64,000 nt of DNA from Candidatus Eiseniibacteriota bacterium. Its GTDB lineage: Bacteria > Eisenbacteria > RBG-16-71-46 > JABDJR01. Made by a program: the position numbers and the translations under genes. The notes under the pieces were generated by a model. That model saw only the letters and a list, made by a program, of their open reading frames with translations. It made no database searches and was not told where the DNA came from. The stretch covers positions 1,372,572 to 1,436,571 of the forward strand of contig CAVXKA010000002.1 in the NCBI GenBank assembly GCA_963762255.1, written 5' to 3'. This document shows positions 1 to 64,000 of this stretch, piece after piece. The stretch's first letter is position 1. Each line of letters starts with the position of its first letter.

Positions 1-630
1 CTCTCCGCCGTAGGCGCTGTTGGCGATCAGCCCAAGCCGGGAGGCGAAGTTGAGCATGATGGCGGTATCGGTGCGGGTGCCGTCGACGCGCGGGTCCACC
101 TTGAACGAGGGTGCGGCGATCACCGTGAACTCGGGGACGTGCCGCTTGAGTTCGTCCTGATTGGGGATGGTGATGAACATGTTGCGCGCGAAGAGGCTGT
201 GCCAGGCCTTGGTGGTGATGATGCGGATCGGCATGCGGTATTCGGGATCCGCACCGACGTAGCAGTCCTGCACCCACACTTCCTCGCCCTGCATGAACGC
301 CTGGAGTCGCCCGAGAACGCTGTTGAACCCTCCCGGACTGGCCGGGCGGTTGTACTCGCCCCACCAGATCCGGTCCTCGTTCTCCGGCTCCCTGACGATG
401 TACTTGTCCGCAGCAGCCCGGGCGCTCCACTTTCCGGTGTTGACCAGGAAGGCACCGCCACGGACGAGGTGCCCCTCGTTGCGGAACACTGCCTCTTCGA
501 CCAGAGCCGAGTCGGGCAGATTCCAGTACACGCGGTCCAGGTGCTCCAAGCCGTGGTTGTTCAGCTTGAACTCGCTGGCCAGTTCGCCAGCCTGCTTGCT
601 TGCCGGAGTATCGAATTCGAGGTACTTCAC
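1..630 (-). CDS. pckA: Phosphoenolpyruvate carboxykinase (ATP), 5' part; runs off window
   Basis: Absent from the ORF track. Manual translation from GTG at 630 (GTGA overlap with the upstream stop): VKYLEF...VYWNLPDSALVEEAVFRNEG...NTGKWSARAAADKYIV...DCYVGADPEYRMPIRIITTKAWHSLFARNMFI...SAYGGE, typical of PckA. Confidence 0.9.
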   Translation of the reverse strand, partial: MKYLEFDTPASKQAGELASEFKLNNHGLEHLDRVYWNLPDSALVEEAVFRNEGHLVRGGAFLVNTGKWSARAAADKYIVREPENEDRIWWGEYNRPASPGGFNSVLGRLQAFMQGEEVWVQDCYVGADPEYRMPIRIITTKAWHSLFARNMFITIPNQDELKRHVPEFTVIAAPSFKVDPRVDGTRTDTAIMLNFASRLGLIANSAYGGE

Positions 631-1844
631 GCCCAATCCCTCACAAGCTTCCGGTTGCCTATGTACAGCTCGTTGGGCGCGTTCGGATCGAGCGCCCACT
701 TCATCCGCTCGACACCCTCGGTGACATCCTTGATCGAGCCGCAGTAGCTCATCCGCAGGTAGCCTTCCATGCCGAACTCGACGCCGGGAACCGTGACCAC
801 GAGCACCTTGTTGAGGAGGAACTCCGAGAGCTTGGTCGAGTTCTTGTTGTAGTGGCTGAAGTCGGCGAAGAGGTAGAACGTGCCGTCGGGCTTGGTCACC
901 CGCACGCCGTCGAACGCCTCCAGGCGCGACATCAGCACGTTGCGGTTGTTCTCCAGGGTGACCCGCAGGCTCTCCACCGAGGACTGGAGGCCGGCCAGGG
1001 CCGCCGCCGCCGCGTGCTGGAGGAGCGCGGAGGGGCCCGAGGTCTGGTGGCTCTGGATGTTAGTCATCGCCTCGATGAGTTTCTTGTTGGCCACCGCCCA
1101 GCCGATCCGGAACCCGGTCATGGCGTATTGCTTGGACACGCCGTTGATGATGATGAGCTTCGAGTTCTCCGTCTTGTCCTTGGCGAAGCTCCAGCAGTTG
1201 ATGGGCCGCCGGCCGTCGAAGATCAGCCGGTGGTAGATGTCGTCCATGATGAGGTAGAGGTCGCGCCGCTCGCAGAAGTCGACGATGTCGGCGATGAACT
1301 CGGCCGAGTACATGGCCCCCGAGGGGTTGTTGGGGCTGTTGATGATCACGACCCTGGTGTACGAGCCGACCTTCTCCTCGATGTCGCGGATCGTGGGATA
1401 GAAGGTTCCGTCCTCCGGGTAGACCGGCACGCCGATCGCGCCGCAGAGCTTGGCCATCTCGGGATAGCTCACCCAGTAGGGCGCCGGGTAGATCATCTCT
1501 TCCTGCGGGTTGAGGATGGCCTGCAGGGCGACCATGATGGACTGCTTGGCCCCGCCCGAGGCCATGACGTTCCACGGCGTCACCGGGCGGTCGTAGAATT
1601 CCTCTGTGTAGCGGATGATCGCCTGCTTGAGCGCGGGAGTGCCGTCGGCGGGCGTGTAGCGGACCTCGCCCGAGTTCAGCATCGCCGCCGCGGCGACCAG
1701 CGCGTCCATGGGAGGTTTGCTCTTCGGTTCGCCCCCCCCGAGATGAATGACCGGTTCCCCCTTGGCCCGCAAAATGGCCGCTTTCTCGTTCAGCTTGAGG
1801 GTGACCGATTCCCCGATGCTCCTGCCGATCAGACTGAGGCTCAT
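627..1844 (-). CDS. PLP-dependent class I aminotransferase (aspartate aminotransferase-like)
   Basis: NSPNNPSG, DDIYH, NGVSKQYAMTGFRIG (PLP lysine); start set at MSLSL. Confidence 0.92.
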   Translation of the reverse strand: MSLSLIGRSIGESVTLKLNEKAAILRAKGEPVIHLGGGEPKSKPPMDALVAAAAMLNSGEVRYTPADGTPALKQAIIRYTEEFYDRPVTPWNVMASGGAKQSIMVALQAILNPQEEMIYPAPYWVSYPEMAKLCGAIGVPVYPEDGTFYPTIRDIEEKVGSYTRVVIINSPNNPSGAMYSAEFIADIVDFCERRDLYLIMDDIYHRLIFDGRRPINCWSFAKDKTENSKLIIINGVSKQYAMTGFRIGWAVANKKLIEAMTNIQSHQTSGPSALLQHAAAAALAGLQSSVESLRVTLENNRNVLMSRLEAFDGVRVTKPDGTFYLFADFSHYNKNSTKLSEFLLNKVLVVTVPGVEFGMEGYLRMSYCGSIKDVTEGVERMKWALDPNAPNELYIGNRKLVRDWA

Positions 1845-1985
1845 GGCTTGCATTCCCCGCCGCTTCCAGGACCCAAAGCTACGCACACGCACGCCGACAG
1901 AGGACATCTAGGGTACCCGGCGACCCGAGGAACGTCAACACCGCCACCCGCCAAAATGGCTCACCACGTCCCCGAAAAGAAGCCG

Positions 1986-2038
1986 TTGACTTGGGCGGCG
2001 TCATGTTTCATCATTTCACTAATTCGCGAAATAGCGAA
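1986..2038 (+). promoter_or_regulatory. sigma70-like promoter plus probable ArsR operator
   Basis: TTGACT-17nt-CATCAT (1986-2014), then imperfect palindrome TTCACTAATTCGCGAAATAGCGAA (2015-2038). Confidence 0.55.
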
Positions 2039-2057
2039 CGAAGAAAGGAGCTGCGTT

Positions 2058-2408
2058 ATGCCCGCGCGCACGACCCGGACCGCGATCCCGCTCGCCGAGG
2101 CGATCGGCAAGCTGGAGCCGCTCGACGACCTCGCCGCGGTGTTCGCCTCGCTGGGAAGCGCGCCCCGGTTGCGGCTGCTCTTCCTCCTCTATCACGATCC
2201 GGACCTCACGGTCGGTGAACTGGCCCGAACGCTCGGGATCTCCATCTCCGGAGTCTCCGCGCACCTGCGAAGGCTGAAAGAAGCCAAGCTCGTCTCCTGC
2301 CGGAGAGACGGGCAGACGATCTGCTGCACGCTCGCGTCGGGCAGCCGGCACATCCGGGCCCTGCGGGCGATGTTCCGGGAGATCACCCGGGATACAGGCT
2401 GCTGTTGA
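2058..2408 (+). CDS. arsR: ArsR/SmtB family repressor
   Basis: FASLGSAPRLRLL...LTVGELARTLGISISGVSAHLRRLKEAKLV wHTH; C-terminal GCC; only the 3' part of track ORF 600..2408 is real. Confidence 0.85.
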   Translation: MPARTTRTAIPLAEAIGKLEPLDDLAAVFASLGSAPRLRLLFLLYHDPDLTVGELARTLGISISGVSAHLRRLKEAKLVSCRRDGQTICCTLASGSRHIRALRAMFREITRDTGCC

Positions 2409-2431
2409 ACCTCTTCGAAGGGAGACTCTCC

Positions 2432-3253
2432 ATGGAATCCAAAGACGTTCGGGATGCGGTGCGCGACGCCTACGGTCGCATCGCGGAGAAGACCTCAAGC
2501 GCAAGCGCCTGCGGGTGCGGCCCGTCGTGCTGCGGGGGGGGCAGTGCCGACGCCTTCGCGCGCGGCCTGGGCTACGCCGAGGCGGATCTCGCTTCGCTGC
2601 CCGAGGGCGCCAACCTCGGGCTCTCCTGCGGCAACCCCACCGCCCTCGCCTCTCTGCGCGAGGGAGAGGTCGTGCTCGACCTGGGAAGCGGCGCCGGGCT
2701 GGACGTCTTCATCGCCGCGCGCGCGGTGAAGGCGACCGGTCGCGTCATCGGCGTGGACATGACGCCGGAAATGATCTCCAAGGCCCGCGCGAACGCGGCC
2801 CGCGCCGGACTCGAGAACGTCGAATTCCGTCTCGGCGAGATCGAGAACCTCCCCGTGGCCGACGCCTCGGTCGATGTCGTCATCTCCAACTGCGTGATCA
2901 ACCTCTCTCCGGACAAGGAGCGTGTATTCCGCGAGATCGCCCGCGTGCTCAAGCCGGGCGGGCGGGTTGCCGTCTCCGACATGGCGCTGCTCCGTCCGTT
3001 GCCGGAGAGCGTGCGCGCGGAGATTCTGGCCTATGTGGGCTGCGTAGCGGGGGCCGTCCTGATCGACGAAACCATCGCCCAGCTGCGCGCGGCGGGGTTC
3101 ACCGACATCGCCGTGGAGCCCAAACCCGGTGCGAGCATCCTCGACGACGTGCAGGATCCGCTCTATCGCCTGGTCCGGGACAAGCTTCCGGAGAACACCG
3201 GCCCGGAGGATTACGTCGTGAGCGTGAACGTGCGGGCGGTGCGCCCGCTCTGA
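2432..3253 (+). CDS. arsM: Arsenite S-adenosylmethionine methyltransferase
   Basis: N-terminal [40 protein letters not shown]; follows arsR. Confidence 0.9.
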
Positions 3254-3257
3254 GCCG

Positions 3258-3695
3258 TCACCTCCGCCGGAAACTCCAGAGCTTGTTGGCGACGAAGTTG
3301 ATCGGCGTCACGGCGGCAATCGCGACGAGTTGGCTCGGATTGGGCCCGAAGTGGAACCGCTGCAGGCAGATCGAGAAGACGATCAGGTTGGCGGCGTAGG
3401 CAAGCAAGCTCACCGTGAAGAACTTGGGTAGCTCGCGACGCACCGCCCCGCTGGAGCGGAACGTCCATCGACGATTCAGCGTGTAGTTTGTGAGGACGGA
3501 GACCACAAAGCCGAGGGCGTTGGCGGCGTACTTGGCTTCGAGCCCGGTGTGCCCGTGGAGAGAGTTCCACGCGAGGAGCGTCAGGTTGAACACGGCCAGG
3601 TTCACCAGAACGCCGCTCGCGCCCACCAGTCCGAACTTCACGAACTCGCGCAGACCCCGACTTCGCTCCGGCCAAGGCCCCGCTTGTTGCGTCAC
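3258..3695 (-). CDS. GtrA family flippase-like membrane protein
   Basis: EFVKFGLVGASGVLVNL...NYTLNRRWTF...NFVANKLWSF; GTG start after a G-rich RBS. Confidence 0.88.
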   Translation of the reverse strand: MTQQAGPWPERSRGLREFVKFGLVGASGVLVNLAVFNLTLLAWNSLHGHTGLEAKYAANALGFVVSVLTNYTLNRRWTFRSSGAVRRELPKFFTVSLLAYAANLIVFSICLQRFHFGPNPSQLVAIAAVTPINFVANKLWSFRRR

Positions 3696-4328
3696 GCGAT
3701 CATCCCCCCCGGTGGCCGACTGCAGTCGCCGGAGGGGATGATACGCGAACTCCGCCCGAGCGGTCCTACGCGCTGAGGATCGCCTCAGCCTCCTTCTTGT
3801 CCACGTCCAGGATGTACTCGATCCCGGAGATCCGCGCCGCGTCCTGGGTGAGGGCGGCAAGGTCCCCGCGGTCGATGTACTGGCACGCGAACTTACGGCT
3901 CCCCGCCATGAGCTGGCGCAGCCCCTGGGCCAACCGCTCGTAGTACGTGTACAGGCCGATGGCGCCGGTCGGCAACCGCTCGAACTCCGCGTCGCCCAGT
4001 TCACGACGCAGCTCGGCGGCGGTGACGAAGATCTCGTCCTTGGTGGTCCCGAAGCGCTCTACGTAGACCGGGATCACCCCCTGGTCGATGGTCCGGCCGA
4101 TCGTCTTGCCCACCATGACCGCGGCGATGGGGCCACGAGCCATGCCGACCAGCTTCACGAACGGCGCCCCCATGGCGAGACCCTTGAAGATCTGATCCTC
4201 GAAGGTGAACCCCCCCGCCACCGCCAGCGGCGGAACGTACTGCTTGCGGTCGGCGAGCTGCTTGGCGTAGCCGTAGAGGAGCGAGTGCAGCTCGACCGGC
4301 GGCACCCCCCACTCGTTCATCATCCGCC
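3631..4328. repeat. Direct repeat copy A of 6972..7670 (3' end of GltB-domain gene, spacer and gtrA 5' end)
   Basis: Near-identical to 6972..7670 (offset ~3342) with at least four substitutions; 4328..4371 matches 8223..8266. Confidence 0.95.
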
Positions 4329-4371
4329 CATGCCCACCACGTTCTCGCCGATGGTCAGACCCGTGCCGGCG
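3766..4371 (-). pseudogene. Truncated, internally deleted duplicate of the glutamate-synthase-like gene 7108..8691
   Basis: C-terminal part nearly identical (RMMNEWGVPP...EAEAILSA); no native N-terminus; ~550 nt internal deletion. Confidence 0.9.
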
Positions 4372-4397
4372 GCAGTCTCTCTCTTGAAGGTCCTCGC

Positions 4398-4426
4398 TTG
4401 ACATGGTGGAGTTGACGGCGTATACA
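4398..4426 (+). promoter_or_regulatory. Candidate sigma70 promoter for the GT cassette
   Basis: TTGACA-17nt-TATACA; small palindrome ATACATCATGTAT just downstream. Confidence 0.4.
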
Positions 4427-4487
4427 TACATCATGTATTCAGTTCTAGGTCGCCTCTGACGGATTGATCCTGCGCACGGCCTATACT

Positions 4488-5747
4488 ATGAGATGCCTTC
4501 TTCATCACGGCGTTCGGCACACAGTGTTTGCGACCTTCAAGAATCGCCCTTACTTGGCTCTTCTAGTCGCCGGGTTGGCAATTCATTTGCTGTCTATCCC
4601 CCTACTCCGACTCGACCCGCTGGGGGGCGACGCTGCCCAGTTCAACAATGAAGCCAACAACATTCTCGACGGCGTGGGGTGGATAAACACCGAAGGCCCG
4701 GGACAAGCAACGATGACCTATCCGGCCCAGGTCGTGTTTCTCCTTGTATGCAAGACCCTCTTCGGCAGAGACGCCTACGTCTTTCCGGTGATCTTACAAC
4801 ACCTCTTCGTGCTCCTCACGGGCTTGACGGTGTATCGACTCGCGCTGGGCGCGCGGATGCCCAAGACCGTCGCGCTCTTGGCCGAGGGGGTCGTCGTTTT
4901 CTTTCCTCACATGTTGTATTGGGCGAACGTGCTCATCTCACACACTTTGGGAATGTTCCTGAGCGTACTCGGCGTCTTCCTGCTGATGAAGAGGCCAACG
5001 CGGATCTTGGCGTATGCGGGGATTGGTCTCGTGTGGGGAGCGGCGACGATGGCCCGGTTTTCTTACCAATACTTCGTTCCGCTGTGGATAGCCACGATGA
5101 TCGTCGGCGAGCTTCTCGTCAGAAAGCGGTTGTCTCGGAACAACCTGCTGAGAAGTGCGCTTCTACTGGTCGGATTTCTCGTCGTGCTCACCCCATGGAA
5201 CTACAGAGTGCACAAGTACGAGGGAGGAACGTCCGGGTACACCGAAGCCTGGCGAATCTGCTATTCCTTCAACCGGCCGCCGGGTCTCCGCGGCGACATA
5301 CAGGATGATTTCCAGATCTCTCTGATGAAGGACAGCACGCTGACGCGTGCTGACAGGGAGGCGATCTACAGGGAGAAAGTGCTTCAGAACCTCCGAGAGC
5401 ATCCCAAGTGGTTCATCAACAACTGGCTCAGCAATCTCAGTTGGCTCCTGGTCAATGTGTCTACGCAGGGGCGGCCTCACTATGCGGTCTACGCGGCCAT
5501 TTATTACAGCATGCTTCTCACGCTGGCGCTCGCCGGGCTGCTATCGCTTACTAGGTCTCAGCACGCTCACTTCCTGCCGGCATATGTTTTCGCCGTGGAG
5601 CTGTTTGCTGTGCACGTCCCGATCTACGGCTACCTTGCTAATTCGTTTCCCGTGTGGGCGCTCTTCGCGCCGATCGTCGCCACAGGGGCGACTATTTCTT
5701 TCCGCGCCGCTTCGGAGCAAAGAAGAGGCTTGAATGGAGTCGATTGA
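4488..5747 (+). CDS. GT-C fold (ArnT/PMT-like) polytopic membrane glycosyltransferase
   Basis: About 11 hydrophobic segments; GDAAQF in first loop; YP motif; LTPW motif; start uncertain. Confidence 0.7.
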   Translation: MRCLLHHGVRHTVFATFKNRPYLALLVAGLAIHLLSIPLLRLDPLGGDAAQFNNEANNILDGVGWINTEGPGQATMTYPAQVVFLLVCKTLFGRDAYVFPVILQHLFVLLTGLTVYRLALGARMPKTVALLAEGVVVFFPHMLYWANVLISHTLGMFLSVLGVFLLMKRPTRILAYAGIGLVWGAATMARFSYQYFVPLWIATMIVGELLVRKRLSRNNLLRSALLLVGFLVVLTPWNYRVHKYEGGTSGYTEAWRICYSFNRPPGLRGDIQDDFQISLMKDSTLTRADREAIYREKVLQNLREHPKWFINNWLSNLSWLLVNVSTQGRPHYAVYAAIYYSMLLTLALAGLLSLTRSQHAHFLPAYVFAVELFAVHVPIYGYLANSFPVWALFAPIVATGATISFRAASEQRRGLNGVD

Positions 5748-6723
5748 CCACGCCCGGTCACGCATCGCCGTGGTGATTCCCTGCTACCGCGTGAAGGACA
5801 AAGTCCTGGGAGTCATCGAGGCGATCGGCCCCGAGATCGACTCCATCATTTGCGTTGACGACGCCTGTCCGGAGGAGTCCGGGGCTTTCATCAGCGAACA
5901 AACCACCGATCCGAGAGTGATTGTCCTTCAACATGAGAAGAACCAGGGCGTCGGCGGAGCGACCCTCACCGGCTACGCCTACGCCCTTTCGCTAGACATG
6001 GAGATCGTCGTCAAAGTCGACGGCGACGGCCAGATGGACCCCGCACTGGTTCCCTTTTTCGTGGATCCGATCGTCAGAGGGGAAGCCGACTACACCAAGG
6101 GCAACCGCTTCACTCGCCCGGAGGATCTCGAAGGGATGCCCCGGATCCGGCTGTTGGGCAATTCCCTCCTTTCGTTCATGGCGAAGCTCTCGACGGGATA
6201 CTGGAGGCACCTGGATCCGACAAACGGCTACACGGCCGTGCACGCGTCGATACTGAGCAGGCTCCCGCTCAACCGACTGAGCAAGAGCTACTTCTTCGAA
6301 ACGGACATGCTGTTCCAGTTGCGGATCATCGATGCGTGTGTTTGGGACATCCCCATGGCCGCCCGTTATGCGGACGAGAAGAGCAGTCTGAAATGGTTCA
6401 AAGTGGCTCCTCTTTTCCTGAGAAGACACATACGAAACTGTCTGGTCAGGATCTTCTACCTCTATGTCTTGCGCGATTTCAACCTGGCGACGCTGCAGTT
6501 GGTGACGGGAGTCCCGTTGCTCCTCTTCGGAGTGATCTTTGGACTGGTGAGGTGGCACCAAAGCAGCGCGACCGGCTTGGCCGCCTCGGCCGGGTCGGTC
6601 ATGCTCGCCGCCTTGCCCGTGTTGGTGGGCATACAGCTGATATTGAGCTTCCTCAGCTACGATATGAGCAGCGCACCGACACATCCGATCAGCAGGTTGG
6701 TTCCAAGGAACTCGCCGAAGTAG
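5734..6723 (+). CDS. GT2 polyprenol-phosphate glycosyltransferase (DPM1/GtrB-like)
   Basis: VVIPCY, VDDACPE, KVDGDGQMDP, KGNRF, DPTNGY, FETDML, two C-terminal TM helices. Confidence 0.9.
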   Translation: MESIDHARSRIAVVIPCYRVKDKVLGVIEAIGPEIDSIICVDDACPEESGAFISEQTTDPRVIVLQHEKNQGVGGATLTGYAYALSLDMEIVVKVDGDGQMDPALVPFFVDPIVRGEADYTKGNRFTRPEDLEGMPRIRLLGNSLLSFMAKLSTGYWRHLDPTNGYTAVHASILSRLPLNRLSKSYFFETDMLFQLRIIDACVWDIPMAARYADEKSSLKWFKVAPLFLRRHIRNCLVRIFYLYVLRDFNLATLQLVTGVPLLLFGVIFGLVRWHQSSATGLAASAGSVMLAALPVLVGIQLILSFLSYDMSSAPTHPISRLVPRNSPK

Positions 6724-6971
6724 CAGCTTCGGCGCGCCATGGGCAGGGCGGCCTGGTTGGCGAGCCGGCGCGCAGCTCGGTCCGCGCAGCGCCCCCGGCC
6801 GTCCGCCCAGGGGCCTCCGAATTGCGAGACGGCATCGAGGGGACCCCGCGAGGAGGATCCGGTCGCCCTGCTCCATGATGCGACAGGCGCCAGGGATGGA
6901 TGATCCAACGCACGGTTGTAGGTATGGAGCGTGGGCGCCTCCGACAGATCCGTGGCGAGGATGAGGTCAGC

Positions 6972-7670
6972 CCGAACATCACGAACTCGCGCAGGCTCCG
7001 ACTCCGCTCCGGCCGAACGCCCTGCCTGTTGCGTCACGCGATCATCCCCCCCGGTGGCCGACTGCAGTCGCCGGAGGGGATGATACGCGAACTCCGCCCG
7101 AGCGGTCCTACGCGCTGAGGATCGCCTCAGCCTCCTTCTTGTCCACGTCCAGGATGTACTCGATCCCGGAGATCCGCGCCGCGTCCTGGGTGAGGGCGGC
7201 AAGGTCCCCGCGGTCGATGTACTGGCACGCGAACTTCCGGCTCCCCGCCATGAGCTGGCGCAGCCCCTGGGCCAACCGCTCGTAGTACGTGTACAGGCCG
7301 ATAGCGCCGGTCGGCAACCGCTCGAACTCCGCGTCGCCCAGTTCACGACGCAGATCGGCGGCGGTGACGAAGATCTCGTCCTTGGTGGTCCCGAAGCGCT
7401 CTACGTAGACCGGGATCACCCCCTGGTCGATGGTCCGGCCGATCGTCTTGCCCACCATGACCGCGGCGATGGGGCCGCGAGCCATGCCGACCAGCTTCAC
7501 GAACGGCGCCCCCATGGCGAGACCCTTGAAGATCTGATCCTCGAAGGTGAACCCCCCCGCCACCGCCAGCGGCGGAACGTACTGCTTGCGGTCGGCGAGC
7601 TGCTTGGCGTAGCCGTAGAGGAGCGAGTGCAGCTCGACCGGCGGCACCCCCCACTCGTTCATCATCCGCC
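6972..7670. repeat. Direct repeat copy B, with a degenerate gtrA start
   Basis: Matches 3631..4328; the gtrA-like part (6972-7035) is more diverged and then breaks off. Confidence 0.95.
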
Positions 7671-8691
7671 ACGGGCTCATCCCGGTGCCGCCGCCGGCGC
7701 CGTCCACCGTGAGCAGGTCGATCTTGTACTTGGAGGACCACTTGATGGCGCGGGCCAGGTCCGCGGGCCGGTACGCGCCGGTCTTCAAGAACACGTACTT
7801 GGCGCCGGCCTTGCGCAGCTCCGCAACCCGGGTGGCGAATCCCTCTTCGTCCACCATCCCGACGCGCGAGTGACGCTCGAACTCGGTGAACGCGCCGTGC
7901 TCGTAGGCCTGGATCACGTGCGGATCGGTCGGGTTGGGGAGCACGATGTAGCCGCGCTTGTGGAGGAGTTGGGCCTTGGCGAGATCCCGGATCTTCACCT
8001 CGCCCCCGATGTCCTTCGCCCCCTGGCCCCACTTCAGCTCCACCACCTCGACGCCGAGCTTCTCGATGGCGTACTCCTGCGCGCCGAGCCGCGTGTCCTC
8101 GACGTTGGCCTGCACCACGATCGCACCGTACCCGTCGCGCTGGTTCTCCTTGTACAGCCGGACGCGGTTCTTGAGATCCACCGTGTCGACAACGCGACCG
8201 TCCTTGATCTTCGCCTCCGGGTCCATGCCCACCACGTTCTCGCCGATGGTCAGACCCGTGCCGGCGAGGGCGGAGCCGATGGCGATGCCGTCCCAGTTGT
8301 TCTTGGCCACGTTGGTGGAGCCGATCCCGGGGATGATCCACGGGAGGCGGAACTTGATGCCCCGGTCGTGGCCGATCACGACCTCCAGGTTGACCTTCGG
8401 GAAGATCGCCTTGTCGGAATCCGCTGGAATTCCGTGGGCGCCGACGGCGGTGCCCATGATGTTGAAGTGGGAGTAGTCGACCGGATAGTCCTTCTCCGCC
8501 GCGGTCGTGATCACACCGAACGGCTGCGGGTAGATGACCTCGTGGCCGCGGTACGCGGACTTGCCGATCTCGCACATGCCGACGCAGCCGTCCACGCAAG
8601 TCACGCACATCCCCGAGGCGGGGACGATCGACGCTTCGGTGCGGTTCTTGGTGAGGGTTGCCGCCGATGAGTTGGTTCTGGACAGGGACAT
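7108..8691 (-). CDS. Stand-alone glutamate synthase FMN-binding domain protein (GltB domain 2-like)
   Basis: N-terminal CVTCVDGCVGMC, ELKWGQGAKDIGGE, TVDGAGGGTGMSP, AGGF; no glutamine amidotransferase domain. Confidence 0.85.
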   Translation of the reverse strand: MSLSRTNSSAATLTKNRTEASIVPASGMCVTCVDGCVGMCEIGKSAYRGHEVIYPQPFGVITTAAEKDYPVDYSHFNIMGTAVGAHGIPADSDKAIFPKVNLEVVIGHDRGIKFRLPWIIPGIGSTNVAKNNWDGIAIGSALAGTGLTIGENVVGMDPEAKIKDGRVVDTVDLKNRVRLYKENQRDGYGAIVVQANVEDTRLGAQEYAIEKLGVEVVELKWGQGAKDIGGEVKIRDLAKAQLLHKRGYIVLPNPTDPHVIQAYEHGAFTEFERHSRVGMVDEEGFATRVAELRKAGAKYVFLKTGAYRPADLARAIKWSSKYKIDLLTVDGAGGGTGMSPWRMMNEWGVPPVELHSLLYGYAKQLADRKQYVPPLAVAGGFTFEDQIFKGLAMGAPFVKLVGMARGPIAAVMVGKTIGRTIDQGVIPVYVERFGTTKDEIFVTAADLRRELGDAEFERLPTGAIGLYTYYERLAQGLRQLMAGSRKFACQYIDRGDLAALTQDAARISGIEYILDVDKKEAEAILSA

Positions 8692-8701
8692 GGTGTCCTC
8701 C

Positions 8702-9376
8702 TTAGCGCTTTGTCTCGCAGGCCACGCAGGGTTTCATATAGCACATCATGTCGTCGAACTGCTCCTTCTCGAGGCAGGGCGGCGACAGGTTGGCGCAACC
8801 GCCACAGATCGCTTTGTCGGGTTCGCTGTAGGTGCAGCGCAATTGACAGGCGGGGCAGACGTAGATGCAGGCGCCGCACTGGCGGCACACCTCCGAGTGC
8901 TTATCGAACGGAGTGCCGACCCGTCGGTGCTCGCCGCGACCGGCGAAACCGATGGCCCCCGCCGCCATCTGCTCCGAGCACATGCGCACGCAGAGCCCGC
9001 ACAGGATGCAGTCGTCGTGCTCCTGGCGGAAGCGCTGCTGGCGGACATTGTGCTCGGACGCCAGATCCTGGATCACCTTTGACTGGGGACAGGAAGCCAG
9101 CAGCAGCTCGAGGATCATCTTGCGCGCCTGCACCACCCGAGCCGACGCGGTGCGCACCTTCAAGCCCTCCTCGACCGGGTAGGTGCAGGAGGTGACCAGC
9201 TTCGACTTGGGACCCTCGCCGATTTCCACCACGCAGAGCCGGCAGGCGCCGTACGGCGTGAGCCCCTCCATGTGGCAGAGCGTGGGGATCGGGAAGCCCA
9301 GGAACTGGGCCGCCTCGAGCACGGTGGTGCCGCGCTCGACCGTGGTTTCCAGCCCGTTCACGGTGATCTTCATCAT
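8702..9376 (-). CDS. 2Fe-2S/4Fe-4S protein (NuoG/HydA N-terminal-like)
   Basis: IPTLCH...GACRLCVVE...SC, CILCGLCVRMC, CRQCGACIYVCP, extra Cys-rich tail. Confidence 0.88.
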   Translation of the reverse strand: MMKITVNGLETTVERGTTVLEAAQFLGFPIPTLCHMEGLTPYGACRLCVVEIGEGPKSKLVTSCTYPVEEGLKVRTASARVVQARKMILELLLASCPQSKVIQDLASEHNVRQQRFRQEHDDCILCGLCVRMCSEQMAAGAIGFAGRGEHRRVGTPFDKHSEVCRQCGACIYVCPACQLRCTYSEPDKAICGGCANLSPPCLEKEQFDDMMCYMKPCVACETKR

Positions 9377-12300
9377 TTCCGCTCCCCCTTGCCGGCGCCG
9401 ATCAGCTCCGGTTGCTCGCGCGTGCGCTCGGTGAAGGTGAGATCGCAGCGCAGGCAGCGCCGCGCCTCGCGGGCGGCTTCGTGAACCGAGAGCACCTTCT
9501 CCACTTCGTCGAAGTTGCGCCGGCGCGCCTGGGTAGAGAGCCGCGGCGTCTCGACACGGTCGCCGTCGGCCGGCTCGCCCGTGACCGGCGTCGCCGGCTC
9601 CACGTAGACATCGGGCAGGCGCACCCCCGAGGGCTGCTTGAGCGGCTCGCCCCGCAGGTGGCGTTCGATCATCACCGCCGCCCGTTTGCCGGCGGCGATG
9701 GCGTCGACCACCGTGTTGGGTCCGGTCACGACGTCTCCGCCCGCGAAGACCCCCGGCCTGTTGGTGAGCAGCGTCTCGCGGTCCACCTGGACCGTGCCCT
9801 GGCGCGTGGTTTCGATCCGATTGGCGCCGGCCACCGAGATGCAGTCGGTGTCCGAGCCCTCGCTGATCGCCACGATCAGGGTGTCGAGGGGTACGGTGCG
9901 CTCGCTGCCCGCCACCGGAACCGGCGCACGACGGCCGCCGGCGTCGATCTCGCCCAACCGATTCGTGATGCACTCGATGCCGGTGAGGCGCCCGCCCTGC
10001 GTGAGGATGCGCACCGGCGCGGTGAGGGCCTCGATGCGCACCCCCTCCTCCTGAGCGGCCTCGATCTCCTCCGCGAACGCGGGCATCTCGTTCATGCTGC
10101 GGCGGTAGTAGATCGTCACCTCGGTGACGTCCTTCTGACGGAGCGCCATGCGCGCCGCGTCCACCGCCGAGTTCCCGCCTCCGACCACACCCACGCGCCC
10201 GCGCGCCAGTTCCTCGCCCCCCATGTTGAACGCCTTGAGGAAGCGGATGGATGGAAGGACGCCCTGTGCGTCTTCGTTGGGCAGACCGAGCGCGAGACTC
10301 TTGTGAGCGCCGAGCGCGATGAAGACCGCCTGGAACCCGGAGGTGAACAGATCGTCCAGGGTCACGTCGCGTCCGAGCGTGGTGTTGCACTTGACGGTGA
10401 TGTTCTCGTCCAGGATCGAGGCGATTTCCTTCCGCACCACCTCGCGCGGAAGCCGGTAGCCGGGGATAGCGCTGAAGAGCATGCCGCCGGGCTCCGGATC
10501 GGACTCGAACACCGTCACCTTGTGACCGCTCAGCGAGAGATAGTGCGCGGCGGAGAGCCCCGCTGGGCCGGCCCCCACCACGGCCACTCGCGGCGACTTC
10601 TCGTCGGCCTTCACCCGCCGCACGGGCTTGTAGGTCATGGGATCGCTGCGGTCGGTGATGAATCGCTTGAGCGCTCGGATGGCCACCGGATGCGCGCCCG
10701 AGAGCCCCGCTCGGCAGTGCTCCTCGCAGGGATGATTGCAGACGCGCGCGCATACCGAAGGGAACGGATTCGCCTCGCGGATCGTCTGGTAGGCCAGGTC
10801 GTACTCGCCGCGGGCGATGTGCGCGACGTAGCGCCAGGCCTCGGTCCCGATAGGGCAGGCGGCCTGGCAGGGCGCGCCCACCAACTCGTTGCACACGAGC
10901 GCATCGCACCGCTTGGCGATGATGTGTCGCTCGTACTCCTCGCGGAAGTAGCGCAGTGTGGAGAGCACCGGGTTAGCGGCGGTCTGTCCGAGGCCGCACA
11001 TCGTGGTGTCCTTCACCACCTGGGCCAACTCCTCGAGCAGATCGAGTTGGTCCAGCGAGCCGCGGCCGCTCGTGATGTCGTCCAGAATCTCCCACATCCG
11101 CTGCGTGCCCTTGCGGCAGGTGAAGCACTTGCCGCACGACTCGTCCTTGAGGAAGTTCATGAAGTACTTGGCGACGTCGACCATGCAGGTGTTCTGGTCC
11201 ATCACGATCATGCCGCCCGAGCCCATGATGGAGCCGGCCTCGGCGAGGCTGTCGTAACCGACGCGCAGGTCGAATCGCGCGGCGGGGATGCAACCCCCCG
11301 AGGGCCCGCCGGTCTGGACCGCCTTGACGCGTCCGCCGCCCGGGGGACCTTCGCCGATGCCGTTGACGATCTCGGCCAGCGTGACCCCCATCGGCACCTC
11401 GACCAGACCGGTGTTCTTCACCTTGCCCACCAGGCTGAAGATCTTGGTGCCGGAATTGTTCGTGGAGCCGGTGCGTGCGAACGCGGCGCCCCCATCCGCG
11501 AGCACCAGCGGCACGTTGGCCCAGGTCTCGACGTTGTTGATCGCGGTGGGCTTGCCGTCGATGCCGCGCTGCACCGGGAACGGGGGCCGCTGACGCGGCT
11601 CGCCCATCTTCCCCTCGATGGAGCGGATGAGCGCGGTTTCCTCGCCGCACACGAACGCGCCCGCTCCCCTCACGAGTTGAATATCGAAGCTGAAGCCGGT
11701 GCCGAGGATGTCCTTGCCCAGAAGCCCCAGATCGCGCGCCTGGCGGAGCGCGATGACGAGGTGCTTGATCGCGAGCGGGTACTCGTTGCGGACGTAGATC
11801 ACGCCCTCGGTGGCGCCGGTGGCGAACGCGCCGATCAGCATCCCCTCGATGATGGCGTGGGGATTGCCCTCCAGCACGGCGCGATCCATGTAGGCACCGG
11901 GGTCACCTTCATCGGCGTTGCAGACCAGGATCTTGCCTTTGCCGTTGGGGGCCTCGGCGAGCATCTCCCACTTGCGCCCGGTCGGGAATCCCGCCCCGCC
12001 TCGCCCGCGCAGCCCGGAGGTCTTGATCTCCCCGAGAACCCATTCGCGATCGCCTCCCTCGAGCGCGTCGATCAGCGGGCCATACCCCCCCGACCTGATC
12101 GTGCTGGCGATGCGGATCGGATCCACCTGCTCGCTGCGGGAAAGGATCGTGCGCGTCTGGCGCTGGAAGAAGGGGAGTTCCTCCTGGCGCCGCACCGGCT
12201 CGCCGGTCTGAGGATGGCGAGGCAGCAGTGCCTCGATCACTTCGCCGGCCGCCACCGCGGCGACGATGGCCGCCATGTCTCCGATGCGCACTTTGGGGTA

Positions 12301-12558
12301 GAACGTGCGATGCGGCTCGATCAGCACCGACGGTTCCATCTCGCAGAAGCCGTGGCAGCCGGTGATGCGCAGTCGGACGTGATCGGTCAGCCCCTTGGCG
12401 AGCATCTCCCGCTTCGTCACGCGGATCAGATCGTTGGCCCCGCTCGCCTGACCGCAGGTGCCGGCGGAGATCACGATCACCGGCTGCTTGGGGTCGATCG
12501 CTTGCCGCAGCCGCTGGCGGAAGGCCTTGAATTCGTTGACGGATCCCAGTCTCTCCAT
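9373..12558 (-). CDS. NuoF/HydB-like flavoprotein fused to a GltD/NfnB-like NAD(P)H:FAD domain
   Basis: Thioredoxin-like 2Fe-2S, GLRGRGGAGFPTG, CNADEGDPGAYMDR, CGEETAL, CGKCFTCR; then PCQAACP, CARVCNHPCE, GAGPAG, GGGNSAVD, GVFAGGD, EARRCLRC. Confidence 0.9.
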   Translation of the reverse strand: MERLGSVNEFKAFRQRLRQAIDPKQPVIVISAGTCGQASGANDLIRVTKREMLAKGLTDHVRLRITGCHGFCEMEPSVLIEPHRTFYPKVRIGDMAAIVAAVAAGEVIEALLPRHPQTGEPVRRQEELPFFQRQTRTILSRSEQVDPIRIASTIRSGGYGPLIDALEGGDREWVLGEIKTSGLRGRGGAGFPTGRKWEMLAEAPNGKGKILVCNADEGDPGAYMDRAVLEGNPHAIIEGMLIGAFATGATEGVIYVRNEYPLAIKHLVIALRQARDLGLLGKDILGTGFSFDIQLVRGAGAFVCGEETALIRSIEGKMGEPRQRPPFPVQRGIDGKPTAINNVETWANVPLVLADGGAAFARTGSTNNSGTKIFSLVGKVKNTGLVEVPMGVTLAEIVNGIGEGPPGGGRVKAVQTGGPSGGCIPAARFDLRVGYDSLAEAGSIMGSGGMIVMDQNTCMVDVAKYFMNFLKDESCGKCFTCRKGTQRMWEILDDITSGRGSLDQLDLLEELAQVVKDTTMCGLGQTAANPVLSTLRYFREEYERHIIAKRCDALVCNELVGAPCQAACPIGTEAWRYVAHIARGEYDLAYQTIREANPFPSVCARVCNHPCEEHCRAGLSGAHPVAIRALKRFITDRSDPMTYKPVRRVKADEKSPRVAVVGAGPAGLSAAHYLSLSGHKVTVFESDPEPGGMLFSAIPGYRLPREVVRKEIASILDENITVKCNTTLGRDVTLDDLFTSGFQAVFIALGAHKSLALGLPNEDAQGVLPSIRFLKAFNMGGEELARGRVGVVGGGNSAVDAARMALRQKDVTEVTIYYRRSMNEMPAFAEEIEAAQEEGVRIEALTAPVRILTQGGRLTGIECITNRLGEIDAGGRRAPVPVAGSERTVPLDTLIVAISEGSDTDCISVAGANRIETTRQGTVQVDRETLLTNRPGVFAGGDVVTGPNTVVDAIAAGKRAAVMIERHLRGEPLKQPSGVRLPDVYVEPATPVTGEPADGDRVETPRLSTQARRRNFDEVEKVLSVHEAAREARRCLRCDLTFTERTREQPELIGAGKGERK

Positions 12559-12619
12559 GAGCGTGTGCTCCCCGTCCCTCACCGCCGGTACCGGAGCCGG
12601 CGGCGAAGGTTCATGGTCG

Positions 12620-13690
12620 TCATGCGTTGATACCGGTCAGGTCGAGCATGTGGCCGCGGCAGCCTCGCCGCGAACAGATCTGAACGACGCCCCCACCCCG
12701 CACGATCATCGGAACCGTGGGCGCTCCGCAGTCGCCGCAGTCGCCGGCGCCGGTGAGGTGCGCGTTGCAGTGCGGGCAGAAGAAATCGACGACGGAGTCG
12801 GGCGGTATCTCGTGCTCCGATCGGATGGTGTAGGAACCGTAGAGGGCGGACAGGAGCAGCGCTCCGTGCTTCTCCCCGAAGGAAATCGTCACCCGGATGG
12901 ACGGGTGCTCGTCGATGAGTTGGGCCGCGTCCATCAGGTTGTGATTGCAGCGCGCGCAGCTCACCTCGACCGGGAAGATGCGGGCGTCGGTCTTCACGTC
13001 GACTCGGTCGAGCCCTCCCCTGGTCTGATCGAGGATCCCCGCCACCGCTCCGGGGGTGACGTTGGAGAAGTAGTGGCCGTCGACCACGACGATCGGGCCC
13101 AGAGCGCACCCGCCCAGACAGTTCTGGGTCTCGTAGGTGATCTCGCGGTCCTCGGTGGTCTCGCCGACCGGCACATCGAGCTGCCGCCGCAGCTCCTCGT
13201 CGATGCGCGGCGCGCCGCGAACGTGGCAGGCGGTGCCCATGCAGCACGTGAGCAGATGCTTGCCGCGCGGCTTCAGGCTGAACCAGCGGTAGAAGGTCGC
13301 CACGCCGTAGATATCCACGAGGGATCGCCCGGTCTTTTCGGAGACCGCGCGCAGCGACTCCTCGGGAAGGTAGGAGTACTTGCCCTGGATCTCCTCCAGA
13401 ATGGCGATCAGTTCGCCCCGTTCGCCACGATGCCGGTCGATGATGGTGTCGATCTCGCTCATGGTCCATGCCTCGCAGGTGGTGACTCTTGGGCCGGGAT
13501 CGGAGCCGCTGCGTTCGCTCCAAGCGTAGGAGGCGCAATGCCAGACTCCCCCCTCGGGCCGGGGGAGGATGCAGCTTCGGCTCTTCTCGCACGAGCCGCA
13601 CAGGTCTTGGTGCGGGAGGGTGCCCCCGCTCCGATCTGAGCGGGGACCGCCGGGCAGGGCAGCCTCGCGCGTGTCGTCGTCGCCGGCCAT
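12620..13690 (-). CDS. NuoE/HydC-like 2Fe-2S subunit with Cys-rich N- and C-terminal extensions
   Basis: GVATFY, CMGTACHVRG, CLGGCALGP; AGGAG RBS before ATG 13690; alternative start at 13462. Confidence 0.85.
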   Translation of the reverse strand: MAGDDDTREAALPGGPRSDRSGGTLPHQDLCGSCEKSRSCILPRPEGGVWHCASYAWSERSGSDPGPRVTTCEAWTMSEIDTIIDRHRGERGELIAILEEIQGKYSYLPEESLRAVSEKTGRSLVDIYGVATFYRWFSLKPRGKHLLTCCMGTACHVRGAPRIDEELRRQLDVPVGETTEDREITYETQNCLGGCALGPIVVVDGHYFSNVTPGAVAGILDQTRGGLDRVDVKTDARIFPVEVSCARCNHNLMDAAQLIDEHPSIRVTISFGEKHGALLLSALYGSYTIRSEHEIPPDSVVDFFCPHCNAHLTGAGDCGDCGAPTVPMIVRGGGVVQICSRRGCRGHMLDLTGINA

Positions 13691-13808
13691 CAGTGACTCC
13701 TAGGAACACTGGCCGCAACGCCACGCGGGGCATGGGGGGGGACCCCGTGAGCGCCTGGGATCGGTTGTCGAAGTGGGGCGGTTCGCTCCACCTCGTGCCC
13801 CCTTCCTC

Positions 13809-13824
13809 CGCAAGGCCCATGCCA
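13809..13824 (-). promoter_or_regulatory. sigma54 -24/-12 promoter
   Basis: Minus strand TGGCATGGGCCTTGCG = GG-N10-GC; ~120 nt upstream of the nuoE-like gene, next to a bEBP gene. Confidence 0.75.
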
Positions 13825-13986
13825 GGAGCGGAAACCGTCCTTCCTTCAATTTTGCCGGAATGCAGTCTATCCACGCCAGAAGCGGAAAAAGGCCCATTAG
13901 CCTGTGCTGACGAGGCGTTTCTGGGTCCCGAGCGGGCAGCCGGCGAGGCTTAGAGGGAGGATATCGAAAACCCGGAATCGGAGCGT

Positions 13987-14013
13987 TTCTACCCGCTGGG
14001 GATATTCTACCCA
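13987..14013. promoter_or_regulatory. Candidate enhancer (UAS) for the adjacent bEBP
   Basis: TTCTACCC twice, plus quasi-palindrome TGGGGATATTCTACCCA, ~170 nt upstream of the sigma54 site. Confidence 0.4.
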
Positions 14014-14015
14014 GT

Positions 14016-15359
14016 CTAGTTCTTCTGGGGGACCCTGGGCCGAAGCCTCTCGCGAAGCGTCTTGCGGTCGATCCCCAGGATGCGCGCCGCCTGCGATCGG
14101 TTGCCGCCGACGCTCTGGAGGACGGCGCGGATGTGCTGGACCTCCACCTCGGCCAGGGTGCGCTCGGAGCCGCCACCCCTCAGCGCCGAGTAGCGCATCA
14201 GCGAGGGAAGATCGGAGACGTCGACCGTTTCCCCCTCGGCCATCACCACCAGGCTCTGAATGACGTTCTCCAGCTCACGGACATTGCCCGGCCAGGTGTA
14301 CTCGCGCAGCGCCCGCAAGGCCTCCGGCGAGAAGACCGGCGCGGGCCGCCCCGATTCATCGGCGAACTTCTTCGCGAAATGGTTCACGAGAACGAGAACG
14401 TCGTCGCCGCGCTCGCGCAAGGGCGGGATCGTGATCGAGATCACGTTGAGGCGATAGTAAAGATCCTCGCGCAGCACGTCCTTCTCGACGAGGCTGAGCG
14501 GATCGCGATTGGTGGATGCGACGATGCGCACGTCCACCTTGCGGCTGCGCGTCGTGCCGACCATGCAGATTTGCTTGTCCTGCAGGACACGCAGCAGCTT
14601 GACCTGCATGGCGGGGGACGTCTCGCTGATCTCGTCGAGGAAGATCGTGCCGCCGTCGGCGGTCTGGAAGAAGCCGGCCCGCGATTCGGAGGCGCCGGTG
14701 AACGCGCCCTTGACGTATCCGAACAGCTCGCTCTCGAGCAATCCCTCCGGGATCGCTCCGCAGTTGACAGCCACGAACGGAGCGGAGGAGCGCGGCCCCG
14801 AGTAGTGGATGGCGCGCGCGATCAGTTCCTTGCCCGTGCCGCTCTCCCCCGCGATGAACACGGTGGCGGAGCTTGCCGCGGCCTTGGCGACGGCCCGCAA
14901 CACCGGTCGCATCACTTCGGACTCGCCGAGAAGCCCGTGGAGCGGGCGGGGGCCGACCACCGAGCGCGGCCGCGCGGCCTGGCGAAGCCGCTGCCGCTCC
15001 AGGGCCTCGTCCACCGCGGCCAGCAGCTCGGCATCGCCGCAGGGCCGCATGAGGTACTCGGCGGCGCCGGACTTGATCGCGGCCACCGCCGCCTTGACCG
15101 TTCCCTCGGCGGCAATCATGACGACTTCGACGTCGGTGTGGTTCTCGCGGACGTGCCGCACGAGAGCCATCTCCTCCGTTGCGGACCCCGCGCTCTCCAC
15201 GACCACGATATCGATCGGCGTGGACTCCAGAAGGCGGAGCGCTTCGTCGATGCCCTTCGCGGTGAACACCGTGTGGCCTCTCCCGGCCAGCGCACGCTCC
15301 AGCCTCTCGAGCGCAGGACCTGCGCCGGCAACGGCTAGCATGCGGGGACTTTCAGTCAC
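14016..15359 (-). CDS. sigma54-dependent activator (NtrC-like) with atypical receiver
   Basis: GESGTGKE, GAFTGA, FLDEI, WPGNVRELEN, C-terminal Fis HTH; start set at GTG (VTESPR). Confidence 0.92.
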   Translation of the reverse strand: MTESPRMLAVAGAGPALERLERALAGRGHTVFTAKGIDEALRLLESTPIDIVVVESAGSATEEMALVRHVRENHTDVEVVMIAAEGTVKAAVAAIKSGAAEYLMRPCGDAELLAAVDEALERQRLRQAARPRSVVGPRPLHGLLGESEVMRPVLRAVAKAAASSATVFIAGESGTGKELIARAIHYSGPRSSAPFVAVNCGAIPEGLLESELFGYVKGAFTGASESRAGFFQTADGGTIFLDEISETSPAMQVKLLRVLQDKQICMVGTTRSRKVDVRIVASTNRDPLSLVEKDVLREDLYYRLNVISITIPPLRERGDDVLVLVNHFAKKFADESGRPAPVFSPEALRALREYTWPGNVRELENVIQSLVVMAEGETVDVSDLPSLMRYSALRGGGSERTLAEVEVQHIRAVLQSVGGNRSQAARILGIDRKTLRERLRPRVPQKN

Positions 15360-15496
15360 GAGCGGAGTTCCTCCGATTGCGGTCGGCGGTCCCTCCGACG
15401 GGGGAAGTACCATCCCACCGGGGCCCAACTTACGCCCCCGGCCCGCGTGCGGCAAGGCGGGGTTCCGCCGGGGTGGCGCGGCGCGGCATCGCGCAG

Positions 15497-16957
15497 CTAG
15501 CCGAGTCTCTCTCTGTCGAAGAAGTCCCGAAGCTGCTCCCAGGTCTGTTCGATCCTGTCGCCCTCGAACTCGATGAACTGCAGGCCGGCGAGGTTGCTGA
15601 TCTCCCCCAGCCCCTTCTGCTTGAGCAGCGCCACCCGCTGGAAGCCGAGCTTTCCTTGGAAGAGGCCGGCCTCGTGGATGACGTTCTCTCTCGCCCGCAG
15701 TTCCCCGTCGCTGGTCTTGTCCTCCGCGGTGAGGACCAGGATGGCGAACTCCGCCTGCTCGAGCATGTCCTCCAGCACCGGGACGATGGCGTCGCCGACC
15801 CGGGACTGCGTCTCGTACTCGACCGTCTCCAAGTTGAGTTTCTTCTCGACGAATCGCGCCACCTGCGCCCACAGCGGGCTGCGCCCATGGCCGATGAACA
15901 CCCGCCCCGAGGTCGAAGGGGTCTTGATCCAGCGCCGGAAGGCTTCACCTGAAGGTTGGAGTATGCCGTGGTGAATGGTCAGCAGGCCCAGATCCAGCAG
16001 GCGCGCCTCTCCAGGGTTCAGGTTCTGGCCCGCGGGGGAGTGTCGCCCCGAAGCGGCACGCAGGAGGCATTTCCGCTCCTGTACGTTCAGATTACGCCAG
16101 TAGGACCGATAGAGACCCTGCAGACCGCTGTTCCACCCGAGCAACTCCTCGATCACTTCCCCAAAGCACGTCTCCGTCGAGGTCCCCGTTCTCCGCGTCC
16201 GAATCCAGGCGTCGGCGGTGACCTGGAGAAAATAGGGCATGTCCCCGCCGATGCGTCGAATCGCATCCACCTCTTCTGCAGTCAAGTCGATCCCCACGCT
16301 CTTCGCCGGACCGGTGATCAGAGTCTCCGCTTCCGCGGTGGGCATCGGACCCAACACGATTGGGCTGGGGAGAAAGACATTGCAGAACTCGGAGACGTAG
16401 ATCGGCTCCTCGGCACGGCAGAGCTCAAAGAGCGGGCGGAAGGAGGATGTCACCCAGGTCACCAACTCACTCGTCACCAGGGCGCGCAGGCCTCCGAAAA
16501 AGTCGAGATCGAATCGGTCGTGGCGAACCAGGGTCTCGAACTCGTCCAGCAGGATCACCAACCGACGGCCGTCGGCGACGGACTTGACCCATCTTTCGAA
16601 TCCCACGTAATCCTCAATGGCGATATCGTCCGGTGGCGGGGCCTCGGGAATCACCTTCGTGACCGCGTTCGTCACAGCCTGACGGAACCGGATCGGGTCG
16701 ATGACGTCGGCGAGAAGATCCACGTAGGCCACTGCCACTGGAGGATATCCGGCCCGAATGTCAGGCCGAGGAGCGCCCGAACCCGACATGAGCTGAAGGA
16801 AAGATGTCTTGCCCGCACGCCGCGCCCCGAGCACCTGCATCGAATCGGGGTACTTTCGAGAGATCCTCCTCAGGAAGAACGCTATCTGTTCCTGGCGCCC
16901 GTAGAAGTGGTCTGCATCGACTGGACGACCCGCCACGTAGGGACTACCGGCGCTCAC
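15497..16957 (-). CDS. STAND-like ATPase fused to a C-terminal TIR-like (CAP12/Pycsar-type) domain
   Basis: SPY..G.P...FYGR, GARRAGKTS, LLDEFE, GGDMPYFLQ; then VFIGHGRS...FAILVLTAED...RARENVIHEAGLFQGKLG...SNLAG. Confidence 0.85.
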   Translation of the reverse strand: MSAGSPYVAGRPVDADHFYGRQEQIAFFLRRISRKYPDSMQVLGARRAGKTSFLQLMSGSGAPRPDIRAGYPPVAVAYVDLLADVIDPIRFRQAVTNAVTKVIPEAPPPDDIAIEDYVGFERWVKSVADGRRLVILLDEFETLVRHDRFDLDFFGGLRALVTSELVTWVTSSFRPLFELCRAEEPIYVSEFCNVFLPSPIVLGPMPTAEAETLITGPAKSVGIDLTAEEVDAIRRIGGDMPYFLQVTADAWIRTRRTGTSTETCFGEVIEELLGWNSGLQGLYRSYWRNLNVQERKCLLRAASGRHSPAGQNLNPGEARLLDLGLLTIHHGILQPSGEAFRRWIKTPSTSGRVFIGHGRSPLWAQVARFVEKKLNLETVEYETQSRVGDAIVPVLEDMLEQAEFAILVLTAEDKTSDGELRARENVIHEAGLFQGKLGFQRVALLKQKGLGEISNLAGLQFIEFEGDRIEQTWEQLRDFFDRERLG

Positions 16958-16963
16958 CGTGCG

Positions 16964-19900
16964 CTACCTCAGATCCTGATATCGCAGGATCCACAGACGC
17001 ATCAGATCCACGGCAAACCTGTACTTCTTGAGTCCATCCCCGCCCTGCCGATCCGCCGTGATCAGGTGATGCAGAGCCAGACGATGCAGCGCCTTCACCC
17101 TCTGCTCTTCGCTGACTTCCTTCGTCACCGGCACCAGGATCTCGGATCCCGGAATCCAACGGTTCTGGGTCGCCCCGATCCGGGCCATAGTCCTCAGAAC
17201 AAGGTGGGCGTCTTGCCCGACGTCCGTCCACATTCGGTCCAATACCGCTCCGCCCCCGAATTCTAAGAACGTCCCACCGACTTCTCGAGATACTCGGGCC
17301 CGATCCAATACCCACACTTCTGGCTGTTCATCTCCTCAACGCAGTAATCGCACAGTTGCTGAATCAGGTACGGGTGCCCTCCGGTCAGGCTGAGAATCCT
17401 ATCGACCACCGCATCGTCATAGGTCACGCCCAGTACCTGGACCGGGGTCCGGATCAGGTCGTTTGCCTCCTTGGGCTCCAGGAACCCCACTTCTCGGTGA
17501 TGTGCTACATTGAACAACTCGACCTTGTACTTGAGGTCCATCTCCTCCAGTTCGCGGTGGCCGGCAAGAATGAAGGCCACCCCCTGATCCTCCTGCATGA
17601 GCGCCCGCAAGTAATAGAAGATATCCGCCTCATACTTCTTGTTCTTGACTCGCTCATGCAGACACTCAAACTCATCCAACATGATCAGGACGAGGCCCTT
17701 TCCTCTTCCTCCCATGGCATGAACCGCACTCTCCAGAGTTCTATCAAACGCCGCCCTTGGTCCCTTCGTGAACTCCTCTGCAGGCGGCACCGTGCAAGAG
17801 AGTCCCCGTCCCCCGAGCGCCTTGTCAACTTCTTCAGCCATTCTTGACATGAGCGCAGCCGTCGAATCGCCCAGAAGTTGCAGATCGAGAAACACCGGAT
17901 AGACGGGAAACTGACGCCCCTCTCGAATGCGTTTCCCCAGCTGGCCGCTTTGCAATTGCCTGAGCACGGAGGTCTTACCAGTGTGCGATCCACCATGAAG
18001 TACGAGAGCCCCGCGTCCGGTCTTGCTGAACAGTTTCGCCTCGATCCACTCGAAGATCTCTTCCCGCCCGTAGAAGAGGGGACTGTCTGCGGGGAGCGGT
18101 TTCGTGGTGATATAGGGACTGTCCACCTCCAGATAGACGCGGACCGCTTCATCAATCAGCTTGGACCAATCACCGAAGACACGGGTCAACATGGTCCGCT
18201 CGAGGAGGCTCAGGTCGGAGAGTTGATCCTCGGGGATCTTGAGGAGGTTGAGACATTCTCTCAGTTCGATGCGTCGGCTCGGATCGCGATCGTACTCGGC
18301 GAGGCGATCGCTGACTCGTTGCGCGACAGTCGTGTAACGCTCCCCTAGCTCACGGAGGAAGAACTCTCGCGCGGTGACTCGACTGATCACGGGCCCGGAC
18401 CGCTGCAGAGCGGTTTGGATATCGCCAAGCCGGGATGACTTGAGCGCCACGGTGAGCGCACTCAGAAGATCCTTGCTGGGCCCATGGAGGTCACTGACAA
18501 GCTGATCGAGTACCCCCAGTTGGAATGCGGGATGGAGCAACCCGGCGTAAGTCCGCACGATGCGCGCTTTCACGGAGTCCTCGCGATCCACGATGGCGGC
18601 AGCACTGTCCAAGCTGTTTACGCCTTCCTCGTGGTCCTTCAGGAACCCATGCACGACTTCCACAACGGCGTCGTTGTTCGGGCTGGCGAGAACGTGGTCC
18701 GCAAGATTTCCCGACTCTACGAGGCGGGCGTTCTGTATGGAGATGGCGGCGCTGTTCGCGATCAACTCGAACGCCAACTCCTCCTGGCCGTTGAAATACG
18801 CGAATTCCTTGTCGGCGCCCTTCCCCTTGGTCTTCGTCTCCACCTTGAGCACGCCGACAAGTTCTTTCTGCTTTCCCTTCCCTCCCGCCAAGAGCGGGAT
18901 TCCCATGAACGACTGGCACTTCCTCCCCTTGGCGAAGTTGTGTCTGTCAAAGGTTCCTCGGTGATGGGGATGGAGCGTCAGGTCGAGGTTACTTCTGGCG
19001 GTGAATTTCTCGCGTTTGACGGCAATCCAGACCGTCAGGCCGACCTTCTGGTCCTCCGTCACCGGCCGGTCGACGATGTCCTTGTCCGCCACCAGTTGGT
19101 ACCGGCGCACTCTTGGGCCTCGAGTGGCCCATCCATAGGCCGCCCAGTGCGGCTGCACAAGCTCGTTCCCCTGTTTCAGGAAAAGCGCGCAGGCTTCGGC
19201 GTGGAACAGTTTGGCTGTGTCATGCACGACCTCCTTGACAAGCTTCTGGACATCCAGCTTGCCACTCAGCATGTCTCGGATCGGTTCCATTGCTTTGTGG
19301 ATGACCACATAGCGCTTGGCGTACTGCGTCTGCAAACGCTCGCTCGCCAGCGCGATTTCGTGGGCCAGAAGGTCCAGGCGCCTTTGCTGGACATCGCTGA
19401 AATCGCGGTCGTCTACAGTGCCTCGTACGAACACGTTCTCGACCTTCAACACCCCCGTGATGACTCCGCCGATCTGGAGGGGTACACCCAACCACGCGCC
19501 GCATTCCTGTTGCTTCTCGTAGTTGGATGAGTCGTAGAAGCCCTTGTGGTGGCAGTGTTCTTTGAGTTCATCCATGTTTCGAGCACGGAATTGTCTGCCG
19601 GTCGCGGCGACCCAGGCCGTGAGTCCGACTCTCTCGTCATGGCTCAGGTGCACGCGCTTACAGTCCGCGGGAGAGCATGACCTGGTCCCCAGACAGTGTG
19701 CGACCTTCTCAGGTCCCGGCACCTCGTAGGAGCGGACCACCTTTCGCAGGACCTGCGATCCCCATCCCGCGCGTTGAGTCAGCGTCTTCTTGCTCTCGTC
19801 GATGAGGAAGATCGCTCCGGAATCCGCCTGGGTGGCACTGGCCGCGACGCGCACAACGATGTCCAGGAAGGCATCCAACTCTCCCTCGGTGGCAACCGCT

Positions 19901-20607
19901 TCCTCGATGACTTCTCGGGCCCACAGTGTGATCGCAGCGTCGGCGGATCTATCTCGTTCTTCCACGTAGTCAATGCAGCGGCCAGCCACTCGCGCCAGCG
20001 CCTCAAGCACGAGCTGATCCTTCACCGAGAACGGCTCGCACGGCTCCAGCCGTTCCGCCTTCATCGCGCCGATGATCTTCCCGCGCAGATTCCTCAACGG
20101 AACAGCGAGAAACGTACCCACCTGGTTACCCGGTTCCGGTAGCTGGACTGGATCGTAGTCCCCTCTCTGATGGGGATGTTGCTTCAGCTCCGCGGGGGTC
20201 TTGGCAAGAAACGCCTTCCCGGTGGAGATGACCCAGCCCGTTAACCCGAGCCTGTCCTCCTTGAGCGAAGGAGAGTCGGGCACGCCATCCGGGGGGAGAA
20301 CGTGGCAAATGGCCTGATTGATGAAATGCTTCTGGTACCCGCTGGCTGCACGCATCGTGGCCGTCCCGTCCCCAGCCAATCCAGCGGTCTCGTCCACGAT
20401 GTAGATCGCGCAGGCATCCACTTGAAGGACAGCGCCAGGCCCGTCGACCTTGTCCGTGATCCGGGCGATCAGCGCATCCAGCTTCGCGCCGGCGGCCAGA
20501 TCCGCGATGAGGAGTGACTGAAGGTCGGTCGAGAGCCGCAGGAGGTCCTGGGTCGCATCGGTTACGGGGGGTGCGGACGTCAGAGTGACGGTGTCGGGTG
20601 AAGGCAT
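16964..20607 (-). CDS. Triple-GAF, helical linker and STAND-like ATPase (single frameshift near 17273)
   Basis: Three GAF repeats (GLTxW...HxHxxGxxD...GxxKxE); SPYITTKP...FYGRE, GGSHTGKTS, MLDEFE, TGGHPYLIQ; C-terminal winged helix lies in ORF 16964..17317. Confidence 0.8.
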
Positions 20608-20646
20608 GCGGCCTCCCATGCGAAGTGCAAGCCGGAGTGCTGCCGG

Positions 20647-21090
20647 CTACTTGGTTTTTCGGGGCGATCGCTCCATCTCGCGCAGCACGCAATCGGTGAG
20701 AACCTCGGTCTCGGCCACGTCATGCGCGGTCAATTGCTCGATGAACTGGCTGGTGTCGGACCGCAGTTTGGCCAGGGAACCGCTCATGAGAGCGTTGCAG
20801 TCCCGGATGAGACCGTTGAGGCCTTCCATCAGGATCCGGTGTTCCCGGAGAAGCCCGTCCACGCGCTCGGTGTGTTGCGGCGCGTGACTTTCGATAATGG
20901 CGTAGAGCCCCTCGTCCCCTTCTTCGCGATTGAAGTGATTCTCGAACTGGCGATGCAGATCCTCCAGCACGATCAACATCACGTTCGGATCGGTCATGGC
21001 CTGCAGGCGCTCCACCGTCGCTCGCATCTCGAGGTGTTCCTCGGTGATCTTGGATTCGAGACTGCGCACGTCGATGCCCGGGGTTCCCAT
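20647..21090 (-). CDS. Hemerythrin-like (HHE) domain protein
   Basis: EEH, HFNREE, REH, AHDVAE metal-ligand pattern in a four-helix protein. Confidence 0.7.
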   Translation of the reverse strand: MGTPGIDVRSLESKITEEHLEMRATVERLQAMTDPNVMLIVLEDLHRQFENHFNREEGDEGLYAIIESHAPQHTERVDGLLREHRILMEGLNGLIRDCNALMSGSLAKLRSDTSQFIEQLTAHDVAETEVLTDCVLREMERSPRKTK

Positions 21091-21255
21091 GACGAGGCTC
21101 CTTGTTCCGCACGATTCTCCGGTGCTGCCGGCGGCGGCTCGGCCGGTCGGCCGACCAAGGCTCCATGCTCGCAGATGCAGGGGCACCGATTCCATGCAAA
21201 ACAGGGCGGCGCGCGTCGCGGATCAATAAGCTACTGATTGCGTCGTCTATCCGCG

Positions 21256-23865
<2,610 letters not shown>

Positions 23866-23968
23866 ATTTCATCTCCATCCCGGGGTCAATACTCGATCAA
23901 CTCTGGCAGTATAGCGCTGGCGTGCCATACAATCCCGTCCACCCTCGGATTCCGAAACGGAGCACCCC

Positions 23969-24898
23969 GTGATCGAAGTCACCGACCTGCGCAAGGTGTT
24001 CGGCGAGCTGGCCGCGGTGGACGGCATCACGTTCACCGCCGAGCCCGGCGCCATCTTCGGGCTCCTCGGCCCCAACGGCGCCGGAAAGACCACCACCATC
24101 GGCTGCATCTGCGGCCTGCTCAAGCCGACGTCGGGCCGCGTGCGCGTCCTCGGTCACGACGTCGTGACCGACGGAGCGCGCGCCAAGAGCGGCCTCGGCG
24201 TGGTCCCGCAAGAGGTGGCGATCTACGAGGAGGTCTCGGCCACGGAGAACCTCCGCTACTGGGGCGGAGCCTACGGGCTCACCGGCGCCGACCTCAAGAC
24301 TCGGACCGCCGAAGTGCTGGAACTGGCCGGACTCCAGGATCGCGCCAAGGAGCCGGTCAAGCGTTTCAGCGGCGGCATGAAGCGCCGGCTCAACTTCGCG
24401 TGCGGCATCGTGCACCGGCCCAAGGTGCTCCTTCTCGACGAGCCCACCGTGGGCGTCGATCCCCAGAGCCGCGTGCGCCTGTTGGAACTGGTTCGCGAGG
24501 AAGCGGTGCGCGGCACCTGCGTCGTCTACACCACGCACTACATGCAGGAGGCGGAAGAACTCTGCGACCGACTGGCCATCGTCGATCACGGCAAACTCAT
24601 CGCGTACGGTAGCCTCGCCGAGTTGCGCGCGATGACCGGCCAGCGCGACATCCTTCGCTTGACCGGCCAGTTCGTGCCGGATCGCGCCGCCGAGGCGCTG
24701 GCGCGGCTCCCCGACACCGAGATCGTGCAGAGCGACGGGACTTCCCTACTCGTCTCGCTCGCAGGAGCCTCGCGCCGACTCCCCGAACTCTTCGGCGCCT
24801 TGCAGGCGGCGGGCTCGGACATCCGCGAGACCACGATCACGCAGCCCAGCCTCGAGAGCCTCTTCATCAAGCTCACCGGCAAGGAGCTGCGCGAGTGA
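23969..24898 (+). CDS. ABC-2 exporter ATP-binding subunit
   Basis: GPNGAGKTT, FSGGMKRR, LLDEPTVGVD. Confidence 0.93.
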   Translation: MIEVTDLRKVFGELAAVDGITFTAEPGAIFGLLGPNGAGKTTTIGCICGLLKPTSGRVRVLGHDVVTDGARAKSGLGVVPQEVAIYEEVSATENLRYWGGAYGLTGADLKTRTAEVLELAGLQDRAKEPVKRFSGGMKRRLNFACGIVHRPKVLLLDEPTVGVDPQSRVRLLELVREEAVRGTCVVYTTHYMQEAEELCDRLAIVDHGKLIAYGSLAELRAMTGQRDILRLTGQFVPDRAAEALARLPDTEIVQSDGTSLLVSLAGASRRLPELFGALQAAGSDIRETTITQPSLESLFIKLTGKELRE

Positions 24899-24908
24899 CG
24901 GGGGCGCG

Positions 24909-26150
24909 TTGAGGACGGGATTCCTCGGCATCGCGTTCGCGAAGGACCTCCGCCGGATCCTGCGGGATCCGGTGGCGATTCTCCTTTCCGTGGGCCTACC
25001 CCTCATGGTCGGACTGCTGCTCAAGATCGCGTTCGGCGGAGGCGAGACAAAGCCCACCGCGCAGCTTCTCGTCGCCGATCACGACAGCAGCTTCGTGAGC
25101 AATCTCCTCGTCGCGAGCTTCGATCGGGGCCCGCTGGCGGATCTCGTCGACACCGAGTCGGTCACGGAGGAGAAGGGCCGGGCGATGATGGAGGACGGCA
25201 AGGCATCGGGGCTCCTCATCATCCCCGACAAGTTCGGGGACGACGTTTTCGACCGCAAGCTCACCACGCTGACCCTCATCACCAACCCCGCGCAGCGCAT
25301 CCTTCCCGGCATCCTGAAAGGGGCGTTGGAGTTCATGACCGACGCCCTCGCGGGAGTCCAGAGCATCCTCGGGGATTCGTTCCAGCCGCTCAACGCACCG
25401 GCGCCGGCGGGACGCATCACGCAACCGGACAGTCTTGTGGCGTCCTTCAGCGTACGGGTGAACAACTTGGTGGAGCGCGGCGGGCGCTACGTCTTCCCGC
25501 CCGTCATCAAGGTGAAGACCGTGGTGCTGGAAGAGGAGAAGGAGGATGCCCGCGGCTTCTCGGATCTCTTCTTCCCGAGCATGCTCTTCATGGCGATCCT
25601 CTTTGCCGCGCAGAACATGAGCGACGACGTGTGGAAGGAGAAGACGCTGGGGACCCTGCGCCGCAACGTCTCGACGCCGCAACGTCTGGCCGTGGTCCTC
25701 GCCGCCAAGCTCCTGGCCATCACCGCCTTCATCGGGGTGGTCTCGCTGGTGGGGCTCATCGGCGGGCGCCTTCTCTTCTCGATCCAGATCGACAACCTCC
25801 CGCTCGCGGTGGCCTGGGCCACCATCTCCGGCGCGTTCATGCTCCTCATCTTCACGATGCTGCAACTGGTCGCCGCGAGTCAGCGCGGGGCGAACCTCCT
25901 CGGAAACCTCGTTCTCTTCCCGCTCATCATGCTGGGGGGCTCTTTCTTTCCGTTCGAGGCCATGCCGGAATGGATGGCGCGCATCGGCCGCATGACCCCC
26001 AACGGTTGGACGCTGGAGCAATTCCGCCGCATCCTATGGGGCACCGCCGACGCCACGACGCTCCTCGCAGGGCTCGGCGCCATGCTCGTGTTCGGTGCGA
26101 TCCTCTTCACCCTCAACGCGGCTCGTCTGCGCCGCTTCGCGAGGGGCTGA
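24909..26150 (+). CDS. ABC-2 permease
   Basis: N-terminal TM, extracytoplasmic loop, C-terminal TMs, LGGSFFP. Confidence 0.88.
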   Translation: MRTGFLGIAFAKDLRRILRDPVAILLSVGLPLMVGLLLKIAFGGGETKPTAQLLVADHDSSFVSNLLVASFDRGPLADLVDTESVTEEKGRAMMEDGKASGLLIIPDKFGDDVFDRKLTTLTLITNPAQRILPGILKGALEFMTDALAGVQSILGDSFQPLNAPAPAGRITQPDSLVASFSVRVNNLVERGGRYVFPPVIKVKTVVLEEEKEDARGFSDLFFPSMLFMAILFAAQNMSDDVWKEKTLGTLRRNVSTPQRLAVVLAAKLLAITAFIGVVSLVGLIGGRLLFSIQIDNLPLAVAWATISGAFMLLIFTMLQLVAASQRGANLLGNLVLFPLIMLGGSFFPFEAMPEWMARIGRMTPNGWTLEQFRRILWGTADATTLLAGLGAMLVFGAILFTLNAARLRRFARG

Positions 26151-26153
26151 GCG

Positions 26154-27296
26154 ATGCTGCGCTCCGCCTGGTTCATCGCCCGCAAGGACGTCCAGTACAT
26201 GCTCCGGGAGAAGGAGACGCTGCTCTGGACGTTCATCATGCCGATCATCTTCTTCTTCTTCATCGGGACCATCACCGGCGGGTTCGCGGGAGATGATCGA
26301 CCGGACCGTCCCGACCCGTTGGTACTGACCATCTCTCCCCGGGCCGGGTTCCTCGCCGACCACCTTGCGACTCGACTCGAAGGGGCCGGGTACCGGTTCG
26401 TATCACCGGACAGCGTGACCGCGGAGTCGAACGTGGCGCGGCTCGACATCCCCGCCGCGTTCACCGACTCCGTCCTGGCCGGACACCCGGTGACCCTCGC
26501 CGTCACTCGCAAGAGCAGCGGCCTCGGCGCCGACTACGACCAGGTGCGCGTGCAGCGCGCGGTGTTCGCAGTGCTGGGCGATCTGGTAGGGCTGGCGGCA
26601 CGCGACGAGAAGCCAACTCTGGCGGCGCTCACCGAGGCCGCGGCCGTTCCCCGCCGCGTCGAGCTCAAGGTCGAGCGCGCGGGGCATCGTCGCGAAATCC
26701 CCACCGGCTTCTCGCAGGCCGTGCCGGGCACCATGGTGATGTTCACGCTCTTCGTCCTCCTCACCTCGGGCTCGGTGCTGATCGTGATCGAGCGCAAGCA
26801 GGGGCTGCTTCGCCGGCTGGCCTCGTCCCCGGTGTCGCGCGGAAGCGTGGTGCTCGGAAAATGGGGCGGGCGCCTGGCGTTGGGTCTCATCCAGATCGCC
26901 TTCGCCATGATCGTGGGCTCGGTGCTCTTCCGCGTGGATTGGGGTCCGCACCTGGGAGCGCTGATGCTCGTGCTCCTCGCCTATGCGGGCCTGATCGCGG
27001 CGCTCGGCATGCTGCTCGGCAACTTCGCCCGCACGGAGGGGCAGGCGGTGGGAATCGGCGTCCTTGCCGGCAACGTCATCTCGGCGTTGGGCGGGTGCTG
27101 GTGGCCCATCGAGGTCACTCCGCTCTGGATGCAGAAGCTGTCGCTCTTCCTGCCCACCGGGATCGCCATGGACGCGCTGCACAAGCTCGTCAATTTCGGA
27201 GCGGGGCCGGAGACCGTGATCCCCCACATCGCGGTCATGGGCGCCGCCGCCGTCGCGGCCGGGTGGCTCGCGGCACGGGTGTTCCGCTTTCAGTAG
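26154..27296 (+). CDS. ABC-2 permease
   Basis: QAVPG, ERKQGLLRRL, LGGCWWP. Confidence 0.88.
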   Translation: MLRSAWFIARKDVQYMLREKETLLWTFIMPIIFFFFIGTITGGFAGDDRPDRPDPLVLTISPRAGFLADHLATRLEGAGYRFVSPDSVTAESNVARLDIPAAFTDSVLAGHPVTLAVTRKSSGLGADYDQVRVQRAVFAVLGDLVGLAARDEKPTLAALTEAAAVPRRVELKVERAGHRREIPTGFSQAVPGTMVMFTLFVLLTSGSVLIVIERKQGLLRRLASSPVSRGSVVLGKWGGRLALGLIQIAFAMIVGSVLFRVDWGPHLGALMLVLLAYAGLIAALGMLLGNFARTEGQAVGIGVLAGNVISALGGCWWPIEVTPLWMQKLSLFLPTGIAMDALHKLVNFGAGPETVIPHIAVMGAAAVAAGWLAARVFRFQ

Positions 27297-27326
27297 GCGG
27301 CCGCGGAATCGGGTAAACTCGACCCG

Positions 27327-29618
27327 ATGAACTCATTCCTCTTCCTGGCCACGCTGAACCTCGCCCTGGGGGGCCTGGTGTTTCTGCTCGGGCTCGTGAT
27401 CCTGCGCGAGAACCCCTGGCAGAAGCTGAACCGCATCGTCGCCTTCATGCTCTTCTTCGGCGGGCTGGGATCGGTGCTGGCGGGGCTCGGCTTCCTGGCC
27501 GTGCGGCCGTCGCTCCCCCAGGCGACCTCGGCGCAGGGGTCGCTCGGTCACTTCTCGTATCTCTGGGAGTTCTTCTTCCCCACGCTCCTCCTCTTCGCGA
27601 GCTACTTCCCGACCGAGCGCCCGTTCACCCGCAAGATCAGGGGCTTCGACATCCTGGTCTACATACCCCACGCCTTCCATTTCGTGCTGCTCCTGGGCAT
27701 CGCGATCGTGGGGGCGCGAGCGTCCCTGCCCGAGCTGAACGCGCCGTCGGTGCTGCGGCCGTTCGTGAGCCTGGGAGGCCTGCTCGCGGGGTTCTTCCTG
27801 GCCGTCCACACCGCGCTCTTCTCGCTGGTGAACCTGGGCTACGGCGTGGCGACGGCGATCCTGCTCGTGCAGAGTTCCCGTAGGGCGCGGGTGCCCCGGC
27901 TCAGGCGGCAGCTCCGCGTGATCGGCGTCGGGCTCATCCTCTGCCTCATCTTCTACACGGCGGCCACATCGATCCCCACGCTCCTGAACCAGTCCATACC
28001 CGAGTGGATGCGCGCGATTCTTATCATCGCGGCGCTGACCGCCGCATCCGGTTCCATCGCCTATTCGATGGTGCGGTACAAGTTTCTGGACACGAAGCTC
28101 CTCGCCCGTCGCGGCATCCTCTACGCGGTGGCTTCGGCGGTGATGGTCGGCCTCTATCTCGGGGTGGCCGACGAGCTGAACCGCCTCGTCGGCGGGTTCA
28201 TCGGCGTCGACCCGCGCGTCTTCCAGCCCGTGTTCCTTGTCATCGGGCTCATTCTCTTCCAGCCTGCGATCTCGAAGCTGGAGGATATGCTGGACCGGCT
28301 TCTCCTGCGCGATCCGAGCGACTACCGCAACATCCTCAAGCGTCTGGGACGCGAACTTCTCACCACCATCGATCTCGACGATATGCTCTCGCAGTCCATC
28401 CGCACCGTCGCCGAGGCCCTGATGCTGCGCAACGCCCATGTGGTCGCTCTCGCCCGCGAGGGTCCCCTGGTGGTGACGGGGTCGGGGAAGCAGCCGGAGG
28501 AAGAGGATCCGGGCACGCTCGCCGCTCTGCTGAACCGTCTGGACCCGGGGATCGAGAGCTTCCGGCTCTACGGTCCGGTCGAGGAGATGGAGCGCGCCGA
28601 CCGCTCCTATTTCGTCAACCACTTCCAGGCATCGCTCGTGATCCCGCTGCGCACGAAGGGCGAGACGGTGGGAGCGCTCCTCCTCGGAGACAAGGTCACC
28701 GGGACCGACTACACCTCGGAGGACGTGAACCTCCTCTCCGCGCTGGCGGCGCAGATGTCGATTTCCGTACAAAACGGCTTGCTGCTGCGCGATCGCGTGG
28801 CGGTCGTGCGCATGGAAGAGGAGCTGAACCTCGCACGGCGCATCCAGAAAAGCTTCCTTCCATCGCAGTTTCCGACCATGACGCATCTCGACGTGCACGC
28901 GCTCACCCATCCATCCCGCCAGGTGGGAGGAGATCTCTACGATCTCGTCGCCGTGGAGGACGGCGCGTACTTCCTCGCCATCGCCGACGTGTCGGGGAAA
29001 GGCGTGCCCGCCGCGCTCTTGAGTTCGATGATCCAGGCGTCGCTGCGCACGCAAGCCGACGGGAGACTGTCCGTCTCCTCGATCGTCGACAAGATCAACG
29101 GCCTCATCTACCGGAGCACGACCCCGGAACAGTTCGCGACGTTCTTTCTGGCCCGCGTCGAGGAGCGGACGCTGCGCATGTCGTTCTCCAACGCCGGGCA
29201 CAACTATCCGGTGCTCTGCCGCAAGGGGGGTGGCCACCTCTTCCTGGAGCGAGGCGGGATGCTGCTCGGGATCTTCGACGACGCTCGCTTCGAGGAGGAG
29301 TCCGTGCAACTCGCGCCCGGCGATCGTGTCGTGCTCTATACGGACGGCATTACCGAGGCAATGAATCGCGAGGAGGAGGAGTTCGGGGAAGAGCGGCTCT
29401 GCACGCTTGTCCGCGGCCTGCCGTCGAGCCTCTCGGCGCGCGAGGTCACGGAGAAGATCGTGACCGATCTCCACGCGTTCCTGGACGGCGAGGAGCCGCA
29501 GGACGATGTGACGGTGATGGTGCTGCGCGTCTTGGAGCCCGCGCTCGCGGCGCAGGTCCACGAGGGCGAGGCGGTGGCGGTCGGGGCCCTCGGCGGGGCC
29601 CCGACCGCGGCGGTCTAG
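27327..29618 (+). CDS. Multi-TM + GAF + SpoIIE/RsbU-like PP2C phosphatase
   Basis: About 9 TMs, GAF, ARRIQKSFLP, VGGDLYD, DVSGKG, NAGH, YTDGITEA, DDVT. Confidence 0.9.
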   Translation: MNSFLFLATLNLALGGLVFLLGLVILRENPWQKLNRIVAFMLFFGGLGSVLAGLGFLAVRPSLPQATSAQGSLGHFSYLWEFFFPTLLLFASYFPTERPFTRKIRGFDILVYIPHAFHFVLLLGIAIVGARASLPELNAPSVLRPFVSLGGLLAGFFLAVHTALFSLVNLGYGVATAILLVQSSRRARVPRLRRQLRVIGVGLILCLIFYTAATSIPTLLNQSIPEWMRAILIIAALTAASGSIAYSMVRYKFLDTKLLARRGILYAVASAVMVGLYLGVADELNRLVGGFIGVDPRVFQPVFLVIGLILFQPAISKLEDMLDRLLLRDPSDYRNILKRLGRELLTTIDLDDMLSQSIRTVAEALMLRNAHVVALAREGPLVVTGSGKQPEEEDPGTLAALLNRLDPGIESFRLYGPVEEMERADRSYFVNHFQASLVIPLRTKGETVGALLLGDKVTGTDYTSEDVNLLSALAAQMSISVQNGLLLRDRVAVVRMEEELNLARRIQKSFLPSQFPTMTHLDVHALTHPSRQVGGDLYDLVAVEDGAYFLAIADVSGKGVPAALLSSMIQASLRTQADGRLSVSSIVDKINGLIYRSTTPEQFATFFLARVEERTLRMSFSNAGHNYPVLCRKGGGHLFLERGGMLLGIFDDARFEEESVQLAPGDRVVLYTDGITEAMNREEEEFGEERLCTLVRGLPSSLSAREVTEKIVTDLHAFLDGEEPQDDVTVMVLRVLEPALAAQVHEGEAVAVGALGGAPTAAV

Positions 29619-29918
29619 CTAACCCTTCTCGAGCTCGCGGCGGTAGGCGTCCTTGGCCTCGGAGACCGCCTCGCGAACCGCCCCCGCCTGCTGGCGCGCG
29701 GTGTGAGTCACGTTCTGCGCTTTCTCTCGCGCAGCATCCTCCACCGCGGTCGCCGCATGCACGACTGCATCCTTGCCGCGGCGCGCGACCCTCTCGCCCC
29801 CTTCGCGCAGTCGGCGCCGGGTAACTTCGCCCTTCTCGGGGGCCAGGAGCAACGCGGTGATTCCGCCCACCGCCGCCCCGATCACGAATGCCATCAACGT
29901 GTCCGTATTTCGTGCCAT
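29619..29918 (-). CDS. YtxH-like protein
   Basis: FVIGAAVGGITALLLAPEKGEVTRRRL. Confidence 0.85.
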   Translation of the reverse strand: MARNTDTLMAFVIGAAVGGITALLLAPEKGEVTRRRLREGGERVARRGKDAVVHAATAVEDAAREKAQNVTHTARQQAGAVREAVSEAKDAYRRELEKG

Positions 29919-29925
29919 GTTTTCC

Positions 29926-30357
29926 TTACCTTTCTTCGACTGATTCGATCTCAAGAGCCGCTTCGTTACCGTCCGATCGATTGCGCCCCCGCCATGCCGA
30001 CAAGCCGGTTCGCAAAGCCACCGCCGCTGCGCGGACGTAGCGGACGGTGCTCGTCAGATCGGCGACCTCCGCCACGATCGGCTGCACCGCCAGACGAACG
30101 CCTGTCGACAGCTGTTCGGCGTCCCCGGCGATGTGGTTGATCTTGCGGCTGACGCCGCGCAGCTCGACGAGCTCCGATTCCAGGTTGTCCAGGATCCGGT
30201 CGATCTTTGGGCGGCTCGCCTCCAGGTACTGAGCGGTGCCGTCGAGACGGTCGACTAGCACCCTCAACCGGGCGAGCACACGGACCAGATAGATCGCGGT
30301 GACAACCGCAGCGATGGCCGTCGCGCCAAGTGCAACATAAACGAAGGTGGGGTTCAT
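29926..30357 (-). CDS. YtxG/DUF948-like membrane-anchored coiled-coil protein
   Basis: N-terminal TM then heptad helix; immediately upstream of ytxH-like. Confidence 0.6.
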   Translation of the reverse strand: MNPTFVYVALGATAIAAVVTAIYLVRVLARLRVLVDRLDGTAQYLEASRPKIDRILDNLESELVELRGVSRKINHIAGDAEQLSTGVRLAVQPIVAEVADLTSTVRYVRAAAVALRTGLSAWRGRNRSDGNEAALEIESVEER

Positions 30358-30668
30358 TGCATCCCTCCTCGGCCAGATCTGATTTGATCGGCCGCTACCC
30401 ATGATTTCGGGCGAATCGATGGAGTGACCTTAGCACGACGGCGTGGAGAAAACAAACAGGGGGGGAAGCGCCGACGCGGTACGCGGCTCTTTGCGTCGGG
30501 GGTGCCACGCGGAGCGCGAATGGTACCGTTCGGGTCGCGGTGCGGTGCAATGCTCAAGAAAAAACGGGGCACTCCTGCATTTTCCTGTTGACCTATTCAT
30601 TTGTGCAGTGGATACTCCGTTTGCCTGCCCACTTCCCCCGTCTCTCCCCGTCCGTGGAGGGACAGATC

Positions 30669-31775
30669 ATGTCGACCGTTCAGTTGAATTCGGTACTGTC
30701 CGCCCGCGAGGTGGACGCTCGTCTGCGCACAGCGCTGGACGAGCTGCAAGCCGCCCAGCGCAACGCCGTGCTCTGGTTCGCGGAGATCCTGAACCGGCAC
30801 CTCTACCGAGAGCTCGGCTACTCCTCGATTCACGCGTACGCTGCGGAGGCCTTGGGGTTCTCGCGGACGCGGACGGCCCAGTACTTGCGGCTGAGTCGTT
30901 CACTGGAGTCATTGCCGGCCTTGAAGCACGTGGTGGCGTCGGGAGAGATGCCCTGGACCAAGGCTCGTGTCGTGGCCCAAGTGGCAACGCCGGAAACCCA
31001 GGACTTCTGGATCGACCAGGCGCGATGCAAGGGCCGCCGCGACTTGGAACACCAGGCGACGCTTGCCCGTCGGCGGACGCGCGCCGGGATCCGGAGCGGC
31101 TCCGGTCAGCCCGATCTGCTCGGCCCCACGGCGGAACCTACCTCCCTGGAAGTCACTGTCGAGGTTCCCGTCGACCTGACCTTCCGGTTCAGCCCTGAGG
31201 AATACGCCCGATACGAGGCTCTGATGGAGAAGGCCCGGAAGAAGGGCGAACGGGGCTCTCGCGAGAGGGTACTGCTGGCGGCGCTGGAGCGGTTGGTGGT
31301 CGCGGGAAGCGAAGCGGCTGACGCCGTCTCTGGAGACGAGGCGACGGGCGCCGGCGGCGAAACGATGTGTACCCGGGTACACAGTTCAGAGCCCCGCTAT
31401 CAGGTCGTCGTCACCCAGTGCCCCGATTGCGGGCGGGCGGAGGCGCAGACCAGCCGCGGGGCCAAGCCCTTGGGGCTGCCCGCGCTCCAGGCCGTGCTCT
31501 GCGACGCACGCGTGCACCACAAGGGTGAGAAGAACCGGGCGACGATACCTCCGGCGCGCCGCCGGAAGGTGCTGGCCCGCGACGGCTACCGGTGCCGCGC
31601 ATCCGGGTGCGAGAGCCCCCACTTTCTCGACGTGCATCACATGATGCCGCGCGAGCGGGGTGGGACGAACGACCCCGACAATCTCATTACTCTCTGCGCC
31701 GCTTGCCACCGGTTGATTCACGAGCGCGGTCTGCCGCTGCGCGCGACCGAGGGGAACCTCGCAAGTCGAGGCTGA
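30669..31775 (+). CDS. HNH endonuclease with helical N-terminal region
   Basis: RDGYRCRASGC...LDVHH...GGTNDPDNLITLCAACH; GGAGG RBS; TTGACC-17-GATACT upstream (30588-30616). Confidence 0.85.
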   Translation: MSTVQLNSVLSAREVDARLRTALDELQAAQRNAVLWFAEILNRHLYRELGYSSIHAYAAEALGFSRTRTAQYLRLSRSLESLPALKHVVASGEMPWTKARVVAQVATPETQDFWIDQARCKGRRDLEHQATLARRRTRAGIRSGSGQPDLLGPTAEPTSLEVTVEVPVDLTFRFSPEEYARYEALMEKARKKGERGSRERVLLAALERLVVAGSEAADAVSGDEATGAGGETMCTRVHSSEPRYQVVVTQCPDCGRAEAQTSRGAKPLGLPALQAVLCDARVHHKGEKNRATIPPARRRKVLARDGYRCRASGCESPHFLDVHHMMPRERGGTNDPDNLITLCAACHRLIHERGLPLRATEGNLASRG

Positions 31776-31862
31776 GGCAGAGCGACTGCCGGGCGACATC
31801 AGGAGGGCGCGGCCTGGAAGACAGTCACTGGACGACGCTGACGTGGGGCACGGAGGTCGCTC

Positions 31863-32405
31863 CTACTCGGAATCCCCCGTCGTCTTGAGCACCTTCCATT
31901 GAATGGTGCTGTCCGGGGCGACGTGGTACTCGAGCAGGCAACTTCCAGCGATGTGACCGTCTTCGAATCGCGCGAACACCCATCGCGAGTTCAAGAGGGC
32001 GATCTCGGGCGCGTTGAACCCCATGGTGCCCCCCATGACCCCCTGGATCTGGATCTGCTCCGGATGTGCCACCAAGTCATTCCTAAGCTGATTCACTGGA
32101 TCGGCCAACCCCGCCTTCTTCAGTCGCTTGAGATCCACATCCCGAAGGAGCATCCATTGATTGGCCTGGGCACGCCGCGCCTCCTCGTACCAGAAGTTGC
32201 GATCGTCGTCGGGTTCGGATGGCGGGAGTTCGGCCTTCACTTTCGCGTACTCGACCTCAAGGCTGTCGACCGCGACCCGCAGGCTGTCCGCGAGTCGGCG
32301 GTAGGTATCTCGGGCCTCCTGCGCACTCTGCCATCGGAGGAAGACGACAACGAGGCCAATTAGCAGAACCGCCGCCCCTGCCAAGACCGCTCCCTTACTC
32401 ATCAT
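31863..32405 (-). CDS. Hypothetical membrane-anchored protein
   Basis: N-terminal TM, coiled coil, GVMGGTMGF...FEDGHIAG; overlaps the ddl 3' region as an operon member. Confidence 0.65.
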   Translation of the reverse strand: MMSKGAVLAGAAVLLIGLVVVFLRWQSAQEARDTYRRLADSLRVAVDSLEVEYAKVKAELPPSEPDDDRNFWYEEARRAQANQWMLLRDVDLKRLKKAGLADPVNQLRNDLVAHPEQIQIQGVMGGTMGFNAPEIALLNSRWVFARFEDGHIAGSCLLEYHVAPDSTIQWKVLKTTGDSE

Positions 32406-32424
32406 CGCCTCCCAGCCCGCCGAC

Positions 32425-33423
32425 TCACCGCCGTCGCGCCCCACCGCGCGCTACCGCGGAGACGATCAACCGCTCTACCAGATCCTCGTAGCTGATGCCA
32501 TGCGCGCGCGCGGCCATCGGAACGAGGCTCGTCTCCGTCATGCCTGGAACGGTGTTGGCCTCCAGGAAGTACGGCCGATTCTCCGGGGTCAATCGAAAGT
32601 CGACCCGTGCCACGCCCGCGCATCCCAAGGTCGCGAACGCGCGCTCGCCCAGGCGCGAGACCTCGGCGGCGACCTCCGCCGGCAGCTCCGCCGGCACGAC
32701 GTACCGCGTCTGCCCCTTCGTGTACTTGTGACGGTAATCGTAGAAGCCCGCCTCGGGGATGATCTCCACGACCGGCAGCGCCTCGCCGTCCAGCACCGCC
32801 ACCGTGACCTCGCGACCGGGGATGAACTCTTCCACCAACACCGCGCCGTATTGAAACGCGTCGTCCAGCGCCGCCTCCAACTCGGAGGCTTCGACCACGA
32901 TGTGCACACCAACGCTCGAACCCTGAGCGTTCGGCTTCACGACCACCGGATAGCCACCCAGCGCCTGCACGTCCACGCCAGCGGCATCGCGCCGCTCCAG
33001 GAGAATCTCTCGCGGGGAAGGCACACCCGCCGCGCGCAGCAATGCCTTCGCTCTCGACTTGTCCATGGCGAGCGCGCTCGCCAGCATCCCCGAACCGGTG
33101 TACGGCACGCCGGCCAGATCGAGCAGCGCCTGAAGCGTCCCGTCCTCTCCGATCCCTCCGTGCAGCGCCACGAACACCGCGTCGCACGTTCCGATCTCGG
33201 GGTTCTCGGCCAGAACCAGGCTTCGCTCTTCCGCTTCCGGCGGCGGGGCCTCACCGATGCGATGCTGCGCGAGATGATCCAGCTCCAGCCGCCGCCCTGC
33301 CGCGGGGTCGAGCGGCACCACCGCGTGCCCGCGCGCGGAAAGCGCCTTCGCCACCCCGCGTCCGGTGGCAAGACTCACGTCCCGCTCCATACTGCTGCCG
33401 CCCATGAGCACGACCACCCGCAT
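32425..33423 (-). CDS. ddl: D-alanine--D-alanine ligase
   Basis: GGSSMERDVSL, LHGGIGEDG, GSSVG, YDYRHKY, LEANTVPGMT. Confidence 0.95.
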   Translation of the reverse strand: MRVVVLMGGSSMERDVSLATGRGVAKALSARGHAVVPLDPAAGRRLELDHLAQHRIGEAPPPEAEERSLVLAENPEIGTCDAVFVALHGGIGEDGTLQALLDLAGVPYTGSGMLASALAMDKSRAKALLRAAGVPSPREILLERRDAAGVDVQALGGYPVVVKPNAQGSSVGVHIVVEASELEAALDDAFQYGAVLVEEFIPGREVTVAVLDGEALPVVEIIPEAGFYDYRHKYTKGQTRYVVPAELPAEVAAEVSRLGERAFATLGCAGVARVDFRLTPENRPYFLEANTVPGMTETSLVPMAARAHGISYEDLVERLIVSAVARGGARRR

Positions 33424-33424
33424 G

Positions 33425-33925
33425 CTAGCTCTCGCCTCCCTCGATTGAAACCAATGCCACCGCTGAAGCCGCCGCGCCCTCGCCGCGTCCGATGAAGCCC
33501 ATACCTTCGGTGGTCGTGGCTTTCACCGAAACGCATTCGCCCGGCACGCCGAGAGCTTCCGCCAACCGCGCCCGCATCGCCTCGACGTGCGGTGCGATCT
33601 TCGGGTGCTCGAGGTAGAGCGTGCAGTCCACCTGCTCGGCGCGCGCGCGTCGTCCCGCCAGGAGCCCCACCGTCCGGCGCAGGAGATCGATGCTGTCCGC
33701 GCCGCGCCATTGTTCCTCCGAAGGCGGGAAGTGCCGGCCAAGATCCCCCATCGCGACCGCGCCCAGGAGCGCGTCGATCACCGCGTGGGTGAGTACGTCG
33801 GCGTCGGAGTGTCCCTCCAATCCCTGGCCGTGCGGGACGCGCACCCCGCCGAGGATCAGCGGCCGCCCGGTGATGAAGCGATGCGCGTCGAACCCGTGTC
33901 CCACGCGAAACGGCAACCCGCTCAT
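33425..33925 (-). CDS. ispF: MEcPP synthase
   Basis: GHGFDAH, GHSDADVLTHA, KATTTEGMG. Confidence 0.96.
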   Translation of the reverse strand: MSGLPFRVGHGFDAHRFITGRPLILGGVRVPHGQGLEGHSDADVLTHAVIDALLGAVAMGDLGRHFPPSEEQWRGADSIDLLRRTVGLLAGRRARAEQVDCTLYLEHPKIAPHVEAMRARLAEALGVPGECVSVKATTTEGMGFIGRGEGAAASAVALVSIEGGES

Positions 33926-33977
33926 GATCGCCTCCGCCCGTTCCGCGGGCCGCGGTCCCCTCCGGCCCCGGCGCCGC

Positions 33978-34679
33978 TCATTCCCGATACCCCCGCATGC
34001 GCAGGATCGCCTCGGCGAGGAGGAGATCGCTCGGCACGGTGATCTTGATGTTGGTCACTTCGCCCTCGACCCAGGACACCGGATGATTGATGCGCAAGAC
34101 GAGGGACGCTTCGTCGGTGCCCCTGAAGTGCTCCGCCCGCGCGCGCTGGTGCGCGTACTCGAGGACCGGCCGATGAAAGCCCTGGGGCGTCTGCACAGCG
34201 AGCAGCTCGGAGCGATCCACGTAGGCCTTGAGCCAGGTTTCATATCCCACGCGGGCCACGCTGTCACGCAACGGAAGCGCGGGCACCAGCGACTCGCCGC
34301 CGTCCAGCCGGTCGAGCACGCGGCGGATCAGATCGCGCGACACCAGCGGACGCGCCGCATCGTGAACGACGATCCAGTGCGGCTTGCCGCCCAGCGCATC
34401 GATGCCGTTGAACACCGAGTCCTGCCGCTCCGCCCCACCCGCCACCAGATCGACATCGCGCTGCAGGTGCAGCGGCGCGATCACCTGCTCTCGGAACAGG
34501 GCCTCGCTGCCGGGGGGCACCACGACCACGCGCTCCACGATCTCGTGGAAGTCGTCGAAGGCCAGCAAGGTCCACGCAAGAAGAGGATGACCCAGGAGAG
34601 GCACCAACGCCTTGGGCTCCGGGCGCCCCAGACGTTCGCCGCGCCCGGCGGCCACGATCACCAGACCGACGTCGTTCAT
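33978..34679 (-). CDS. ispD: CDP-ME synthase
   Basis: AAGRGERLG, GGAERQDSV, HDAARP, QTPQGF, NIKITVPSDL (3' part of track ORF 33978..36197). Confidence 0.93.
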   Translation of the reverse strand: MNDVGLVIVAAGRGERLGRPEPKALVPLLGHPLLAWTLLAFDDFHEIVERVVVVPPGSEALFREQVIAPLHLQRDVDLVAGGAERQDSVFNGIDALGGKPHWIVVHDAARPLVSRDLIRRVLDRLDGGESLVPALPLRDSVARVGYETWLKAYVDRSELLAVQTPQGFHRPVLEYAHQRARAEHFRGTDEASLVLRINHPVSWVEGEVTNIKITVPSDLLLAEAILRMRGYRE

Positions 34680-36172
34680 CGCTCGCGTCCTCCAGGCATC
34701 TGTGCGTGCGCCCGCCGAGGCCCACCCGCCGACCCGCGTCCACCGCCCGCCATCCCTCGTCCGCCACCCGGCGCGTCGCGATGCCCCGACCGCGGCGCCC
34801 CCGAGATCCCCAGCGCCTTCTCCAACGCCTCGTCCACCCGCGCCACCGGCACGAGCGTGAGCGGGGCCGCCTCCATTTCCTTGACCGCGCGTGCCGGGAC
34901 GATCGCCTGCGTGAAGCCGAGCTTGGACGCCTCGTGCAGGCGATGCTGCAATTGCCCTACCCGACGGACCTCGCCGCCCAAACCGACCTCGCCCACCACC
35001 ACTGTACGCCCGTCCAACGGAATGTCGTGATACGAGGAGGCGACCGCCATCGCCACCGCGAGGTCGATCGCGGGCTCGACGACTCGGAACCCTCCCGCCA
35101 CGCTCACGAACACGTCGCTGGTCGAGAAGTCCAACCCGGCGCGCTTCTCGAGCACGGCCAACAGCACCGCGAGCCGGCGCGCGTCCACCCCGGTGGCCAC
35201 GCGACGCGGCACGCTGAACCCGGCGCTGCCGACCAGTGCCTGCACTTCGAGCAGGATCGGCCGCGTCCCCTCCAGAGCGGGCGAGACCGCCGATCCCGAC
35301 ATGCCCTCGCGGCGTTCCTCCAATAGGAACTCCGAAGGATTCGAGACCGCTCGCAATCCATCGTCCCCCATCTCGAACACGCCGACTTCGTGGGTCGGAC
35401 CGAACCGGTTCTTGGCCGCCCGGAACAGTCGATAGTGATGATAGCGGTCGCCTTCGAGGTAGAGCACCGCGTCCACCATGTGCTCCATGACGCGCGGGCC
35501 GGCCACCATGCCTTCCTTGGTCACGTGCCCGACCAGGATGACCGGGATCTGCGAGCGCTTGGCGAGTTCCAGAAAGTAGAGCGTGTTGTCGCGCACCTGG
35601 GCCACGCTTCCCGGCGCGCTGTCCGCCTCCGCGCTGTGCAGCGTCTGCACCGAGTCGACGATGATCACGTCCGGAGAAGCGGCCTCGAACGCCGGCGCCA
35701 CCGTCTCCACCCGGGTCGAAGCGAGCACTTGCAGGCGCTCGTCGATCCCGCCGAGTCGCCGGCTGCGCATACGGAGTTGGCGCTCCGATTCCTCCGCGCT
35801 GACGTAGAGCACCACGAGACCCTGCGCGGCGTAGGCCGAGGCCGCCTGCAACAGCAACGTGGACTTCCCCACCCCGGGATCGCCGGCCACCAATACCAGG
35901 CTCCCCGGCACGAGTCCGCCGCCCAGCACGCGGTCGAACTCCTCGATGCCGGTGCGGTAGCGGGGGAGGCTCTCGGCGTCGATATCGCCCAGGGACTTGA
36001 CGATCGGTGTTTCCGCGCGGCCCGGCGAGCCGCCCCAGCCGCGGCCGCGCGGGGGCGCCTCGACCCGGCGCTCCTCGAGCGAGTTCCAGGCTTCGCAACC
36101 GGGGCAGCGCCCCAGCCATTGGGGCGCGATGTGGCCGCACTCGCGGCAGACAAAGCGCGTCTTGACCTTCAT
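34676..36172 (-). CDS. radA: DNA repair protein RadA/Sms
   Basis: CRECG...GRCPGC Zn finger, GDPGVGKST, KNRFG; own ATG and RBS at 36172. Confidence 0.95.
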   Translation of the reverse strand: MKVKTRFVCRECGHIAPQWLGRCPGCEAWNSLEERRVEAPPRGRGWGGSPGRAETPIVKSLGDIDAESLPRYRTGIEEFDRVLGGGLVPGSLVLVAGDPGVGKSTLLLQAASAYAAQGLVVLYVSAEESERQLRMRSRRLGGIDERLQVLASTRVETVAPAFEAASPDVIIVDSVQTLHSAEADSAPGSVAQVRDNTLYFLELAKRSQIPVILVGHVTKEGMVAGPRVMEHMVDAVLYLEGDRYHHYRLFRAAKNRFGPTHEVGVFEMGDDGLRAVSNPSEFLLEERREGMSGSAVSPALEGTRPILLEVQALVGSAGFSVPRRVATGVDARRLAVLLAVLEKRAGLDFSTSDVFVSVAGGFRVVEPAIDLAVAMAVASSYHDIPLDGRTVVVGEVGLGGEVRRVGQLQHRLHEASKLGFTQAIVPARAVKEMEAAPLTLVPVARVDEALEKALGISGAPRSGHRDAPGGGRGMAGGGRGSAGGPRRAHAQMPGGRER

Positions 36173-36292
36173 TCCAGCTCCCTTCCGACGGGGCCACCGG
36201 CGGGTGGGGGGAGGCAGGACGCGGGGGCGGGAAGCGCGCGCTGCGCCGCCTCGCGGATCGCGCTCGCCGCGCCGCCTTCCCGATCGCGCGGG

Positions 36293-37195
36293 ATAGAACA
36301 CGCTGACCTTGAAGTAGCGGCGTGGGTTCTTCTTGACGTCGTTGAGGAGCGCGCGAGTGTCCTGCACCGTGGTGACCAGTTCGTCGTAGAGCGCCCGGTC
36401 GTGAATAACCTGGGAGAGGGTGCCCTGCGAAGAGTCCACCATCGCCATCACGTTGTCCATGCGCAGGAGCGTGCGATTCAGGGTCACCAGGGTCGTGTCG
36501 AGTCGAACGGACGCTTTCGCGGCGCCGTCCAGGATCTGGCCCAGCTCGTCGCCGCGCCCCTCCATCGCGATGCGCAGCTCCCGTGTGGCCGCCTGCATGT
36601 CCGTGAGCATGAGCGAGAGGTCCTCGTGGTTCCGCTGGAGCAATGTCGCGAGCTGCGCGGTCACCTGCTCCGTATTGGCAAGCGTGCGGACGAGAAGCTC
36701 CTGATCGGATTCGCTGAAAGCGGCGAGCAGCGTGTCCAGTCGCGTGGCCAACCGCTCGAAGGTGGCTATGCTGCCTCCCAGGCTCGACATGAGCTGAGGG
36801 ATGCCGGCCTGATACTCACCGTGAAGCACGGCGCCGGGAGGGAGCGGCTCGGCGGGCGGCCCCGGATACACGGCCACCAGCTTCTGCCCCATGATCCCGA
36901 CGTTCTCGAGCACGACCTTCGTGTGCGGGTAGAGACGGATACCCTTCTCGAGTTGCATGGTGACCACCGAACTCCCGTTCTCGAACGCGATGGCGGACAC
37001 CTTCCCCGAGGGTACGCCCTGCACTTCGACCGGGTCTCCCTTGAGGAGCCCGCTCGCGGTGGAGAACTCCACCTTCACGTCGTACGTGGCGCCGCGGATC
37101 TTGAAGTCCTTGAACCACAGCACGCCCCAGATCAGGACGACGATGGCCAGGATGAAGACGACGCCGACCTGGACTTGGTATCGCTGCTCCGTCAT
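36293..37195 (-). CDS. mlaD: MlaD/MCE family protein (expected stop missing)
   Basis: N-terminal TM, GLLKGDPV..QGVPSGKV, helical tail ending KNPRRYFKVSVF. Confidence 0.85.
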
Positions 37196-37204
37196 CGGGC
37201 TCTC

Positions 37205-37996
37205 CTACCTCCGGCGCGCTCCGGCTGGGCCGTGCTGCGCCCCGGCATCGGGCCCGCGGGTGAGCGGGCCGTCCGCCGACGCGGTGATGAACTGGTGGAC
37301 CACCGGGTCGTCGCTCTTCTGGATCTCGGCGGGGGTTCCGTCGAAGTAGATCTTGCCCTCGTGCAGCAGGCAGAGACGATCCCCCACGAAATAGGCGCTG
37401 TGCAGGTCGTGGGTCACCACGATCGAGGTCACCCGCAGCCGCTCCTGCATCTCGCGGATGAGTTCGTTGATCTGCTGCGCGGTCACCGGATCGAGCCCGG
37501 TGGTGGGCTCGTCGTAAAGAATGTACTCGGGTTCCATGGCGATGGCGCGGGCCAGCCCGACGCGCTTGCGCATGCCGCCGGAGAGATCCGAGGGCTTCTT
37601 GGCCTCGGCTCCGGAGAGACCCACCATCTCGAGCTTCTCGGCCACGATCGCCGCGATCTCCGCCCGGGTCTTCTTCGTGTGCTCGCGCAGGGCCAGCCCC
37701 ACGTTCTCCCCGACCGTCATCGAATCGAAGAGCGCCGCTCCCTGGAAGAGCATGCCGAACTTCTTCCGCAGCTCGGCAAGCTCGTCGTACTTGAGCTGCG
37801 TGACCTCCTGCCCGTCCACCGCCACGGTGCCCCGGTCGGGCTTCATGAGGCCGATGATGTGCTTCAAGAGCACGCTCTTCCCGGTGCCGGACCGACCCAG
37901 CACCACGATGCACTCGGCGTTGCGGATGTCGAGATCGATGCCGTCGAGGACGGTCAGCGGCCCGAATTGCTTGTGGAGATCGCGGATCTCGATCAC
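37205..37996 (-). CDS. mlaF: MlaF-type ABC ATPase
   Basis: GRSGTGKS, FQGAALFDS, LSGGMRKRVG, YDEPTTGLDP. Confidence 0.92.
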   Translation of the reverse strand: MIEIRDLHKQFGPLTVLDGIDLDIRNAECIVVLGRSGTGKSVLLKHIIGLMKPDRGTVAVDGQEVTQLKYDELAELRKKFGMLFQGAALFDSMTVGENVGLALREHTKKTRAEIAAIVAEKLEMVGLSGAEAKKPSDLSGGMRKRVGLARAIAMEPEYILYDEPTTGLDPVTAQQINELIREMQERLRVTSIVVTHDLHSAYFVGDRLCLLHEGKIYFDGTPAEIQKSDDPVVHQFITASADGPLTRGPDAGAQHGPAGARRR

Positions 37997-38008
37997 GGTT
38001 CCTGGTTC

Positions 38009-38857
38009 CTATACCACTGCGAAGATGATGCGGAAGATGACCTCCGCCAGAAAGTAGTCCGCCACCAGGATCAGGACACAGCTCGCCACCACGGCCTTCG
38101 TCGTGGCGATCCCGACCCCCTCCGCACCGCCCGTGGTCTGGAATCCGTAGTAGCACCCCTCGACGGCGATGATGGTGCCGAAGACGAAGGACTTGAGGAG
38201 TCCGCCGTAGATGTCGTCGGGGTTGAAGAGGATCTTCATGCCCCGGGTGAACATGTCGGTGGAGATGCCGACCCGCGTCACCGCCACCGTCATGCCGCCG
38301 AGGATGGCGATGGTGTTGGCGAACACGGTGACGACGGGGAGCATGAAGAACGCGGCCACCAGTCGCGGCACGGCAAGAAATCGCACCGGGCGGATGGCCA
38401 GCGTCTCAAGAGCGTCCACCTGCTCGGTCACCCGCATGGTGCCGATCTCTGCCGCGAACGAGGCTCCCACGCGGGCGCCGACCACGAGCGCGGTCAGCAC
38501 CGGGCCCAGTTCGATGAAGACCGACTTCGCGATGAACGTCCCTACGAAGACCAGCGGCACCGACCCTTGAAACTGGTAGGCCGCCTGCAGCGCGGACACG
38601 CCGCCCACGAAGAGCGAGGTCAGGAAGACGAGCGGAAGCGAACCCACCCCAATGAAGCGGGCCTGGGCGAGGATGAGGCGGAAGTAGCGAAGCCCCGGAG
38701 GGAGTTCACGGGCCAGCTCGATCAGGAAGAGGGCGAAGCGCCCCCCGGCCGACACCGCCCCGGCCACCGTCGTACCCACCCAGCGCACGGGTGCGTACCA
38801 CGCGGTTGCCCATTCAGCGTCCCGGAGGTCTGCCAACGCGTTGCTTTTCATGGTCAT
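38009..38857 (-). CDS. mlaE: MlaE-type permease
   Basis: ELGPVLTA...AEIGTMRVTEQVDAL, GGAEGVG.ATT. Confidence 0.93.
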   Translation of the reverse strand: MTMKSNALADLRDAEWATAWYAPVRWVGTTVAGAVSAGGRFALFLIELARELPPGLRYFRLILAQARFIGVGSLPLVFLTSLFVGGVSALQAAYQFQGSVPLVFVGTFIAKSVFIELGPVLTALVVGARVGASFAAEIGTMRVTEQVDALETLAIRPVRFLAVPRLVAAFFMLPVVTVFANTIAILGGMTVAVTRVGISTDMFTRGMKILFNPDDIYGGLLKSFVFGTIIAVEGCYYGFQTTGGAEGVGIATTKAVVASCVLILVADYFLAEVIFRIIFAVV

Positions 38858-38966
38858 CCGTAATTAGATCGGCACGGCGGGAGGGAAGTTCCAGCCGTCC
38901 CGCTCCCGCGAGCATAACGGCAATCGGGGCAAGCGGGTAAGCCGGGAACGGGGGCGTCGACCGACC

Positions 38967-40343
38967 CTAGATCGACGGTTCCTGCGCCGACGTGAAGCTC
39001 TCGAAGCGCGTGTAGTCGGAGATGAAGGCCACACGGACCACGCCCACCGGGCCGTTACGCTGCTTTCCGATGATGATCTCGCCCATGCCCTCGTTCTCGT
39101 CGGTTCGCCGGTAGTGCTCTTCGCGGTAGACGAAGCAGACAAGGTCGGCATCCTGCTCGATGGCGCCCGATTCGCGCAGGTCGCTCAGCATCGGGCGATG
39201 CTCGGTGCGTGCCTCCACCGCGCGCGAGAGCTGGGAGAGCGCGACCACCGGGATCTTCAGCTCCTTGGCCAGGGCCTTGAGCCAGCGCGAGATCTCGCTG
39301 ATCTCCTGCTGGCGGCTCTCGATCTTGCCGCTGCCGCGCATCAGCTGGAGGTAGTCGACAACGATGAGCCCGAGGTCGCACTCGTTCTTGAGGCGGCGGG
39401 CCTTGGCGCGCATCTCCAGCACGCTCATCGAGGCCGAGTCGTCGATGTAGATCGGCGCCTCGAAGAGTTCCCCCGCGGCGGTGTTGAGGAGCGGCCACTC
39501 CTTGCCCTGGAGGTAGCCCGTGCGCAGGCGGTGCGCGCTCACCCGCGCCTCGCTGCACAGGAGCCGTACCAGCAGCTGCTCGGTGGCCATTTCCAGGCTG
39601 AAGATCCCCACCCCGCGCTTTGCCCGCAGCGCCACGTGGGAGGCGATGTTGAGCGCCAGCGAGGTCTTACCCATCGACGGTCGCCCGGCAAGAACGATGA
39701 AGTCCCCGTCCTGGAAGCCGCTCGTCAGGTGATCGAGATCGACGAACCCGGTGGCAAGTCCGGTGACCGTCGCCTTGTCCTGGTAGAGCTTCTCGATCCG
39801 CTTGATGGTGGGGGTCATCAACTCCTGGACCCGCACGAATCCCTTGCGCACGCGAGCGTCCGAGATGTCGAACATGGCCCGCTCGGCCTCGTCGAGCAGG
39901 TCGGCCGCGTTGTCCCGCCCGTCGAAGGCGCGGGAGGCCATCTCGGTGGAGACCTCGATCAGCCGGCGCAGGATCGCCTTCTCCTTGATGATCTGCGCGT
40001 GATACTCGACGTTGGCGGAGGTGGCGACCGAGTCCATGAGCCCGGCCAGATAGGTGGCGCCCCCCACCGACTCGAAGTCGCCCTGGCGGCGAAGCTCGTC
40101 GGCCACCGTGATCGCGTCGATGGCGTCTTCCTTGCGCTGCCACAAGGTGACCAGCGCGTTGAAGATCCGCCGGTGAGCCGGGCGGTAGAAGGCGCTCTCC
40201 TCGATCACCTCGAGCGCGCGGGCGAGGGCCTTGGAGTCGAGGAGCGCCGCCCCTAGCACGGATCGTTCGGCTTCCAGGGCCTGAGGCGGTACGCGCAAGC
40301 CCTCACCCATGGCTTCGCGCAGTTGACTATCGGTTGTGGACAC
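38967..40343 (-). CDS. dnaB: Replicative DNA helicase
   Basis: GRPSMGKT, VDYLQLM, LSQLSR, DLRESGAIEQDAD, KQRNGP. Confidence 0.97.
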   Translation of the reverse strand: MSTTDSQLREAMGEGLRVPPQALEAERSVLGAALLDSKALARALEVIEESAFYRPAHRRIFNALVTLWQRKEDAIDAITVADELRRQGDFESVGGATYLAGLMDSVATSANVEYHAQIIKEKAILRRLIEVSTEMASRAFDGRDNAADLLDEAERAMFDISDARVRKGFVRVQELMTPTIKRIEKLYQDKATVTGLATGFVDLDHLTSGFQDGDFIVLAGRPSMGKTSLALNIASHVALRAKRGVGIFSLEMATEQLLVRLLCSEARVSAHRLRTGYLQGKEWPLLNTAAGELFEAPIYIDDSASMSVLEMRAKARRLKNECDLGLIVVDYLQLMRGSGKIESRQQEISEISRWLKALAKELKIPVVALSQLSRAVEARTEHRPMLSDLRESGAIEQDADLVCFVYREEHYRRTDENEGMGEIIIGKQRNGPVGVVRVAFISDYTRFESFTSAQEPSI

Positions 40344-40554
40344 GCGGAATCCCCCCGCGCGCTGTCGGCAAGGCGGCAGCGCGACGATCCTGCGCCTATG
40401 TGCAAGTGCCTATGTGGTCGGGTGAGGCGGACGAAGTTCTTCGCGGCCCGCGCAACAACGCGCCGGTCTCGCGAGACCACCGCGAGAATGTAAGAGATGG
40501 GGTAGACACAATTGAAGCACATCGTGGAGGCCGGCGCGCCGGAAGGGGGAAGGA

Positions 40555-40808
40555 TGTGGATAGGAGACCGTTGAAATCGCAGCGGGGCGGCGGCGAGGCG
40601 TCCAGCCCCCGAGATTCGCGAAATCGCCGCCGTGCCGCCCTTTTCCACTTATCCCCGGCCGGATGGGGAAAACCCGGGTCGCGACTGGGCACGGTTTCTG
40701 GTTTTGGGGGTCGTTCAGTAACCCGCTGACATATAACAAGTTAAGACCACGGCGTCGCGGGGCATGACCCCACCGCGACGACGGTCTGCTGGAAAACCCG
40801 GTGGATAA
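40555..40808. promoter_or_regulatory. Cluster of DnaA-box-like 9-mers
   Basis: TGTGGATAG 40555, TTTTCCACT 40641, TTATCCCCG 40649, TGGGGAAAA 40664, GCTGGAAAA 40788, GGTGGATAA 40800. Confidence 0.5.
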
Positions 40809-40898
40809 TGGGGTTAGTGGACCGCGTTAACAAGGTGAGTCAACCGATCACATTTCGGGGCGGGCTACCACCCGACTGCAACGAGGCCGCAATCTCTT

Positions 40899-41738
40899 TC
40901 AGCGCAAGTACTCGCGCCGCAGGAGTTGAAAGTCCTCCCACACGACCCGTTTCCAGTCGGGGTTTCGCAAGAGCGCCGCGGGATGATAGGTCGAGAGCAC
41001 TGGGATGCGCTCCTGGTAGGCGAGGATCTTCCCGCGCAGGCTGCCCATCGGCGCGCCGAGCTGGCCGACCAGGTAGCCGGCGGCGAACCGTCCGAGAGCG
41101 CAGATGATCTTCGGGTTCACGAGCTCGATCTGCTCCTCCAGGTAGGGCGTGCACGCGGCGATCTCGTCGGGATGCGGATCGCGATTGTTGGGGGGGCGGC
41201 ACTTGAGAATGTTGGCGATGTAGATCTCCTCGCGCCGGAAACCCGCCGCGTCGAGGATCTGATCGAGAAGCTTCCCGGCGCGGCCGACGAAGGGCTCGCC
41301 GAGGCGATCTTCATCCGCGCCCGGGGCCTCGCCGATGAACATCACCCGGTTGCGCGCGCGGCCGCGGGCGAAGACGACCTGCGTGCGGGTCGAACAGAGC
41401 CCGCACTTCTGGCAGGTGGAGGCGGTCGTCGCAAGCACGCGAAGCTGCGCCATGCGCTCTTCGTAGTCCGGGGCAACGGGCTCGACGTCGATGACCGAGA
41501 GCTTCTTGCCGCGGTCGCCGGAGGACGGCGGCGGCGCTGCCAGCCCTGCGGCCGGCTTCGGAGCCGCCGGCCCAGCAGCCGGTGCAGGCTTGAGCGCGGA
41601 CGCGGGCGAGCGCGGCCGGTCGAGCGCCTCCCGCAGCTCGACCGAGGTCAGGTGCGTGCGACCTCGGTCGCGCTCCCGCTCCAGGTGCGCGCGCAGCTCA
41701 GCGCTGAGCGCCGCGAGGTCGTCGCGTGATTCGCTCAC
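40899..41738 (-). CDS. Uracil-DNA glycosylase family 4
   Basis: [38 protein letters not shown]. Confidence 0.93.
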
Positions 41739-42979
41739 CGGTCAGCCTCCGAGGGGCCACGCTGCGGCGCGCGACCACCCAATCAAGAATGCGTTGCGCG
41801 ACCTCGCGCTTGGGCAGCACGGGCAGCCGCCGTCCCGTCTTGCCGCGCTCGAGAAGCCACACGACGTTAGTGTCGCCGCCGATCGCCGCCCCCGGAATGT
41901 TGGGGTTGTTGACCACGATGAGATCGACGTTCTTCTTTTCGAGCTTCTCGCGCCCACGCTCCTGCGGATTCTCGGTCTCCAGGGCGAATCCCACCAGGAT
42001 CTGTCCCTCTCGCCGTTGCCCGGCGAGTTCGGCCAGTATGTCGGGGTTGGCCTTGAGGGCAAGGTCCAGGTCGCCCTTCCCCCGGCGGATCTTGGTTGGG
42101 GTCACCTTCGCGGCGCGGAAGTCGCCCACCGCCGCCGCCATGACCAGCACGTCGCACAGGGGGAAGAGCCGTCCGGCGGCGTCCGCCAACTCGTTCGTGC
42201 TGCCGATGCGCTCGACCACGATCCCCTCGGGGGGCGGCACGTCCATCGGCCCCGCGAGCAAGGTCACATGGGCGCCTCGGGCCAGCGCCTCTTCGGCCAG
42301 CGCAACTCCCATCTTGCCGCTCGATCGGTTGGTGAGGATGCGCACCGAGTCCAGCGGCTCCTCGGTGCGGCCCGCCGTCACGAGCACGCGCACGCCGGCC
42401 AGATCCTGCGGGTGGCCGATCAGCTCGACGACGCGCCCGAGAAGGGTCGCGGGCTCGGCCATGCGCCCCGGCCCGTGCTCGCGACAGGCCATCCACCCCT
42501 CTTCCGGGGTCCGCGACCTGATGGCCGAGTCGCCGCAACCGCGCGAGATTGTCCTGCGTGATCGGGTTCTTCCACATGCGGTGGTTCATCGCGGGGGCCC
42601 AGAGGATCTCGGTTCCGGCCGCCACGAGCACCGTGCTCAAGGCGTCGTCGGCGAGGCCCCACGCCGCCTTCGCCAGCGTGTTGGCGGTGGCGGGCGCGAC
42701 CACGACGAGGTCAGCGTCCTTGACGACCTCGATGTGATCGATCCCGGTGTCGTCGCTCTCGCCCGGGCGCGCATCGTCGTCGGCCCAGAGCGAGGTCAAC
42801 ACGGGATGTCCGGAGAGCGCGCGAAAGGTGAGCGGGGCCACGAAGCGCGTGGCCGCGCGCGTCATCACCACACGCACGTCGGCGCCTTCCTGCATGAGCA
42901 GCCGCAGGAACTCCGCCGCCTTGTAGGCCGCGATCCCCCCCGAGACCCCGAGCACGATCTTCTTTCCCTTGAGCTTCAT
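41698..42979 (-). CDS. coaBC: Bifunctional PPC decarboxylase/synthetase (one frameshift near 42507)
   Basis: GGIAAYKA, APATAN, PAMN; then TAGRTEEPLDSVR..TNRSSGKMG, AAAVGDF, GFALET; removing one C from a C run restores DPEEGWMAC. Confidence 0.92.
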
Positions 42980-43103
42980 GGCTTTCGTCCCGCCTCCGTT
43001 TCAGTCCTGCGGCGTCCGCGGCGCGAGCGCCGCGTGCCGATCCCGGGATCGCGCGCGGTGCCGCTCACCGATCCCGAGAGCAAGCCGACCCCCATAAAAT
43101 AGC

Positions 43104-43131
43104 AAAAGGCCGGAGGGTTCACCTCCGGCCT
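43104..43131 (-). terminator. Intrinsic terminator after rpoZ
   Basis: Minus strand AGGCCGGAGG-TGAAC-CCTCCGGCCT followed by TTTGCTATTTT. Confidence 0.75.
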
Positions 43132-43163
43132 CGTTCCGGCGCGCGAGGCGCCCGGCAATTCGA

Positions 43164-43385
43164 TCAGGAGTCGGAGTCCCCGCCGTCGGAGGCGAAGGGA
43201 AGCTCAGCGGAAACGGGAGCCTCCGGAAGTGCCTCCTCCCAGGTGTACTTGATCTTGCCGTCGTGCAGGCGCTCCCAGGCGAGGATCGTGGGGCGGCGCT
43301 TCAACTCCCGGCCGTAGCTGCGGGCCACGTCGTTCAGGCGGCGCGCTTCGCGGGATGCGATGACAACCATCTCGTACTTGTTCAT
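43164..43385 (-). CDS. rpoZ: RNA polymerase omega subunit
   Basis: NKYEMVVIASREARRLN...PTILAW; lies between gmk and coaBC. Confidence 0.8.
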   Translation of the reverse strand: MNKYEMVVIASREARRLNDVARSYGRELKRRPTILAWERLHDGKIKYTWEEALPEAPVSAELPFASDGGDSDS

Positions 43386-43535
43386 CCGTGTCTAACCTCC
43401 GGTGGCTCGCACGCGGGACGCGCAGGGGCCAGCGTGAAGGGAAAAATGCGGCCCAACACTGTAGCAGGAAACCGAGCGCGTCCGCAAGCCCGACGGCCAA
43501 ACCACCCACAGGTCCAGCCCGCTGGACCGGCAGCG

Positions 43536-44168
43536 CTACCCTCGTCCCTGAATCAGCCGTGCCACCCGCCCGCGCTCGGCCCGGATCATGGCCGCCACGT
43601 CGCGCACGGCGTCCTGGAGCACGTCGTTGATCACCACGAAGTCATAGTTGCGCCACTCGGCCAGCTCGCGCGACGCGTTGGCCAACCGCACCCGCATCTC
43701 GGCTTCGCTGTCGGCCGCGCGGCCGCGCAGCCGCGTCTCGAGGGCCGCCATCGAGGGAGGCGCCACCAGCACCAGCACCGACTCCGGCATGAGACGCTTC
43801 ACGGAGTGTCCGCCCTGCACGTCCACGTTCAGGATCGGGCACTTCCCCACCGCGAGCAACTCTTCGATGCGCGCGCGCGGGGTACCGTAGCGATGACCAT
43901 GCACCTCGGCCCACTCCAGAAAGTGGCCGTCCCGAACGCCCTCGTCGAAGCGCTCCTCCGACCAGAAGTAGTAGTCGACGCCCTCGTGCTCGCCGCCGCG
44001 CAGAGGACGCGTGGTGGCCGATACCGAACGCACCAGCGAGGGATCGCCGGCGAGAAGACCCTCGCAGATCACACTCTTCCCCACACCGCTCGGCCCCGAG
44101 ATCACGATCACGAAGGGCGGGGCGGGCGGAATGCCGAGATAGGAGACGGGTTCGTGGGTGCTCGCCAT
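43536..44168 (-). CDS. gmk: Guanylate kinase
   Basis: SGPSGVGKS, SATTRPLRGGE..GVDYYF, LEWAEVHG..YGT. Confidence 0.96.
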   Translation of the reverse strand: MASTHEPVSYLGIPPAPPFVIVISGPSGVGKSVICEGLLAGDPSLVRSVSATTRPLRGGEHEGVDYYFWSEERFDEGVRDGHFLEWAEVHGHRYGTPRARIEELLAVGKCPILNVDVQGGHSVKRLMPESVLVLVAPPSMAALETRLRGRAADSEAEMRVRLANASRELAEWRNYDFVVINDVLQDAVRDVAAMIRAERGRVARLIQGRG

Positions 44169-44177
44169 GGCGCTCGG

Positions 44178-45059
44178 CTACTCGATATTCTGAACTTGCT
44201 CGCGGACGATCTCGATCTCTTCCTTGAGCTGGATCGTATCGCGGGCGATGGACGCGTCGTTGGCCTTGGAGCCGATCGTGTTGGCCTCGCGGTTCATCTC
44301 CTGGGTGAGGAAGTTGAACTTGCGGCCGACGGGACCTCCTTCGCGAAGCAGCGCCTCGAACTGGTCGATGTGCGAACGCAGCCGCACGACCTCCTCGGTG
44401 CAGTCCATGCGATCCGCCTGGATCGCCGCTTCAATGAGGAGCCGGTCCTCGTCCACCTCGGCCTCGCCCTTCAGGATCTCGGCCACGCGCTGGCGCATCC
44501 GCTCCTTCGCCTCGCGTACCCGCTCGGGAGCGCGGGTCTCCACCGAGGCCACCGCCGCCCGCATGCGCTCGAGGCGCGCGCTGAACTCCTTGGCCAGGGA
44601 CTCGCCCTCGCCCTCGCGCATCGAGATCAAGCCCTTGACCGCGCGGTCCACGCCGTCGCGCAACAGTCCCCAGGCTTCCTCCGCGTCGAGATCGGGCTCG
44701 CTCCACGCGAACACGTCGGGGAGCGAAGTGATCTGACCGAGGGTGACCGGATCGCGGAACCCGAACCTGGCTCGCATTTCCTGCAGAATGTCCACGTAAC
44801 GCTGGGCGAGATCGAAGTTGACCGAGAGAATGCCGCCTTCCTCGCTCGCCCCTTTCCACGAGACGGTCAGGTTGATCTTGCCGCGGGAGAGCATCTCCTG
44901 AAGGTGGGAGCGGAGCTTGTCCTCATGAGGCTGCAGACCGCGGGGCAACCGCGAGGACACCTCGAGGAACCGGTGGTTCACCGAGCGCACCTCGGCCACC
45001 AGAACGCGGCCGTTGCGCTCGATTTCGGCGCGGCCGAAGCCGGTCATGCTGCGGATCAC
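44178..45059 (-). CDS. yicC: YicC family endoribonuclease
   Basis: IRSMTGFG, RSVNHRFLE, QEMNREANTIGSK, REQVQNIE. Confidence 0.94.
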   Translation of the reverse strand: MIRSMTGFGRAEIERNGRVLVAEVRSVNHRFLEVSSRLPRGLQPHEDKLRSHLQEMLSRGKINLTVSWKGASEEGGILSVNFDLAQRYVDILQEMRARFGFRDPVTLGQITSLPDVFAWSEPDLDAEEAWGLLRDGVDRAVKGLISMREGEGESLAKEFSARLERMRAAVASVETRAPERVREAKERMRQRVAEILKGEAEVDEDRLLIEAAIQADRMDCTEEVVRLRSHIDQFEALLREGGPVGRKFNFLTQEMNREANTIGSKANDASIARDTIQLKEEIEIVREQVQNIE

Positions 45060-45141
45060 GGGACCTCCTTGGCTGGTTGCCGAGAAGCTACGCGGCCCCG
45101 CCGATCCTGTCAAACGAGGGGTTTGCTAGACTCTGCCCGCC

Positions 45142-46893
45142 ATGAACAGCCTCGTCCTGCGCGCCGTGGTGGCGGAGCTTCACCCCTATCGCGGTCTTTG
45201 CGTCGAACGGATCGCCGTCGCCGATCCGTGGGAGTTCCACGTCGTGCTCGAGAAGGGGGTCACGCTGGTGGCCTGCGCGCACCCGGAGCACAACGCGCTC
45301 TTCCCCGCGCCGTCGGAGGCGGTCACCGCCGAGGGCTCGGCCGGGTTTGCGAACCCGCTGCACAAGTTCCTGGACGGCTGCCGTTTCGCGGGCGCGGTGC
45401 AGGCCGGGACTCGATCGGGTGGCCGCACTCGCCTTCGAGCGGCGCGATCGCCTCGGCGATGCCAAGCTCTGCCACATGGTATTGGAACTCACCGGCAAGG
45501 GCGGCAATCTCGTTCTGGTGGACGGCCCGGAGCCCTGGTCGGGCAAGATCCTCGATCGCCTGCGCGAAGAGCATTCGCATCGCTCCCCTCGACGGCTGGC
45601 GGCGGGTGAACGCTACGCGTTGCCGGCCGGACGGCGCGCCGACGCCGCGAAGGACGGCCCCGAGCGCCTCGCCGCCGCGCTCGACGAATCACTTCAAGCC
45701 AAGGGCACTTCCCCGCGCGCGCTCGTCGACGCGTGGACCGGCCTCGGACCGATCGCCGCGGAGGAGGTCTGGAGGCTCTCCGGTGCCTCGACGGATCCCG
45801 CGCATCTCGCGCAAGTCTGGCTCGCGTTCGCGCGCGACACCGAACCCGGCGGGCCGCGCTTTCGGCCCGCGACGATCGCGCCGGCCGACGGGCGCGCGGA
45901 AGCGTCCTGCTTCCGGCCGAGCGATGAGACGCTGCGGGCGCTGGGGCTCGAGATCCGGCACGAATATCCCACGGCGGCCGCGGCAGTGGCCGCGTCGCAC
46001 CGGGCATTCCGCAAGCGCGTCGAGGGTGAGACGCACACGCCGCTCATGCGTCCGGTGCGTCAGGCGGTGGAGCGCACCGAGCGCGCCATCGTCTCCCTCG
46101 ATCAGGACGTGAAGGATGCGGAGAACGCCGCGCTGTGGCGGCGCATGGGCGAGGCGATCCTCGCTTCCACGCAATCGCTCCCGAGGGGAACGACACAGGC
46201 GTCCGTTACCGACCACCACACCGGAGACGCGCTCACGGTGGATCTCGAGCCCGGGTTGAGCGCGAACGAGAACGCCGACCGCTTTTTTCAGCGCGCGCGC
46301 AAGGCGGACGCGGCCCAGGGTCAGCTTCCGCGTCGCCGTCGCGAACTCGAGAAGCGGCTCGAGGCGCTGGGCGCACTGGCACGCGATCTCGAGGCGGCCC
46401 CCGGCGGCGTGCCCGATCGGGAGTGGGTGGAGCGTGCAGGGAAGCTCGGCGTGAAACTCCCCGACGAGGAGATACCGGCCTTCGAGGATGCGCAGCCCGA
46501 GGAGAAAGTCGCTTCCGCGCTGCGCCCCCGGCGCTACGATCTGGGCGACGGGTGGGAAGTGCTGGTGGGCAAGAGCAACCGAGGCAACGAGGTGCTCACC
46601 CATGAAATCGCACGGCCGCAGGACACCTGGATGCACGCGGACCAGTCGCCGGGTTCCCACGTCGTGCTTCGCCACCACGAGAAGGACAGGGAGCCGCCGC
46701 GGGAATTGGTGCTCAGGGCGGCCGCGATCGCGGCTCACTTCTCGAAGGCCCGCACCTCGGGCAAGGTTTCGATCCTCGTGACTCTCAAGACGCATGCACC
46801 AAGCCGCGGCGCGCGCCGGTGGGCACGGTCACGGTGGGACAGCACAAGACGGTCATGGTTTCGCCCATGGATCCGGACAAGAGGAAGGGATGA
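45142..46893 (+). CDS. NFACT/RqcH (FbpA-like) ribosome quality-control factor, frameshifted
   Basis: LELTGKGGNLVLVD, NADRFFQRARK, LVGKSNRGNE.LT, WMHADQSPGSHVVL, AAHFSKAR; indels near 45410 and 46795. Confidence 0.85.
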
Positions 46894-48325
46894 GCATGAA
46901 GGCCCGCGCCCTCGGGTGCGCGTTGATGCTGGCCGCTGCGGCGGGCTGCGGAGGCGAGGGTCCGACCTTCAGTACGAACCGCCCCCCGGTGATCCGCGAC
47001 GTGGTGGCGGATCCGACGGCGGCGATCCTGGGCGGCCAGCTCGGCGACCCTGCTGCGCGTCGGATCCGAACGCCGACCCCGCTGACCGTGCAGTGGCGCG
47101 CAACGGCGACCTTGAACCATCCCACCGCGGTCTCGGCGAGATCGTCGACAGCCCCCGAGACGCCGGGCGATTATTTCCTGGTCGTCACGGTAGCCGACGA
47201 GGAATTCGCCAGTATCCAGTAAGTCTCCTGGTACGGTGGAGGCGCACAGCTCGCTCGTCGTGCTCTCCGAGCCACCTGGCGCGAGTCATCGAACTCGACG
47301 GGCAGCCGCTCGGGGCGCGCACGCCGCATCGTTTCCCGTTGCTGGCGGTGGGGTTTCACACGGTCAAGCTGACCAATCCGTTCTATGCTTACGAACGCGC
47401 CAAGCGATCTCGGTCGATCTCGTGCACGGGCGCCGAGGACAGCATCGCTTGAGACCCCTTCCGTAGCGACCTGATCCTAAGCCTCGGACGCACGGATCTT
47501 CTGGAGATCGGCGGCATCGCGTTTTCTCCAGGAGACCGGGGTCATCTACACGGGTCGCACCGCGTCGGGCACGGGGCTCTTCAATTCCACCCTGAGCCCG
47601 GTTCCCAAGCCCGGCAACGGCGCGCAGCTCATCGCCGACGTGCGGCTGAACGAGCCGCCAGCAGTACTCTCCCGACGGTACGCGCATCGTGTTTGTGCTC
47701 GAACGGCAATCTCGGGGTCGCACGCGTCCGCGACGACCAGGGCGACGGGATTCTGGACGAGGTCGCCGACATCCGGCTCCTCGATCTGAACTCACACTCG
47801 ACCCGCGATCTCCTCGGACGGCCGCATCGCGTACCAGTGCGCCGTCGGACGAACTTGCGGCAGCGCCCATCTTCTGGAGCACCTTCCAGGACACCGTGCT
47901 CTCGGGGATTCGTCTGGCCACCACGACCGTCGGAAAGACTCCGACCTGGGAGCCCGGCTCCGATCGTCTTGCCTACGCGCGCGACGGCCTCCTCCTGGTC
48001 ACGTCGGTGGACGAGTCGGCGCTCTCGGCGTCGGACACGCTGGTGGCGGAAGGCTACGCCGCAGCGCCGGCCTGGGGGCCGTGGGGGCCCGAGCACGTGG
48101 CGTTCCTCTGGGCGAGTCTGAGGATCAACTCCACCAGGTCCGCCTGGCGGCGGTCGGTACGCGTCCACCGTCACGCTGGTGGAAGGTCTCGAGGATCCAC
48201 GGTTCCTCGCGTGGAGCCCGACGCAAGTTCACGATCGCCGTCACCCGCCATCGCGCCGGGCGCGGCGAGGTGCTCCTCATCTCGGGGCTGCCGATCCCCT
48301 CGCGTACGCGTCCGCGTTCCGGTAG
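46890..48325 (+). CDS. Lipoprotein with Ig-like/PEGA-like and TolB-like propeller segments, multiply frameshifted
   Basis: MKARALGCALMLAAAAGC lipobox, NRPPVI, PQYSPDGTRIVF, PTWEPGSDRLAY, PAWGP fragments in shifting frames. Confidence 0.55.
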
Positions 48326-49303
48326 CTCAGATACTCCTGGACGTCCTCGACACTCCCCGATCACGAGCGGGATGCGTTGGTGGAGTTCGACCGGCTCGAC
48401 ATCCATGATGCGCCCGGCCGTCCAGCGCCCTGCCGCCGGCCTGCTCCACGATGAAGCGATCGGCGCGGCCTGGTAGAGGACGGCGGCTTCCCTCGGCACT
48501 TTGCGGTCGGCGGGATCAGGAAGATGCCGCCGTAGAGGAGCGTTCGGTGGAAGTCGGAGACGAGGGTACCGATGTAGCGCGAGGAGTAGGATGCCGCTCC
48601 CTCGTCTCCTCGGTCCGCCGTTTGAGGTGGTCGAAGCGGTGTGGTCGCTTGCCCAGAGGGCAAGTTCCCCTCGTTGATGGAGTAGATCGTCCCCTTCCGG
48701 GGAATGCGGATGTTCTCGTGGGACAGCAGGAACTCCCCCACCGAGGTCCGAGGTGAAGCCGTGCACCCCCTGCCCGGTGGTGTAGACGAACATCGTGCTC
48801 GACCCGTACATCACGTAGCCGGCGCAGACCTGCCGGACGCCGGGCTGCATGCAGTCCCGCTCGTCCCCGTGACCGTCGCCGGGGGTGACGCGGTGCAGAA
48901 TCGAGAAGATCGTGCCGATCGACACGTTGGCATCGATGTTCGACGACCCGTCCAGCGGATCGAAGTTCAGGACGTACTTCCCGCGGGGGTGCCTGTCGGG
49001 GATGTGCAGGATGGCCTCGTTCTCCTCGGAAGCCATCACGCAGAGATGGCCGGTGTGGTCGAGGGCATTGAAGATGGTGAGGTCGGCGAAGACGTCGAGC
49101 TTCATCTGCTCCTCGCCCTGCACGTTGGTCTCGCCCGCCTTGCCCAGGATGTTGACCAGCCCGGCCTTGTTGACCTCCCGCTGGATGATCTTGGCGGCGA
49201 GGATGATCTCGGTGAGGAGATCCGAGAATTCGCCGGTGGCGGCTGGATAGCGCCGCTCCTGCTCCATGATGTGGCGGGAAACGGTGACGACCTTGTGCAC
49301 CAT
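48277..49303 (-). CDS. fbp: Class 1 fructose-1,6-bisphosphatase, 3' half frameshifted
   Basis: NVQGEEQMKLD, ASEE, FDPLDGSSNID.NVSIGTIF, YSINEGN, RYIGTLVSDFHRTLLYGGIF. Confidence 0.9.
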
Positions 49304-49375
49304 GGTCGGATCCTCCGGCGCCGCCCCCCCCGGCCGTGGGGAGGCGGCGCCATCATCAGAAATGCCCCTGCGAAC

Positions 49376-50700
49376 CTAGGGAGTCATCCCCTTCAGCACG
49401 GCGTGGATGATCTCCATCGCCTTGTCGATCTCCTTGTCGGTGACGGTCAGCGACGGCCGGAACCGCACCGACTGGGTGCCGCAGGCCAGCACGATCATCT
49501 TGCGGTCGTAGCAGGCGTCGAGGAACTTCTCCCGCACCTCCGCCGACGGCAGGTCGAACGCGCACATCAGCCCGCGCCCGCGCGGCTGGGAGATGAACTT
49601 CGGGAAGTCGCGGGCCATCTGCTCCAGGCGGTCCAGCAGGTAGAGGCCGCGCAGCCGGGCGTTCTCCAGCAGGTTCTCCTCCTCGATGATCTCGAGGTAG
49701 AGCTGGCAGCGGACCATGTCGATGAGGTTGCCGCCCCAGGTGGAGTTGATGCGGCTGCGGACGTTGAAGACGTGCTGTCGATCTCGTCGACCCGCGGGCC
49801 GGCGAGGATCCCGCAGACCTGGGTCTTCTTGCCGAAGGAGAGGACGTCCGGCTTGACGCCGAGCTGCTCGTGCGCCCAGAACGTGCCGGTGAGCCCCACG
49901 CCGGTCTGCACCTCGTCGAAGATGAGCAGGAACTCGCGCTCGTCGGCCAGCCGGCGCAGCTCGCGCAGGAACTCGGCGCGGAAGTGGTTGTCGCCCCCCT
50001 CGCCCTGGATCGGCTCGATGATGCAGGCCGCGATGTCGTCACCGAACTTCTCCACCGCCTGCTCGATCTCCGCCACCGCGTGCTGCTCGGCCTGATGGTG
50101 GCCTCGAGGTTCTCCCCCTCCAGGGGGAATCGGGCCGTCGGGTGGCTGATGCGCGGCCACTCGAATTTCGGGAAGTACATCGTCTTCCGCGGATCGGCGG
50201 AGTTGGTCAGCGACAGCGTGTAGCCGGTCCGCCCGTGGAACGCGCTGCGGAAGTGGATGACCTGGTGCCCACGTCCGCCGCGTACCCCTGGCCAGGTTCT
50301 TGCGCACCTTCCAGTCGAAGGCGGCCTTGAGGGCGTTCTCCACCCCAGCGCCCCGCCGGCGATCCAGAACACGTGGGGCAGACTCCGGCCGGCTGGGCCA
50401 GCCGCCGGAAGGTGTCCACGAAGTCGGCCATCACCGTGTTGTAGAAGTCGGAGAGGGACGGGTTGTGGATGGCCACCTCGCCCATGAAGCGCTTGAACTC
50501 GGGCTTGTTGATCTTCGGGTGGTTGTGGCCGACCGGGTTGGTGGCGAAGTAGGAGAAGAAATCCAGGTATTCGGCGCCGTCCCGGGCGTCCACGATCATG
50601 GAGCCGTGGCTCTTTCTGCAGGTCCACCACCAGCGGGTAGCCGTCCACAAGCATCGACTTCTGCAGCGTGTCGAAAGACGTCGTTGGTCTTGATCGTCAT
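49376..50700 (-). CDS. lat: L-lysine 6-aminotransferase (class III), frameshifted
   Basis: MLVDGYPLVVDL, YLDFFSYFA, ENALKAAFDWK, AFHGRTGYTLSLTN, IIEPIQGEGGD, FDEVQTG, FGKKTQVCG. Confidence 0.85.
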
Positions 50701-51059
50701 TGGAGAGTCCTTTCCCTGCCGGATGACGCCGCGCGGAACGCCCGGAGGGCCGGCGGCACGCGTGAACAGTATCAAGGCGGAGTGAACACCGGGTGCGCGG
50801 AAGCGCCGGCGCGGTGATCGGCAGCGGCGGGGATTATCCCCAGCCGCGGAAAGCGCAGAGCCGGAAGGAAAGGTGCGGCTTGAGCTGGCTGAAGCAGACG
50901 ACTGGCTTGGTCAATCGCTGACAGGACCGGAAAAGTTGACCAATGGTAGCAGGAAGCGGGATGTCGGATCCTCCCCTCCGGTATCGGCAGGCATCACTGC
51001 AACCTTTTGCGGGATGGGAGATTAGACCGTGATGGCCGGGGGTTTTTTTCGGGGGCGCG

Positions 51060-51509
51060 ACGTTGACCGATAGTTGCGAATTTTCAGCTCCACCTCGAGG
51101 TCCATGCCCTTCAATAGATGGATCACTTCCTGAAGGTCGTCGCGCTTGGGGCCGGTCACGCCGGACTGGCCGCAGGCTCCAGGCCGCCGGAGGGCCTTGC
51201 GGCCGGAATTCACGGGCTGCCCGAGAGGGCTGCTTATGCTACCATTGCCTGCCCCCCGCCGTCTGATCTCAAGGTTCGACGTTGCCGAGGTAACGGTTGG
51301 ACCGGATTGGCTTCCTGGAGTCATCCAATAGCGGCGCTGAAAAGGTCCGCGCCGATATCGATGGGGCGGCCCGCGCGAACTCGAGCGAGAACTTCACTGC
51401 CTTGAAATCGTAGCGGGTGGTGAGTTCCTGTGAGCGTCTGGTTGACCGCGTTGTGGATCTCCTGCAGATCGACCCCCGTGGTGACGTCGAATGATTCCTT
51501 GGATGCCAT
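51060..51509 (-). CDS. yajQ: YajQ family nucleotide-binding protein, frameshifted
   Basis: SFDVTTGVDLQEIHNAVNQ, TRYDFK, VTGPKRDDLQEVI...NYR. Confidence 0.8.
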
Positions 51510-51569
51510 GGGCCGACGCTACGCCAGGCGGCGTTGATCCGCCGCGTTCCATCGGATACGCTGCGGGCC

Positions 51570-53077
51570 ATGATCCCCCCCCCTTCCGCAAGGTTCTCGT
51601 GGCCAATCGCGGGGAGATCGCCGTCCGGGTGATGCGCGCCCTGCGCGAACTGGGATCTCCTCGGTGGCGGTCTACTCCGAGACCGACCGCGAGCGCCGTC
51701 CACGTGCGCATCGCCGACGAGGCGTCCGCCTTGGGCCCCGCCCCCTCCCGCGACTCCTACTTGAACCAGGAGCGGATCCTGGCCGCCGCGGCCGCACGGC
51801 GCCGACGCCATCCATCCCGGCTACGGGTTCTTGTCCGAGAACGCCTCCTTCGCGCGGCCTGCCGGGAGCGCGGCATCACCTTCATCGGCCCGCCCCCGGA
51901 GGCGATCGAGCTCATGGGGAACAAGATCGCCGCCCGCGCCGCGGGCCGGCGGGCCGGCGCGCCGGTCGTGCCGGGGAGCACGGTCCGGTGGGCGACAGGC
52001 GGCGGCCTGAGAGCCGCGGCCGACATCGGCTACCCGGTGCATGCTGAAGGCGGCGGCCGGCGGCGGCGGCAAGGGGATGCGGATGCCCGCGACGAGGCCG
52101 AGCAGGACTCCTGCCGGCCTTTCCCTCGGCCCGCGGCGAGGCCGCCACGGCCTTCGGACGACGACCAGGTCTACCTCGAAAAGTTCATCGAGCGCCCGCG
52201 GCACATCGAAATCCAGGTGCTGTTCGACGGCCACGGCCACGGCGTGCACCTTGGCGAGCGGGAGTGCACCATCCAGCGGCGCCACCAGAAGGTGATCGAG
52301 GAGGCGCCGTCGCGCGGTCGATACCGCCCGGCGCCGCTCGGACATGGGCGCAGGCGGCGGTGGCGCTCGCGCGGGCGGTCGGCTACGTCAACGCCGGCAC
52401 GGTGGAGTTCATCTACGCCCCCGACGGCGCCTTGTACTTCCTGGAGATGAACACCCGGCTCCAGGTGGAGCATCCGGTCACCGAGCTGGTCTACGACGTG
52501 GACCTGGTCAAGGAGCAGATCCGACGTCGCCGGCGGGGCGGCTCCGGCTGGAGCAGGAGGAGATCGTGCCCACGGGCTGGGCCATCGAGTGCCGGATCTA
52601 CGCCGAGGATCCGTACAACGGCTTCTTCCCCTCGCAGGGACGCATCATCCGGCTGCGGCTGCCGTCGGGTCCCGGGGTGCGTCACGACGGCTGCCTTTTC
52701 CACGGCTACGTGGTTGCCGATACTACGACCCGATGCTGGCCAAGCTGATCGTGCGCGGCAAGGACCGGGAGGAGGCGCGGGTCTGCATGCTGCGCGCGCT
52801 GCGGGAGACCTGATCGACGGCATCCGCACGACCATTCCCTTCCACCGCTGGCTCCTGCAGCGGCCGGAGTTCATTCCGCCGACATCGACACCGGCACCAT
52901 CGACCACCTCTTCCCGGGGTCGACGGTCGACGGATCCGGCAGCCGAGCGGTGGCCGTCATCGCCGCGGTGATGCCACGCCCATCGAAGAGCAGCGGGTGC
53001 GGCCGCGCGGCGGCCGGCGGCGACCGGTGAACCCGTGGCGGTTCATGGGCCGCGGCGCCACGAACCGAGGCCGCTGA
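51570..53077 (+). CDS. Biotin carboxylase (acetyl/propionyl-CoA carboxylase), frameshifted
   Basis: [76 protein letters not shown]. Confidence 0.88.
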
Positions 53078-53598
53078 TGTCGACGCGCTACATCGTGCAC
53101 CGGGTGACCGGCAGCAGACGGTGACCATCACCGAGTCGGGGAACGGATACCGCGTGGAAATCGACGGCGAGGCGATCGAGGTCGACAGCCTCTCGGTTCC
53201 GGGAAGCCCGAACGCGCTCACTGCTCATCGACGGGCGCTCGTTCGAGGCGGCCACGATGCCCTCGCGCGACGGCCTCGACGTGTACATCTCCGGCGACGT
53301 GTTCTACGTGCGCGTGACCGACGAGGTGTGGGCGCGCGCCGAGAGCGCCGCACACGGCGTGGTTTCAGGGGAAGAAGTAGCCTCCCCCATGCCCGGCTCG
53401 GTGGTGCGGATCTCCGTCGAACTCGGCCAGATCGTGGAAGCGGGTGAGACTGTGGCGGTGGTCGAGGCGATGAAGATGCAGAACGATCTCGCCGCCGCAC
53501 GCGGCGGGAAGGTCGAGCAGATCCGGGTGAAGGCCGGCGACATCGTCGAGCAGGGCGCGGTGCTGGTCGTGCTCGGCACCGCCGTGGCGGAGACATGA
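53077..53598 (+). CDS. Biotin carboxyl carrier subunit, frameshifted
   Basis: [15 protein letters not shown] biotinylation motif. Confidence 0.85.
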
Positions 53599-55157
53599 TG
53601 CTGCGCGGAGATTCCGAGAAGGGCCACTTCGGTCCCGAGGATCTTCCCGCCTTCGATCCTGCGCGCGATCTGGGCGAGCCTGGCAAACCGCCGTTCACGC
53701 GCGGCGTGCACCCCACCATGTACCGCGGCCGCGTGTGGACCATGCGGCAGTACGCCGGCTTCGGCGACGCCGCCGAGACCAATCGCCGGTTCAAGTACCT
53801 GCTCGAGAACGGACAGACCGGGCTCTCGGTGGCCTTCGATCTCCCCACGCAGATGGGCTACGACTCCGATCACCCGATGGCGGCGGGCGAGGTAGGCAAG
53901 GTCGGGGTGGCGATCGACACGCTGGACGACATGCGCCTCTTGCTCGACGGCATCCCGCTCGACCGCGTCTCCACCTCGATGACCATCAACGCCACCGCGG
54001 CGATCCTCCTGGCGATGTACCTCGTGGTGGCGGAAGAGCAGGGAGTGCCGTGGGGCAAGGTGTCTGGGACGGTGCAGAACGACTTGTTGAAGGAGTACGT
54101 GGCGCGCGGCACCTATATCTTCCCGGTGCGCCCGTCGCTGCGGCTCACCACCGACCTCTTCGCCTTCTGCACGGAGCGGGTGCCGGATTGGAACACGATC
54201 TCGATCTCGGGCTACCACATCCGCGAGGCGGGCTCGACCGCGGCGCAGGAGCTGGCGTTCACGCTCGCCAACGCGCGGGTGTACGTGCAGGAGGCGGTGG
54301 CGCGCGGGCTGCGGGTGGACGATTTCGCGCCGAGGCTCTCGTTCTTCTTCAACGCGCACTCGAACCTGCTGGAAGAAGTGGCCAAGTTCCGGGCGGCGCG
54401 CCGGCTCTGGTACCGAATCATGACCGAGGAGTTCGGGGCGAAGAATCCACGCAGCGCCATGCTGCGGTTCCACGCGCAGACCGCGGGGTCGTCGCTGACG
54501 GCACAGCAGGTGGAGAACAACGTCGTGCGTACGGCGCTGGAGGCCCTGGCCGCGGTGTTGGGCGGGGCGCAATCGATCCATACGAACAGCATGGACGAGG
54601 CGCTGAGCCTGCCCACCGAGGCTTCCGTGCGGGTGGCGCTGCGCACGCAGCAGATCCTGGCCGAGGAATCAGGGGTGACGGCGGCAGCGGATCCGCTGGG
54701 CGGAGCGTACTACGTGGAGTCGTTGACGAACGATCTCGAGTGCGCGGCGCTGGAGTACTTCGCCGAGATCGAGCACCGGGGCGGCATGGTGGCGTGCATC
54801 GAGGCGGGATGGGTGCAGAAGGAGATCCACGAGTCGGCGTACCGGTTCCAGCGAGCGGTGGAGGCCGGCGAGCGGATCGTGGTCGGGGTGAACAAGTATC
54901 AGATCGAGGAGCCTGCGCCGGCGGTCTTCAAGGCGAATCCCGCGTTGGAGCCCGCACAGAAGGAGCGTCTTGCGGCGGTGCGAGCGTCACGGGACTGTGG
55001 CGCGGCGTCGCGCGCCCTGGCCATGCTGGAAGACGTGGCGCGCGGAGAGGGAAACCTGGTGCCGCCGATCGTTGAGGCCGTGCGGGCCCGGGCGAGCGTG
55101 GGAGAGATCTCGGACGTCTTGCGGCGCGTGTTCGGGACGTTCGACCAGCACGCGTGA
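53595..55157 (+). CDS. Methylmalonyl-CoA mutase substrate-binding subunit (split type, no B12 domain)
   Basis: [15 protein letters not shown] (Tyr, MCM-type), [34 protein letters not shown]. Confidence 0.92.
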
Positions 55158-55285
55158 GTGCCGCAAAGGCGGCCCACAGTTTTCGAGTAGGCACAATCGT
55201 CTCCCGTGGGCTGTCGTAGCTTCCACGTCAGTCCGGGTGGCCGTATATGTGTTTGAAATCAATGGGTTTCGGGGGTCGCTGTCTT

Positions 55286-55386
55286 GGCTGAAATCGTCCC
55301 CAGGCGACGTTTGTGCCCACTCGAAGGGCGGTTTTCGAGTGGATATGAAGTGTGCGTCTCCCCCCCTCGGCTAGCGGGGCTGCGCC
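55286..55386. repeat. ~100 bp element copy 1 with palindromic core
   Basis: Aligns with 63347..63446; core CCACTCGAA-GGGCGGTT-TTCGAGTGG (55317-55342). Confidence 0.85.
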
Positions 55387-55750
55387 GCGGCCACACCGTC
55401 GAGAGGGGCGCGGTGAGCAGTCCAGATCCGTGGGCAGGAATGGAGGGCACAAACATGCACGTCCCTATCCTTGGCTGTGGGCGAATCGGCGCAGGCTGAG
55501 CCAGTGCGAATGCTTTCGCGATCGCCCGATAGTTGGGAAGGAGCGGACCGCCAAGGGCGGCTGCGCCGACGACGTGTTCCTGCCCGACGCGCTGGGGCAT
55601 CAGTCGCCCACGAGTCAACATGACGAGATACGCGGCCAGGAGCGAACGTCAGGCGGAGACTCTCGCTGTAGAATCTGACAGAATCACGGACACTTCTCAT
55701 TCCTCACTGCGAAGTGATTCCGTGCACGGAGAACGGGGAGGGTCTTGCGG

Positions 55751-58232
55751 ATGATCGATCAGGCCTGAAGTGGATACGCGACCGCCTCGCGCGCGCCGGG
55801 CCGCCTTGGCTCCCTGGGCATTCGTCTTGCTCCTGTCCACCGGCGCCGTCGCCCCCTCGCTCTTTCTGGGCGCGGTCCCGGCCCAGACCGACTCCATCCA
55901 TCAGTTCGGTCCCTGGCTCGACGCCTCGGTATCCCCCCACAACCGACTGAGCGGCGACAGCTTCTTCGTGTACCTACCGGATCGCCTCGAGGCGGTACGG
56001 CAGTGGAAGGAGGGCAAGCTCCCCCTCTGGAACCCCTACGTCGGGTGCGGGGTCCCTCTGCTGGGCCTGCAGACAGCCACGCCGCTCGACCCCCTCCTTC
56101 CCCTGATGCTGCTCTTCCCACTTGGCCTCGCCCTGGGCCTGCAGTACTTCTTCTGCCTTCTTGTCGCCGGGGCCGGCATGATCCTCTACTTGCGGCACCT
56201 GGGGATCCGGCACCGAGCGGCGCTGGCCTTGGCTTCCGGCGCCTACCTCTTGAATCCCTACCATGTCTGCTTCCTGGAGGATCGCGTCTTCCTGGCCGGG
56301 CTCTGCACCCTGCCGGTGTCTCTCTATCTCATGGAGCGCATCCTTCAGGGAAAGGCCCGGCTCGCGTCATGCCGGTCTCCTTGCTCTGGCCGTCGGCTAC
56401 GCCGCCCTCGGCGGCACGCTCCAGACGACCGCGATCGTGGTCGTTCTATTGTTCATCCGCGGAGGGTGGATATTCAGGCGAACGCAAGCGACACTAGCCC
56501 GTAGACACATGAGCCCGACGAGGGCGACCAACGGCCGTGGGCCTCTGAGGTGGACGAGGGCGGGATCAACTCACGAATCCACGTTGGCGAAGAGAATGGC
56601 GATCGTTCTCGCGGCCCTCGCCCTCGGCTTGGCCATCGCCGCTCCCGCGTGGATCGCGGGACTGGAGCTCTTCGGCCAAAGCTCACGCGCCGAAACAGCC
56701 CGCTCCTACTATGCCGACTCCAATTACCTCTCCTGGCGGGTCGCCGGGCTGTGGATGAACGCGGAGCTCTTCGGCTCACCTTCCGAACCCAGCGAAGTCC
56801 TTTGGCGCCTCTTCCATCGAACCCACGCAGCCGGGTCGGGCTGGGGAGCCCTCGGTGTCCTGCCGCTCGCCCTGGCCGCCCTCGCCGCTCTCCGGTGCCG
56901 AAGTCGTGAGGTGAGATTCTGGCTCGTGCTCGGCCTCTCGGTTCCCGCCCTCTTGGTGGTCCTGTCCACCCCACTCGGCCGCGCCCTGCACCGCGCGCTG
57001 CCCTTTCTGGGACACGTGGATCTCTTGCGCGGCCTGATCGTGTGGAACCTCGCCGGCACCGTTCTCGCCGCCTTCGGCGCGGTCCGCCTTTTCCGGGCAT
57101 GGCGGAGCCCGCGTCGCCGCGGCTGGCTTCTTTACCTCATCGCGTTCCTGATCGTTGGACTCTCGGCGATGTCTCTTGCCCGGGCGGGTCTGGGAGCACG
57201 GACTTCCCTGCTAGGGCAGGCGGCGCTGCCCGCGACCGTCATCGGTCCACGCTTGTGATCGGGTTCCTTCCGCGCTCGAGGCGCATGGATGGCGGGAAGC
57301 CGTGGATGGTGTGCCTTGTGGCGGTATTGGACCTCACGACCCTTCATCTTCACCTACAACACCTTTGCGCGAGCGGAAACCGCGTTTCCCCAGGCGCCCG
57401 GGCTCCCCGAGCTTCAAGCCATGATGGGACCGCCGGGGTACTCGCGACTTCTCATCCCGCATGCCGTCGGAGCGCTGCCGCCCAACACCGCGTCGGTCTA
57501 CCGGCTGGAGGACATCCGTATCTACTCCAATACGCCCATCGCGCGGTTCAGGACGATGATCGAGTCGCGGAAGACCGTGCCGTGGAGAGAAACGCTTTCC
57601 TGATCGACCACCCCGAGTCGCCGGTCTACCGCCTTCTGGGAGGATCCCTCGCCTTCGGCTCGACCGTGAGGGAAGGCCGCCATGAGGTTTTCCTGGCCCG
57701 CAAGGAGGATGCGATGCCGCGCGCATTCCTGGCCCGTCGGGTCGAGGTGGTCCCGGACGAGTCAACGATGCGCCGTGTGCTCTCCGACCCCGCGTTCAAT
57801 CCGCGAGGGATCGCATACGTAGAGGCGGGATCAGGTATCGACGCGTTCTCCGCTCCGTCCGCGACGGCGGACCGCGTCCGGATCTCCGCCCGCGACACGG
57901 ATTGTGTGACGATCGAAGTCGTCAACGATGCCCCGGGCCTGCTGGTTCTCGCCGACACGTTCTATCCCGGATGGAAGGCGCACCGGGATGGCGAGGAGGT
58001 TCCAATCGTTCCTGTCGACTGGGGTCTGCGCGGCGTCCTCCTGCCGCCGGGAAGTCACGTGGTGGAGATGCGCTACCGGCCGGACTGGCTCGTCCCCGCG
58101 TTCGTCGTGTCGCTCAGCGGGCTGTTGGTGGCACTGGCGGCGACTGCTCGACGGCCGCGACTACCAGCGTTTCGCTCGGTGCGCTCTCGTTCAGGTTCAC
58201 GTCCGCCGCGGTGCACCAGTAGCGATACGTGA
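55751..58232 (+). CDS. YfhO-like GT-C membrane protein, frameshifted
   Basis: GKLPLWNPYVGCGVPL, many TMs, AMPRAFL, GLLVLADTFYPGWKA..DG, G.H.VEMRYRP across four ORFs. Confidence 0.8.
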
Positions 58233-58490
58233 AATCCGCCTGCACCCGAATGATCACCGAATCCCCAGCCTCACCGCTGAACCCGTAGGCCTCCACATCG
58301 GTGTAGGTGTCGATCGTGCCTTCAGCACCGACCCGAAGGCAACCGCCCGCACCTCAGGCGGCGGCCACTGCCGACGATAGAGGCTCAGCCAGTAGCGGCC
58401 CGTGTCGTCCCCCGTCTGATCGCTCACCCGCAACGTATAGGAACCGGAACGGGGAAGAGCAAGGTACATGTCAACCCGGTAGGAGTCCTG
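58190..58490 (-). pseudogene. Fragment of a secreted protein with PPC-like beta domains
   Basis: LPRSGSYTLRVSD..GDDTGRY.LSL and GTIDTYTDVEAYGFSGEAGDSVIIRV in two frames; no start or signal peptide. Confidence 0.5.
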
Positions 58491-58832
58491 CGCGGGGGGG
58501 GAGGAGATTCCACAACCAGGAGCGGCTGCACAGCTCCCTGCGAGACCGACCCCCGGCACCGGAGGCTGTCGCTCCTATCCCAAGGCTCGTGGTTCTAACA
58601 TAGGATGTGGTACAACAACCGGAGGCAGGTCATCGGGGAGGCGTGCAATCCGTTTCGGAGCTGACGCCGCACAGATCAGGCCCGGAGGGGCCGGCGTCGG
58701 GGAATTACCCGAACTTGTACAGGCTGGAACTTGCACGATTGTAACGCGGTAACCGTCTGGCCCTGTACAGGCCGGATACCGGTATGATCCCGGCCGCCTA
58801 CACTGAAACGCACACACTCCCGTCGCTTCTGA

Positions 58833-59285
58833 TCACCGCATGAGGACAATTCGCATCAGGCGGCTCGCTCTGTCGGCTTCAAGCTTCATGAAGTAGATCC
58901 CCGCAGGCACCAGCCGCCCGGTTTCATCTGCGCCGCCCCACGCAGCCTCGTGCTCTCCGGCACTCAGTGTTCCGGAAGACACGTTCTTTACCAGCCTCCC
59001 GACCAAGTCAAAGATCCGTATCGACACGTCCGCGTTCGACGGTAGAGTGAAGTACAGTGTCGTCGCTCCACTCGTCGGATTCGGTGCCGCACGAGCTGCT
59101 AAGCCCGCGGCGACAGGCACTTCGACGGATACCGGGCCAAAGCGCTCCCTCTGTCCAGAGCGCCCCACCGCTTCTATCTCGTACTCGTAGCGGATTCCGG
59201 GGAGAGCGGAGGGGTCGTGGAACTCATACTCGGGACCTCCGGTGACCAGTGAATCGCACAGTCCTAACCAGTCACTCGTGTCCCC
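58833..59285 (-). pseudogene. 3' remnant of a secreted protein with a FlgD-Ig (T9SS-CTD-like) tail, cut by IS3
   Basis: Frame open from the IS3 edge: GDTSDW...YEFHDPSALPGIRYEYEIEAV...FGPVSV...APNPTSG...IFDLVGRLV...W.G.DETGRLVPAGIYF. Confidence 0.8.
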
Positions 59286-59615
59286 TGAGCTTGACCCGCC
59301 TTCATGGACGTTTCCTGAAAGGCGGTTAGGATGTCAGGCATGAGAAAGAACGGTGGGCGCCGCGTGCGGCGAGTCTTCACGGAGGAGTTCCGGGCCGGGG
59401 CGGTTCGCCTCGTCCTGGATGAGGGCAAGACCGTCGGGTCCGTGGCCCGGGATCTGGATCTGACCCCGTCCGCACTCGGGAACTGGGTAAGGCATGCCCG
59501 GGCCGATCGTACGAGGGGCAAGTCCGGTGGGTTGACCAGCGCCGAGCGGGTGGAGCTGTCGCAGCTTCGCAAGGAGAACCGGCAGCTGCGCATGGAGCGC
59601 GACATCCTAAAAAAA

Positions 59616-60944
59616 GGTTCTTCACGACTTTCCGGGAAAGGCTGCCCGGATCTTTAGGAAGAAGTAGGCGTCGTCCCGGAAGCCGTAGGCCATTCGTTTG
59701 ATGACCTTGATCTTGTTGTTGATCCCCTCGAGCACGCTGGTGTGGAGCGGGTAACGGCAGTGCGCCAGGATGCCCGGCAGTTTTCGCTTGAGATTTCGGG
59801 CGAACTGGACCAGGGCCGGGATGCGACTGCGGACCGCCCAGCCGTACCACTCGTTCCAGGCCCGTCGGGCAGCTCCGGCGTACCGGTATCGCCACAGCTC
59901 CTTGAGCGCGTCCTTCAGCACGTAGACCACCCACAACCGCCGGTTCACCGCCAGGAGCTGCTTCAGGCGAACGCGCTCGTCCGGACGCAGGTTCTTCGCG
60001 TTGCGCAGCAGCAGCCACCGCGTCCCTTTGATGACCCGGCGCCGATCACGCGTTCCGTACTTGTTTCCCGCTCGGGCCACGCGGTTGGTCTCATCGACCC
60101 GCACACGATCCACCACCTCCCGGCCATACTTCGCCACCACGTGGAACAGGTCGTAGACGATGGCCGCCTGAGGACAGTGGGCCCGGGTCTCCAACTCGTA
60201 GGCCTCGCTCATGTCCATCACCACCACGTCGATCCGGGCGCAGCCCGCGGGCCCCAGCTGCTCGAAGAACCGACGGATGTCCTCTCGGCCACGCCCGCGG
60301 CCGATCCACAGGACCTTTGACGTCAGGGGGTCCACGACGCTCGTGGCGTAGCGATGCCCCTTCTGGATCGCGAACTCGTCGATCGCGATCTGCCGGACCT
60401 CGCCAAGGTCCACGGGACCCACTCGCGTGGCGAGTGCGGCGCGGTCGATCGCCTTCACCGTGTCCCAGCTCAACTGGAAGTGTGCGGCGACCTGCTTGAT
60501 GGGCAGGATGTACGCCAGCCGGGCCACGCTCTCGGCGAACCGCTTCGTCATCCGCTGATAGCGATCCAGCCACAGCACGGCTTCAACGGTGGGGCCGCAG
60601 CGGGGACACTTGAGTCGGGCCCGGGGCAGGATCAGCCAAGTCTCGGCCTCGAGGATGGGCAGGTCCCGGACTTCCCGGGGCGTGATGTCGTGGATCTCGG
60701 CCACGACGGCGCCGCACCGACCGCAGCACCGGGGCTCCCCGGGGAGGGGCTCCAACGTCAACAGGATCCTCGGAGCCTCGTGTTCCGAACCGGCTTCTTC
60801 CCGGCGCACCTCGACCAGCCGATACCCGGGCCAGCCCCCCAGCAGCGCCGTAATCTCCTCGTATGCCATCGCGACCCTCCAGGCGCCACAGCATGAGATC
60901 CGCAGCCGAAAGTGTCACCCCATCCCGGAAATCCCCGAAGAACC
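59616..60944 (-). mobile_element. ISL3-family element with 8 bp TSD
   Basis: IRs GGTTCTTC-N5-TTTCCGGGA at both ends; TSD TAAAAAAA at 59608-59615 and 60945-60952. Confidence 0.93.
59622..60869 (-). CDS. ISL3 transposase
   Basis: CGRCG/CPRCG Zn finger, IAIDEFA, MDMS, DLFHV, EGINNKIKVIKRMAYGFR. Confidence 0.95.
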   Translation of the reverse strand: MAYEEITALLGGWPGYRLVEVRREEAGSEHEAPRILLTLEPLPGEPRCCGRCGAVVAEIHDITPREVRDLPILEAETWLILPRARLKCPRCGPTVEAVLWLDRYQRMTKRFAESVARLAYILPIKQVAAHFQLSWDTVKAIDRAALATRVGPVDLGEVRQIAIDEFAIQKGHRYATSVVDPLTSKVLWIGRGRGREDIRRFFEQLGPAGCARIDVVVMDMSEAYELETRAHCPQAAIVYDLFHVVAKYGREVVDRVRVDETNRVARAGNKYGTRDRRRVIKGTRWLLLRNAKNLRPDERVRLKQLLAVNRRLWVVYVLKDALKELWRYRYAGAARRAWNEWYGWAVRSRIPALVQFARNLKRKLPGILAHCRYPLHTSVLEGINNKIKVIKRMAYGFRDDAYFFLKIRAAFPGKS

Positions 60945-61835
60945 TAAAAAAAGCGGCGGCCTTCTTCGCCAAGGAGAACGGGTAAGGTTCGCGTTCGTCC
61001 AGGCTGAGAAGGCCAACGTTCCGGTCGCGACGCTCTGCCGCATCCTCAAGATTTCGCGCAGCGGATACTACGCGTGGCTCGAACGTCCCGAGTCGGTGCA
61101 CGCGCAGCGTGATCGGCAGCTACGTGTGCACGTGCGGGCGTCGTTCGAGGCCAGCCGGATGCGCTACGGCAGTCCTCGCGTCTGGGAGGACCTGGTCGAG
61201 GACGATATCCACGTCAGCCGCAAGCGGGTCGTGCGCCTGATGCAGGAGCAGGGCCTGCGGGCGCGGGCGCGCAAGCGTTTCAAGTCGACGACGATGAGCG
61301 ATCACGACCAGCCGGTCGCGGCCAACCTGCTGAACCGGGAGTTCACCGCCCCGGCCCCGAACCAGCGCTGGGTCGGCGACACCACGGAGTTCGTGATCGG
61401 CAGCAGCGGCAAGCTGTACCTGGCGGCGATCCTCGACCTGTTCTCGCGGTTCGTCGTCGGCTGGGCGATCAGCGCGATCAACGATCGACACCTAGCAAAG
61501 CGGGCACTCGATGGGGCGCTGAAGCGCCGCTGTCCGGACAGCGGCCTGCTGCACCACTCCGACCAGGGCAGTCCGTACGCGAGCGAGGACTACCAGACGG
61601 TGCTCGAGGCGCAGGGCATCACCTGCAGCATGAGCCGGCGCGGCAACTGCTTCGACAACGCCGTCATGGAGAGCTTCTTCTCGACGGTGAAGAGCGAACT
61701 GAGCGACCGGTTCGACAGCTGCGGCGAGGCCAAAATGGAGCTGTTCGATTACATCGAGGTGTTCTATAACCAGCGGCGTCGGCACTCGACGATCGGCCAG
61801 ATCAGCCCGGCAGCCTTCGAGCGAGCACGGGCGAC

Positions 61836-63176
61836 TCAGGCAGCGTAGGCAAACCGTCCACAAGATCGGGGCAAGCACACCTTCGCAACACGCAGACCAA
61901 AGTCTTCGGAGAAGTTGCCCCCCGGGAAGAAGCCTATGCGAAGGGCGGATCGGCACGTGACAGGGCCACACTGGAAGCAACCGCCTCGCTGGACCCGGGA
62001 CATGCCCGAGTCCGGGCCTTTCGGATCCGTGGCGTCGCCACCATCGCCACCCGCATACCAATCCCAGCACCACTCCCAAACGTTGCCGTGCATGTCCTTC
62101 AGTCCCCAGGCATTCCCCTGCTTCTGACCTACCGGATGCGTCGTGCTACCCCCGTTGCCGCAGTACCACCCAATCCGGTCCAGATTGGGATCGACAGGGC
62201 TGCATGTGGAGGCTGTGGTGACCCCACCGTTGGCAAACGCCGTCCCGGTTCCCGCTCGGCATGCGTACTCCCACTCGGCCTCCGTCGGCAGTCGATAACC
62301 ATTGGCGCTCAGGTTCCAGGTGACTTCGGCATACGAGATGTGTTCGGCAAGCGAAATGGGGTTGATAGTTGTGACTGCTCCCTGAATGACATACGCAGTA
62401 TCGAGCCCTGCCGCCTTCGAAATCTTGTTGCAGAAAGCGATGGCATCAAACCAGCTAACACGCTCAACGGGCCGATTGAGATCACCGGTGAACTTGGATT
62501 CATTCCATCCCATCGCTGTCTGCCAGTCTGCCTGAGTTACCTCTGTCGATGACAGATAGAACGACTTCGTCAGTGTGACGACATGCTGTGTCTGATCCGG
62601 CAGGAAACCCGGTTCGTCCACCGGGCTGCCCATGGTGAACGTGCCGGCCGGAATCAGCACCATCTCTAGTTCCCTTGGGCAGGCCAGGGTCCTCCCATTG
62701 GGCACGTTGGATAGGGCGGACCACTGGTCGGGCTCATCGTCCCGCGCCTTCAGCGCAAAGTAGAACGTCGTGTTGCACTCCAAGCCAAGCACCGTGAAGG
62801 TCTGGGAGCCACCTGGCGCCCACGGTGTAGGCTCACCGGCAGCTTGCGTGGCCGACCCCCAGTTGTCCTCGGTGATCGTCCCCGTCGAGTAGCGAACATC
62901 GTACTCCGTGGCCATGACGACGGTGTGGCGACTGTCTCCAGCATCGTCTCCGGGGGCCGTCCAGCTCAGGGTAATGCCGTATGTTGTCGGGGAACCGGCG
63001 GCCAAGTTGGTCACTGCGGAGGGAGGTATCGTGTCCCCCGGATTCGTACCCTTGTCGTTCCCACCACACCCAATTCCTAGCATCTCCAAAGTCAGGAGAA
63101 CCACCGACAGACTGGTGACACGAAGCCAGTGGGCTCCCTTGCGATCGAAATCTGCTGACTCCTGGGCAGGCTTCAT
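61836..63176 (-). CDS. Lipoprotein with FN3 and FGE-sulfatase (SUMF1-like) domains; last codons supplied by the IS3 end
   Basis: GIGC lipobox, SWTAPGDD..YDVRYS FN3, IPAGTFTMGS, TEVTQ, PVERVSW, RLPTEAEWEYACRAG, DMHGNVWEWC, RGGC, GLRVA. Confidence 0.88.
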   Translation of the reverse strand: MKPAQESADFDRKGAHWLRVTSLSVVLLTLEMLGIGCGGNDKGTNPGDTIPPSAVTNLAAGSPTTYGITLSWTAPGDDAGDSRHTVVMATEYDVRYSTGTITEDNWGSATQAAGEPTPWAPGGSQTFTVLGLECNTTFYFALKARDDEPDQWSALSNVPNGRTLACPRELEMVLIPAGTFTMGSPVDEPGFLPDQTQHVVTLTKSFYLSSTEVTQADWQTAMGWNESKFTGDLNRPVERVSWFDAIAFCNKISKAAGLDTAYVIQGAVTTINPISLAEHISYAEVTWNLSANGYRLPTEAEWEYACRAGTGTAFANGGVTTASTCSPVDPNLDRIGWYCGNGGSTTHPVGQKQGNAWGLKDMHGNVWEWCWDWYAGGDGGDATDPKGPDSGMSRVQRGGCFQCGPVTCRSALRIGFFPGGNFSEDFGLRVAKVCLPRSCGRFAYAA

Positions 63177-63346
63177 GAACCATTCTCCTTCGACCTGATG
63201 GGATGGGGGCGCGTCTTTGTCGAGTCGCGGCAGCATACCGTTCGCGGCAGCGGCAGTCTATGCCGGGCACCGCGAATCGGGTGAAAGACGGTCATTCGAG
63301 ACGGGCGCGAGCGGGAGGTCCGCGGTCAAGATCTGAGGGGCACGAA

Positions 63347-63446
63347 GGCCGAAATCGCGCCCAGGCGGCGATAGTGCCCACTCGAAGGGCAGTTTTCGAG
63401 TGGGTAGGAAACATGCGTCTCCCCCCTCGACTCGCGGGGCTGCGCC
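63347..63446. repeat. ~100 bp element copy 2
   Basis: Core CCCACTCGAA-GGGCAGTT-TTCGAGTGGG (63377-63404); same orientation as copy 1. Confidence 0.85.
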
Positions 63447-63591
63447 TCGTGATCAGGCCATCGAGACGCGCGGGCGGGCGGTCCGTGGTCAGTTCTGAGT
63501 CGACACGAACAGGTTCTTCGGTGGGGCCCGGCCCACGCGCCGACCGACCCCCGTCGGCGGCTGACACCGGTTCGAGCGCCTTGGCGGAGGA

Positions 63592-64000
63592 TTATCGGTA
63601 GCGCGCTTTGATCAACCCCCACGTCGACCGCTCGACGAGAACCGAATTAGCGACCACCCGCAGGAGCGCGTGTTTCTCCACTGCCGAATTCTCCAGGCTC
63701 GCAAAGCCAACGTGGATGTTCGGAGACAACGCTTTGATCATGAACCCTACATACCCGGCACCGCCTGATGCCGTTGTCTGCACGAACGAGGTCACGTCGA
63801 AGTCCCTGTCCGGTAGCGTGCCTACCGTGTCCGTGAACGCGGATAGAAACTCCGCGTCACGGGCGTCTTCCACGGTCACCACACCGTCGCCAAGAGAACC
63901 ATGAAGTTCGAAGGTCCCGATGTCCCCCAATGTCCCTCCGTACTGGTAGCCCGGGAGGATCAGGGTGGCGGACACGATAGAGCTTCCGGCGGGGATGTCG
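63592..64000 (-). CDS. 3' end of a probable secreted protein with a C-terminal TWGLIKARYR motif
   Basis: DIPAGSSIVSATL (DNRLRE-like) ... SVLVERSTWGLIKARYR*; frame open to the window edge. Confidence 0.7.
   Translation of the reverse strand, partial: DIPAGSSIVSATLILPGYQYGGTLGDIGTFELHGSLGDGVVTVEDARDAEFLSAFTDTVGTLPDRDFDVTSFVQTTASGGAGYVGFMIKALSPNIHVGFASLENSAVEKHALLRVVANSVLVERSTWGLIKARYR

Follow-up and report, generated by a model that had tools for sequence, protein, structure and literature searches.

Two adjacent genes on the minus strand of a 64,000-nt stretch of DNA (the window), here called A and B, constitute a real and conserved module in which A is the constant and B the variable, effector-bearing component. 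A combines three GAF domains with a STAND NTPase, while B joins a STAND NTPase to a TIR domain of the Cap12/Pycsar type, and sequence comparison indicates that the two ATPases are paralogous. We consider it probable that the pair is a horizontally acquired conflict module of the abortive-infection or regulated-dormancy type.

Organization of the two proteins

The main ORF of gene A (17263..20619, minus strand) has 1118 amino acids when counted from the ATG at 20619. The likelier start is the ATG at 20607, which is preceded by a GGGAGG ribosome-binding site and is identical with the end coordinate in an earlier note on this DNA. Gene B (15497..16957, minus strand; 486 amino acids) starts with GTG at 16957, separated by 6 nt from the TAG stop codon of A (16964–16966), and the sequence GAGG at 16967–16970 (minus strand) is located 9 nt 5' of this GTG. 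The two co-oriented genes 6 nt apart are thus found as the earlier note had described them, as are their neighbors, a sigma-54 bEBP gene (14016–15338) and a hemerythrin gene (20647–21195) 39 nt upstream of A. The low GC content claimed for the pair was likewise borne out, with 0.55–0.64 across positions 15500–20999 vs. 0.64–0.71 in the flanks. A and B have GC3 values of 0.74 and 0.80, respectively, as opposed to 0.88 for the bEBP gene and 0.91 for ClpB.

Pfam detects GAF in three stretches of A (2.2e-32), in keeping with the three domains counted before, along with an AAA_22 match and nSTAND1 (36.4 bits; cut-off 27.1), whereas nSTAND2 remains under its cut-off of 24 with 14.4 bits. The three domains fit both GAF models and the GAF fold. 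GAF1 (19948..20547, minus strand; about residues 25–224) has PtsP-type GAFs as nearest solved folds. The nearest single-domain folds of GAF2 (19318..19884, minus strand; about residues 246–434; HCHH at 355–358) are the GAF-A domains of DosS/DosT. GAF3 (18700..19251, minus strand; residues 457–640), the best-conserved part of A, contains HPHH at 550–553 and T595-K596 followed by F609-x3-E613-E614, and its nearest folds are the GAF-B domains of PDE2A/PDE6 and the cAMP-bound GAF of Lcd1. As a whole, the cassette structurally resembles the cNMP-binding GAF tandems of PDEs and cyclases; PDE and CyaB2 tandems are among its fold matches, but similar scores are obtained with heme- and PtsP-type GAFs. 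The NKFDE signature, as commonly defined, is only partly kept. Compared with the tandem GAFs of PDE2/5/6 and CyaB2, A has three rather than two domains, shares only 12–21% identity, and carries HPHH or HCHH in place of the usual loop.

A helical linker without Pfam match (18130..18699, minus strand; residues 641–830) is the least conserved part of A (mean identity 0.28). It is followed by the STAND NTPase (17272..18129, minus strand) with the N-terminal motif SPYITTKPL..FYGR (residues 834–852), Walker A (GGSHTGKT, residues 876–883; 17971–17994), Walker B (IMLDEFE, residues 979–985; 17665–17685) and GGHPY (residues 1080–1084; 17368–17382), all on the minus strand. The helical/winged-helix end of the protein, with ..RLWILRYQDLR, is encoded in another frame (16964..17275, minus strand). 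The GAF cassette is more conserved than the ATPase of A, and A appears to be a constant sensor component.

The STAND module of B (15923..16957, minus strand) consists of a predicted nucleotide-binding domain (residues 1–205), a helical domain (207–302) and a winged helix (315–345). In addition to nSTAND1, Pfam reports nSTAND2 (PF20702; 41 bits, cut-off 24), the match covering only profile positions 108–228 of 279. Its motifs are SPYVAGRPV..FYGR (5–21), Walker A (GARRAGKT, 44–51; 16805–16828, minus strand), Walker B (ILLDEFE, 135–141; 16535–16555, minus strand), GGDMPY (237–242) and FRRWI (340–344). All motifs on which the earlier note had based a common ATPase class are present in both proteins, whose modules share 32% identity over B residues 3–275 (E 1.6e-13). 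An invariant arginine follows Walker B in each (A, R1001; B, R158). All 17 A sequences retain the Walker A lysine, as do 20 of 22 B sequences (it is lost in L006 and L007a), and judged by these motifs both ATPases look active. In the predicted structure of B (pLDDT 86.7), the STAND part retrieved 2qen (6e-11) as well as NRC2/3/4, NLRC4, Sr35 and ORC/Cdc6 in a Foldseek search. The modelled fold thus matches switches of the NB-ARC/NLR and ORC type, with the archaeal ATPases 2qen and 2fna outranking NRC, NLRC4 and Sr35.

Residues 352–486 of B (15500..15904, minus strand) form the TIR domain, recognized by CAP12-PCTIR_TIR (PF10137) at residues 352–465 with 86.5 bits (cut-off 24.7). NVIHEAG (residues 425–431) aligns with NVVFEFG of the Cap12 chain 9lmq, which is also a fold match (9lmq_D), and Glu429 (15671–15673, minus strand) is kept as had been proposed.

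Pairing, inheritance and genomic context

Homologs of A were found at 23 loci, of which 21, representing 20 distinct sequences (L030 repeats L014), include downstream DNA. Co-occurrence of A and B homologs had been set beforehand as a test of the module, and a B-type STAND gene is located directly downstream of A on the same strand at all 21 testable loci and in the window. The spacing is tight or overlapping. The swapping of effectors that had been asked about is also apparent. Among 21 distinct systems, B carries a PF10137 TIR in two, TIR_2 in four, Metallophos in one and a C-terminal tail without family assignment in three, while the remaining 11 have an N-terminal transmembrane (TM) helix plus coiled coil, in each case with a 19-residue window of KD at least 1.9. 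Pfam scans never placed an effector on A, nor did they match a sensor family on B. A survey of the B ATPase family, based on its 95 best representatives, found nSTAND2 in 75 of them, and the effectors comprise TIR_2 (10), TIR (7), EAD7 (7), PF10137 (6), PNP_UDP_1 (4), Pkinase (3), Metallophos (3), TCAD2 (3) and caspase (1).

In the A tree, sequences with TM partners (nine members) and those with soluble effectors (nine members) form two separate clades, each with 100/100 support. A of the window is sister to a Myxococcales A, both being partnered with a PF10137 TIR, and host phyla are intermixed. Distance matrices of the A and B STAND modules correlate with r = 0.79, a value reached in none of 2000 permutations; A and B are co-inherited. 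No true relative of A was found in 40 related genomes, eight of which yield weak partial matches, the best with 28% identity in the ATPase only. In view of this absence and of the lower GC3, the module is a horizontally acquired island.

PADLOC-recognized defense genes occur within about 7 kb at only three of 20 loci: a type I R-M system plus GmrSD (L007), an Hma system in which the pair is nested next to a KAP-TIR gene (L010), and CHAT-NACHT (L003). A resolvase or Mu transposase occurs at two further loci and a TIR_2 protein at one, but most neighborhoods consist of housekeeping genes. Viral contigs contained no match to the module, and plasmids only one distant STAND match. The scarcity of defense neighbors and these viral and plasmid results count against a conflict module.

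Comparison with described systems

Nearest in concept among published work is a mobile operon of two genes. Both products are STAND NTPases, which were predicted, by computation only, to assemble into a hetero-multimer with exchangeable effectors (Kaur, Iyer, Burroughs and Aravind, eLife 2021, Fig. 6C; PMC8195603). As presented in that text, a protein with unknown N-terminus, STAND and wHTH precedes one with nSTAND2, wHTH and effector; NTP motifs are eroded in the effector-bearing STAND, which mostly carries GT4 or HEPN effectors located behind TPRs, and a conserved arginine finger in both proteins is the basis of the predicted hetero-multimer (PMC8195603). Common to that operon, as far as it is depicted there, and to our pair are two adjacent co-directional STAND genes, a variable effector on the second, and, over part of the profile, the match of the B ATPase to PF20702. 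By contrast, both ATPases are intact here (GARRAGKT and ILLDEFE in B), and A matches nSTAND1 rather than nSTAND2 and carries a triple-GAF sensor. The effectors also differ from those GT4 and HEPN domains: TIRs, a single TM helix or a metallophosphatase take their place. Neither GT4 nor HEPN was matched by Pfam on the scanned B partners, and neither is one of the 25 listed families (out of 31) for the B-family representatives. The earlier note had called the system undescribed. This appears to hold for the triple-GAF form, which was not found in the text or in 12 of 13 supplementary files of the 2021 paper (PMC8195603), yet not for the two-STAND operon as such, which is predicted there. Both A and the pair lack a name in PADLOC v2.

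The PF10137 TIR family links B to Cap12 (TIR-STING) of CBASS and to PycTIR of Pycsar, where, however, the TIR is fused to a nucleotide-binding domain and a cyclase is part of the operon, whereas in B it resides on a STAND ATPase. PADLOC v2 accordingly assigned the TIR models PDC-S35, PycTIR (2.8e-15) and CBASS TIR effector (6e-13) to B. CBASS and Pycsar were nevertheless rejected because no CD-NTase or pyrimidine cyclase was reported for the scanned proteins of the window or for the 124 ORFs that flank the pair at 20 loci. The lack of any cyclase or TPR/WD40 sensor nearby, noted previously for the window, extends to these flanking ORFs. The genome has a single PF00211 cyclase, about 170 kb away from the pair, and the absence of a linked cyclase at any locus counts against a conflict module.

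Avs/AVAST and bNACHT proteins combine a STAND switch with an effector, TIR among them, that acts upon oligomerization. The pair follows the same logic, but those proteins each consist of one chain, in which TPR-like or other repeats serve as sensors and bind phage proteins. Here, sensor and effector are distributed over two paralogous ATPases, with a conserved GAF cassette as sensor. An assignment to Avs was discarded, as A matched no PADLOC v2 model, the remaining B matches were weak (CARF8 and PDC-S27, both with E > 0.003), and neither protein has a TPR or WD40 match. The same applies to bNACHT, given that no NACHT domain (PF05729) was detected at E ≤ 0.1 in A or B. In NAIP–NLRC4 and in plant sensor NLR–NRC pairs, too, two paralogous STANDs divide sensing and execution, but this is a functional analogy without specific sequence relationship, the fold matches being common to all STAND/ORC-type ATPases.

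Alternative readings and proposed mechanism

In the sequence as given, A is frame-broken, as the earlier note had stated, and this counts against a functional conflict module. A run of G at 17273–17275 (GGG; CCC on the plus strand) lacks one base, and the main frame and the second one (ORF 16964..17317, minus strand) overlap on it. If the frameshift were genuine, the pair would be a decaying pseudogene pair, dead or deregulated, with a sensor devoid of its C-terminal helical/winged-helix end. A stop codon three codons past the shift is compatible with this, and the site is outside the coverage of the only public run that holds any of the stretch. We regard this as improbable: it is a single base in a homopolymer, all motifs are otherwise intact, 17 homologs of A are uninterrupted, and the homolog consensus (..S-V-G-T-F-L..) spans the site without gap. 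Moreover, L016, another locus from a long-contig MAG, has several breaks in its A gene, and housekeeping genes of the window are frame-split in the same manner (within 4 kb, a class-III aminotransferase in three frames and a biotin carboxylase in two), for which reason the shift is probably an assembly error and the module probably intact in the organism. Even less credible is that A and B each form an independent single-gene STAND system and are neighbors by position only, or that A merely represses B like an antitoxin. Each protein does have its own intact ATPase, and the same ATPase clade includes STAND-TIR proteins made of a single chain (P0360, P0365). On the other hand, the order at all 21 testable loci is A followed by B at coupling distances, effector and sensor matches in the Pfam scans are divided between the two, and the genes are co-inherited. 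Pure chance adjacency is ruled out on these grounds; this exclusion pertains to chance adjacency, not to an antitoxin-like repression of B by A.

A more serious competitor, albeit one we consider rather doubtful, is physiological signaling. The triple-GAF STAND would read a metabolic, redox/gas or second-messenger state, and its partner would adjust NAD+ or make a TIR-derived signal leading to dormancy or development instead of phage defense. The GAF cassette is also fused, at about 50% identity, to histidine kinases (L012, L015, L023, L028, L029, L033) and medium-chain dehydrogenases (L017, L034, L035). Such sharing is typical of ordinary signal transduction, and it counts against a conflict module. 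Conservation of the sensor above that of the ATPase, the 17 of 20 loci without PADLOC defense neighbors, the resemblance of GAF2 to the heme-binding GAFs of DosS/DosT, and the hemerythrin gene next to A in the window point in the same direction. However, no hemerythrin was seen among the 124 ORFs that flank the other loci, some loci are situated within R-M or Hma islands, the phyletic pattern is patchy and marked by horizontal transfer, and the effectors (two TIR families, a single TM helix, PNP, caspase, EAD7, TCAD2 and metallophosphatase) are typical of conflict systems.

We thus favor the conflict module. Since the pair is kept in distant bacteria while its effector is swapped, it looks like an uncharacterized two-part immune or cell-suicide system. 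A would be the sensor with intact Walker A and B motifs and B the executor, a sister ATPase with exchangeable effector. We propose that a conserved small ligand binds to the GAF cassette, most likely via GAF3, and thereby frees the A ATPase from autoinhibition. ATP-bound A may then nucleate B or co-assemble with it into a hetero-oligomer. The TIR domains so gathered would form composite NADase sites and consume NAD+; in the TM-partner clade membrane helices would cluster instead. Either way cell growth would come to a halt, possibly in response to phage.

A more specific version, which we advance only tentatively, regards the pair as a bacterial counterpart of paired NLRs that is gated by a small molecule. 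By analogy, the STAND with three GAF domains would act as an orphan receptor and nucleate a separate executor STAND, comparable to the seeding of NLRC4 by NAIP or the triggering of NRC helpers by sensor NLRs of plants. Its ligand might be a conserved second messenger or metabolite, for example a cyclic nucleotide from an unlinked cyclase or from another defense system, or alternatively a heme/gas or redox cue. If true, this would represent an immune switch that reads a chemical alarm rather than a pathogen protein, and the split between sensor and helper NLRs would already be present in bacteria.

The same phylum harbors related pairs of STAND-TM-PEGA and Pkinase-nSTAND2 proteins (L071, L072, L073, L075). 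They look signaling-like, and that such a sister pair could be plain signaling counts against a conflict module. Here, too, an A-type STAND gene is followed by a B-type one, with a 4-nt overlap in L071 and L075. Unlike in the window, the ATPase of the A-type protein is N-terminal and followed by a membrane helix and then by PEGA repeats, the B-type protein carries a Ser/Thr kinase at its N-terminus, and identity to the window genes is only 28–31%.

Organization of the module and integrity of gene A

The module comprises two co-oriented genes on the minus strand, flanked by a gene for a sigma-54 enhancer-binding protein (bEBP; 14016–15338) and a hemerythrin gene (20647–21195). Gene A, encoding a STAND ATPase with three GAF domains, has its main ORF at 20619–17263 (1118 codons). 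The likelier start is the ATG at 20607, which is preceded by GGGAGG and with which the database protein P0121 (1114 aa) agrees. Pfam recognized the three GAF stretches (PF01590, 2.2e-32) and matched the ATPase to AAA_22 and nSTAND1 (36.4 bits for the latter, cut-off 27.1), and a stretch of about 190 residues between the two parts received no Pfam assignment. Gene B (16957–15497; 486 aa) starts 6 nt past the true stop of gene A, with GAGG located 9 nt upstream of its start. In Pfam its product scores 41 bits with nSTAND2 (cut-off 24) and 86.5 bits with PF10137, the Cap12/Pycsar TIR family (cut-off 24.7), and it also matches nSTAND1. The ATPase modules of A and B are paralogues (32% identical, E 1.6e-13). 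GC content of the module is 0.55–0.64 compared with 0.64–0.71 in its surroundings, and GC3 amounts to 0.74 in A and 0.80 in B versus 0.88–0.91 in the neighbours. The earlier note had described such a two-gene module on the basis of its ORFs, domains, lower GC content and shared ATPase class; this description was borne out on every point, and all of the listed motifs were found in both proteins.

A scan for promoters and terminators between 15200 and 21500 gave no signal above shuffled sequences, and Rfam and tRNA scans of the window returned nothing. The hemerythrin-domain gene, likewise on the minus strand, ends 39 nt before the likely start of gene A, with a GC-rich hairpin in between. Its GC3 (0.78) is as low as that of the island, and no hemerythrin gene was present among the 124 ORFs flanking the pair at other loci. 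It may belong to the same island as cargo, or act as a local regulator.

Gene A is interrupted by a frameshift. The ORF stops at 17263 and the protein goes on in another frame (ORF 17317–16964), both frames overlapping on a GGG run (CCC on the plus strand) at 17273–17275. The reading S-V-G followed by T-F-L agrees, column for column, with the consensus of homologues (25 and 32 sequences), so that one base is missing from the sequence. The full product would have approximately 1,215 residues, in line with its relatives (1165–1260 aa). The frameshift is most simply explained as an assembly error: the gene is otherwise intact, the indel affects one homopolymer, and housekeeping genes of the window are broken in the same manner. 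Specifically, a class-III aminotransferase is distributed over three overlapping frames on the minus strand (49376–49717, 49567–50343 and 50207–50650, covering Pfam profile positions 301–403, 170–260 and 12–50, respectively) and a biotin carboxylase over two on the plus strand (51491–52450 and 52264–52971). The A gene of locus L016, from another long-contig MAG, lies in four pieces. The present assembly seems to carry frequent indel errors, and this bears on every pseudogene call in the genome. That gene A is a true pseudogene appears improbable to us. The sole public run containing part of the stretch (share 0.08) yielded contigs that span 17512–17841, outside the critical 17273–17275, and no RNA run containing the stretch was listed. 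Programmed −1 frameshifting is unlikely because each of the 17 homologous A genes that were complete at other loci consists of one uninterrupted ORF and because the site lacks the X XXY YYZ pattern of a slippery heptamer.

Pairing, effector exchange and co-inheritance

A constant GAF-bearing STAND protein is combined with a variable effector-bearing one, and the two are always adjacent, co-inherited, and moved between phyla. The A family comprises about 55 clusters of 38–55% identity, almost all of them from metagenomes or MAGs; the members found belong nearly all to uncultured Chloroflexota, Acidobacteriota, Myxococcota, KSB1 and similar lineages. With an alignment of 25 A members as query, 36 loci were retrieved from genome and metagenome collections. 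An A-type gene, with a triple GAF and a STAND, is present at 23 of these, two of which are cut at a contig end. At all of the remaining 21 loci (20 distinct sequences; L030 repeats L014, a Myxococcales-type locus of the same architecture as the window pair) a B-type STAND gene is located directly downstream on the same strand, often overlapping. Including the window, the pair was thus present in 21 of 21 distinct systems. No third conserved gene was detected among the 124 flanking ORFs.

Effectors never reside on A but on B, where they vary in type. The PF10137 TIR domain is shared by the window and L014, TIR_2 occurs at loci L004, L016, L019 and L021, and a calcineurin-like phosphoesterase at L005. 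Unassigned C-terminal tails are present at L003, L006 and L018. At 11 loci the B protein has a single hydrophobic helix at its N-terminus, after which comes a coiled coil. Locus L007 contains an additional B-type gene that lacks an effector. When the B ATPase alone was searched against 1.84 billion representatives, 55 proteins were found at E <= 1e-30 and 777 at E <= 1e-10. Among the best 95 relatives, 75 have an nSTAND2 match, and the appended domains include TIR_2 (10), TIR (7), EAD7 (7), PF10137 (6), PNP_UDP_1 (4), protein kinase, Metallophos and TCAD2 (3 each), and caspase (1). These domains are the effector vocabulary of prokaryotic conflict systems.

In a maximum-likelihood tree of 18 A proteins two fully supported halves are apparent. 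All nine partners in one half possess the membrane helix, and those in the other half carry soluble C-terminal effectors. The A protein of the window groups as sister (100/98) with the A protein of a Myxococcales MAG, both having a PF10137 TIR partner, and hosts belonging to Chloroflexota, KSB1, Acidobacteriota and Myxococcota are intermixed on the tree. Distances between A ATPases correlate with those between their partner B ATPases (r = 0.79, reached in 0 of 2000 permutations) as strongly as distances between two parts of A itself (r = 0.70), which shows inheritance as a unit, not binding.

A second conserved pair of STAND genes exists in the same phylum as the window genome. Its first gene encodes an A-type STAND in which the N-terminal ATPase precedes a membrane helix and PEGA repeats, and its second gene a Ser/Thr kinase–nSTAND2 protein (nSTAND2 match of 146–157 bits). 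The pair was present at four of five loci examined (L071:3492–7576 in genome G013, L073:4246–8364 in G138, L075:1758–6298 in G042, and L072:1494–6071 in G043); in L071 and L075 the two genes share 4 nt. The A-type/B-type duo seems to be a general two-protein scaffold, of which the PEGA pair suggests a variant with an extracytoplasmic sensor.

Sensor cassette and ATPase switch

The predicted structure of the triple-GAF region is confident (pLDDT 87, pTM 0.83), and the fold-match scores of the single GAF domains are too close to each other for naming a ligand. A PDB search with the single sequence of GAF3 had the GAF-B domain of PDE2A as its sole match, which was non-significant (E 1.3). Each GAF domain displays an unusual histidine-rich loop (HPHQ, HCHH and HPHH), and GAF3 retains a pattern reminiscent of NKFDE, the signature motif of cNMP-regulated GAFs. 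No linked nucleotide cyclase was found in the window or among the flanking ORFs of any locus, and the sole PF00211 cyclase of the genome is located about 170 kb away.

Conservation is the most informative feature of the sensor. Mean pairwise identity among 32 A proteins is 0.64 in GAF3, 0.56 in GAF2 and 0.47 in GAF1, as compared with 0.44 in the nucleotide-binding domain, 0.31 in the helical/winged-helix end and 0.28 in the linker. Repeat sensors facing evolving phage proteins would be expected to show the opposite. Because the sensor is better conserved than the engine, the pattern argues for a conserved small molecule as the probable ligand. The same cassette (about 50% identity; 35–53% to that of the window) occurs in histidine kinases (L012, L015, L023, L028, L029 and L033), joined to HATPase_c and in some cases also to a receiver domain, and in fusions to medium-chain dehydrogenases (ADH_N/Glu_dehyd_C; L017, L034 and L035), and it is thus a portable input module. 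No neighbour is conserved across the loci of these kinase and dehydrogenase relatives.

The predicted structure of B (pLDDT 86.7, pTM 0.78) consists of a nucleotide-binding domain, a helical domain, a winged helix and the TIR domain. Its ATPase fold matches the archaeal ATPases 2qen and 2fna, followed by the plant NRC2/3/4 resistosomes, NLRC4, Sr35 and ORC/Cdc6. The TIR fold matches the TIR-STING (Cap12) structure 9lmq. In a sequence alignment, NVIHEAG of B corresponds to NVVFEFG of Cap12, and glutamate 429, presumably the catalytic residue, is kept. The Walker A lysine (K882 in A and K50 in B of the window) is retained in all 17 A proteins and in 20 of the 22 B proteins compared, and both partners are therefore predicted to be normally active ATPases. 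Fusion partners of the A-type ATPase elsewhere are beta-propeller/FG-GAP arrays (about 1650 aa), HEAT repeats, TIR domains and N6-methylases, so that it belongs with NLR-like proteins that have classical sensors.

Proposed activation and relation to known systems

We propose that binding of a ligand to the GAF cassette frees the ATPase of A, which would then nucleate, or co-assemble with, B. Effectors gathered in this way could form composite NADase sites in the case of TIR domains, or cluster in the case of membrane helices, and growth of the cell would be arrested. Taken as a whole, we regard this sequence of events as reasonably probable. The main rival is that the module serves ordinary signalling, which we consider unlikely. 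It is favoured by the portability of the GAF cassette, the existence of kinase/PEGA sister pairs, and the scarcity of defence neighbours recognized by PADLOC, which occur at only three of 20 loci. The three loci are L007 (type I restriction–modification and GmrSD), L010 (pair enclosed by an Hma system, next to a KAP-TIR gene) and L003 (CHAT-NACHT protein). The gene order in L010:3666–18242 is HmaC/DUF499, DUF7680, A, B, HmaB/DUF1156 methylase, and a TIR_2-KAP NTPase (QatA-like). A match of RidA in locus L011 to PD-T4-2_B was discounted as a housekeeping protein.

A resolvase or Mu transposase is present at two more loci. Among 40 relatives of the window genome, nothing beyond weak partial matches to A was detected (eight relatives; best 28%, ATPase only). 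Together with the low GC and GC3 this marks the module as an acquired island. Its boundaries are not definable by synteny because no hemerythrin, A, B or bEBP gene lies within 10 kb downstream of the ClpB orthologues (77–84% identity) of four family relatives. The viral contigs searched contained no relative of A, and the plasmids searched contained one distant STAND fused to a methylase and no relative of B.

PADLOC v2 has no model for A and recognizes in B only the TIR domain (PDC-S35, PycTIR, CBASS TIR effectors). The nearest precedent in the literature is a two-gene nSTAND2 operon (Kaur et al. 2021, PMC8195603), described there as '??+STAND+wHTH' followed by 'nSTAND2+wHTH+TPRs+HEPN' and predicted to form a toroidal hetero-multimer in which the effector-bearing STAND is inactive. 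The two-STAND logic and the family of B are common to both. By contrast, in the present system both ATPases are intact, the effectors are others, and A falls below the nSTAND2 cut-off and carries a triple-GAF sensor. The B-type partners in L006:11583–13391 and L007:10527–11942, which lack the Walker A lysine (GTRSSGVTD and GAHRTGITS, respectively), resemble the 'inactive STAND plus effector' state of that operon; the third, effector-less B-type gene of L007 is intact. 'GAF' is absent from the main text of Kaur et al. 2021, and no GAF fused to nSTAND occurs in the 12 supplementary files searched of its 13. Kaur et al. 2020 name GAF only as a generic nucleotide-binding domain. The text of a 2026 preprint on 589 STAND clades (10.64898/2026.01.04.697583) does not contain 'GAF', and the A clade may be listed in its supplements. 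Literature searches returned no paper on the GAF-STAND pair. ESM Atlas contains clusters of GAF+AAA_35 proteins (826–1139 aa), commonest in Cyanobacteriota, and the GAF-ATPase fusion is thus already in databases, unnamed. We therefore rate the pair as not categorically new, given that its two-STAND kind has already been predicted.

If confirmed, the system would be a tractable bacterial model for the hand-over of activation from a sensor STAND to a separate, paralogous executor STAND and for the question whether small molecules, rather than pathogen proteins, can gate STAND switches, both being open points in NLR biology. Current catalogues would moreover gain a defence or dormancy family, missed so far probably because the members found come nearly all from uncultured lineages. 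The strong conservation of the GAF cassette and its reuse on kinases and dehydrogenases point to a widespread ligand, whose identification would be worthwhile in itself.

Several other features of the window were recorded. An HTH_Tnp_1 transposase ORF (59331–59657) and an rve integrase-core ORF (60589–61848), both on the plus strand and presumably IS3-like, adjoin a gene with an FGE-sulfatase domain on the minus strand (61836–63236). The plus strand also encodes a 411-aa protein whose sole match is a C-terminal HNH nuclease (30540–31775) and a 763-aa SpoIIE-type phosphatase (27327–29618). On the minus strand, a single ORF of 839 codons (34676–37195) contains MlaD, a zinc ribbon and a KaiC/RadA-like ATPase; it probably represents two genes (mlaD and radA) in one open frame, or another frame artefact.
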